Shown: positions 1 to 64,000 of the stretch, piece by piece
How positions within the stretch are numbered: position 1 is the stretch's first letter
How the letters are laid out: each line of letters starts with the position of its first letter
Source of the DNA: Lingula anatina
Lineage: Eukaryota > Animalia > Brachiopoda
Direction: 5' to 3'
DNA: 64,000 bases
NCBI GenBank assembly: GCA_051362555.1
Contig: CM120643.1
Location: 12,064,644 to 12,128,643 of the forward strand
Made by a program: the position numbers and the translations under genes
The notes under the pieces: model-generated
Told to the model about the DNA's origin: nothing
Databases searched by the model: none
Seen by the model: the letters and a program-made list of their open reading frames with translations, nothing else

Positions 1-109
1 TACCACTCACTGTGTTTGATATATTTTAGGTAAGCTGGGTATTAATATGATTCGGAACTTTGCCCTACATGTCCAAAAGGTTTGGAGAGAATGCGTCCTC
101 AAAATATTT

Positions 110-326
110 CCTCGACGTAGACAAATAAAGCGCGCACTGCTTCCGGTAATTTCATTTGTCACATTATCTCAGAAGAAAGGTGGCGCTCTGGTAAGGATGG
201 TCATCACTTGGGGAGTTCCCGAAAAACAGCGTACACTTTCTGTGAGTCACGTTTTAGTGAAAACTTAGGAGCCTGTTACAGTAACGTTATTCTCACTTGC
301 TGAAACGAGTGCAAAATATTGTAAGT
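110..326 (+). promoter_or_regulatory. Probable promoter and non-coding first exon of the zinc-finger gene
   Basis: CpG-retaining patch with an ETS-like CTTCCGG (about 140), a GGTGGCGC motif and a GTAAGT donor at 321. A candidate acceptor ttttcag lies at 1134. Confidence 0.35.
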
Positions 327-1198
327 GGAACTCTGCAAATGTTTTATTTAAATTCTGTTCGGAGCAGGGGGGGGGGGGGTAAGAAAAGTCAGACGATAGA
401 CTAAATGACGGACGAAAACAGCTACAAAACACGGAATTAAGGACACATTTTGAAATGAAATTTTGGGCTCTTTATGCCCTTGCATTTTTAATAATCCCTC
501 ACATCATTACTTCCCCACATTGTGACACCCCTGCGTCGTTACACGAGCCCCCTTTAGCAAAACTAATATTAATACCTTCCCTGCACTGTTACTCCCCTTA
601 TTGTTTTCTAAAAGATTATTTAAGCTTTAAGAGTTTTCTCAAGAAAGTATGCTATATACATTGTGTCATGTTAGAGTTTTAAAAGACAAATTATAATAAC
701 AGCAAAAAAGATGAGGGTAATTTTTTATTTATCTGCTGTTTTTCAGTTAGGTATTTTATATGAATAACTGTAAGCACTACATTACAGTTACAACTATTGG
801 CATAATTATAAACGAGTAATAGTTGAAAATATATATATAATTTGCTCTTGCGTGTCACATAGAGTGGATGACAAGTATATAGTTGGAACAGAGTTATCCT
901 GAGGCTGTGCTTTAAACAACAGGATGAACATGTTAGTGAAATAAAAATGATTTGTTCTATTGTTCAGGGTGCCAGCCATGTGATAACATCATAATTTTCA
1001 TCAGTCGCATAATTTTCAAGATTTTTTTCCATAACAAACTTGTGGTTTATCTCCAGTCGTCAAACACCAACAGAAGAATGGATCACAGCAACTGAGTACA
1101 TCCTTAAAAATACAAAAAATTTGGAATTTTTCAGATGTGACTAATGTAGAAAAATTCCAATAGAGGGCCCTGTCCAACGCAAGCCTTGGGCCAGGAAC

Positions 1199-1991
1199 AT
1201 GGAAGTTGACTATCCACCTCCTCAAATTTGTATGGATCAGAGTTCTAAGGGAAATGGGAAAAGTACTCCAGATACCGATCACTCCTATAGCAGTGTCCTC
1301 GTAGATGACTCACATGTGGATGAGAGCTATAACGACTATAGTATAAAACCAAATTCCCAGAATAATGTGCATCTTCAGGGGAAACTTGAGATGGATGCTG
1401 GAGACAATTTGTGTCAGGGAAATATTGACTCGGAGACGGGATTATATACTGAAGCAACTATTGTAATCAGAAAGCCAACAGAGGATGGTAGGATAAAAAC
1501 ACAGGAGGAACGACTAGGTACTACGGAAAAATGTGCTGCCAAAGGTAATGCATTGTCACAAAATTGGGGACAGATCCATATAGTGAAGGAGAATGATGAA
1601 CACTCAACTCCCCAGAACTTGAGAGACCCACATCCTCATTCAGTTGACCACATGGACACATCAGATAATTTGATAAAGGTGGAGAACTTGAGTAACAGTG
1701 CCATAGGAGTGCCAACAGTGCCACAATTGGAGTCGGAACACTGTTATGGGAAGAACAGTAGAGATTATAATCAGGAGATTAAAACGAATCAGAATGTGGA
1801 GGGCAGTGATGACACTGATATGGAGATTGATATAGAGATTGGAGTGGAAGAAGTAGAAGTGAATACACTGGAAGATGTTGATGAGGGAAGTGGCATGGAG
1901 GTTGAAGAGGAAAATCAAGTTCTGATTGAACCAGAGGAAGTTGAAGTGTCAACAAAGTCAGAGGATGGAAAAAGTGATACTCCAGGAAGTA
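1199..1991 (+). CDS. Coding exon 1: acidic, low-complexity N-terminal region
   Basis: Part of the 268-aa ORF, E/D-rich. Donor A|GTAAG at 1992 is phase 1, matching the next exon. Confidence 0.75.
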
Positions 1992-4900
1992 GTAAGAAGG
2001 ATTAACAATACTCTTTTAAGTGAAAGTAAAATTTGTTGTATCAAATATATTTTAAATTTTTGCAAACTGCATGTACCAGAGATTGGTCTATCATTTTGAC
2101 AAAGGATGTGTTCACAACCAACTTGAGCTGTGGCCTAACTAAGCAGTGGCCTAAATATGGCACAACCCACTTAAAAACATGGTGTGCAATCCCCTAATAG
2201 AGCCAAGAGTTAAATGCTCTGCCCCCGTGGGGATGGCGCCAGACATGCTGAAACTGACGGTCCAATCAGTCATGACCGGGAAATTTTTTCTGGACCGGTA
2301 AAAAATTGGACTTGGTTGGTCCAAAGGACCGACAAGAGTTTTAAGAACCACAATTTTGAATTTACATTCATCATTCGACATAGTTCACCAATAAAATTAT
2401 ATAAAACCCAAAGCCTTTTTCCCTTCCATTTAAAACCTATCACATCCACAAACAAAGTAAGCTACCTAATTGTACTGGTAGTATCTGTCTCGAACGAATA
2501 GGGCGATTTTTGGTCCGACAAAAATCATTTGGTCCGGCAAATTTTTTATTACTGCCGGTCCAAATGTCTGGCCATTCTGAAAAGTTTTCAGCATGTCTGT
2601 GGTGTGTGTGTTAGGCAGGGAATCCATCAGGGAATTACACGCCTTGCTTCCCAGTGTGTGCCATATTTGAGCTGAGGCTCAGTTAGCTATATAGGCTGTG
2701 TGGTAACTTAGTTGTGAACACTCCCTAAGCTGCTGTATAGTTCTATTTCATGCAGTAAATTCACCACAAATGCAGCATAGAAATATAATGTTTATGCTTT
2801 TTAATTATCTGCCTGAAATTTTGATCATTTTTGCCCATTGAAAATATGGAGTCATAAATGTAATCAAAATCCTTAAAAATATTCTGGCTATGATTTCAGC
2901 ACTGCAAACTCTCAAGGCACTGGCAACACCCTTTCAACATTCAGAAACAAAGAGCTCCGATGTTGACAGCAGGATTCTGGCTTTGGTCATCCACTCACTG
3001 GAGAATGAGTCCCTTGCAGACCATTCTCTGTACTCCTTTATGACAGTGAGAGTGCATTTAGTGAATGGAATAACTGGAAAACCAATGCAATGTCAAAATG
3101 GGTATGAATAGGTTATTAAAATGTGCAGTCTGGAAGTATAGTGTTACGGTAGCAGTAATAATGTCCTTGACTTCAATGTCTTACATTTTTGAGTTCATGG
3201 TCACAGTCATCGTATAAATTTTCTGAAAATATCAATAGTATTTTATTGAATTCCTACCCCAAATATATGGGTCTTATTTTTAACCAGTAGTTGAATGCCT
3301 ACATATCCATTTCTTTGAATTTTGTTGAATGTCTTTCTTTAAGTTTTTTTCTTCTTATAAATTTATCTCTAACATAATATCATTTAGTTTTAATTCTGAA
3401 CCACAGTCATAAACATATCCCCATTTAAAAAAAAATGCACAAAAGGATACTTTTTGAAAGAGTTTTTAATAAGGGCTCGTTCCCACTGAAACTCTTGTTC
3501 TACATTGACGGGGACTTTAACTGAAGTCTAACAGACTATGAAGCCTCCTCCTGGCATTGAGTAGAAAACAGAAAAGCTGGGCCCAGTTTTATAAAGGACG
3601 TTTATCACTAACCAGTGGATAAGCCTAACCAGTGGATAAATTCTCCTAACACCCATTAACTAAAAGATGGTTAAAATGTGTTTCATATACAGTGTTCTGA
3701 CTGAAAACAGCCAATAAGTTAACTGGCCAGTGTTTAACTGGATAAAATAATTATTTAAAGGTCAGTTAACTAACAGACTGTTTAAACACTGTTTATGAAA
3801 CACAGTTTCATCCGTCATTTAGTTAACAGGGTTTAGGGGAATTTATCCACTGGTTAGAGTTAAACACTGGTTAGTGCTAAACGTCCTTTATAAAACTGGG
3901 CCCTGGTGATTATAATAAATACGAGTATGTTGAAAATGAGGAGGGGTGTTAATCTAACCCAGACACCTTGTAGCTTTCATTATGCTTTTAATCCTTCTTA
4001 TCAAATTTAGGGAGATGGTTTTACCTAGGATGACAAAACCATGGGACTTTAAAGTAAACAGGTAAATGCACCAGCTATATATTATAGTATATTTACCTCT
4101 GCCAAGGAGGTTATGTTTTCACCTCTGTTTGTCTGTTTGTCATCAACATAACTCAAAAAGTTATGGACCGATTTTGATGAAATTTTCAGGAATTGTCAGA
4201 AGTGGGCCAAGGAAGAGATGATTAGTTTTTGTTGGTGAACTGGACCAATAATCAATCAATAATCAATAACAATCAAAAGTCGCTGCCTTGGCTGAGGTCT
4301 GCACTCTCGGAGTGCTTTTCTAGTTGGTGTTATAAAACAAGTAGACTTTAGAGTATGATGCTGATTGCTCTAAGCTTGGCTTCTAAAATTCTGTTTTTGT
4401 AAATAAGAAACTTTTTCAGATTAAATATATTCAGGTATTTCAGCATATCCTACTTTGCTAAATAATCAGGAAGACATGTAGCTAGATATTGAATCCTCAT
4501 AGTGAATTTTGCTTTGACAGTCCTTCATAACCTTGCAGCATGGCTAAGAATAAAAACAATACACAAAGACAATTTTATTATTATATGTAGGGTATGAGGA
4601 TGAAAAAATTGTTTTGTCTCATTTTGCTTAGTATGCTGTTTTAAAGCGTAAAGTGGGATAAGTATAGATGAGTTGAGACCCACACAAATAATTATGAGAA
4701 AGGATGTTATCTTTTTATGTACAGACACAGATGTGTCTGTACATATTGCCATCACCTGCGTCTGTCGTCGCCGATGGCGCTGCCGATGCCGATGCCGATG
4801 CCGATGCCGTGCACTTTCCTTGTAAACACGATAAGTGGAGGGCAGTTTTACTTTTTGGCTTTAAATTTACAGAGCTGATGAATATTCATAAAACGCAGGT

Positions 4901-7900
4901 CAAGTTCGAAAATCAGCATGATCGGGCCATTATTGTAGAAGTTATGCTGTTTTTTCACTTTTCAGCATATTTTTCACATTTCCTCAGATTCAATTCTTAG
5001 GCATGTTAACAGTCTCATTATTAAACTAATAAGATACGTAAAAGTTTTTGTTTGACATTTCCTGCATCTTTACAACATTGTTAGTTGATTTTGTAAAAAT
5101 GATGGTAAACTTGTTATCGTGTATTGTGTAATAAAGTTTCAAAAATGGAAATAAACTCATATCATTGCAGTTTGTCAGATTCAATCATTCACTATGTTCA
5201 GAATCTCAGAATGGAAGAAATTGGACATTTAACACTGCTTTATTGATATTTTTCCCATCTCATCAATTTTCTTAGTTGATCATATAAAAATGGCATTAAA
5301 CTGTTAATTTTGTTTTATGTTAAAAGTTGTTAAAAATGGAAAAAAAAAACATTTCAGAACAGTGCTGTCTTGTTTACATTTTGGCATTTTCAAGTTGTGA
5401 CTTTGAAGTTCCATGGGCCTGAAGACCTTTGCTAGTCACATTTTCTGAATATCCATGATACTAATATTTTATTATTAAAAATTGATGGTCATTATGCTGT
5501 TAAACATTATGTAATATTGCATCAAAATTTGAAAAAAACTATTTTGGGCACTGCTCCCATGATGACCATTTAAGAAAAACCATGTCACTTACTGTTCTCA
5601 AACAGTACAGTAAATATATATATATATAGATGTGTCTGTACATATTGCCATCACCTGCGTCTGTCGTTGCCGTCATCGCCGTCACCGGCGCCGTGCACTT
5701 TCATTGTAAACACGATAAGTGGAAGGCAGTTTTACTTTTTGGCTTTATATTTACAGAGCTGATGAATATTCATAAAACGCAGGTCAAGTTCGAAAATCAG
5801 CATGATCGGGCCATTATTGTAGAAGTTATGCTTTTTTTTCACTTTTCAGCATATATGGAACACTGTAAACACATTCCAAGGAAAACCGATAGGCCTGTTG
5901 TCATGAAACTCACAGAAGTAATCTATCTTACTAAAACGCAGGTCAATTCGAAAATCGGCATGATCAGGCCACTATTTTAGTAGTTATGCTTTTTTTTTTT
6001 TTCACTTTTCAGCATATATGCAACACTGTAAACACAATATACGAAAAACGGATAGGCCAATTGTCATTAAACTCACAGGAGTGGCCAATCCTGCTAAAAC
6101 GCAGGTTGAGTTAAAAAATCAGCATAATCGGGCCATTATTTTAGAAGTTATGTTGTTTTTTCACATTTCCTCAGATTCAATTCTTAGGCATGTAACAGTT
6201 TCATTATTTAATTAATAAGATATTAAAAGTGTTTGTTTGACATTTCCTGCATCTTTACAACATTGATAGTTGATTTTGTAAAAATGATGGTTAATTTGTT
6301 ATCGTGTATTGTGTAATAAAGTTTCAAAAATGGAAATAAACTCATATCATTGCAGTTTGTCAGATTCAATCATTCACTATGTTCAGAATCTCAGAATGGA
6401 AGAAATTGGACATTTAACACTGCTCTATTGATATTTTTCCCATCTCATCAATTTTCTTAGTTGATCATATAAAAATGGCAGTAAGCTGTTAATTTTGTTT
6501 TATGTTAAAAATTGTTAAAAATGAAAAAAAAAAAAACATTTCAGAACAATGCTGTCTTGTTTACATTTTGGCATTTTCAAGTTGTGACTTTGAAGTTCCA
6601 TGGGCCTGAAGACCTTTGCTAGTCACATTTTCTGAATATCCATGATACTAATATTTTATTATTAAAATTGATGGTCATTATGCTGTTAAACATTATGTAA
6701 TATTGCATCAAAATTTGAAAAAAACCTACTTTGGGCACTGCTCCCATGATGATCATTTAAGAAAAACCATGTCACTTACTGTTCTCAAACAGTACAGTAA
6801 ATATGTACAGATGTGTCTGTACATATTGCCATCACCTGCGTCTGTCGTCGCCATCAGCGCCGTCACCGGCGCCTTGCACTTTCATTGTAAACACGATAAG
6901 TGGAAGGCAGTTTTACTTTTGGGCTTTATGTTTACAGAGCTGATGAATATTCATAAAACGCAGGTCAAGTTCGAAAATCAGCATGATTGGGCCATTATTG
7001 TAGAGGTCATGCCTTTTTTCACTTTTCAGCATATTTCACATATTGGCATTTTCAAGGTGTGACTTTGAAGTTCTACATGCTTGAAGACCCATGCTAGTCA
7101 CATTTTCTGAAAATCCATGATACGTATATTTTATTATTAAAAATTGACGGTCATTATGCTGTTAACCAATATGTAATATTGCATCAGAATAGAAGAAAAC
7201 AATTATGGGTGCTGCTGCCATGATGACCATTATGGGAAAACCATGTTACTTATGATTGCCAAATGTTCAAAAAAGAAATGCAGGACTAAAATGCAGCCTG
7301 AGTTGGAAAAGTAGTCTAATTGGCTTCTTTTTCTGGAAGTTATACATTTTCAAAGTGTGAACTTGAACTCCCATGGGCCTGAAGCCTTATGCTTGTTACA
7401 CATTTTACTTACATTGGTATTACCTGTTGAGCATAATTAAAATTTGATGTTGAATTTGCAGTTTAACATAATGTACTTTTGCATCAGAATTGACAGTAGC
7501 CTATTTTGTGCATAGTTATTTCCTGCTTTTTGTCTGTACATTTGACAGCTTTGCTGCCTTGTTTTTTTTTTCAGAACGAAGACAGCTGTGTGGGAAGAAC
7601 TTTGCCTCTTTAAAGAAAGTTACAGTTACGTCATGGAAGAAAAGCATCAGGCAGTTTTCCTGTTTGAGGTAAAGCCAAGTGTAATGAAGCTCCATTCCAT
7701 AATCAGTATTGCCATAAACTTTTCAGCTTATAAGTAACTGGCCATTCAAACCACCACCTTGAAATTCCAAAAATCTACAGGCCCAGATCGGGATTCACAA
7801 TTATGAATACAATATTTTAATAAGACTGGACATATTACATGGATATTTACTAGTAACAGAACCTTGATTTTGTTACACAAGAATCATCGTTTAACAGTGG

Positions 7901-10900
7901 CATTGCAGAAAAATTTAACCAAACCAAACGCTCTTGAAAACATCAGGAAAAACCTAATGGCCTCATCAGACCACTAAATTCACACATTCTGAAAAATGTT
8001 TTGGTTCAAGCAAAATTTTACTGGCCACAGGCATAGAACCAGTGGCTATTTTGTGGACTGCATAATTTTAGGTCAAGATTTGACATTTGCTGAAACACAA
8101 TGATCTTCACTAAACCTTGGTTTTGATGAGATCAAGTCAGTGGCCTTTGTAGGCAAGTATGTTATGCTGTTATGCTGTTTATGATGTAATCAAGTCTGCA
8201 ACCTTGTGATAAATTACACCATTAAGTAATGGTTTAGTGTACTTTCAATTATTTGAAATATATCTGATTTGAGTAAGCAGTATTTTCTCATGGAGTATTG
8301 GAAAAAGACAACGCTGTCATGTATATTTATACTTCAGGTAATGGATGCTTCTAGTTTGAATACTGCCAACCTGAAGAACCGGCTTGCAGTAGCTGGAGAA
8401 GGCAGGGTGATAGCATGGGGGTTCTTGCCAGTGAGTAGTTCCTAATGATATCACACTTAAAACACTGCCATACGTAGCTCATTAGCAGGGCTTTTATACT
8501 GCCATCTAACATACCCCAATCACCAGTGTTCTTGAAAAACTTTGGACACATTATGTCTGTCATAAAATATCTCTATGTCAGACATTTGAAAAATATATAA
8601 TTTTTCATGGTTTACTTATAAAAACAAGTCTGATAACAACAGCAGCACAAAACAGTGCCTACATCAGGTACAATGTGAAATAGTGGCCTCATTTTTCAGC
8701 ATGTCACAGTCTGTGACATAAGCTTTTCAGCTCTCTGACCATTCGGATCACCGATTGCTTACAATCACTTGTCTGACTTAAAATTTGCCCGAAAAAAAAA
8801 ATTCCAACAGACTGGACATATACCTCTATTACATCAAAGCTAGTAAAAACGAGACCTTGCTTTGTCAAATCTTTTTATATTTAGAATTACATGTAAGAGT
8901 TTGAGATTTCAGAAAAATATCAAACAAATTGAAAATGTCTTCTGAAATCTTTCAGTTTCACAATAATTGTTTTGGTAGAATAAGTGAACTGCCTTGAAAA
9001 ATTTACTAAAAGAATTGTACTTCATATGTATGTTATACATACATTAGAATTTCCCATGTCCACACACAAAGTACTGGTAGATAAAAAAGCAGAATGTATA
9101 TTTTTTTAATTATTTTTTTATGTTTTTATATCCTTGTCTTTTTATAAAAAAAAAATACCCTTAAAGAAAGAAAAGCAAAGCCATGTAATGGTGCTCAGAT
9201 GTTGCTTTATTTATATAATTATTATTATCACTAATAACCTTAAATTTTAATCACTATAACTATTTGAAAATTTAAAATGAACCTTTTATCACATACACAT
9301 GTAAATTGCCAATTGAAAAAATCAAATATAATAAAATTATGCACAATAACACAATGGTCCATCATGCTTGTTGGATTAAGAAAAACTATTAAGATCATCT
9401 CACATTTACTTTTAAAATCCACTAATTACTTTTTTAAAAAATAAAAAGTTACATCGTTTTTATCACCGAGTCTGTACTTTATGGCAGCTGAGCAGAAACC
9501 AAAAAGATAACTGCTTTGTTATACATGTAAGTTACCTCAACTCCCAAGTGCCTGTTCTGCACTGGGGGAGACGGAGTACAGCGCCACTGTGTCTGCTCTA
9601 TCGACATGTGCTCACCCTTCAACTGTGTGGCTTTTAAACTGGCCTGAACTGGTTCAGCAGTGGTAGGCCAAACATATAGTAGTGGGGATTATATATCAGT
9701 GTCATTTTTTACCACAGGATTGACTTGTTTGGGAGAATCTAATTCAGAGTCCAAGTGTGGATATTCTATTTTAGTTCAAAAGAATAAAGTAAGTTGCAGT
9801 AAACTATGAATTTGCTTTTGAAAGTAAATTTAAAAATTAATTAAAAAATTGTGCTTAATCCCAAAATTTTACAAGGAGGCTAGAAAATGCTTGTTAGGGC
9901 AAGACTAATATCAATGCATATTTTACTTTTTCGCGCTGGAGCAATTTGTGCAGTGGCAAAAAGCATTGGCAGCTGAGCCAGGACTTAGTATTTTAGATGC
10001 TCTGCCATTTGATAGTGCGGACATTGTGACTGACATGCTGATGTTTCACGTCAGACATTTACAATTTATGACAGACATGTTCGGCTGTCCGACGGTTTTT
10101 CGGGAACACTGCCAATCACACTGCCACATCTAACACGCAAACCAATTAGACTATCACATACAACTCATTGTCACACTAAGTATACTGTCACATCAAACAC
10201 ACTGGCACATGTAGCAAACTTTTGCATCCACCTAACTTTCACTAATGTCCAAAAGAAATAAATCAAGGATACACATTTGTTTTATTTCCACCTTTGGTAG
10301 TTTTGATAGAAGCTTTTCAAAGACAAGCTGGTTTTTATGTTGAATGAGATTTAAAGTTCGTATTTTTCCAAAAATGGAAAGGTTTGAGTCAACAGATAAT
10401 TCATGAATAACAGTCTAATTTGCATTTTACAGGTGACGAACAGTAAAGGAAAGGGGAGGAAGTGGTTACAATTATACTGGCCTCAAAAGAAAACACTAAC
10501 AAAACAAGGAGAAATTGAGGTAAAGCACTGTTTCATCAATTTTCACAATGGACCTTGAATTGAAAAATGAATACTTATCACCCAATGATAAGAGCTCCTG
10601 GTCTTTATATTTATAACTTGAATTGAAAGTAGAATTTTTTCTTTTGCCAGAAATGAGGACAAACTGTAAGCATTTTGAATTGAACAACAAGCCAATTTAC
10701 TATTAATATCATGGTTATGGTTTTCAAGTATGCTTCCAGTATGGGTTTTTAAATAGATTAGTACTATTATGACTATTACTTCTATCAACACATTTAATAT
10801 TTAATTTATTATTTCAGCACTTAAATAATTAATTCACAAGTGGAACGCTCTTTGATTTTGTTTCTTCCAATATTTCCAGGTCTTTCACTGGTACAAGTCA

Positions 10901-13900
10901 AAACAAGAAAGATGTGTGTATCCAGCCTCTCTGACTGTTTCTGTGAATGGTGTCATTCCTAGAAACCATCTGAAGCCATCCTGTAGCAACTTACCTCTGT
11001 CGGTAGGTAGATATAAATTGTTATATTGGTCTGCATTTCCTGACTAATGAAAATCTTAGCTCAACTTGGATATTGAACTATATTCATTGGACTAAGACCC
11101 CATTCCCACAGATTTTAGATCGATCTATCCCCTTTGGGAGTCTCACTAGATTACTGTCAGCTTAGCTGGCTTAAATGTCTGTCCCGCCTACTAAAAGCTG
11201 TAAGGGGGTAATTAACTTCCGTGCACGGTTGGCTAACAGCAATTTAGCGTGAACCCCCAGGGAGTAAGGTCGATCTAGTTGGATCGATCTGAATCTCTGG
11301 GAATGCGCTCTAAGTGGTGTAGTCAAAGGGTTTAATTTTTTTAATGATGTTCCAGAAATTGATTTTATTACAGATTTTTAAGAATGCTCTTCAACTTGGT
11401 AGGATTTCACAAGGAATCTAAAAATTCCCGCTTAAGTGAGGTGTAAAATTTTTCCTGTATTAACCATAGGTTTTAGGGTGCAATTACCCCCTTCTTATGA
11501 CTGAGCACTTTAGATTACCATCTATTTTTGAAAAAGAGTTTCAATTTTATTACTAAATTTTTGTCTTCATTTTCCAGAGAGAAAATATTCCAGGGGTAAA
11601 GAGAAGAAAAAACAAGGAAAAAACTCAAACCCCCATTTTATGTCAAGAAGCTTATAGCTTACTAAAACAATCCCCTTCCAAGAGTGTATATATTTTGAAT
11701 GTGGCTGGGTCTGGTGGGATTGTTCCCCTGGGAACCAAAGGTGCCTCCAACCCCATGCCAGTGGCCCTGGCGAAGACTTCATACCCAGAATATCAGGCTG
11801 GAAGAGGAGCAGTTGAACTTCCAAAAAATGTGACAGCATCGAGTCCACCACCACCAGTGGTCCCCATGGCAGCTTCACCACCAGTGGTTCCCATGGCAAC
11901 TCCACCACCTGTGGTTCCCGTGGCAACTTCTACCCCTGCAATCCAGACTTATGATGGTGGAGGGGTTTGTCAGGGGGTAAAAAATGCACCCCCCTGTCAG
12001 CTTGTAGTTCCCAGCAATACTTCATATGTAAATAACAATATCATGGATTACAAGGTTGCACCCCAAAGGTTACACCACTCAGCAGACAATCCAGACAGCC
12101 TTTTGCAGCAGCCATTGAGAACAGAAACAAGTCCCACTGCAGCAGACCAAAGTGGGCAAACCAATATGATATTAAAGGAAGAAAATTCTCATGGAGCCAT
12201 TCCGAAGAATTGGAGTCCAATATCAGACAATGCTGTACCTCTTGCAAATCAAATCAAAAAAACAGTGGTTTCCAATACACCTATTTTTTGTGAGAAAATG
12301 TCAAGTGATTTAGGGCCTGTAGGTACTCTTCTTTACAGTATTGGAATGGATTTAGTGAAAGAGAGAGCTTGTAAAGGGCTGATACGTTTGCAGACCAAAA
12401 AATTGGAGGAAAAGAAACTGGATGAAAAAGAAAAAGAGCAGCTTGAGCAGTTGAGGCAATTTTATTCTGATACAAGACAAAAGAACCGTCAGCTACATCT
12501 AAAGAAACAGAAGTGCCGGAAATGTAAATTCAAAACAGAATCCCTGAATGTAATGGAAAATCATTTGGAATATCCACACATGCAAGGGACATACATGAAT
12601 TGTTCCTTCTGTAATTATGGCACCAGCCAAAGCTTAACTTCAGCATTTACCCAGCACGTGAAAAAGAAACACAAAAAGCAACCACGTGCCATGCCAAAAT
12701 CAGCACCTCATCAGTGCCCATTGTGCTCTTATGATAATATCCATTCACTCCGTGTTTCGCAGCATTTGGCATTATGTCGAAAAACTTTTAATTTTGCCAA
12801 AAACTTAGCCCCAGAACCAAATTTTTTGCACCACTCCCTTAGTCTTGATTTCATAAAGAAGCCAAAAGCAAACCAACCCAGTAGTGTCCCTCATCGCGAT
12901 CCCAATCAGATGTCAATTCAACCAAGAATTTTGAACAAATCATGTTTGAAAAAATCAAAGACAGTGAAGGAGCAACTATCTGGTGTAGCTGTTTCAAATA
13001 AATGCCAGTCGTCAAATGTTGCATTCAAGTCCTTAGGTTCTCTACCCAATAAGACTAATGTTTTTTTAAACAGTAAAGTTCCCTTCACGCGGGACAACAA
13101 TGGCTGTTTTACAGTTTTACAGTTCAAACAAGCAACTCCAACTGTACAACAGACGAATGTCAATACAGCCAAGCTGTTAAATTACCAAATTGGGCCTGCG
13201 GTTGGCATGATCAATCCAGTGGCTCCATCTGTCCAGCAAATTTCAACCAGCCAACCTATTAGCCAATCTGGTGTACCGTTGACATCAGGGACATCAGGTT
13301 CAATTGGTGTGCCTGTGGGCATCATCAGGGCAATCATCAACCCAGCTGCTGGGGTGCAGCCGATAGGGTCAGGTTTGCAGGTATTTAAGATAAATGATCA
13401 GCTCTTTACCTCAGCTGGCAAATCCCTAATCCCAGTGAAAACAGCAGCACCAGTGGGGATTATTAAGTTGAGTGACCCACAGAAAGCAACTACAGCTAGT
13501 GGTGCTTTGTCCATAGTTCAAGGAGCCCAAGTGCATGGAAACCCAAATACCCAAAATCTAAATCTGTCAGGGGTGGCATCAACAACTATTCAGTCAAAGC
13601 TACCACCAGTCAATATCCAGTCAGTGGTTCCATCAAAAAGTATCCAGCTGAAGCTACCACCAACCAATATCCAGTCAGTGGTTCCACCAACCAATATCCA
13701 ACTGATGGAAGAACCTACCAATATCCAGACAGTGGTTCCAACCAGTATCCAACTGAAGGTACCACCTACAAATATCCAGTCATTGGTTCCACCAGCCAGT
13801 ATCCAACTGAAGGTACCACCTACTGATTTCCAGTCAGTGGTTCCACCAACCAGTATCCAACTTAATGTACCACCTACCAATATCCAGTCAGTGGTTCCAA

Positions 13901-15494
13901 CAACTAGTTTCCAGCCAAAGGTAGAACCTACCAATATCCAGTCAGTGGTTCCAACAACTAGTTTCCAGCCAAAGGTAGAACCTACCAATATCCAGTCGGT
14001 GGTTCCAACAACTAGTTTCCAGCCAAAGGTAGAACCTACCAGTATCCAGACAGTGGTTCCACCAACCAGTACCAAGTCAGTGGTTTCACCAACCAGTATC
14101 CAGCTAAGGGGAGAACCTTCCAGTACCCAGTCAGTGGTTCTACCAACCAGTACCCAGTCAGTGGTTCCACCAAATAGTTTCCAATTGAAAGAAGTACCAA
14201 CCAGTATACAACCAAAAATGCCACCAAAGTTTATTTATGTGCAGCCAGAAGTTATAGCAACCAATGCTGCAAGTCTCAAGCGTCCTTCTCCTGTTGAAAA
14301 TTCTCAAGATGCCGGAGCCCAAAAATGTGCTCGATTGGACCAAGAGTATATTGTGTGTGAACTATGTGATGGATATGTCAAAAATAATGATGCATTGAGA
14401 CTTCATTTTCGTAATGTCCACCAAATTGAAATATTTCCTAAGAAAATTATTACATGCGCCATATGCAATTACTCATTCTGGACCTCAAGTGGTTGGAGGA
14501 AACACATCACAAATGCCCATGCCCAGAATGGGTGCTACCTGTGCAGAGAGTCCTGGTCTGGTGATCTGGTCTCACATCTGTTCTCTGCCCATGGAGTCGA
14601 TTACCAGGATGTCCTGAAATTGAACAAGTGCATCGGCTGTGGACAGGCGTTCTACTCTGAGAAACAGTTAAAGGCACATATGACCGTGTAAGGAAAAAAA
14701 TTTATCTGGATACTTTTTGTTATGTACATATATTTATTTGGATCACCATGTCTTTCTGTGACTTTGCCATTACTGCCATCTTTAGAAATGCTGTTAAATT
14801 TGTCTCAACCTTTGGTGGCCTGTATTTATCATTCAATCAGTGACAGTCTTTTGGCAGAGGGTTTGCTGAACCTTTTATCTACTAAAGGGTTCATCAACTA
14901 CATAAATTCCACCTTTTTACTGTTGTCATTTTTGTTTAATTTTTCTAGCAATTATTCTTAGATTGTTTGTATTTGAATACATTTTCCATATTAACATCAT
15001 TTTTATTTTGAAGGTACCATGGGCTGGACTTGTGGGAAATGAATTTGAATGCCAAGAAAATGAAAAGAAATCGTTCTAGCATTCGCTCTCCAGCAGAACA
15101 TCTTGCACAGCAAGGGTGCAAACAATGTGGAATAGAAGCTTTCCCCGACATCCAGCACTATTGCCAACACTTTAAAGTTACACACGGGGGCTTTACATGT
15201 AACCATTGTGTCATTAAGCTATCCTCAGTGCATGCCCTGGGAATGCACCTTTTCAAAAGCCACCAAGTGAAATTGTTCATGTGTGACAGGTGTTGGTTCA
15301 GGACCTCCTATGAACATACCTTGCAGCAGCATTCCATGAGTTGTCAGAAAAAGACTGTGCAGACTCCAGTACCTATTGGTGGCATTGGTCGCTCCTCCCA
15401 TCTCCGGCTGCTCCCGCTCCACCACAGGAAGTGTGAAGTACGGGTCAAGAGACTTACGCGTGATGAGATTGCTAAATACACCAGCAGGTTGTGA
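1199..15494 (+). CDS. Multi-exon gene: acidic N-terminus + AHI1/Jouberin-like C2 domain + MEP-1-like C2H2 zinc-finger protein (about 1677 aa)
   Basis: Exons 1199-1991, 2900-3101, 4011-4061, 7575-7668, 8338-8430, 10433-10519, 10880-11002, 11578-14687 and 15014-15494. All introns are GT..AG, with phases 1,2,2,0,0,0,0,2 matching across junctions. Total 5034 nt, an open frame ending in TGA at 15492-15494. An in-frame TAA at 1142 lies upstream of ATG 1199. Confidence 0.8.
2104..2725. mobile_element. MITE with GTGTTCACAAC inverted termini, containing a nested element
   Basis: gtgttcacaac (2108) pairs with gttgtgaacac (2711-2721). There is an inner aaatatggcaca/tgtgccatattt inverted pair. Confidence 0.55.
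2240..2599. mobile_element. Nested non-autonomous DNA transposon
   Basis: Perfect 14-bp TIR CAGACATGCTGAAA / TTTCAGCATGTCTG. Flanks are tggcgc and tggtgt, a possible decayed TSD. Confidence 0.7.
2900..3101 (+). CDS. Coding exon 2: start of AHI1-like C2 domain (RILALVIHSLE...VRVHLVNGITGK)
   Basis: Acceptor tttcag and donor gtatga. The peptide resembles Jouberin LGVYIH...VKIHVVDEHTG (recalled). Confidence 0.8.
3580..3902. mobile_element. PIF/Harbinger-type MITE
   Basis: Long TIRs GGCCCAGTTTTATAAAGGACGTTTA.. / ..TAAACGTCCTTTATAAAACTGGGCC, with a 3-bp CTG TSD on both sides. Confidence 0.85.
4011..4061 (+). CDS. Coding exon 3 (51 nt): EMVLPRMTKPWDFKVNR
   Basis: Acceptor tttag and donor gtaaat, phase 2-2. 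Resembles Jouberin ILPIMTQPYDFK (recalled). Confidence 0.8.
4090..4325 (+). mobile_element. Non-autonomous Helentron/HINE-like element
   Basis: Subterminal IR gccaagg/ccttggc, (GTTT/GTCT) microsatellite, 3' hairpin gcactctcggagtgc followed by ttttctagtt. Similar 3' ends occur at about 25507-25547 and 34653-34694. Confidence 0.65.
4728..7270 (+). repeat. Intronic tandem triplication of a roughly 0.9-1.2 kb unit with Helentron-like internal 150-170 bp subrepeats
   Basis: gatgtgtctgtacatattgccatcacctgcg starts at about 4729, 5628 and 6809. Block 4975-5610 recurs at 6162-6805. The gtaaacac...aaaacgcaggtcaagttcgaaaatc subunit is repeated. Confidence 0.85.
7575..7668 (+). CDS. Coding exon 4: TKTAVWEELCLFKESYSYVMEEKHQAVFLFE
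   Basis: Poly-T tract plus cag acceptor and gtaaag donor. Carries the C2-type WEE..F...FLFE motif. Confidence 0.85.
8338..8430 (+). CDS. Coding exon 5: VMDASSL...GRVIAWGFLP
   Basis: Acceptor ttcag and donor gtgagt, 93 nt. IAWGFL resembles Jouberin IAWAFLK (recalled). Confidence 0.85.
8524..10111. mobile_element. Non-autonomous hAT-like transposon (1.6 kb)
   Basis: TIRs CAGTGTTCTTGAAAAAC / GTTTTTCGGGAACACTG, with an exact 8-bp TSD CCAATCAC on both sides. Confidence 0.85.
10433..10519 (+). CDS. Coding exon 6: VTNSKGKGRKWLQLYWPQKKTLTKQGEIE
   Basis: Acceptor ttttacag and donor gtaaag, 87 nt. LQLYWP resembles Jouberin LQLYYP (recalled). Confidence 0.85.
10880..11002 (+). CDS. Coding exon 7: VFHWYKSKQERCVYPASLTVSVNGVIPRNHLKPSCSNLPLS (end of C2 domain)
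   Basis: Acceptor tttccag and donor gtaggt, 123 nt. Resembles Jouberin FEWW...YPSTLYVTVRG...KPS (recalled). Confidence 0.85.
11096..11310. mobile_element. Tourist/Harbinger-like MITE, copy 1
   Basis: cattccca..agatcgatc / gatcgatct..tgggaatg inverted ends and TAA TSD. Related copies lie at 15958 and 36687. Confidence 0.7.
11578..14687 (+). CDS. Coding exon 8 (3.1 kb): MEP-1-like zinc-finger region
   Basis: Open frame from the acceptor at 11577 into the 998-aa ORF. Motifs IGMDLVKE, KCRKCKFKTES...HLEYPHM, HQCPLC and YIVCELCDGYVK...HQIEIFPK match the MEP-1 (MOG-interacting and ectopic P-granules) family pattern. Donor gtaagg at 14688. Confidence 0.9.
13590..14225 (+). repeat. Coding tandem repeat (27-bp/54-bp period; PTNIQSVVP-like)
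   Basis: Roughly 20 degenerate 9-aa units. Near-identical 54-bp copies start at 13873, 13927 and 13981. Confidence 0.9.
15014..15494 (+). CDS. Terminal coding exon: further C2H2 zinc fingers
   Basis: Acceptor ttttgaag, phase 2 giving HMTV-YH, which completes a finger. Contains CKQC..H..H, CNHC..H..H and CDRC motifs. Confidence 0.88.
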
Positions 15495-15957
15495 TTTTCT
15501 TTGTTTCACCTGTTTAGTTATCAACTGAAATTGTATGCAATGGCTTTTATGTGAAATATTTTTTTTTCTAGGGTTGTAAAAATAATAGACCTTTTTCAGA
15601 TGGATTATATATATGTTATGCTGGCTTGGTATAAGGAGTGGGTTAATTTTTTTTATATTCTGCTACTGTTTCTTGTCCAAATCTTTCTAACAGAAACTTG
15701 TTAAATTTCTGAATTAACAGCTTTAAAATATTCTTTGAGTTAACAAAAGGATTCATCTCAAGTTGAATATTGTTGAAAGTCTTTCACATCCTTTTGCTGT
15801 ATCAGTTGAATCATATTAAAAAAATTCTGGCAATATTAAGTTATGTTTAAATAATTGTTATTTTTGTTTGGCATCACCAGAGTTGAAACACTTTGAGATA
15901 TATGTGTAATTTTTTTTTAAATTTCTTTTGCTCTTGTTCATGTTGAAAATAGATTTA

Positions 15958-16199
15958 GGGACCATTCCCAGACCCTATTGTACTAACCGTAGATTGATCT
16001 ATCTATGAGGGGATTCTTGCTAAATTGCAATCAACTTAGAAGTGTGTCATTCCTACTCAAGCTGTAGGTTTAATTATCGTTTGGCAGCTTCAGTAGGCAT
16101 GCCAAACATCTACGCCACTTAAACTGAAAGCAATTTAGCGAGAAACCCCTTGGAGTTGGATTGATTCTGTTAGATCGATCTAGGTATGGGAACCCAGTC
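15958..16199. mobile_element. Tourist/Harbinger-like MITE, copy 2
   Basis: Same family as 11096, with TTA TSD on both sides. Confidence 0.7.
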
Positions 16200-19100
16200 T
16201 TAGATACACCTGTATTTATGCCATACACTGCCATGAGATAACTAACACAGACATTAGTATTGATGATTTTTAAAATGTTATTTAAATGAGACTTAGTCTG
16301 AGTAGATGTAAAATATTACAAGACCCTAAAAAATGACAGGTTATCATTATTTTATCTATCCTTCTATTGGTTACAAAATATGGAATTGTCCTGAACATGC
16401 CAAATGTAGTAGTAATTTAAGAAGTAGTACAGTGTGTACTGGGGCTTAGTGCAATGGGGAAACACGGGTAGATTGAGGATACCCAAAAAAGAAGTATCTG
16501 CCGTGTCCCAGGAGAGTGAAAACCACAGTTCTGAGGTTCCTTTCACACCTAGCAGTACGTTTTCTGTTTCAGTCGGCTAGTCCAAACATGGAATTACGCC
16601 AGGGGGGGGGGGGGGGGACACTCCCTTAAACAAGCTCCAATGTACCAGTCGAAATTTTATTAATACATTAAAATATTGCTGTGACGAGCATGGGAGCTCC
16701 ATGTGGGTGACTCTTGTATGTAATAAGCAGGAGAAAGAATTTCAAACTAGTATCAAACAGAGTACCGTGCGGCTGAATATGAAAGGGACCTAAGTGTGGA
16801 TTTTTGGATGGTGCTCATACACGTAGTTTGTAGATTTTTCTTTTAAGTCAGGAAAAACACAGAGTGTCAAAGATCAATTTGAATTAATCTGTGTTATTAG
16901 TATAGTCTTGGCGTTTCCAGTGATCTCTGAAATACAGGTTATAAAGGAAGATGGCAATTAGCGTGTTGTTTCTTTATTGAATCTGTACTTATGTAAGTAG
17001 TCCTTCAGAACTCAACCAGGTTGGGGGGGGGGGGTGAAATTTTAAACACTGTACCAGTGTCTTTTTCTTTGATGGTCTCTGGTTTAGTTTATGTTACATG
17101 AACGCGCATTGTAATCATATTATATCAGATTAATGCCGCTAGCTAGGTTAGATTCTAGGACAATTCCCCTCCCCCCCAAGAAATATATATAAATATACAA
17201 ATATAAAGTATATTAATATTTTTAGTGATATAATACAACTACATCATAAAACATAGTACAAGTACAGAAAGTATTATTAAAAGTCTAATCAAAGTATAAC
17301 CAGCTATCCTCCAGGTAAGGGTGGGGAAAACAGATAACAGATATTTTTTGCTTGCATGTCTTAAGATACAAAACCCAAACGTATTCAGACTTTAACATCT
17401 GTAAAACCCCTCAGGTGAAAGTACCTGACGTCGACAGTTACTTCTGAAGTGCACAGTAAACATGGCATTCTAAATGACTGGCCAATCAATCAGTAAAAAA
17501 AATTAGTAAAACATCGAATCTAAGTGCAGGAACTGGCGTGAGCAACGATTTGCTAATAGGAAAAATGTTGTTGTTTTTTTCGAGGATATTTCATTTTGGC
17601 GGATATATCCTGCATAGTGTACACGATTTCCCTTGCATTTTCCATCTTTTTTTAATTAATGATTAGTCTTGATCATATTGAGCAAGGAATATTTCGATAT
17701 TAAAGATGGAATTTTCAGTAATGATCTCCAAATCACAAAGGTATACCCTATCCAATACCATTCAGAAAATTACTCTGTATAAACCCAATTTGGAGCTGTT
17801 AATGAGAAATTCACCAGTCTCCGTTACCATTACAGGAGAAACTAAAAACAAAAGGGAAGCTTGGGTCTTGAAAAATCTTGGTTTCGAAATCGGGTGCGGT
17901 TCGCTCCTAGGCAGGTAGAACTTCGCTAACACAATAATGCGCCTACGACCAACCTTACCTGTTACAGTATTGTTATTCAAATTATGCCAACTGCAAGTGA
18001 CAGGTATTCATTTCGGGAGCCATGATATTAGGCAAAGATTTCAGGGCGAAATGACGATTCTCGTGGGTAGCATATGGTGCCTGGTACAGGGGGTATGTGC
18101 AAAGCTACCTGCTCTACCCGGCCACACCAACAACGTGTAAGTACATGTACTAATAGTCCACAGTTTGCAGGTCGATTGACCAGCTTGTCTCACTACAGGC
18201 AGAAATACGTGAGCACAAAACTTTGAAATAAGATGGAGGATTCCAAAATTGTATTATATGCCAGGGCTTCTTTTTACAGTACATGTATCCCCCAAGTTTT
18301 GTCAGTTAATCTGTTTTAGCTGAGTGAAAGCGGGAATGCTCAGTTCGACTTGTATGTCATAAATATTGTGACGATATCTAGTCTTGAAATATTAAAAATT
18401 TGATATATATAGACTCTTATATGGAAATTGCGTAAACAGCAGAAATACAAGGTATTTACTATATATGAAAGTGAACAATTACTGCGTTGAATTTAAACCG
18501 TGGAATAAATAAATTCTTGCGTGTCTAAAATTCTCATTTTAAATATGTTATTTCAGTCGCCAGTGCATTCAAGACAAGAGACGAAGATATGTCCCCATGA
18601 AGAAGTTACAACAGTTGAAATGCAACTTTTGATTTCAATAATCCCGAGTATGGACATTTGAAAAAAGCCTGTTATCCCACAGTTGAAATTGATACGATTC
18701 TTAACATTTTAGTGTTATTAAGGGTTTAATTGCAAAATGTGTACATGCATATTGAATATGTACATGTATGAATTATAGTGATTTCAGCCTCAGATTTCAG
18801 CCTTGAATGGTACTAGGGTAAGAAGGCATTATCTAGCATGTAAGTCCAAAAAACCGAGGCGAATGACTACACGGCCCCTACATTTATAACATATTGTCCC
18901 ACCAAAACGTAGAAAACATTTTACCAATTTTGTTTAAATTTGGGTCTTCGGCGACTCCTAACGTGAGATAGCGTGCTAGATTTCAAAACGGGTTTGGTTA
19001 TTTGAAAATCTGTATGCTAAAATACTCTGTTCGCTTCCCATTCCATCGACACTTTTTGAAATAATAGGTCTAACTGTTTTACTGCCAGTTGTCTTTTCCA

Positions 19101-19507
19101 ATTTGAAACAAGTATGGCATAATATTAGAAAATGGTTTCTAAAAGCGAGACAGTACACAAATTGTGCACGACGGAGCAAATGGGTGTATAATTTTGTAGT
19201 CAACCCTTGCTTAGTTTTATACGACGGTATTAATTATTTTTCTACTTTTTGACTGAAAAACCTTACTGAAAGTTATTATTTTGCCAGCGTCTTTTTGCAC
19301 CCATATATAAAACTGAGCGAGTCTGTTGTGCTTTTTTCAATGTGATTTTCTATGTACATTATGTCAGTGTAGTTTGTGCTCTTAAAAGTTTATGGCAACA
19401 GTGTCCCATTTTAGCTTCTGAATCAACATATGTTACCTTTATTTGACATATTCAACGTTTATTCATGTAATTCACAATCCTTTAAAACTTCGATCTATGG
19501 GTTGCGA

Positions 19508-19531
19508 TTATTATTATTATTATTATTATTA

Positions 19532-19563
<32 letters not shown>
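19508..19563. repeat. (TTA)n microsatellite
   Basis: Direct reading. Confidence 0.9.
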
Positions 19564-19565
<2 letters not shown>

Positions 19566-20112
19566 ATCTGCGACTTCTGGCTGTCCTTTTACAGAATCAG
19601 GATAACACGATAACCAGTGTCCTTTCCACGATATCGATTTATATATATATATAATGATTTGTAGTTTGGATGAGCGCGCACATTAATTTCAGTTGTATTA
19701 CACAGGGAATTGTAATTCTAATGATTACTCCGAATAAACTCAGATGTTTGACTTGTCGTACTTTGTAGTAACACATTCAATGTCATTTCCTTGATATTGC
19801 GTATTTTAAGCCGTGCGTTAGTATCACTGGAGTTAAACGAATAAAGACTGTTCATAACTTTCAACTTCTTTATTGTTTAATTATTCAGATTTCATATTTT
19901 TCTCTCTAGTGTTTGTCTTAGTAATATTTGAATAACAATAAAAATGTTTCATCCGATTTTGTCCAATTCGATCTCTTATTCTTATTTCTATAACTTTAGA
20001 AGCGGTGGTGGTGCCAACTGAGCCATTGGCCCCAAAGAATTTCGCGCAATTTAAACGAAACCTTTATAGTCAATGAAGTCCAATTCTTTTTTTTCCACAA
20101 AATGAATGTTCC

Positions 20113-20830
20113 ATGGGACTCGATCTCCTCGCCTTCTGGTCTGTAGTCTGCAACGTTACCAGTTCCTCTATTCCCCCAACCACCCACCCTAAACTTTGCA
20201 TCTTCCCTTTATAGTTATGGGACTAATACTCATTTTTTTTACAAAGATTTGTCGTCTTTAGGAATCGATCCTGTAACCTTATGGTCCGCAGTCGGGAACG
20301 TTACCAGTTTCTCTATTCACCCAACCACCCACCCTAAACTTTGTATCTCTATTTTATAGTTTGAGGCGATCATTTGTTTTTTTCTTCCACGAAAATTTAC
20401 CGTCTTTGGGAATCGATCCTTTAAAGGGATAATAACTCTTCGTATGAGATCTATATTTCACAATAAAAACATTGTGAACAACTCATAGAAATATAATATA
20501 TTCTGTTGTACCACGAAACGGCAGTTATAGCTATTATTCTGATATCTGAGCTTGTCTACTCTTTAGACCACGAGACCTCCATTGATGGCTATACTCTGTT
20601 ATAATCTCTTAAGATATTATAACAAAAAACTTTTAAGAATAAAAAAAACAGACTAGCTTTGAATGTAAAAATGGATTCATTAACCATTGGTAAGTATGGG
20701 AAAATTGTTGTTTACTGCAGGAAAATTCGTTTTTTGGCCAAAACGAAGAGTTATTATCCCTTTAGCCTTCAGGTTCCCAGTCTGACATGCAGGCGATTCC
20801 TCTATTCACCCGGTAACCCACCCAAATTTT
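20113..20830 (-). repeat. Three tandem, roughly 146-bp tRNA-derived units; the third is interrupted by a transposon
   Basis: Units begin gggactcgatc/ggaatcgatcc at about 20115, 20260 and 20408. The minus strand reads TAGAGAAACTGGTAA...GACTGCGGA...GGATCGATTCC (A-box- and B-box-like). Confidence 0.55.
20425..20761. mobile_element. TTAA-targeting non-autonomous transposon (Kolobok-like), copy 1
   Basis: TIR AGGGATAATAAC / GTTATTATCCCT, flanks TTAA and TTAG, 337 bp. Homologous to 34162-34498. Confidence 0.8.
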
Positions 20831-22859
20831 TGCCCTACGTTTTTTAGTTTTTCTTGGCGCAGATTTGACTTTTTTGGACAAAATTTATCAAAAATTCATT
20901 AGGCAACAATCGATTTTTTTGTTCTGTTCGATTCCAATGTATATTGCACTTAGAATGTATGGTTATAAACCTAACTTTTGGGCAAAATTCATTAAAAAAA
21001 TAATGAAGCGGGATTAAAAGATTAATTTTGTTTTATCAGATTCTAATCAATACCGACATTCACTGAAATTAACAATGCAAAATAGTTAAACAGTTTCAAT
21101 AAAATATTTTAAAGGCACCAATATGGCTACGAATTACTTTTTCTATTTTAAAAAGCGTTTATGAGGTTACAACTATTCAAACCAAAAGATTCGGTAAATT
21201 TTATGAAACTGCTGAATGATAGACGCAGCGCGATTTCTTATTCAAAATTTGGAGGCATTTTTGGGTAAAATAAATAAAGCAATTCCACATTACGACGACA
21301 AGAAGACCGCGTGTATACAGATGATGAATTAGTTAATTTTTTAAAATTTATTCACATTACAATTATATAAATCAATGCAGATAACAATAATGTTTTTCTC
21401 AACATGAATGTATTTACTGCTATGTACTATATGATATGAATTAATCTTATGAAGCCATGTGAAGTTATAGACTGGGACAAAAAATTGAGGTTGGTTTCAT
21501 GGTGTAATGACTCGGTTGAATGATTTATATTAAATGACAATAATAGCACGGTTTCACTTACATGTAAATCAATCACAATTCTTTTTATCACTAGTTTCTT
21601 GGTGACGCATATCCTATCTTAAATACGCCTGTCTTCCATTCACTGTACAACATCAACATTATGCTACCAGTACTACCGCGTTCGTTGTAAGCCCCTCCAC
21701 TTCAACCTCAACCTTCAACATTCCACAAAGTGTCATTTTCCGTACAAAAAGCAAAAGACAAAGATGAACTGTTCCCAACCTGGTGGAAATGACCATCTTT
21801 TTCGACATTGGCCACGTGGTTGTTTGCTTCCTGTTGCACCCGTTTTATTCCCCAGATCAAATGACATCAGCACGAAATGTCTTAGACGCAAACATCTTCC
21901 ACACATGTAAAACAAGTGTCTTATATCCTCAGTATCACTGCCGTCTTCACCGTCCCATGCTGCCCAAGGAATCTCTGTCTGTACTTTTCAACTTACAGTA
22001 TGAATGTTCATGATTATTCTGACATCTCTGATAACTTGTCCTCCAATCTGGACGTTACGTAACATTCCATTCAGCCTACCACACAGAGAGTCAGCAGGTC
22101 GGTGATCCGATTAAAAATCTCTGTGTCATTTTCCAGTTGACAGGTATTCTAGGGAGACCTTCGTAAACTGCCACTGTTCAGATTTATGTCACATTCACAG
22201 CTGTCGCTGTTTTTCTAAGGTTTTGACTTTTATTTGTAAAGAAAATTGACAGTTTAAATGGAAACCTTTAGGCTTGATGCATAATTAAAAGTGTGTATGA
22301 ACAACTAATAGTGGTTCTGCATGTACGGAGGAAAGTTGTAGTGGAAAATTCTACATAATAAAATAAATGCTGTGCTCCAAAATAGAATTACTTTACAAAT
22401 GGCAAAACTTATACAATATTTATTACGAATTTCACATGCTTTGAAAATTGGAGATGGCTTGCCAAAGTCGAAAATGATGATGACGTATTTCATAAACGTG
22501 AAAACATTTTTTCAAATCTACGTTAACTATTTTGTCTTTTAAAACATTTGAACTTCTATCTTGACAAAAAATAATAAACATATATCATTTATTGTCACAT
22601 GCTAACAATTCCAGAAAATAGATTGCGAGATATAACTTTAACAGCAAGTAAAATTTATTAGATCAATGTTTGTGAAGTTAACCGAGCACACGAAAAGAAG
22701 ACGTAAAGAATGTCAGTCATATACTGACGTCATACTCTTCATTACAGAACCAATATGAAAGATGACTAAAAAGAACTTTCAAGTCGGTTGTTATTTTAAC
22801 AAAATATTCTAACTTCAATTCCAGATAAAGACAGTATTGATAAAAAAGTACTCGGCACT

Positions 22860-25708
22860 TCACAGGATTTGATAAGTATACACAATGCCTGCAAATTCCC
22901 CTTGGTATTCTGGTACTCTCTTTCTCTCCAACTTCCTCCACAGGTTATCGTCTTCGTGTATCTGCAGCCAGTCATCAAAACTCTTCCCTTCATGTCCGAC
23001 ATGTGGGAGGTGGACCTCCCGCGTCGCTATGATCACGTGGCCGCCTATCATAAAAAGCGGATTTTACGCTAAATAAACTGTTTTCGTCAAAACCAATTTA
23101 AAAATGAGCAGAACATTCCAGAAATGACATAATCTGATTCAAGGCCACTATTTACTAAGTAATGAAGATGTCAACACGGTGTGTTGGTCGCTAACCAGCT
23201 CGAGTTGCAATAAACCTTAACACGGCCAAAAAATTGTACGTTTAAAACGACAAAAGATCTTATAAGGTATTATGTGTAATGTGGGAAAGTGCCTAGCCAG
23301 TACAAGAGACTACATGTGTATATATACACCTCCCCTACCTGGTTTGGTTATACGTATCAGTTCTGGCAAACAGGCCGCAGTGGCATGACCAGGTATTATG
23401 GTTCCAACACACACTGTACACGTGTAATGTGCTGAAAATTAAACCAGCAAGACCTTAATTACTTATATTCAAGTTGCTTTCCTCTCTCTCTCTCTCTCTC
23501 TCTCTCGTTTTTCCGCCCTTCTCAGTGGACAGAGCTGGTGCCAATCGCAGGTCGCTGGTTGATGGAATTACCATTGGAATTAGCAACAAAGTAAACACAT
23601 TTTATCAAGAAGGTTCCCCTTTCGGTTTCAGAGTTTGCCGGCCATTTTTGCTATAAACAATAACTAATTTTTGTCCTTAACAAAGGTGACGGAAAATATA
23701 CGCTGTCAGTAGGTTTAATCTGAAACCTGACTAATTATCAATTTCGTAATAATGGCCATCATACACACAAAACATCCAAGCGGCAAACTGCCTTCTCTAT
23801 GTGTGATTCTGTGTCTGAAGTTAAAAGGCTGGTAAAGATTAAACAAATAGGGAATTATTCCAGATATTTTACAAAAATAAAAACCACACAAAATGCATGC
23901 AATTATCCACTTTAACAACTCTAGATCTGCATGCCCTAGCAATTTTGATACAAGTTGTAAGACAAAATCTACTCACCATATGAGTAAAAAATACGGAAAA
24001 TTAAGGATAATGCAGCTCATTGTCGAGAGGTAGCGTCCCAAAAACGTAACGGAGTTTGTAAAAAATTTCGAACCTATGTCGCTGGCGTAAAAAAGTAATA
24101 AAGCTAATACGAGAGAGCCGCCTTAAGTTCACTACCTGTGGGTATGTCCAACTTGTCTGGTCCCAGATAAGCACAAATGTACTTCTTATAAATCCCTTTC
24201 TCCTTGGCAACATCTAACATATCTTGGCAGCCATCAAGAGCGTCGATGTTAGTAAAACCGGCAGATTGGAGCTGAAAAATAAAAATGTAATATAAAATAT
24301 TTAGACATAATAGAGAGTATGAGTATTTCAAACCGGCCGTAAATTCATGATGGCAAAATGTTAGGAATTATTCTCTATCGTGGTGTCGTGCACAAACAAA
24401 ACCGATTGAAAGTCGGGTAATTACAGTTTTTACTTTTATGTAAAAAAAAAAACAAATTCAATATACACCCCCCCTCCCCAAGAAAGGAATAGAGAAAGAG
24501 AGAGAGAAAGATGGTTTTTGCAATAAAGCCTTATTACACCTATTATTTCTTTTAATAAAATTTAAAAAAGCATATATGATATATTGTGCTATGAATACTG
24601 ATACCTCTTTCCCCACACGCCCTGTGCCAGCGCCGGCGTCCAATATTAATGCTTTTCTGTCGTCACCCAAGACGTCTTTGACAACCTGGGCCGCGAAGAT
24701 AGGTGCCTTGGACTGAACTTTCTGCAAAGATTTATTTCGTGACTACAATATAGCCTTGTCATGGTACTGTCCCTGTATTTCTTGGAAGAAACAGCTGTCT
24801 TGAAACTCTAAAGGGAATAACCGAGGCCTGTTCCAAAAACAATTAAACTCAAAACATTTTGGCAAAGACGGTGAAGAATTTTAGGTTGCGTTTCACAAAG
24901 ATTTCCCAGGGCTTCATGATGACTTTGATATTCTCCAGGTACATTGTAAGCCCTGGATCAACTTGGCCAAGGTCTTTATACATAAAGTTGACGATATTTA
25001 CTTCGGATGGTCTTATTACATAACTGCATATATATTATATTGTAGGCCAATCGTTCGTAAACTTCATATAGATTTTTCTAAGTGGATTGAAATATAATAT
25101 TTACAAACTGGATATGCAGACAAATTGATGAAGCTATGACCTGACCTCTTGCGTCACGTCACACGCATACGCAGTCAGCGTCGAAGCTACGCAAGTTGCA
25201 ATAATTACGTTAAACATGCATTGGATCACTTGCTGTATTGGATTAAGATGTAATCACACACGAAGTTTCTTTCAAAAAGCCGAATATGCTTTTATGCTTT
25301 TGTGCGGTATATATATATATGCATATCTTTCTCGAAAGTGTTTCAAGGTACAAGTCAATTGTCTTTATTTTCTAACAAGATTAACTAGTCAAGACTCTCC
25401 AAGAAACGCCGTGCAGGCTCTGAAGAAAGCTAACTTTTCACGTGTTGTTGAAAACGTTATAACAGCCGAAGTTTCCTTTAAAAAACTTTTATTGTTTTGT
25501 ACCAGCTTCCTTGGCGGAGGTTCGTTCTCTCAGAGTGCTTTTCTAGTATTAAAATGTCGAGTTATGTTGTAGAAAAACTTACTATCATGCTTTGGTCGTA
25601 TGAATTGGCCCAGGATTTATACATATCCATAACTTGCTCAGCAGTTATGCCTGGAGTGGTGATTGAATCTACAAGCTGCCGGTCTTTCTTGGCATCAGCT
25701 GACGTCAT
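22860..25708 (-). CDS. METTL27: Methyltransferase-like protein 27 (WBSCR27-like) class I SAM methyltransferase, copy A, 218 aa
   Basis: Exons 25708-25583, 24721-24605, 24271-24136, 23431-23339 and 23044-22860; GT-AG, 657 nt in frame. Motifs YKSWANSYD, ILDAGAGTG, GFTNIDALDGCQDML, PGH and ELIRITKPGG. Confidence 0.9.
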
Positions 25709-26837
25709 TTTTTTTAATTTAGGGGTGTCAAATCTGGAAGATACTGGGTGAAGAACAAGAATGAATTTAAGAAAATACACAGTGATTAAATGTTTTTCTA
25801 AACAAATTATGCTTGCCGCGAAGTGCCCGTGCATACAAAAGATAGTTTATCGTCAAATGACGCAACTTTTTTTGCGGTTCAAATGATTAATGTGTCAACT
25901 CTAACCTAACTTCCCTGCTGGAGGTACAATCATATACACGGTTGTTATTTGCCAAATACGGGGGTGGGAATCCAAACCAAAAATACAGGAGTGTGTTTTA
26001 ATATATTCCGAAGGTTCGCTACGCCAAAGGTCCGCTATGGACACATTCAATACAGTGGACTTATCTGTGGATAAAATATGGCGACCCACTTAAATGCTTG
26101 CCGTCTGATCATCTAATAGCCACTGAATAGATTCTCCACGGAGATAACGCAACAAGTTTTCAAGTGGGTCGGCCATATTTGATCCGCGGACTAGTTTGTC
26201 CGCCATTGTGAATGCGTCCGGTGTTCTGAGTGTCCTCTATGGCGACAGTTCGCTGTTCAGAACTAATCGCACATGTTCATGTACAGATAGAGAGCAAAGA
26301 TAACAAAGTATATAAATAAACAAATGCCTAGTGCTAATGTTGTAAAAGTGGAAGCGTTCTAGGCAAAATGCAACAGTCGGTATGTGCCAGGGTATAATTC
26401 TCATTGCACGTCAAGCATTATTACAGCAAAGCATAGGAAGGTGTTTAACACATTATATCGCGCTATAAGGTTTGACTCTTAATTGCTGTTTTAAGGAGTT
26501 ATCTGAGCAGATCGCAAACGATTCAAATATGAGAGAACCTCCTAAATACGTTTCTTTGACACGGACGTCAGTGCTCGCCCCAATTACGCATAATACGCAT
26601 AACCATAAAAAAGCCTTTGGAACATAGAGCTGACCCCAAAATACAGTGCGCTGTATAGGTTGCAGCTTATTCCTCACATTCCATCTCTTTCCATATGTTC
26701 AGTCAAGATGCACACTCATGGACACCCGGTGTGTGCAAGAGGGAACTTCATGTTTTGACTTTCTTCACGTACATTTATTGAGCATTCCTGTTTATATAGA
26801 AATTGAAACTGAATTTTAACGGTTCTTCTTCACTTAC

Positions 26838-26905
26838 CCTGTTATCAGCTGTCCCGGTCCGGTAATACATATAGATCAAACTGACGTCAATAGATCACGT
26901 GACAA
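26838..26905 (-). promoter_or_regulatory. Probable 5' UTR exon and promoter of METTL27-like copy A
   Basis: Minus-strand donor GTAAGT at 26837. TGACGTCA (CRE, 26882) and TCACGTGAC (E-box/CLEAR-like, 26895). The block is conserved in copy B. Confidence 0.45.
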
Positions 26906-27714
26906 CCGATATAACACATTTCACTATATACGCATAGTAGTTAAACCTGGGTGTCCTTGGGAATAAGTCTCCTGCCTTTCACTTATGGATACTGTCTGCT
27001 TGACACATTCACCCAAAACCAATATAGAGGTGCAATTGAGGTCCAATTTGGTTCAGTTTTGTTGTAGGGCATGTAGGCCGTTGATACGTATTGTCTGTGT
27101 GGTATCTACTCCAAATACTGACGCTGTCAATGACCCTAGTCACTTTTGAAGCGGCACACGCTTCGTCGTAGGCCTCTTCGAATTCAGGATGTCTGTAAAC
27201 TCTGGTTTGACCAGTTGAGCGGTACAGGTGAAATCTGACCTCCATAAAGAAAGCCACGCGGTGTCATTGTTCTACCCAGAAATGGTCATGGTCCCCAATT
27301 CATTAGAGAAACAGACGACGCTGTTTTGCTGTTTACGATGGCTTCCTCAGAGGTCCTCTGGTATCCTATCCTGCTGAAAATAGGGTAGTGTTCGTTAAGA
27401 GCCTTGAAATACGCGTTTTGGTGGCAATTTGCCCCTAAAACTGTACGGACTGGGTGTTTTTTGTTTAGTTGCAGTAGCATATCCGGAAGGACAGTGAGAT
27501 CTGTACCGAGGTGGTAAGATTTTGATACATTGGTATAGGTACATCAGTCTGGGCATAACCCTATAATACCGTGCGGACCATTTCTTGTGACACAATAATC
27601 TGTCTGGCACTTATTAACAAATTTGTATAACACTGCTTATGTCACGCACTGCAAAACCAACCGCTTGCATGCAAAATTTCAAATTCTTCGATGCAGTAGT
27701 TGCCGACCTATGGA

Positions 27715-27717
<3 letters not shown>

Positions 27718-27764
<47 letters not shown>

Positions 27765-28400
27765 TTTTTGACAGAACCAAAGGAGCACTACCCAATTAAA
27801 TCAATGCATATTACACAATGGAGCAGTGCAACTGTGTGTTTTTCTTTTAAAAAGAACACATTGTTACCAATTAAATGTCAAGTCTGTGATTCACTGTCTA
27901 ACCCCAAAAAGGAACATACGTTACTGTCACAAATGCAAAACGTCCAGTTGTGAAACGCTTCACTCACTTTGAAAATTCAGTCATCACTGGTTTTGTTCTT
28001 TGATTTATCTCCTGCAAGCATAACGTTGTAAACATTTATCATAATCTTCTGTATAGAGCAGTTAATTGTTTTTTTGAGCGACTTTAGTTTGCTTGTTACT
28101 GAATATTAAAAAAACAGGGAAAATAAACCCTACCAACAGAAAAATAAGCATTGTTTTAAAATAAATAATTTTCCCCTCGTGATCCAAATATTATATCAGA
28201 AATGTCAAACTATCATGGAATCACAATATATTTTTCGATCAGCAACAGAAAACACTGTTTTCTATTGTACCAAGTACTTGAACAAAATGAAACTTTTTGA
28301 CAATTTTTCTGAGGAACATTCGTTACCTAGTATTAGCCATGACGCAAAGTCCCTTGAGTTGCAGTTTAAATATTTATAAAAACGTACCTAAGTCATATAT
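27718..28400 (-). mobile_element. Degenerate LINE 3' fragment with poly(A) tail
   Basis: About 45-nt poly-T on + (poly-A on -). The minus strand gives ICDSNVCSFLGLDSESQT*HL, resembling the decayed zf-RVT zinc knuckle of LINE ORF2. Confidence 0.35.
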
Positions 28401-30172
28401 AATTTACCATGACTGAATCATTACAAAATATACCGGACCTCAGTATAAAAATCAGCAATACTGTAAAGCTACCACATGTAATGGGATAGTGAGCAAGCTA
28501 GCTTTACAGTGTCCTGACACTCAGAGCACTCAGATTCTACGGAGAAACTGGTGATTATATCACGTACGTTGGAAACAAGAGGAGGCGTGTTACTTCATAC
28601 GGCTTTTTAGGGATTATTAGATCCTAGTTTAGCCTTTCCAGATTACTATCTTTACACCAATCACCAGCATATTTAATCCATACACCTTGTTGCAATTGTA
28701 TTTTTTTTAAATGGTGTTTTGTCCTTCACTTATAGAAGGACGCTTCTCGGGGTGTTAATTGGTGTTTACTTTACTATATTTATGAGAAGTCATCCAGAGT
28801 GTATACTATATTATAATGTGCAAAGTCATAATATTTATGCGCCAATACAATGATAAAATGAATTGAATTAAAGTGATATCTGTAAAGAAAGGGCACATGG
28901 AAAATCTGACCCGACTTCTGAAATACACCCTGCACCGTGTTTGCTAGTTGGAGGGTGGGGTGTGTGGGTGAAGGTATTTGTTTTCTTTGAACACCGATCT
29001 AGGTTACATAGTTACATCTGTCACAAATGGCGTATTATTATTATTATTATTATTTATGTTGCTAGAATTTAATCCAATGTGTTATTGAAATACCTTTCTT
29101 TTTTATGTCCATGATACACGTTTTTGAAAGGTGGCCAGTTAAAGTCTTTGAAAAGTTGTTGCTATGGGTAACCGTCCTGGCTTTTTACTTAAAAGTACAA
29201 AATGGAAAAAGTTATCGAATTTTAATTTATATCTGAAACCCGTGTGAGACAACTGTTCAAAAGTAACATTCAAGATTCGACAGGCACATCCGCTGTCTAC
29301 CAGTAACTGTTGCACATCTACTGCAATGAGCAGAATAGTACGCCATGCAAACCACCCATCAGTGCAGGAAGGTGGAATGTACACGTTACGAATAAATCTT
29401 TTATAACCGAAACCATATTGGATAATGTGGCCTAGCACTGTAACTTTATTTGCTTAGTGAATAGAGAAAAGATTACATGATACTGTTTCATTGAGTAAAC
29501 TAAAGAATAGTAAAAAGGGTCCTGATTACCTTGCGATTTATCTAATTATTTATTTATTTATTTATTTATCTATTTATTTATTTATTTATTTCAGCTACAG
29601 CTCTCAATTAACATACCTTTAAAATTATTCTGCAAATGTCTTTAGCCAATTGAAATAAAATGTAAAATGCTACTGATTCAAAAACTAAACTTTTGCCATT
29701 TGATATAAATACTGTACAACGGAAGAACTTTTTTCTTTCTTCTCGCTTTTTTTTTTAATTTGGGAGTTTAAATGTAAAAAATATTTTCCAAAATGTCGAT
29801 TTCAATATCCCAAATAAGAGCTATGTAGTAAAAGAAATAAGAGTGCACATCACATTACACAGAATGGAATGATGCTTTGTAAGTGCAAAATCGCCAGACG
29901 TACTCTAGTATTTTGTTGAAGATTTATTAAGCCTATAAATATATAAAATACATAACAACGGGGATTAATTGCCACGTGAAAGAATTATTGTGCTTCATTT
30001 AAAAGCTTTATAATTGTAAGAATTAAATAGGTTTAAGACTTATAAAAATGTATCAAGTTAAATAATGAAAGCTACCGGCACATAAAATCGTTTGCTACCC
30101 TTAAAAACCAAAACCTAGACTCGCCCGTGAAAAAAAAATGTTGTGAGCTGGATCTGGATGGAACTGTCCCTC

Positions 30173-30420
30173 ACACTGTAAAACATTACCCGTTTATTCC
30201 ACGGTAAAATACTGGCAGCTGGGGTGCCAGTAATTTACCGCGAAAAAGCGGTAGCGAAATAGTCACCGTTTTTGTAATTTACCGTGAAAAAACGATAGTA
30301 AAAAATAGTACTGCCAACAAATTCTGGTACTGTACCGCAATATTATTATCATTATCATTAAAGAGAGACTAGAAATAATATTTTCAGTTAGTTACCGTTT
30401 ATTTTCAGAGTATTTTATGA
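30173..30420 (+). mobile_element. CACTA/EnSpm-like terminus at the duplication junction
   Basis: Starts CACTGTAAAA, followed by repeated ttaccg/cggtaa subterminal motifs and the hairpin tactggcagc..gtgccagta. Confidence 0.55.
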
Positions 30421-31256
30421 GAGAACAGTTTCATTAGCTCTGTATGTATTTTCATTCCAGGTGAAATGACCCTAGTCATTTACTCCCTGATGATGGTGAC
30501 TGACAGTCACAGAAATATTGGAGGTAATACCCACATATTTTACAAGCTCTTGATAAAAAGAAAAACAGTAATTAGAGTATTTTATATTATGAACACTAGA
30601 TAATCTTACTACATGTACATGTATACACTATCCACAGTCTCATGATACTACGAATTTCAAAACTGTTCTTCACGTAAGTCTGTCATGTAAGTCTCCTAAA
30701 TAAAACTATTTGACAAATGGCAAAAGTTCTCCAATATTTATTACGAATTTCACATGCTTTGAAAATTGGAGATGGCATGCCCAAGTCGAAAATGATGATG
30801 ATGATGTATTTCATAAAAGTGAAAACTCTTTTTTTAATCTACGTTAACTGTTTTGTCTTAAAAAATACTTGTCTATCTTGACAAAAAATAATTAACGTAT
30901 ACCATATATTGTCACATGCTAACAATTCCAGAAAATAGATAAATTATGAGGTATATAATCTTTAACAGCAAATTAAATTTATTAGAGCAATGTTTGTGAT
31001 GTTACATGTAACCGAGAAATTTTGGAAAAGTAAGTTTTGTCCAACAATATTATTCAAACTTCCTTCACAGGCCTTTTGCGTTCATTCAACATAAACATGT
31101 AAAGAATGTCAGTCATATTCTGACGTCATACTCTTCATTACGGAACCAATGTGAAAGATGACTAAACAGAACCTTCAAGTCGCTTATACTATTTTAACAA
31201 AATATTTTAACTTCAATACCAGATAAAGTCAGTATTGATAAAAAGTCCTCAGCACT

Positions 31257-33319
31257 TCACAGGATTTGATAAGTATACACAATGCCTGCAAATTCACCTT
31301 GGTATTCTGGTACTCTCTTCCTCTCCAACTTCCTCCACAGGTTATCGTCTTCGTGTATCTGCAGCCAGTCATCAAAACTCTTCCCTTCATGTCCGACATG
31401 TGGGAGGTGGACCTCCCGCGTCGCTATGATCACGTGGCCGCCTATCATAAAAAGCGAATTTTACACTAAATAAACTGTTTTCGTCAAAACCAATTTAAAA
31501 ATGAGCAGAACATTCCGGAAATGACATAATCTGATTCAAGGCCAATATTCACAACGTTATAAAGATGTCATCACGATTTGTTGGTCGCTAAGCATTTCGA
31601 GTTGCAAAAAACCTAAACACGGCCAACGGCTGATTAGAAAAAAATGCAGGTTTGAACACATATTGAAACTGTACGTTTGAAACCACAAAGGATCTTATGA
31701 AGTATTTTGTGTAATGTGGGAAAGTTCCTAGTCAGGACAAGAGACTAAACACCTCCCATACCTGGTTTGGTTATACGTATCAGTTCTGGCAAACAGGCCG
31801 CAGTGGCATGGCCAGGTACTATGGTTCCAACACACACTGTACACGTGTAATGTGCTGAAAATCAAACCAGCTAGACTTGAATTACTTCTATTCAAGTTGT
31901 TTTCTCGCCCCCTATTCTCTCTCTCTCCTTTGATCATACTCAAGGCTTTGTCTGCCCTTTCCAGTGGACAGAGCTGGTGCCAATCGCAGGTCAACAATTG
32001 GTCAGTTGGTTGATGGAATGAAATTAGCAAGAATGAAAATGAATTTGGCAAGAAAGGGCCATCCTCGGTTTCAGAGTTTCCTTGCCATTTTTTCTGTAAA
32101 CAATACCAAACTTTTGTGAATCAACAAACGTGACGGAAAATATACGCTGAAACCTGAGTAATCATCAATTTTGTGAATATGACCACCACACAAAATATCC
32201 GGGTGACAGACTGAATTCTCTACATATTAATCCGTGTCTGAAATAAAATGCTGGTTAAGATTAAATATTCAAAAGCCAGATATTTTATAAAAAAAGAAAA
32301 AAAATCACACAAAATGTGTGCAGTATATTACGTCTCCAACGATGACAATATCCAGTTAACCAAACATGGAAAATTAGTCTATAGAGAGGGATAAAACAGC
32401 TAAACCTTTACAAATAAGGCCATACTAAATGGCGAGGTCCAGCAGCAAGCCAAAAACTTTACACACTTAAACCCATTCCAAATATATTATTGCTTACGTC
32501 ATCAGGCGCCATACTAGTTATTGGCATGGCATTTGAGAACGCAACGTCAATATTCATGAGTAATATTAACACCTCGAGGCATCATAAATACTTGGTTTAA
32601 GTTAGTATGGCTCTATACCACCTTCAGGAGGCTCTCTCATATTTTAGAAACATTATTTCTTCCCTAGCGATTTTGAAAGAAATTGTAAAACAGAATCTAC
32701 TCACCATCATGAGTAAAATACGAAAAAGGGGATAACCCAGCTCGTTTTCGAGAGGTCGTATTGGTAAGTCTGTGCGTTACGTCGTGAACATCCAAAAGTC
32801 ACCGAGCGTTCTTCGCTAAATGCAACGTGTTGTTGACATATTCGTAATGTTTCGATCAAAATAACAACAATTATGAATTACATATTTTATTGCATGTTAT
32901 ATTTTGATCATTAGTCGCTGTTGTAAAATGTACTCAAGCTAATATCAAAGAGCCGCCTTAAGTTCGCTACCTGTGGGGATGTCCAACTTGTCAGGTCCCA
33001 GATAAGCACAAATGTATTTCATATAAATCCCTTTCTCCTTAGCAACATCTAACATATCTTGGCAGCCATCGAGAGCGTCGATGTAACTAAAACCAGCAGA
33101 TTGGAGCTGAAAATTTAAAAGTAATATAAAATATTTAAATATAAAACATATTATGTGTATTTCAAACCGACCGTCAAATTCAAGATGGCAATATGTAAGG
33201 CAATATTCTCTATCGTGGTGTCGTGCACAAACCAAACCGATTGAAAGTCAGGTATTTACACTTTTTCCTTAATAACCAATTCAATAACACCCCCCCCCCC
33301 CCCAAAAAAAAAAAAAAAA

Positions 33320-33373
<54 letters not shown>

Positions 33374-34855
33374 AGAATGTGTTTGCAGTAAAGCTTCATT
33401 TCACCTACAGTTTATTTTAATAAATTTAAAAATCATATATAATATATAATATATTATATAATATATTGTGCTATGAATACTGATACCTCTTTCCCGACAA
33501 GTCCTGTGCCAGCGCCGGCGTCCAATATCAATGCTTTCCTGTCGTCACCCAAGACGTCTTTGACAACCTTGGCCGCGAAGATAGGTCCCTTAGCCAGAAC
33601 TTTCTGCAAAGATTTATTTCGTGACTACAGTATGATACTGTCCCTGTATTTTTGGAGGGGATAGTTGTCTTTCAACTCTAAAGATGATATCTTGTCAAAG
33701 ACTGAAGAAATTCCGGTTGCGTTTCAAAAAGATTTGACAGGACTGCATGCTGACTTTGATATTCTCCAGGTACACTTTAAGCCCCATATCAGCTTGGCCA
33801 ATGTCTTTACTCTTAAGTTGACAATAAACTATTTACTAGAGAAGGTCTTATTACGTAGCTGCATATATACTGTATTGTAGGCCAATCGGTCCTAAAACGC
33901 ATTTAGACAATAATTGATGAACCTCGACCTGACCTCTTGCATCACATGTCACACGCATACGCGATCAGCGTCGAAGCTACGCAAATTGTCACACACACAT
34001 TGGATCACTTGCTGTATTGGATTAAGAGATAACCACACGCGAAGTTTCCTTCAAAAAACGAATATGCTTTTATGCTTTTGTGCGGTTTATATATATGTAT
34101 ATCTTTCTCGAAAGTGTTTCAAGGCACAAGTCAATTGTCTATTATTTTCTAACGAGATTAAAGGGATAATATCTCTTGTATGAGATCTATATGATCTAGC
34201 TAATAAAAACATTGTAAACAAATCACAGAAATGTAATATATTCCGTTTTACCACAGAAACCGCAGTTATAGCTATTCTGATATCTGAGCTTGTCATCGGA
34301 CCACGTGACGTCCATAGAAGGCTATAGTCTGTAACAATCTCTTAAGAGATTATTACGAAAAAAAACTTTTTAGAAAAAAAAAAACAGGTACTAACTTTGA
34401 ATGTAGATACGGATTCATTACCATTGGTAAGTATGGGAAAATTGTTGTTAACTTTAGGAAAATTCATTTTTTGGCCAAAACGCACAGTTATTATCCCTTT
34501 AACTAGTCAAGACTCTTCAAGAAACGCCGTGCAGGTCCTGCGAAATTAATTCGGATTTTGAAGAAAATTAACTTTTCACGTGATGTCGAAAACGTTATAA
34601 CAAGCGAAGTTTCACATGAAAAACGAATAAACTCTTATATTGTGTGTACCAGCTTCCTTGGCGGAGGCCCGCGCTCTAAGAGTGCTTTTCTAGTATGAAA
34701 ATATCGAGTTATGTTGTAGAAAGACTTACTATCATGCTTTGGTCATATGAATTGGCCCAGGATTTATACATGTCCATAACTTGCTCAACAGTTATCCCTG
34801 GAGTGGTGATTGAATCGACAACCTGCCGGTCTTTCTCAGCATCAGCCGACGTCAT
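31257..34855 (-). CDS. METTL27: Methyltransferase-like protein 27 (WBSCR27-like), copy B, 218 aa
   Basis: Exons 34855-34730, 33603-33487, 33106-32971, 31854-31762 and 31441-31257. Exon lengths are identical to copy A and the frame is intact. Confidence 0.9.
33291..33371. repeat. Compound C/A/(GA)n microsatellite
   Basis: Direct reading. Confidence 0.9.
34162..34498. mobile_element. TTAA-targeting non-autonomous transposon (Kolobok-like), copy 2
   Basis: AGGGATAATA..TATTATCCCT with a perfect TTAA TSD. The empty site in the paralog is aagaTTAActagtc at about 25381. Confidence 0.88.
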
Positions 34856-35859
34856 TTTCTTTGTTTTTTTTTTTTAATTTATGGGTGTCGAACCTGGAAG
34901 AAATTGGGTGAAGAACAAGAATGAATTTAAGAAAATACACAGTTATTAAATGTTTTTCTAAACAAATTATGCTTGCTGTAGAGTGCCCATGCATACAAAT
35001 GATAGTTTATCGTCAAATGATGCAACTTTTGCGGATCAAATGATTAATATGCCAACTCTAACCCGCCCTCCCTGCTGGGGGTACAATCATATACACGGTT
35101 GTTATTTGCCAAATACGAGGGAGGGAATCCATACCAAAAGTACAGGAGTGTGCTTCAATATATTCCGAAGGTTCGCCAAAGGTCCGCTATGGACACATTC
35201 AATACAGTGGACTTATCTGTGGATAAGATATGGCGACCCACTTAAATGCTTGCCGTCTGATCCTCTAACAGACACTGAATAGATTCCCAACGGTGATTAC
35301 ACAACAAACATTCAATATTTGATCCGTAGACTAGATAGTCGGCTGTTGTGAACGCAGCCTATGAGCGCATTCAGTACAGCGGACTAACAGATCAGCGGAT
35401 CAAATATGACAACCCACTAAAAAGCTTGCCGTTTAATTCCCGATTTGAAACTGAATAGATTCCCCACGGGGATTACGCAACAAAATTCAAGAGGGTTGGC
35501 CATATTTGATCCTCGGGTCTGTTAATCCGCTGTTCTAAATGCGTTCTTAGTCTGCTGTTTTTGAATGCCCTCTGTGACGAAAGTTAGCTGTTTAGAAATA
35601 ATCGTAGGCCTACATTTACAGATGGAGCGCAAAGATACAGACAAAATACAGTAAACAAATGCCTAGTGGTTTCTAATGTGGTAAAAGTCGAAGCGTTCTT
35701 GGCGAAATGCAGCAGTTGGTATTCTTATTGCACTTCAAGCATAATAACAACAAAGCATAGGTGGGGGAATAACACATTATATCGCATTATGAATTATAAT
35801 TCTTAGACAATAGTTGTTGTCATAAGGAATTACTCATGCGCGAAATCTGGGCAGATTGC

Positions 35860-35890
<31 letters not shown>

Positions 35891-36287
35891 GCCTTTTAAA
35901 TATGTTTCTTTGACACGAAGGTGTCTAATGTGCACTTGCTCGCCCCAATTACGCAACTGATTTTTCGGCACATACTGTATGCGAGAGCCTCCTAAATATG
36001 CTTCTTTGACACGAAGGTATAGTGCTCGCCCCAATTACGCAACTGATTTTTCGCCACATAGAGCTGACCCCATAGTACAGTGCGCTGTATAGGTTGCAGC
36101 TGACCCCTCGCATTCCATCTCTTTCCATATGTACAGACAATACGCACATTGATGAAAATATGTGCAAGAGGGAACTTAATTCATGTCTTGACTTTCTTCG
36201 CGTACATTTGTTGAGCATTCCTATTTATATAGAAATTGAAGCTGGATTGTAACGGCTCTGAAAATGACCGAAATTATATTCACCTAC

Positions 36288-36356
36288 CCTGTTATCAACT
36301 ATCCCGGTCCGCTAATACATATAGATCAAAATGACGCTAACAGATCACGTGACAAC
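36288..36356 (-). promoter_or_regulatory. Probable 5' UTR exon and promoter of METTL27-like copy B
   Basis: Minus-strand donor GTAGGT at 36287. TCACGTGAC is retained and the CRE is altered to TGACGCTA. Confidence 0.4.
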
Positions 36357-36686
36357 CGATATAACGCACTTCGATCACTATGTACTCGGTTTAACCTGCG
36401 TGTCCATGCATCTCCTGCACTGTCTGCTTGACACATTATGTAATATATAGTAGAGGTCAGCGAGGTGATGACAATTTCATACATAAATTCTCACTTGACC
36501 TCTAAGGGGCTATTCACTATGAGCTAGGTCGCAATAGCTAGTGTGGAATAAGATTGCGTCCCCACCTTATCGTACTAGCAAGATAGATCTATCTCAGCGG
36601 GAATTCTACGGAAAAACTGGAGATTATACAAGTACAAGGAAACAAGAGAAGACGTGTTACTTCAGACGGCTTTTTAGGAATTATTA

Positions 36687-36940
36687 TAGACCATTCCCAG
36701 ACCCTATCGTACCAACTGTGAATCGATCTATCTCCGAGGGGATTCTCGCCATACTGCAATCAACTCAAGCGGCTTAGATATCTGTCACGCCTACTGAAGC
36801 TGCTAAGGGTTAATTAATCATCGTTTAGCAGCTTTAGGCGCACAAGACATATAAGCCGCTTAAGCTGAAAACAATTTAGCGAGAAACGCCTCGGAGATGG
36901 ATCGATCCTGTTAGATCGATCTAGATATGGGAATCTAATA
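36687..36940. mobile_element. Tourist/Harbinger-like MITE, copy 3
   Basis: Family match to 11096 and 15958, with TTA/TAA flanks. Absent at the paralogous site (about 28617). Confidence 0.75.
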
Positions 36941-37098
36941 TAAGATCCTGGTTTAGTCTCTCCAGATTACTATCTTTACGCCCATCACCAGCACATTTAA
37001 TCCCACACATCTTGTTGGATTCTTTTTAAATGGTGTTTTGTCCTTCACATTTAGAAGAATACTTCTCGGGGTGTTTATTGGTGTTAACATAGTACTAT

Positions 37099-37623
37099 TG
37101 TTGTAAAGTTAATTACTTACGTTTACACTAACTACAATTAGTAATGAAAGGGAAATCAAATAGATGAAAAGTTAGAGTGATATTGAGCGCAAATTAAGTT
37201 TCATCGAGTGTCAACAAGTGTAGAACATGTTTTTAGTGTCAGAAGAAGATGGAAAAGGTCAAAGTCAATGACATTTAATGTGATTGCTTAATTTCATAAC
37301 AGATTTTTATTTTGATGAAATGTTTATCACATGATAACTAAGTTTTGGACATGATTCAAGTATGAGTAATGCAAATAGTATTTTGGATAAGTTTAGTTGA
37401 AAACAAGGCTCTTAGACATTGCCTAATAAGCTAGGGAATGTTCTATGGTAAAGTCAACATGACAATGGAAAGTTTCTGGAAATCACGCCATAAACAATAA
37501 AAAGAACATAATTACACGCGTGATCGATACGGAGAATTATAGTATAAATATGGGTAAAATTGTATGAAAATTAAGTGGTGAATAAATGATTGAAGACTCC
37601 AGAAACTCGTCGTCGATATAATA
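37099..37623 (+). mobile_element. Solo LTR (Gypsy-like)
   Basis: Begins TGTTGTA and ends TATAATA (decayed TACAACA), with a 4-bp CTAT TSD. Internal TATAAA (about 37543) and AATAAA (about 37581). Absent in unit A. Confidence 0.6.
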
Positions 37624-38704
37624 CTATATAAATTTAGTTGAGATTATTTATGATCATAAGGAGAGGCCATTTAGAATATATATATATATACAGTGTATAT
37701 ATATTATAATATAAATATAATAAATAATGTACAAAGTCATAATATGCAGGGGCGGATCCAGGATTAATTGAAAGGGGGTCCGCGGCTGCTAAGCCGACCT
37801 TACCCCCCCTTTTTCATAGATATTAGATATCTTGTCACTAAATGCTTTTAACACATGCAAAATAATGAAGGTAACGTATACCCAGCTTACACATAACGTT
37901 TTGATATCAGGGTTATATATTGGTTAGACCATCAACAAGTGTTTAGAGAACGTTATTCTAACGTTCTAAACTGCCACTGTTATCATCAATGATCCGAGGA
38001 ACGTTGCCATGGCCAGCAAGTTCTATTAACGTATATAAATTTTGATAAAATTTACAAATTATACATTTTTGTTAATTTTGGCAAAAACACATGAACAAAG
38101 GATTTCATATTTTGCATTACCACAATTTGCACAACTTTAAGTATTAAAACGTTCTATCAATTTTATAAAAATAAAAAGATGTGTCGGTTATATTTACCAA
38201 TATAACAAGCAGTAATCGCGCCATACGCTCTCGATATAACGTTGGGCATCGAGCCTGCGTCACACGCTGTCTTTACTACACCTAGTGGCTGATTACAAAT
38301 TGGGGTTGGGGTTAGTTGGTGACTAGAGCGATGAGGATTTTAGAACTCTCGGCCAAGTCGGTGCCTACTCGAAATTACCGATCAACATGATGAAAAGCTT
38401 TAAAAAAAACTATAAAAATAGACTTCAATTATGTAATAAAATTTATCAAAATTATTTTAAAAAAATTTTCAAGTAATCCTGATAGTTGATTGGCATTTGT
38501 GACGAATAACTGGATTGTTTTAACTTCATTTTAGAAAATTCATTCTAATAAATTGCTTACAAGGTCAGCTAACACAGGAGTAGTCATATGATAGACAAGT
38601 TGGAGAAGTCCATTCATGGAGGGGTTTAGTGGAGAAAAGCCACTCAATCCGTGAGATGATAGGTGGGGCGATTCCATTCCATAAGAGGGTGGGCAGGTAG
38701 GGAG

Positions 38705-39117
38705 AGTTCATTGCATAAAAGAGGTGACAGGTGGGGCGAGTCCATTGCATAAAAGGGGTGACAGGTGGGGCGAGTCCATTGCATAAAAGGGGTTACAGGT
38801 GGGGCGAGTCCATTGCATAAAAGGGGTTACAGGTGGGGCGAGTCCATTGCATTGGAAGGGGTGACAGGTGGGGCGAGTCCATTGCATTGAAAGGGGTGAC
38901 AGGTGGGGCGAGTCCATTGCATTGGAAGGGGTGACAGGCGGGGCGAGTCCATTGCATTGGAAGGGGTGACAGGTGGGCCGAGTCCATTGCATTGGAAGGG
39001 GTGACAGGTGGGCCGGGTCCATTGCATAAAAGGGGTGACAGGTGGGGCGAGTCCATTGCATAAAAGGGGTGACAGGTGGGGCGAGTCCATCGCATTAGAG
39101 GGGTGACAGGTGGGGTG
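38705..39117 (+). repeat. G-rich 34/35-bp minisatellite, about 12 copies
   Basis: Unit GGGGTGACAGGTGGGGCGAGTCCATTGCAT(AAAA/TGGAA). Confidence 0.95.
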
Positions 39118-39735
39118 CATCTTGTTATTATCCAAATTTGGTTCAGAGAACAGGAACTGAAGAATTTGTTCCGTCTTAATCTCAGAAATCAAATTTTTGG
39201 CCAATTTCAGTCGTATTCATTAAAAAAACCAACTTGATCTAAGCTTACATCAGAATCATCCCACATTTTCATTATTTTGTTCAAGTATCAAATAAAGTAT
39301 TTAAGAACAAGCCGCAAAATTAAAACAATTCATGATAGCAAAAGCCAAAATCCGTCAAAATTGGACCCTCCCCATATAAGAAAATATAGGAAAAATTATA
39401 TCCCAACGAATTAGTTCCATATCCTATGGAACAAAAATCTCATGTGAATCTTTTAAAAACCATTTTAGATATTTTATTTCAGTGTGCTAAAACAGCTTGG
39501 AGGGGTTATTTAAAAAATACTGGTCATTTTACAACTATTTAAAATTTAGGTACCACAGAAAACTGCCAGCCACAAAAACATTTACATTATTTACAGATCA
39601 GATTGAATTTGAAAGTCCTCAAACACTTAAAATAGCTCGTTTTCCATCATTTATTATTACTATCCTTATCATAATAATTTCATAACAAAGTGAAAAATAA
39701 AACACCAAATTACAAAAGTTTTTTATTGAGTTTTC

Positions 39736-39736
<1 letters not shown>

Positions 39737-39797
<61 letters not shown>
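39737..39797. repeat. (TA)n microsatellite
   Basis: Direct reading. Confidence 0.9.
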
Positions 39798-39798
<1 letters not shown>

Positions 39799-42700
39799 GA
39801 AGGAGCGTGGGTTCCTGTGTGTGAAACAAAGGCTAGACTTCATAGGTTGCTTTCAGGCGGATGCTGTGCAGACTCATTGACCACCTGAAAAGATAAAATA
39901 ATGTTTACAACTTTGAACTAAACAGACAGACTCTGTACATTCTAATAATGCATGTAATATCACAGGGCAGAGGGCACATATGAATGGAAAAATGGCATGC
40001 ACGTTTATTAACTAGTCTGATGTTCAGGTTCAGCTAGCGTAAAACCAAAATTATTATCTGGAATTAGTTAATGATATAACTATTTGAGGCCTCTTGTTAA
40101 AAAAGTAACATTAATAGCACAACCCGTTTCTTTCCAGGGTGGGTGAGGTTATTACTACGACCGTTAATATGTTCCTCTTTATATTAAAAGTTAGAACACG
40201 TGTTGTAGTACATGTTGACGCATTTCAGAGAAAGAGATCATTTATAAATTCTCTTTGAAAAGCATAACAAATATATTGCACATATATAATAAGTTTTCAA
40301 CACAACACACGGCACAATGGAGACGACAGGCTGTGTAAAATATGTATCTGTCAATCATTGTGCAATGAGCACTCGAAATCCTTGGATCAGAAGTTCAGAA
40401 CGGTGACAAGCATCATCCAATTAATTAATTTGGGTGGTAATACTTATACTTAAACACACACGAGATTTTAAATTAGGTCAAAATATTCAAAATTAATTGT
40501 CAAGGCCGGGGCACGAGAAATGTTCAAACAGAGGGTTACAAAGTGCAGAGGATTTCAAGCAAACTTAGGTTATCATCAAAAGTCGGATGAATGCGCCATT
40601 TATTCTGAATATTTGGAGTCCCAATGCACTGTAAGCAATAATTTCTACCATTCTGAGTGACATACAAGTAACAATGGAAATAAAGAATAAGGATTCATGT
40701 CTTAAATATTTGCCGTAAATATTTTTCTCATTCTTTTGCGCCTTTAGTATTTAATGGCTGTGGTTGATGAAGAAATATTGATACTCACATAAATATACAT
40801 TTGCTTCCACGCCTTGTAAAAGCTCGACTTTCTGACTGCACCACACATACTGTTGCGTCTACACCTGACCCTGTCTAACTGCCAAGTGAGCATTCGGGAA
40901 GACAGCTTGCACTACGATGAACAACTTGTTGTTATGCAAATAACAACAGGTATAGCTCGTTTTAGGTGAGAGGTTGTTACTGAAACTGTTCACGAATGTT
41001 CAATAAACTCGGTGGTGATACCTTCATATGCTCAAAGCCGTGCAAATATTCGAAGTCGCATACGATACACGATATTCTACAAGTCCAAAAGTGTCTACCC
41101 CCCCCCCCTTGTAAATCCGCCACTGATATGTATGCGCCAATACAATGATAAAATGAATTGAATCAAAGTGATATCTGTAAAGAAAGGGTACATGGAAAAT
41201 CTGCCCCGACTTCTGAAATACACCCTGCACCGTGTTTACTAGTTGGAGGATGGGGGTGTGTGGGTGGGTGGAGGTATTTGTTTCCTTTGAACACCTATCT
41301 AGGTTACATAGTTACATCTGTCACAAATGGCGTATTTTTTTTTTATGTTGCTAGAATTTATTCCAATGTGTTATTGGAATACCATTCCTTTTTTATGTCC
41401 ATGATATATTTGAAAGGTGACCAGTTAAAGTCTTTGAAAAGTTGTTGCTATGGGTAACTGTCCCGGCTTTTTACCAAAAAGTACAAAATAAAAATAGTAA
41501 TCAAATTTTTATTTATATCTGAAACCCGTGTGTGACATCTGCCTAAAAGTAAAAGCATTCAAGAAGATTCAACTGGCACATCCGCTGTCACAACCAGTGC
41601 CTGTTGCACATCTACCGCAATAAGCAGAACAGTACGCCACGCAAACCACCCAACAGTGCAGGAAGGTGAAATGTACACGTTATGAAGAAATCTTTTATAA
41701 CCGAAACCATATTGGTTAATGTGGCCTAGCACTGTAACTTTATTTGCCTAGTGAACAGAGAAAAGATTACATGATACTGTTTCATTGAGTAAACTAAAGA
41801 ATAGTAAAAAATAAAAAGGGCCCTGACAACCTGGCGATTTATTTATTTATTTATATTTCAACTGCAGCTCTCAATTAACATACCTTTAAAATTATTCTGC
41901 AAATGTTTTTGGCCAATTGAAATCAAATGTAAAATGCTACTGATTCAAAAACTAGACTTTTGCCATATGATATAACCTTTGTGCAACGGAGGGAGAACTC
42001 TCTTTTCTTTCTTCTAACTTTTTTCCCGAAATTTGGAAATTTAAATGTAAAACATATTTTCTGAAATGTCGATTTCAGCATTTCCCAAATAAGATCTATA
42101 TAGTTAAAGAAATAAGAGTCTACGTCACATTACATAGAATGAAATGATGCTTTGTCCGCGCTTTGTCCAGACGGACTCTAGTATTTTGTTAAAGATTTAT
42201 TAAGCCAATAAATATATAAAATATGTAACAATGGGAATAAATTGCCATGTGAAAGAGTCATTGTGTTTAATTTAAAAGCTTTACAGTAGTAATAATTAAA
42301 TAGGTTTAAGACTTATAAATATATATACAGTTAAAGAATGAAAGCTACATAAAATAGTTTGCTACCCTTAAAAACTAAAAGCTAGATTCGCTCGTGAAAA
42401 AAAATAAATAAAAAAGTCGTGAGCTGGATCTGGATGGAAGTGTCCCTCATGATAGGCATTGTTTAATTTGTTACCCTGTCGAGATAAGTGGATTTAATAG
42501 GAGTGCGATCTGTCCAAATCACGCCACTCGCCGTTTTAACTGTCTTTCCCAATTTGTTAGTTTGAACGCAACGATCTAAAAGAATATGGTACTACACGAT
42601 TTTAAAATGGTGGCTTAAGTGATGAACTACTAGAATAGACTATTGTAGGCATTAACAATGCTTCATTTACATTTCTATTTTTTGTAAAACCGTGTACAGA

Positions 42701-44371
42701 AAGATTGACTACTCAAATAAGCTATATACGTTTAAGTTCGCGTGTTGATACCAAAATATTTGACCTAGCTTCTCATTACCGATATATTCATCGCTCGAGA
42801 GTTATCTAAATTAAATCTCAGTTTATTAATACGAGGCTGGCATACATCCGTAGCTTGAGAACGCACAGATATCCTAAGGAGAAATTCGAGGGTTAAACAG
42901 GAAAAGGTTTTGCCTGCAGGATTTCTGAACCGGTTTCATAACGCAATAGTTAGGTAAGCATTACCTTGCCGGTGAAATTCGTCGCCCGTGGACTTGAAAT
43001 AGAGATTTTTGCAACAAAAGTCTGAAACGATAGGGCGCTGGTTAATGAAGGGGGTCATTAAAAAATGCCTCCCCCCTCCCCTTCATCATTAATAACCACC
43101 ACCTCTGACATGATGGACGCATTTAACGTCCGGCAGACCTCTGGAACCTAACATCCATTTGTTTCATACTGCCCTAACATAAATCAGAGATTAGTGGCTA
43201 TCAATCTGCTCAGCGTCTGCTCTTCTGTTGGCACGTTCACAAAATCCCTGAAAATGGTGCACATTAGCAGTGTTGATAGTCTAGCAACGGCGGCAGTGCA
43301 AATCCACCAAGCTCAAGTAGATATGACTGATTCACTCCCAAGTGTAAAGAAATAGAAGATATTGGTGACATTCGATTTAGATTTTTTTTCTGTATCTGCT
43401 GGTGGTGATTAGTCGAGCAAATTGTACGCTTGGGACGCCGTGCGGCACACTCTTGGACACATCACGAAAAGCAGACGATCGCGATTACCGCAGCCGATCT
43501 CACCTGACGCAATTCAAACCCATGGGAGACCATCCAAGTTGGCTACATGGAGAATGACTCCCAAGTGCGCGTCTGCTTTTGAAAGATTTCCTCTATTCGT
43601 TGCTGCTAAACAGCGTTCATAATGATAAGCGGAATGGCGTTCTCCTTATTGAAAGCTGAACGAGCCGGTGTTAAATCAGTCTCGCACACTGGAGGTAGAG
43701 CGAAAGGTCAGTCACCTAATTTGTCGTGAAACCTGCATTGCGAGTCCCTGTCTCCAGTGTCGTTTTTTTTTTTTTAATCTTGTTGCTGAAAAAAACCTGC
43801 CCTGGAAAACGCAGCCGATAATTTATGCGCCTGCTAGATTCTGAAAGACGTTGACTGTTGAGCTATTTAATTATAACCTTCTCTCAAAATGACGGCAATA
43901 CTTTATTTAAAAACTGAACACATATCGACTTAGTCGACTCATAAAAAGTAGTTTTTTTCCAACTTAATCTAATTCTTGGCAGGATGCGGTAGATCGGTAA
44001 ATTACGCTTGCACAGAATGTATTGCTCACATAGGTCCCAGCAAAATGCAAGACTTAATTCATCGAATTATAAAAACGCACGAATGGTCACTTAACAATTG
44101 TACGCACCGTGATCAATTTGCACAGGTTTATCAGTGAAAAAGAAAAAAGGACAACGAGTATATTTTATAGTAAATAAATCCACGTAAAGAATTTTAGATG
44201 TCCATACTTGTTTGATTTAGATTTAAGTAACTAAAAATGCTGAACAGCTGACTTATCATTTTGCAAAACAAAACGACTTTTCCGTACTAAGGGGCACGAT
44301 AAAAGTTTTTAGGAAAATCTCCCAAGAATTAAACTGAACTTACAAATAAGAGAGAATACAAATCCCTGTCT

Positions 44372-44374
44372 ATT

Positions 44375-44421
<47 letters not shown>

Positions 44422-44423
44422 TT
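44372..44423. repeat. (TTTA)n microsatellite
   Basis: Direct reading. Confidence 0.9.
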
Positions 44424-45319
44424 AAGAAGAAAGAAATATTCTTAATTCACTTTTGAAGAAGTTTCCGCAAAATTGCTAAAATACGTTTTGCAGCCAGAAA
44501 GAAACTTAACCAGAACAGGATTGCCTTCAATTTGCCAAAACAAATTGGGCTGTTCCAAATTGGTCGCAGATATTTGATTTACTTTATGGTGTAAATTTGG
44601 AACAAAATTGGTGTTTTAAAATTCAATTAAACAATTTTTACATCTACAATCTTCATTCGGACGTCTAATATTTGATTGATTTCTATCCTTAACTTCGGAA
44701 TAAATGCAGAAATGCAAAAAGAATTCTGATTCCATGGCATTCCAACACACAGTGAATAGCGCATAATGTGAATAATCGACACGCTAAATGAAGTGCTCTT
44801 TTAGACACAAAACACGCAAAACAAACGCAATCATTATCAACAACCCCTTCTTTTCACATACCTAGTAAAGTTATCAGTGAAAAAGATAAATGTAAGACGT
44901 GCATTTAAGTTTATTTAAAGCCATTTGTAAATTTGTGTTAAACTCACTTTTTTCCTCAAGTTCAGTTACGTAAGTATAAATCTCAAGATAAAAAAAAAAA
45001 CTTTTAAATGAAAGGTGAACTTTCCTAATCTTAGGTAGTGTTTTTTATTTTAGATTGTGTCCCATTTTTGTTCAGTGCCACTATATGCGATTTTTTTAAT
45101 TTTTTAAAATCGAATTTTATATAACCCATCACTCTTAGATGAGATACAATATTTGCTTTACTTCATAAGCATCGCAAGCAGAGCTAGGTTTGACTAAAAA
45201 GAAATTTTATTGAAAGTTGTCTTAATTTTTTGACTTAGGATATCAGTTATTTTGGGCCATGAAAACCATGCAGTTTAATACTAGTGTGAATAATTTTTGT
45301 TCCATGATTTTTTAAAAAT

Positions 45320-45324
<5 letters not shown>

Positions 45325-45372
<48 letters not shown>
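45325..45372. repeat. (TG)n microsatellite
   Basis: Direct reading. Confidence 0.9.
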
Positions 45373-45374
<2 letters not shown>

Positions 45375-48300
45375 GAAGCCACATATATATATATTTAATT
45401 ATTTTTTTCGTGGACAACAACTTGTTTATCCTTGATCAAAGTAAATTTTGGTTTAATGAAACGGGACACAGAAATCAATCATACAGTGTGAAAAGGGTGA
45501 CGGAAATGTGTCCTCCGCTGAGGTGACAGAGAGGATTTTTTTCACAAGACCTTCACAGGCATTTCTCTCGCTGGGCACATTTCTCTCCAAGCAAAAATTT
45601 TTAAACAAAAATGACGTCATCACTCAGCAGCCGGCCACAGGTACAGAGTACGTGGCATGTGTCACAGCTGTACGAAAACGACATTTTAATCGGGTACCGC
45701 CCTCATGAAATCAGCCAGCATATCACACACATTCGAATGAGCTTTTTTGAAACATTGCATTTGGAAAACAATGGGGATTTTTTTCATGCGTTGTATATTT
45801 AATTTGCTTCAAGGGCACTTTCCTGAACAATTTGGGCTCTGCGTGAGAAGATTGTAGCCTATTGTCTTATGCGCCTGGTAATACAGGATTATTTGCGAAA
45901 TCATAATCCGTTATAAATGGCGTGGATTTAGTACAGTACTTTGAAGTTGCACTCGATATTCATACCTGAGATGAAGCAAACTATAATCAGGGGTAAGATT
46001 TTAAAGTGCTGAGATCGGTATGGTTCAACCATTATTACATGTAGAATTTTATCTGCGAGGTAAATATTTCAACGATCATTTGAGAGCCATGTGGAAGATA
46101 AGCGTACACTTAACATGGTTTACCCTCTTAAAATTAAGTTTATTTTTATAATTATTTTTATCATAACGAAAAACTATTGGCAAAATGTATGCAAAGTGGA
46201 CATAAACTATATTTACATAATACAAACAAAAAATGAAATAAGAGGAAAAAACGTGCCGTTATTTCAGGAACTGTTGACCGTTTTACACAATATATTTGTG
46301 AGTAGCCTGCCATTTTTTTATTCCTCTTATCCTTATTCTTCAATATATGGGTGGCATTAAAGCTCAAATGATTTCTTTAAATTGGTTTAAAAATTCAATA
46401 GAAAGTTAATTTCTCTAGATCTTCTTTTGTTCTTTGCAGAACAATTACCGTTTGCCTAATGTGACAAACAAACTGTGTCTTATTAAATATTTTTCATCTT
46501 TAAAGATTTATAAATATAAAACGCCTCATAATTTCGCCTTTTTGATTTTGCACCTCGTCTTGTTTTATTAGATATGCACGCTGGTCGTTGAAAGAACTTA
46601 AAACAACACTGAGATACAATGTATGAAGCGGATAAAATTTCTGAAATAAAATACATGTTAAAAACGATGGAAAGCAGGTGGCATTTATTTATAAACTGCA
46701 GGAGGTGTTAAGTGTAATACACAGCCCAGAGGACCTTATGGAATTGAGTATATTTCCTGTATTAAATCGATGATTGCTGGTCAAATTTGATCAAGACGGC
46801 TGACAAAACGATAGAGGCAATAAAAACTATTTAGTTTCAATGTCTTGTCGTCAAATATTACCTTGAAGGAAAATAAACACCTTTTTTTCTTCATGCCCTC
46901 AGATTTTCTGGGTTTCCGGGCACGCGATTGAAAGAGATTAACCTTGCAGGTGCGCTGGCAATTGTTCTACGGTAAAATAAAAGCGTTTGAGGTTAAAAAA
47001 TCTCTGGTACGTAACCCCGGCAGAAGGCCTTTTGTATGTGGTTAGACTGACGGTCAGGGACGCAAAAAGGGACGCTGAGAAGACTGCCAGGTGGTTTTAG
47101 TTTGTGGCCGCAAAGGCGGATGCCAAGGACGGCACTGCTGTCGTCTTATTATTGCAATTTCATAAGGACATATTTCTTTGTATGTCAAACAAAGGAAAAA
47201 TGCGGGTTACTTGACTTTTCTGTCGATTGGATTCAAAAGCTGATGTAGTGAGGGCCTGTGTGGATTAAAGGTTGATTTTAAGTTGAAATGGTAGATAGAC
47301 GCTAAGATCTAATATACCGTTTATTAAATCTTAGATAGACGTAAGCCAGACCATATTCACGCCTTTACTCAGTTTTTAAACGAAACAAAATCGATTCATT
47401 TGGACTGAAAAGTATTTTATTTTATAAATCATTTTTGATGGAAAGACATGAGCACGCCAAAGGGCAGGAGATAATCTAAGAAAGACTTCTAGTTAGTTTT
47501 AATAGAACGCCCTGGACAGTTTACACAATTAAACGATTTGCACCATGATCGTACAATAGATTGTCGAAAAATTGCGTTTCTCCTATTTTGCAACGCCTGG
47601 TCGTTTTAAGGAAGAATAAGATTGAAAGATAGAAACGAAGAATTTACTCGTTGTTGTTTGGATAACGTTAGACGCCAATAATGTTTGGAAAATGAAGATT
47701 ACTTGATTTTTTTACGATTGTTGCCAGATAAGACAAAGAAAGAATAAAGAGAAAACTAGGCATTTGCTTAACACAAAAACTAGCAATATAACTCATTATC
47801 AAATAAACCAACACGCGAACGAATGAATGCACGGGCAATTTAAGCAATGTACTGTGAATGGACCTTGGGCATTTTTTATTAATGGAACTTACGCATTGTT
47901 CATAAATGTTTGATAGGGTAGAAAAATGATTAAGAATTAGGGGAAATATTCACAAATATCTTCTTATTTTGCCATTTAAGAGATAATAATATGCTTTGGT
48001 GAGACATTACAATGGAAACAAAATCCAGAAAAAAAGGGAATGTGGAATTACGAATGCATTTATTTAAGATGATCTCGATCATTTTTTTTTCATTTTTATA
48101 TCACTCAATCGCTCATCCCTCTTTGATTGAGAACGATTTGTGATCGACATTTTCTGTGACCTGCCCATTCTGTGTTGCCAAACACGGAGTGGCAATAATA
48201 ACACTGAAAAATAAGGCTACGCAAATACAAATACAAATAGTGGCAAAAAGCTGCCATTATAATTAGGTTTACATCTTAGACGGTTATTATTGTTTAATTT

Positions 48301-48740
48301 TCCGTTTCATGAACGCATTCAGAACTTTATTTTGTCTTGCTGATTTGGCTTGCTAAAATAAAGAATTTTTGTACGATATTTAATTTTCATTCTTTTGTTT
48401 CGATCTACCTTCAAATATACCGAACTATTCGCTGTCTTCAAACACGCGCACACTTGCACTAGTTTACTACAAATAACTGAAAGTAATTTCTTATTTAGTT
48501 CCTTCTCAGTTTTTTTTTTTTTTCATTTTTTCTTATCACTGTTTTGGATTTAGATAAAAGGAAAAAAAGCTCATCGCTGCTTCACTTCACTTCACTGAAA
48601 TTGCAACTCCTTTCTGAGATTACTTCTTGGACTAGTGCCTAATCTGCGTTAAAAATCTTTAAAGTGTAATTAGCTGGCCAGTTAAAAACACGTTAAAATT
48701 GATATTTCCATTTGACACAACTTAGAGACATGACCGGTCA

Positions 48741-48746
48741 AAGAGA

Positions 48747-48792
<46 letters not shown>

Positions 48793-48867
48793 AAAAGAGA
48801 GAGAGGGAGTGAGAAAGAGAGAGAGAAAGAGAGAGAGAGAAAGAGAGAAAGAGAGAGAGAAAGAGAG
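48741..48867. repeat. (GA)n-rich purine tract
   Basis: Direct reading. Confidence 0.9.
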
Positions 48868-49182
48868 CTTTTGATTATGTTACAACGGAGAGTCTCGTGC
48901 GAGATGGAGTGGAAGATGGGTGTTCAAGTTTGTCGTCTGGCTTGTCTAAAGCTTTTATCGTTTATTTTATTATGTGCGGACGCTTGATAAATATATATGC
49001 ATTGCAGTGGTAGGATTGCCGATGCTTTAAAATCATATACTAGTGCACAGGTGTCTCTAGGCCAGGTTAAACCGCAAACCTTTCTCGTTATACGGGCACT
49101 CTAGTTAGATGACACTCTCAAAGCTCTCGCACGCAGTGAACTGAGAGAGAAATGGCCTAAAAAGACAAAATTAAGTACAACA

Positions 49183-49209
49183 ATAATAATAATAATAATA
49201 ATAATGATG

Positions 49210-49242
<33 letters not shown>
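49183..49242. repeat. (AAT)n microsatellite
   Basis: Direct reading. Confidence 0.9.
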
Positions 49243-52200
49243 GATAAATCAATAAATAAATGAATGAAAAGGGAGAGAGAAAAAATAAAAACTTTATATC
49301 ACACCTGAACTTTACTTTCGACACGCATCAGTAACACATTGCTTAATCAAGAAGTATTTTGTCGTCTGAAGACCGTCCCCTTAAGCGACTGGTCAAAGAT
49401 TTATGTTGCACGTGGACACAATGTCACCGACCCTGTTAGGACGCCGGACAAAGAGGCGGGAGGACAACTGGGCGTTCTTTACTTCTTTGAAGTTGATACG
49501 AATTTTATTGCAAATACTTTCATATATGTTAGAGACTGAAGTGTCAATTAAAAAAATACTGGCCCTCGAAAATTTTATTTTATTTCATTTGTTAATTACT
49601 GATATTTCGAATTTATTATTTTCTTTGTGTGGGTTGGGGTCAGATGTTCGCCTAATTAACCAGTGATGAATACTAAAACAAAAATGCCATTTTCGTTGTA
49701 AAAAAGAATTTGACTTGTTAATGTTACAAATATATTTTTCAACTGCGGTCAACCTCACCTTTTTCAATTTGTTTCAAACAAAATTAGTCTGTGCATCGTT
49801 GACCAGAAGTAAACTAAGAAATGAAGGCTCTCTTCATTGTCCTATGTCTTCCTCCATTTATCCATTGTCTGCTCCTGTTAAAATGGAAAAGACGCTGACG
49901 CAATTCTTTTTTTTTTCCTAATATTTTTTGAAAAAAGTTTAATTATTGGAAATGAGTGGGGCTAGCAATCGATTCTTTGTTTCAGTGAATAAATTCAAAT
50001 ATAAAAAATAGCAAACAGCTAAGCTGTTGGCTGTGCTTTAAAAGACTGAAAAATTCGTAACATGTCAATACATAACATACATTTGCATTCTCATCGTTTG
50101 TATCCGTTTTAATGCTTTTCATAGCAGATTTCCCCCTAAATCTGATGCTCATTTAACCTTCTTTATACATATTCAAGGATTTGGCTATAATGTCAACATA
50201 TTTAGGCTAGATGTTGCAAAGAGCACATTCCATTTCACCTCCCTAACTAATACATTTTTTGTTAAACATTACCGGCAACGTTCCCAATAGACAGATGTTA
50301 TATTACCGACCTTCACTACATCTAATATAGTGTTGGCACCTTACGTAATTTTGGTTTTAGAAAAAAAAAAAAACGATAATAATCTCTCTGAGAACGCCAC
50401 TTCCTGCCGTTAGGTCAAAGCGACCCCACCTGTTCAACACTTGTACCTATGTTATAATTTCCGTTTTTCTCCCAGGCGGGAGGAACGTCGTGACATGTTT
50501 AGTCTTTATTGATGTTTGCGGTTTGCCGTCCCCAGTACATCTGCCGGGTACAAAGACCAAGGAACCTTTTAAAAAGGCTAGCTGACTTTCAGACTCAGAT
50601 ATATCTTAAAGGCTGATAAATGCAACCGGGGTTCATTATAATCTGGTTAATAGAGGTTCTGTATTCAAAATATTATTTAAAATTCCGTTCTCGATAACTG
50701 CCTCGAATAAAGTTTTCAGCAACTGTGCCAAGTTACATGGAGTAGGCCTACCTTTGTGGGTGAATATAAATATAAAAACCTTTCAGTGAGAGATTTAAAT
50801 GCCATGCACTGACTTTCAGTTATGATATATCATACGACAGCCACAATTTTTACTGCGCCTTGAAAATGAAACCACCCCTCACACTAGGAAAGCGTCTCAT
50901 TTTACAAAATGGTACAAAAAGTTATTTCACATGTTAATGTTAATTACTATATTTATCTGCTAAAAGGTATCCTATCTTATAATTTCTTATTCATTGTATA
51001 AATGGTACATACACTTAAAACTGGGTGTCGATTTAAATAAATACCATATGACACAAGTATGGTATGGAGTTTTTGATAGACGAAACTGGTCAAAACACAG
51101 TATCCGTTCAAAACAAACAGTAACTGTATTAAACTTTAGACTGCATTTATTTGCCAAGTGGGTGATTTTTAAACTGTACGCTTTCTTTCTTTTCTAATTT
51201 ATTTTAATTATTAAGTTAAGAAATGAAAAAGACTTAGATGTTTGAGAAGTAACACGAACATGGCCTTTTCAAAACGATCGCTCTGATAACCATACAGCAG
51301 GTCCACTCTCAATCCTAATGCATCAATGGTTGATTGAATGAAAAAAAACGCACCTGAAACAGGTAGATAATGAGGAAGGTGCACGTGGCGTATACCAAGC
51401 CCACTCCATTGTTAAAAGCGCACTCGAGTACCTTTTCCTGTTAGCTTTGTCTCCGCGGAATGGCGCGTTTGGAGTTACCCTATTTTTATTTCGGGACGCT
51501 ATCGTAGGGTCAACACAGAGAAATCTGGTAAGTGAAAGTGTTTATGGTCTTCGTACTATTTTAAATTTGTTTCAGATGTTAGATTAGGTTGTTTAAAATC
51601 CATGAAGTTGCCTGCAAAACGTTTTTCTCACTTAAAATAGTTTTTCTTGTGATACGTTCATCTGAGGCAGGACAAGAGGGACCCTATATATACAGTATAC
51701 AGAGAAGATACTGTACGTCCTGAGATGTGAAAACTTCCACCAAACTTTTGGAAACATTCCAATGTGTAAACCATGCCAAAATCACAAGATCAGAATGATT
51801 ATATGGATCGCACACAGGGCGTACCTTTCAGTCTCCCATACCCAATGTTGACTAACCGATAACCGTTTTCAACGTACAATTTATTTATGTTGATCTCACG
51901 TTCACTTTCATTTTGTTACAACTTTTTATCATATACATATCTTGTCTACTGCTTCCCCCTCGAGTACCCATGATTATTGATCAAACCTAAAGCCTTATAG
52001 CATGAATAATACATAAAGGCGTATAATTAGCCAGACCAGTTTTTTAGGCCCTTAGTTGCAAAAGAAGATAGGTTGATATGTTAGATACATAAAATAATTG
52101 GTCGATTTTATAGATTAGCCAAAACTGATGTAGTAAAACAAGTAATAAGTGATATGAGTAAAATGAGTAATATCGATATATACCATTTATTTGTATCAGT

Positions 52201-52913
52201 GTTGGATTTACGAGGGACGTGAATGTGCCGTGTATTTATCGAAGAAGATAGCACCAACGCCAATCTCAGATACGGTACACAATGAGACCAATCGAAAGAG
52301 TCCGTTCTCTCCGTTCTCTAGATCACTGTGCTAAGAAGGCAGTCATTCCTTTCCTTTGTCAGCTTTATTTCTTCTTTTCAAAGAGTCCCACTTTCCTCTC
52401 ACTAATGAAAAAAAGACCAGTGGTCATCTTATTCAGGCAGCCAGGCTGGCGTCTCTCGCGCGCGTTTGTCCAGTTGACCTTTGGCCCGTCGGGGGCAGAT
52501 GGCCTGTCTCCCTTACGCAATATTCTTATGTAACAATTTTCATTAAAACGATAAATCACATTAAGGGCATTAGCTCCACACTGGCACCGGACACAGGAAC
52601 GGAGAATGACCATTGGCGGTCAATTTAGTCGGACTCGGACATTGAGTATTGTCGAGACAATGCTGATGAGTTTGCACTCACCATCCTTTATTGTTCCATA
52701 AACTTGGGTTGTGCGTTTCTTTGACATACATTACCACCTTCGCAGTTTCTTTTCATTTTTTTTTTATTTTGCCGGGGCAAAAGATGTCCCTATGTTATCA
52801 CCTTGTTGTGATTTTTTAAGCAATTACTGGGCACCGCAATACTTTTAGTTTTGTTTCATTTTCCTTTCTTGTTCAACGTTTGTTTTATGTTAAATACATA
52901 TCTGTGGATAATC

Positions 52914-52915
52914 AT

Positions 52916-52982
<67 letters not shown>
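52914..52982. repeat. (TTTA)n microsatellite
   Basis: Direct reading. Confidence 0.9.
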
Positions 52983-52983
<1 letters not shown>

Positions 52984-54682
52984 AGTACCCTATGTTCCCT
53001 ATGTGTTATATTCAGTAATTACTTATATTATCAATTGCCACATTTTCTAGTTATATATATAAAGACAATACATGTTTTTAATGAAAATACACTCATGTTT
53101 GGAAACAGCACGTCAAATAATTCCTTTACAGTTTCCTTTGTATTTTTTTCCAAACCATCACAAACATGTACCTGCTTCTTATTTCGTTCAACATTTCACG
53201 ATGTGCGCATTTTAGCAACAGACAAAATAATATATTTAACCCACAACGAAGAAAAAACAGTAACATTAAGATAGTTCATGAATGAAAAAACCATAAGAAA
53301 ATTACTCATCAAATCACATATATCTTGAATCCAAACACAGTAATATATTTAAAAAAAACTTTCATTTTTGTGAAGTTAGTTATATCAACGTGTATAAAAA
53401 CTAACATTGTTGACCCAAGCGAGAAACATTTAACTCATTTTAAAAATGCAAATTTAAATGACAAGCACTATTCGTTAAATAAACGCACAGGAATATCTAT
53501 AGGAAAATTAATTCTGACTATCAAATAGGTTAGGATTGATAGGTTTAAAAGTAGCTTAGATTCAAAGTTGTGCTGTCATTATGTTAAAATGGAGAAAAAA
53601 GAGTAAAACAAATTTATCAAAATTGTAATTATTAATTGGTCACAAAAGACCAATAGACAAGATACGTGATCAAATTATACCGACGCTAAAGGCAGTTGCT
53701 TTAGATATTTATTAAACTGACAATATTCATATGTACCAGACCTAAAATGAACAGTCTGCTGAACGCTCATAATGGTGGTTAAGTCCAAATAATACTTAAA
53801 TTACCCGATCATACTGTTTGTTTGTACTGAATAGCTTTGACTTCGAACAAAAAAATGAAAAAGAACGGAAAAAACGATTGGACATGGAAAATCCTACCCC
53901 TAGAGCGTGTTTTGATAAGAGCTTTCGTTTTTTTTAAAGGCAGACTGCAGTCTATTTCATGCAATCGCTAAAATATTTCTTCAAATTCGCTGTATTATGT
54001 AATAAACTAATCTATTTATATCTAAAAGTAAATTAGTACAAAAGTCAGATTATACATATTAAGGCAAATCGTTCTGTATATTTCACTTGGTGTATTTTGA
54101 TTTTCACGATTTATTTTTGTGATTGCAACGTCAATGATAACTGCCCGTGCTTCGGGTCACCCGCAGAGAGTCCCATCTTGTGTGTTTTTTTTAGAGCCAA
54201 GATTACCCTCAGGTAATAAATTATATACCCACGATGTTTACACCTGAGTCCACGGATCGGGACGTGCCATCATTCAACGAGTTAAACTGGTTACTTTAAT
54301 GACCTATGCCTATACCAGAAATGAAGAAAGACCCCTTGTTTATTTTCGTTAACAAAACAAGCCTTTGGGCAACGAGGAAATAATCTGACAAGCGGCGTTA
54401 CAAATGTATAAAACGGAACGCATGGTGACAGTCTTCAACGATATTTATTTACAACTCATAGAGAACTAACAACGAAAATAGAATAAAAATCGACAATATC
54501 CAGTTTTTAAAACCAGTTGTCTTAGGTAATTCAAAAAGAAAACGAAACAATAATAATTAATCATATTGAAAATAAGAATGAAGACAATTAACTTAAAAAG
54601 AGAAAGCATAATTACACCAATGTTAAATAGCACAAAGGGTGAAAGAAAAAACTTATCGGAACCATCTAAACGTAAGTTACGG

Positions 54683-54748
54683 AGGGGGGGGGGGGGGGTC
54701 GGCTTCGCATTCGCGGACCCCCTTCAAATAATCCTGGATCCGCTCCTG
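54683..54748 (-). mobile_element. Isolated terminus of the 5-bp-TSD transposon family at 37747
   Basis: The reverse complement caggagcggatccaggattatttgaagggggtccgcg matches the left end at 37747. Confidence 0.7.
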
Positions 54749-55599
54749 TATAGATAACCGCATAAGAAGCTTATCTCATAATATTCAAAACCATTGCGTT
54801 CGAAATTTTTCGTAGTTAACATATGCATTTGATAATACGATAAAGATAAAGAATAAATTTTTAAAAGGCATTTTTTTAGTTCGGTGGTCAAATTTCGTAT
54901 TGCATTAACCTCAATATTTTAACAAATTCTTTTGGAAACAATGAGTTTCCATATGTTCACCATAGGTCTACACACCCACGACCCAGCAAAGACGCCACGA
55001 GACGCTACATTAAAATAGGAGATGTCTCGAATTCTCTGCGTTGAAGTATACCTTCTGGCACTCACTAGAACATTAAAGCTTTTCAGGAAATAGTTTCGTC
55101 GTCTCGATATTTTTCTGAAAGTAAAATAGCTTGTAGCACGCATGTCCATTTCCCATTGTCTTCTCAGAATAAGAAACGTAAGAATTTTCCTAAAATACAG
55201 GGTGAGGTCTGAGTTTTTTCTTAAGTAAGGTCTATTATTATTCACAGAATGCTCTCACCACAAATGAGGGGATATCTGAATTACGTCACAGGGCACTGGG
55301 AGCGATTTAAAAATCAAGCTATCGACTGAACAGATTGCGCAGTCTCTGGCGCACCTAACACATTCCTAATCATTGTGTTATTTCTGGCGCGCTCCAAGAA
55401 GCCAGTTCAATTATCATGTTCAACAAAAAACTAAAAAATGAGGCTATAAGACTGTTACATCTTGAATTTTACTACAAGGTTCCAGAAAATTATTCTAAAT
55501 CATAAGGACTGGAACTGTAACAAACTGAACACATTCTGGACATAAATTATTGAGTAAGACCCGATATACATTTAAGAAATAAAGAAAAATGTTTTTTTT

Positions 55600-58500
55600 T
55601 TTATAAAACAATTTACTCACGAGTGTGTTCAGTAAAAATTGCACAATTTTTATTTACCATATTCAATTGGTTTAACAATAAGAATATACAAGTGGAGTAT
55701 CTAAGTAAGATGTCATAACAACAGAATTAGCACAATTTCCATAACAGTCATTATTCATTGTTTAATCAATGAATTAAGTCTCCTCCTCGTCAATATGTAT
55801 CATCATCGATATATTTACTTTATACCAATATCCACAAGAGAGAAAAAACTACTTTTTTAAAGATACAAACTCTTGCATATCATGTTGTACTTCTTTGGTA
55901 TCGCTGGCGTGTCTGTGTATAATTTCATACACACACACACATAAAAGTTGGAAAACATACATCAATGGGCTCAGCTCTCTCTAACAATACATTTTGGAGA
56001 CTGAACTATGAAAAAAAAAAAAAAAGAAGAAATTACCTTACTGACACTATTCAAAACACTTACATTGTTTTTACAACATGTACACGTTGACATTTTTTTC
56101 AAAACATGGACACCAAATCTCTTCAATTTGATGTCAATTTAAATCTCCTAATCTAATATCAAAGACTATTTCTCATTAAATGGTTTAACACTTTTTTTTT
56201 TTGAAAATATTACAGTCTCCTTTTGAGTGCACATCCATGTAGATAAAATAGTCTACATCTTCTAAAAAAATCAGTTTGGTTACCATGGTTACATGTTACT
56301 ACGACAACGTTCCTGAGTCTCCCAATCATGTGCAAAAAAACTGAGCAACTGTTTCACAAAGCACACCTTGAAAGCTACAGACTATGCAATAAAGGCCCTT
56401 CTATCTGTCCAAATTTTCATTTTCCTTCATCCTGACACCCCTTGTGTATTATGTGGACTCTCCCTTTATTTGTTATTTTAAGAGGTACTGGGAGATTTCA
56501 TTGTGAAGCTTGAAAAACTCACATATGATCTTTAAATATTAATATTCCAGTTTTTTTCTGTACAAACCATAGGTAACAACACGTATATTTTCAGACTGAA
56601 TCAAGCCACTCTTTTCTGCAGGTACCTGCATATGCAGGGGGATGCACGAGAAAAACAAAGAAATTTAGATGCATTCTGGGACAGATAATGGATTTCAGAA
56701 AGATCATAAACCCTGTGTTTCTTTGAGGTGATGGGAATATACAAATGTTTTGATGGCTTTGACGGCTTATTGTGCACATTTCATGACATAAGCAAACTAA
56801 TTGTCATTCAAAAGCCTACTGTCATATTTCTGTAGCCTGCGCTACAGTGCCTGTTCAAGAACTACCATGACACTTCAATGATTACTCGCAAGGCTGATCA
56901 TGACTTAAACCAATACATTCTTTCATGTGCTTTGTATGCAAGAGATTTTTTGTTCTATATGTTTTCCAAAGAATACAGATCAATGTCTGCAGGTATGCTT
57001 TTTGTAAACTAAAAGCTAATCACACAAAGCTGTTCACACAAAACTGTCATCCACCTTCTTAAGGTTTTGGGGGTTAAAGTCAAGCTATGAGCAGTCCCAC
57101 TGTATAAAAGAAAAGCATATCAACATATTTGTTGAAAGGTTTAGATGATCATGTGCTGGCATAATTTGCAATGAGTGGACCATGCTACATGCAGTCAGTT
57201 GAGTAGAATGAGTCACAACCATAGAGGGCGCTTGTGTACGCACTGCGCAGGGTCTGCCTTCACATGGCAAACTAAGAGCACATGGCAAACCTCACGCCTC
57301 CCTCCTGTGCACACGGGTAATGCCAACACAGTGGCAAGTCCTTCATTAACAAAACCAACACTCTACTAATCTTAAAGATGACGATACTGCTTATAAAAGT
57401 AAGTGTATGAATTATGAAAGTAAACCTGAACACGGTACAATGTAGCATGTATCACTTATTTCACCACAATGGGCAGTCTTTGGTATGCTAGACGTCTCAC
57501 AGCCCTTAGTACCTCTGGAAAACATGTATCTCCGTCATCCCTCCTTATTGCCTATGTATGGTATAAATGTAATTATATTATTCTGAAACTGGTAATTACA
57601 AAGTCTTGAGGTCACTTGATTGAAAACACAGCTCGCAGAATCAAAACTGGAACATTTTTCCTCCACAATTTTGTCTTAATTCTGCTGTCTACACTCAGTC
57701 AATGTTCCATTGGAAATTATTTGGTATCAAAAAGATTCTATCTAAAATATTTACTGCCTTGTTAAACCAGCTCTCATTCTGAGAACCCTAATCTTAAGAA
57801 ATATTCTCACATCCTACAACCACTTGCTCCCCTAATCCCTTACAAACTGGTGATTGTATAAACATAAACAAATAATATTTTCCAATGTTGAATTAGTGCA
57901 AAGCAAATAAGTAATTTCAAAATCTAAATTTAAAAAAGTAAAAATGTTCATGTCTTCAGGTAGTGAAGCATAACAAGAAATTAAAAGGAGCAAAAAAAAA
58001 AAAAAAAAAAAAAAATTAAAACATGGGCAATCAAGCTGAGAACTGGCTTAACAAATCCAGCTACATTATCTTGTACACTTAAGCATAATTCTATGACACC
58101 ATACCGTACCAGACAGTTGACAATATGGGACTATTCCTCATCACAATAATAGAGTTTAGAAATAAGACAAGATGGTACCAGCACTCAACTAACATTCATT
58201 GCCATCAGTCTGAAACATTGTATCTAAAACTGAATTCATGTACTTGTCTGTGGTGTCTGGCAGTCTCAAGTGTCAAAATCTAAAACATTATGCATTTAAA
58301 ATTTGGAACAATTTGCAAAATTTGACAAATTGCCAATTTATCTAAAAATGAGGTTTTGAAATGAAAAAAAAAAAAAAAAAGAGTTTTGTCTGATAGTTGG
58401 CTGGTATTCATTTGTTTTATTCCTAACAAACATCCAAGGTTACACATTACAAACTGGTTCAAATTGGTGCATACCTAGTTTGAACCAACAGGTCAAGTTT

Positions 58501-61500
58501 GAGTTACAGGCAGTTGTGCATGAATATTACCATTTATACCGACTTGTATTAACAAAACATTATGGTGGCCTAAAATGCCTTACGAGCCTCTTGGGCTGAG
58601 CTCTGGCTGGCATGAGTATCTACTCCCAACATTTGCACCATGCTTTTTGCACCCGGAGCATACAGATCTTGAATGCACAAGAACACTTCTGAGATCTTGG
58701 TGGTATAACCTGGAATTTTTGCTTTATACAAAGAAACAAGACATAGTAATTATTTTTAGGTCACTTTTGAAGTTGCAAAACCATAAATTGTGATCTTAAA
58801 AGAAAGAACAAGGGACACGGCACACATTCCAAATGATCACCATGGTAACTACGAGTAATAGAATACCATGGTAACAAGGTATCCCAGAATGCCATCCTGC
58901 TGTTGCTAGGTGACCAATTGACATAAAAATGGAACTTAAAACTGCCAAACAGAGTCTATACAATTGAGGTAGACAGTAGGTGCTAAATCACATATCATTT
59001 CTTTTTTCTTCTTCTCTCAGTCACTACAGACATAATTAGTTTACAACACAGTCCAAAACCATGATGAGCTCACTAACCAAAAGTAAAAATAACTTAGGTC
59101 ACACTTTTTTAGACAATATTTTCATGGGCAGATTTTTTGTTTGCAATTGAAGGAGTATGAATAAAAACAGAATTCTAAAATGGTTCAAAAATTCCTATAA
59201 ATGTTTCTCGTGGTAACCAATACAGATTTAATTCCTTGGGTCTTGTCACAAATATCCATGTAGTGAAACAGATATTTGTTGTCAATAGCTTGTTAACATT
59301 TTCTATCTTTGTCATATAAAAATACAAGCTGCCTGTTCCAATTACATTCTTTGGGCTTTTCACTTTATTTCTATTAAATGTAATAAAATATGTCAGAAGA
59401 CCCATGAAGCAACATATTCAAAAAGGGTGGCCTAAGAAAGAAAAAAAATGAGTTTGAGTCACCAGAATCAAGTACCATGAAACTTTCAAATATTGGAACT
59501 GATAGAAATTCCAACTATGTCATTAATTCTGTAAGCAAGTCCTTCTGGTTACTGCAGTGGGGTGTCGTAACAAAAATGTGAGCACTACATAGACAGATAT
59601 CAATTAAGAAGAACCTTGCTGGACATAATTTGTTGGCCTCTACAATTTTAATGAGTCCAATAACTGCGGATGCATATGCCATTATTTACAACATCTTTCT
59701 TTCCTATTTATCAGATCTTTATAATCTGTTTGAAACAAATATTTCTATCACATTAATAATTCTCATTGTTCCTGCAACCCCCAGTCTCCTATCTAAAGAA
59801 ATGTAAGAAATTCTTTATGGATTTCAGTGATCACTAGCAGACAGACGTTTTCTCAAATGTTGTGACATATGTATGTCCAACACGTTTCTCACCACAATGA
59901 ATAGAAGTTCACTACAGACTTGCCAGCAATACTCACTCAAAGGCATAGGCGACAACTTTTGTGAATCAAAAGAGATAAGGCTATAGTGTTTGATGAATTA
60001 TATGAGTTAAATACCCCTAAAAAATACAACTTCATTAGTCAAAATTATATTTGAACAGAGGCTTCTACATAATAACTTAAAAACTTGGTAACAAATTTTT
60101 AGAAAGGACTACTGAAATCAAAATAATTTATAAAAATCTTGAGATGTGTTTAGACAGTGTTTAAAAAGACTGAACATAATGGGACTGCCACAGGTTCAAT
60201 GGCATCGAAGGAAGAATATGAAAGTGTTATCAGAATCCAGTTTGTTGACTCTATCTATCTATCTATTCAGTTATTTGCCTCCTATGCCTGTAATGGTATT
60301 CACCTCCCTCCTTGAAACAGTGCATGGCCAAATTATGGCAGCCTGCATGATATTGGGTTGTAATAAAATAGGAAGAAATGGTCTGGTGGCCTTAAGACCA
60401 GGGGGTATGGGTGCCACATAAGGTGAAAAACAGACAAGAAAACAATTTCTTTCAATTCTAAACAGGAAAAATTCATGTCCGTGGCAGTGTGATCACATTT
60501 TGGGTATTATATGGAAGTTTGGTGGACATACCAGGGTTTTTCCCCCCTGGTGTTCTTTATGTTTAGGAAAGATGGGCACTTGTTGAATGGTGATAAAAAT
60601 ATAGGGACCTATTCTATTCATATCACCACTTTTGAGTAGTTAGTACTATAACAGAGATATTAGGAAAGAATGATTCTTGGAATTTTTTGCTTTAATGGGA
60701 AAATTTGAGATTTCTCATTGGTTGTCACACAGCCAGCAGAATGGAATAATAGCGAAACGAAATGCAGGACTACTGAAATTTACAGGTTTAAAAAAATCAA
60801 TGAACCAAAATGCTTTTAATTGTAACAAAAAGTGTGAAGTGTCTGGATAATAAAACAAAATGATTATTCTTTATGTCTAGACAGCCTTGCCTGCTTATTC
60901 ATTATTGTTTCTCACAAACCTTGTCTCTTCACACCTTCCAATTGTTCCTTTTTTGAGATTATTCTTTGAATTTGCTTTTAAAAATTCAAAATATGACATG
61001 ATTTTTACCTTAATTTTGTATCACCTATTCTCCAAAACCAGATATAAAACACTGTTTTTGGAAGATGTAATTGATCTATTTTGCTTATCCTCAATGACTT
61101 ATTATCAAAGAACATTAGCACCATTAGCAGATCAGAAGAAATTCACAGGTATGTTTTTTTTTATCTAAAAAGGTAAATAAATAAAGTAAGTAAACACACC
61201 ATACAAAACACTAGTATTCATCTGTCCCAAAAAGTCAACAACTATACATATTTTGAAAGGTCTTCTGAGCTATTGAATGGAAATTAAGGATTACATGGAT
61301 GCAGTAAAAAATGAAGAAAAATATGTGTATTTAAAACTCAAAAAGAAATAACCCTAGTTGCCAGCCTTATATTGAGCTAACAGAATCTCCTGCGCAATTC
61401 CTCTCGGTTTTTCTTTAGTAATGAATCAATTTATTTTTGTAACCCCTATATAACAATGCTGGTTTTAGAGATTTGCAAAGAAGATAAAGCGCATGGGTAG

Positions 61501-63324
61501 TTCATCAAGCAGTAAAATCAAGGGAAAATGTACTAATGTAATTAAATGTATTTCAGAAACCCTGACAAACACTTCTTTTCACATTGAAAAATTGCCACTT
61601 CTTTTTGGAAAAAAATTACCACATATGTGCAAAATATTTCTGCCTGCCCAGCTGTGCAACATTTCATTCATAACAGTTCCTCTTTAAAAATAATAATTTC
61701 CTTTTTTAATGAAAAAAAGCCCACTTTTGTCAAAAATTTATGTATATTTATAAAATATATGTGCCTGCCCATTTATGCAATTTTATTATTCTAGGAAACT
61801 GATGGCCATTCTCCTAATAAGGGGATATGATACAGGTTATTCATGTGTCTTTTAATTATAATAAACCACTTCCTAGTTTTTTCATCAAGCAAAGTCACAT
61901 CTATAACCAGAGCCACAGGATATTAAAAGTTCCACATAAAACCCTGCAGGAAAAAATGTCTGGGGAGTCTGGATGGAGACAAGAACAGATTATATGAAGC
62001 AGATTTCCACTCAAAATGAAGAAAATCTGATCCTATCATTGCATGACTTTCTGCATGCTTTATTTTTTCTGGCCATACCTGTAGGTATTGCACAAGTCTT
62101 GCTTTACATATAATCCAGGACACAGACTTGGGTTATGTAAAATTAACCCCACTCTGAAGGAAATTAATTGTTTTTAACATGTTGTTGAACTACAAATCTG
62201 ATTATCTTTATCTGTCCTGCAATAATCTGTTCATCAAGGCAGACAGAAAGATGATTTCTAAAAATTAATGCTTCACATTTTCTTATCTATTTCTTATCCC
62301 TGCCTGATTCAGTAAATGATCCATCTTTTTATGTGGCTCTGTTATCCAATATCAACTATACTGTTATCAACACTTGTTAATGCCTTCAATCTTCTACCAT
62401 CATTTTTCATGGGATGTTTAATTTCCATATTCCTTTTGACATAAAATAAAGATTTCCTGTGATTCATACATAAGTGGTAAGAGAATTGAAACTATGCACT
62501 TCTTATATTAAAAACTAGTTCACTGGTTTTAAATTTGATTTTTCCCCATAAATCTATAATCTGTTGATTGAATAAATGAAACATTTTCTTATCTAACAGT
62601 TTTCATTAACATGCTATTCATTTAAACACTTAATTCTATTAAATAATTTAACAGAATTAGGCGGGTTATTCATATACCTTTCAGTTACAAGAAACCAACA
62701 AGTTCTTAGTTTACAAAGTCACATCTAAAGCAAAACCACAGGATATTAAAAGTTCCACGTAAAACCCTGCAGGAAAAAATGTGGCTGGGGAATTAGCTTT
62801 GTGTACCAGAATCAAGAGAAGAGCAGGTATTATGGAGTAAATTTTTACTCAAAATGCGGACACGAGTTGGATTCTACGAATTTAACCCTATCAAACAAAA
62901 CATATATATATCTTTAAAAATGATGTCCAATTTTAAGTCTGATTATCTTTATCTGTCCTGCAATAATCTTTTTACCAAAACAGAAAGACGGATTTCTAAA
63001 TATGCTTCCGATTCTCTTTTCTATTTCTTATCCCTGCCTGATTCAGTAAATAATCCATCTTTTCATGTGGCTCTGTTATCCAATATCAACTATCCTGTTA
63101 TCAACACTTGTTAATGCCTTCCTTCTTCTCACGTCATTTTTCAGGAGATGTTTAATTTCCACATTATCTTAGCTGCTATCTACATTTGTGTATCTGTAGT
63201 AGGACAGGTGGCACTTAAAGCATCTTCTATTCTTATGCTGTTTTTAAATTCAAAATTTCCTAAAAATCTTAGCTTTTGAATTTGGAATTCAAAATAACAA
63301 AAGTACAAAATTTGCCAATATTAC

Positions 63325-63356
<32 letters not shown>

Positions 63357-64000
63357 GGAAGGCTGACTACAAGATATTAAATTGAGCATATTCTGAAGTT
63401 TTCGACTAGAAAATAAAATGGTGTAATAATTGCCAAATATTTGCAATACTATGTAGTATTAAAACATTTTGAAAAAAAAAAAAACCTTTACAATTTTAAG
63501 AAGCAATATATTTCCATTACCTAAACTGATATACTGCTTCACAGTTTTTGTATCATTTCAATCTGCTGGCTGTGGTGTTGTGAATAATAGAGGATAGGTG
63601 GGGACGAGAGGTCCTTTTGTGCTTTAGAATAAAAAAAAAATGATAAAACATTTCAGTAACTGTGTTCTGTGCATTTCCTGACATATTTGTGCTTTGAATT
63701 CTAACAATATTTAACAGCTGTGTTGGTGTATTTTGCACTGATGGTGACGGTAGCCATTTTTTAGTCCAGTGAGCAAGGGCGGGGAGCTTATCCAACTAGA
63801 TTAATCACAAACAATTATGTTTAACTTTTATCATAAGTGGCTGAAAAATCATTCATGAAAAGTTTTCTTTTTACAAATAGATCTAAGCAATGAATGGTGC
63901 CTACTATATTTCACTTTAGTTCACACAAACTTTTGGTTTCAAGAAAAAATAACTTCTGCCTTCTTAAATCTTATAGCCTATGAAACCGAGTTCAAATCTC
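55600..64000 (-). other. Probable 3' UTR or gene body of a minus-strand gene continuing beyond the window
   Basis: Minus-strand AATAAA (tttatt at about 55648), visibly few CpGs, many A-runs on + (U-runs on the transcript), and no credible ORF. Confidence 0.4.
61889..63165 (+). repeat. Imperfect local direct duplication (about 61889-62431 and about 62714-63165)
   Basis: Shared ccacaggatattaaaagttccac.taaaaccctgcaggaaaaaatgt and tatccctgcctgattcagtaaat...gatgtttaatttcca. Confidence 0.85.

Follow-up and report, generated by a model that had tools for sequence, protein, structure and literature searches.

An AHI1-type C2 domain joined in frame to a zinc-finger protein, probably of the MEP-1 family: an apparent exon-shuffled chimera in Lingula anatina

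Introduction

The C2 domain of AHI1/Jouberin has been defined upstream of the WD40 repeats and the SH3 domain of the same protein (Zhang and Aravind 2012, PMC3495828); in that account, the combination of C2 and WD40 forms an AHI1 core that goes back to the last eukaryotic common ancestor, and ancestral C2 domains of ciliary proteins are stated to lack Ca2+ binding. In mammals, according to a review (PMC5809511), jouberin is sequestered at the cilium and so kept from the nucleus. MEP-1, known from C. elegans and Drosophila as a member of the Mec complex, is described as a Kruppel-type finger protein that has a Gln-rich region and acts together with Mi-2/LET-418 and SUMO (PMC13458333, PMC3297578, PMC8131105). 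The Lingula genome paper (PMC4595640) discusses domain shuffling in this lineage, with the name 'AHI1' absent from its main text.

A gene that brings together elements of both systems was found in Lingula anatina, within a window (the whole stretch of DNA that was analysed) of 64,000 nucleotides. Its predicted protein has the whole AHI1-C2 with the motif order of AHI1/Jouberin, and no calcium-binding role is expected of it; in contrast to AHI1/Jouberin, it lacks the WD40 propeller and SH3 and has zinc fingers instead. With MEP-1 it shares C2H2 fingers and a Gln/Pro-rich region, but it differs in having the C2 domain and an array of 18-aa repeats, and its binding of Mi-2 and SUMO is putative. 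Two unnamed ENA proteins, P0001 (1,222 aa) and P0002 (1,227 aa), are collinear with it in both finger clusters (49% identity over 104 aa) and have an acidic N-terminus, whereas P0001 is without the C2 domain (436/500 shuffles score as high). The same gene is found in RefSeq as LOC106161572 (XP_013394018.1, here P0004), a record that says only 'uncharacterized protein' and names no domains.

A literature search found no published description of an AHI1/zinc-finger chimera, of a MEP-1 homologue in lophotrochozoa or of four accessions; the supplements of the Lingula genome paper could list the gene. With that search empty, and the architecture in RefSeq only as an unnamed prediction, the remark of the earlier note that it was not recognised from known proteins is borne out, and the gene is apparently an exon-shuffled chimera of undescribed architecture, deposited in RefSeq but unrecognised there.

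Gene organisation

Nine coding exons on the plus strand, from an ATG at 1199 to a stop at 15494, form a single open frame of 1,677 aa; all introns are GT-AG, with phases 1, 2, 2, 0, 0, 0, 0 and 2. The features are as follows (X3, X4, X12 and X15 denote sequencing runs; P0003 is a further RefSeq protein).

1199 (ATG) to 1991, plus strand: exon 1, acidic low-complexity N-terminus (aa 1-264, 22% D+E)
2900 to 3101, plus strand: exon 2, linker, then the opening strands of the AHI1-type C2
4011 to 4061, plus strand: exon 3, C2 with the LPxMTxPxDF motif; 3' end joined to exon 4 by a loose end in X4
7575 to 7668, plus strand: exon 4, C2 with the WEE motif; joint in X3, X4 and 6 X12 reads
8338 to 8430, plus strand: exon 5, C2 with the IAWxFL motif; joints in RNA
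10433 to 10519, plus strand: exon 6, C2 with the LQLY motif; joint to exon 7 in 5 X15 reads and 4 X12 reads
10880 to 11002, plus strand: exon 7, final C2 strands; its donor, in phase 0, is that of the fusion junction
11578 to 14687, plus strand: exon 8, 3,110 nt; basic cluster first, then a Pro-rich linker, a helix with three zinc fingers, the repeat region and C-terminal fingers
12316 to 12834, plus strand: helix and three-finger core, MEP-1-like, aa 728-900, within exon 8
13580 to 14207, plus strand: tandem array of 54-bp (18-aa) Pro/Thr/Ser/Gln-rich units, coding, in exon 8; one unit fewer in P0004
15014 to 15494 (stop), plus strand: exon 9, more zinc fingers, then the stop

All peptides cited in the earlier note were found in the translated exons, and the consistent splice phases that it read, with phase-0 entry into a 3.1-kb zinc-finger exon, are confirmed by a frame that stays open over 1,677 aa. 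The start Met of exon 1 is identical in the RefSeq proteins P0003, P0004 and P0005, and the 5' end of this exon is likely a candidate AG acceptor at 1135; a second RefSeq isoform uses an exon 1 donor 18 nt upstream. The joints of exons 1-2, 2-3 and 8-9 are consistent with P0003/P0004, and the exon 4 peptide is identical to P0003 in 31/31 aa. For the exon 3-4 junction, a variant at 4053/7582 was dropped, the X4 loose end giving 4061/7575.

The surroundings of the gene have features of their own. A possible promoter and 5' non-coding exon lie at 120-260, with a CTTCCGG motif near 140 and a GTGAGT donor at 242. Intron 3 contains nested direct repeats at 4727-7252, including 888 bp at 95% identity, and a high-copy short interspersed element is seen at 11092-11311, 15960-16192 and 36689-36933; the second and third of these match each other, and the assignment of all three to one family is a by-eye reading. 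Depth is very high at 11062-11300 in both DNA and RNA runs. Further downstream, a tandem duplication of ~12 kb (about 20400-30200 and 30700-42450, 75-94% identity) carries a multi-exon gene on the minus strand, in which a methyltransferase-like motif reaches a Pfam E of no better than 0.11. A minisatellite with 13 copies of a 34-bp unit occupies 38657-39115.

The C2 domain

Within aa 289-475, every block of the published AHI1-C2 alignment (supplement of PMC3495828) is present and in order. The AHI1-C2 motifs were recovered in order in 9/9 cases, the best of 20,000 shuffles reaching 2/9, in a test that is favourable by construction, the nine motifs having been taken from the published alignment once the match was known. 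The top ESM Atlas rows for this part are Aida_C2 (0.94) and 'jouberin-like' (0.94, with 186/256 features shared), the two ranking equal, and the lower rows are mostly other C2 families; the score thresholds of the Atlas are without calibration for protein parts. Motif order, alignment blocks and the jouberin-like match uphold the AHI1/Jouberin-type identity given in the earlier note, and to judge from the sequence the C2 part is almost certainly derived from AHI1. No C2 family was returned by Pfam for single exons or for the whole C2, and the PDB sequence search gave nothing for exon 7 or P0003; a single-sequence structure model had a mean pLDDT of 31, too low for the fold to be read. The domain, which is complete, is basic, with 25 K+R against 16 D+E.

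The C2 has diverged from AHI1 orthologues, and ~13 inter-strand residues that most of the aligned animal orthologues keep are missing; in the same alignment (PMC3495828) these residues are also absent in bees, ants and Daphnia. Exon 5 spans a stretch that is absent from one zebrafish record in the AHI1-C2 alignment, and intron positions shared with AHI1 are thereby suggested, as would be expected of a genomic rather than a retroposed copy.

The loss of WD40 and SH3 proposed in the earlier note agrees with all three places examined: neither was detected in any of 103 downstream plus-strand candidate exons within the window (E<=0.05), the gene model ends at 15494, and Pfam finds no WD40 or SH3 family in P0004. 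The alternative of an intact AHI1 with the zinc-finger gene inside one of its introns was rejected, there being no WD40/SH3 downstream within the window. No second copy of the gene lies within the window.

The zinc-finger region

Exons 8-9 are collinear with the unfused, unnamed P0001 in both finger clusters (160 and 92 bits; 0/500 shuffles reach each), and the core at aa 728-900 aligns to it with a score of 374 (0/500 shuffles as high) and has 0 substitutions relative to P0004. Exon 9 matches the C-terminal part of P0001 weakly (E 0.002; 8/500 shuffles). Finger-like motifs found by pattern number three in the N-terminal and five in the C-terminal cluster; nothing in the zinc-finger part lies above the Pfam cut-off, the best match being C2H2 with an E of 2e-5, below it. 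The two finger clusters and the helix preceding the first finger appear to resemble those of MEP-1, and the basic clusters at aa 489 and aa 1532 are, on a motif reading, what we take to be nuclear signals.

Protein searches and ESM Atlas gave no named MEP-1 match, the Atlas returning generic C2H2 clusters, and the PDB sequence search gave weak generic fingers only, for the zinc-finger core and for P0001. Word-index protein searches, of low sensitivity and saying nothing on relatives, reached E<=0.001 in 0/561 candidates, in 1/258 and, among 22, for the query alone; a metagenome scan yielded 594 pattern matches, none of which was confirmed. The match to MEP-1 claimed in the earlier note is not established by the searches: the C2H2 fingers and Gln-rich region are present, as in the MEP-1 layout given in a figure legend (PMC13458333), but the tools return no more than the unnamed P0001 and C2H2 matches of a generic kind. 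From these sequence features, the zinc-finger part probably belongs to the MEP-1 family.

Origin of the fusion

The explanation that we favour, with moderate confidence, is a chimera of AHI1-C2 exons and a gene likely of the MEP-1 family, encoding a predicted nuclear chromatin adaptor with a C2 tag. Six intron-separated AHI1-C2 exons would have been duplicated, likely as genomic DNA through exon shuffling at the DNA level, and spliced in frame onto a multi-zinc-finger gene, likely a MEP-1 relative; the fingers and basic clusters suggest that the predicted protein probably acts in the nucleus as a chromatin adaptor, putatively via a Mi-2/CHD remodeller, and the C2 may be a tag that binds lipid or protein independently of calcium and biases its localisation.

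The direction of the event given in the earlier note, an AHI1 duplicate that acquired a MEP-1 copy, is not sustained, as the acidic exon 1 makes insertion of AHI1 into a zinc-finger gene fit equally. Under this tentative alternative, somewhat doubtful in itself, exon 1 and exons 8-9 would be the halves of one zinc-finger gene with an AHI1 fragment between them; it bears on origin alone and can be combined with the favoured explanation. The composition of exon 1 (22% D+E, 7% K+R) is like that of the N-terminal 300 aa of P0001 (30%, 10%), and RefSeq isoforms use two different donors of this exon, whose frame continues to its own stop at 2005; however, exon 1 is without ordered similarity to P0001 (403/500 shuffles as high), and the flanking intron phases, 1 and 0, differ, so that there is no symmetric cassette. 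Because exon 1 is acidic like P0001 yet without ordered similarity to it, 5' fusion and insertion are indistinguishable.

Allelic variation and constraint

With exon 4 as query, HMMER found a single match among 1.84 billion representatives, P0003, and no second 50% cluster reached E<=0.001; the P0003 cluster consists of three RefSeq proteins of Lingula anatina, each 'uncharacterized'. The 1,656-aa P0004 shows this fusion too, differing by 42 substitutions and two deletions that keep the frame, and is, judged by this comparison, another allele of the window gene; as it stands in RefSeq, the fusion is present in a second allele and was already predicted, but unnamed. A second RefSeq locus, LOC106167565, lies on another contig and is the source of P0003 and P0005, which comprise exons 1-6 followed by intron 6 to a stop, a read-through corresponding to window positions 10520-10558. 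The LOC106167565 protein differs from the window at 7/440 aa; relative to P0004 there are 21 differences and a gap. The locus could represent an allele that was not collapsed, a truncated model or a copy with the C2 alone.

Comparison of the window with P0004 shows amino-acid differences at 0/173 positions in the N-terminal finger cluster and at 1/277 in the C-terminal part. The C2 domain (3/187) is more conserved than exon 1 (21/261; p=0.002) and shows no excess of conservation over the exon-8 linkers (16/750; p=0.78). The amino-acid difference in exon 1 is 8%, with 0-2.4% in the longer downstream regions. No stop occurs among 41 coding variants in the best-supported rows of the read tables; in these rows, C2 exons 4-7 carry 2 replacement and 2 silent variants, too few to judge, and the finger core 3 replacement and 5 silent. 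The zinc-finger half looks to be under constraint, and the case for selection on the C2 part is weak. The proposal of the earlier note that the gene is functional holds as far as the intact frame and the seemingly constrained finger half are concerned; it extends only weakly to the C2, which is no better kept than the exon-8 linkers and has too few variants.

These comparisons bear on the main rival, a passenger domain after promoter capture, in which a duplicated AHI1 5' end would drive expression of the zinc-finger copy and the C2 would be kept open only as an upstream passenger. Conservation not exceeding that of the exon-8 linkers, divergence from AHI1 orthologues with the loss of residues between strands, and the single 50% cluster matched by exon 4 are all in keeping with it, but the nine motif blocks persist in order, the domain is better conserved than exon 1, and in ESM Atlas it is still recognised as a jouberin-like C2. 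We regard a passenger role as unlikely, though to be taken seriously; that the C2 is folded and doing something is an evenly balanced matter.

Transcription of the fused gene

The joints 7668/8338, 8430/10433, 10519/10880 and 11002/11578 are GT..AG and occur in contigs of both X3 and X4; an X3 contig of 3,384 nt starts 660 letters ahead of exon 4 and continues unbroken to 13560. None of the runs listed is recorded as RNA, and X3 and X4 bear the record label 'DNA?'; the fraction of sequence words present in these two is close to that made up by the exons, and because their depth is zero in most intron bins and the joints are GT..AG, we infer that their contigs are RNA. Both come from the study of the best DNA run and may not be independent. 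The fusion junction, 11002/11578, is also crossed by one raw read in X15 and one in X12, from two further studies (counts from ~6% of each run), with short-side overhangs of 21 and 36 letters. Read mapping covered the stretch around exons 4-8, to 13560, and stranded raw reads place the origin of the RNA on the plus strand. A DNA retrocopy as the source of the spliced contigs was ruled out, as X3 and X4 leave the introns uncovered.

Among the points to be checked according to the earlier note were RNA across 11002/11578 and an independent start of the zinc-finger exon. RNA from three studies crosses the junction; no leader for a separate exon-8 start is seen, as depth is zero at 11370-11569 in all four runs. 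With the junction in X3 and X4 contigs, single reads in X15 and X12 and a fused RefSeq model, the chimeric in-frame gene that the note described is substantiated, and there is little doubt that the fusion transcript is real.

X12 has 4-6 reads on the upstream joints, yet a depth of 0.04-0.1 at 11570-11969; neither X12 nor X15 shows a step-up in depth at exon 8. X12 covers exon 7 and the remainder of exon 8, with almost nothing at 11570-11969, and its reads carry 7 substitutions within 11920-11976; a divergent allele or an alternative acceptor may be involved. Read-through between two genes, with a C2-only product and a zinc-finger protein from Met541 as the main products and the fusion a minor conjoined transcript, could account for the small number of junction reads, the coverage dip of X12 just past the junction, the C2-only RefSeq model P0003 that stops in intron 6 and the presence of the internal Met; it is nevertheless very improbable given the unbroken contigs across the junction in X3 and X4, the nil depth upstream of the exon-8 acceptor, the lack of a step-up there in X12 or X15 and the existence of a full fused RefSeq model. 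An assembly or prediction artefact is hardly conceivable, given the spliced joints in RNA of three studies, the DNA contigs of another study that cover both sides of intron 7 and the different allele in RefSeq.

Biological implications

In the favoured explanation, a chimera with a C2 tag, a role of the C2 in tethering is plausible by analogy, since mammalian jouberin is reportedly kept at the cilium and off the nucleus (review PMC5809511). A more far-reaching possibility, which we consider remote though not negligible, is that the fusion is an ancient one, conserved across brachiopods, and serves as the animal's working MEP-1; the C2 would then anchor a repressor that recruits Mi-2 at the base or membrane of the cilium and release it to the nucleus, so that a single protein would link the cilium directly to chromatin.

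The C2 of AHI1, tied to the WD40 propeller since early eukaryotes in the account of PMC3495828, is here detached and reused on a zinc-finger protein. A ciliary module has been joined to a likely chromatin repressor in a transcribed new architecture that was overlooked by Pfam and RefSeq, and the gene offers a natural test of whether AHI1-C2 alone targets a protein to the ciliary base.
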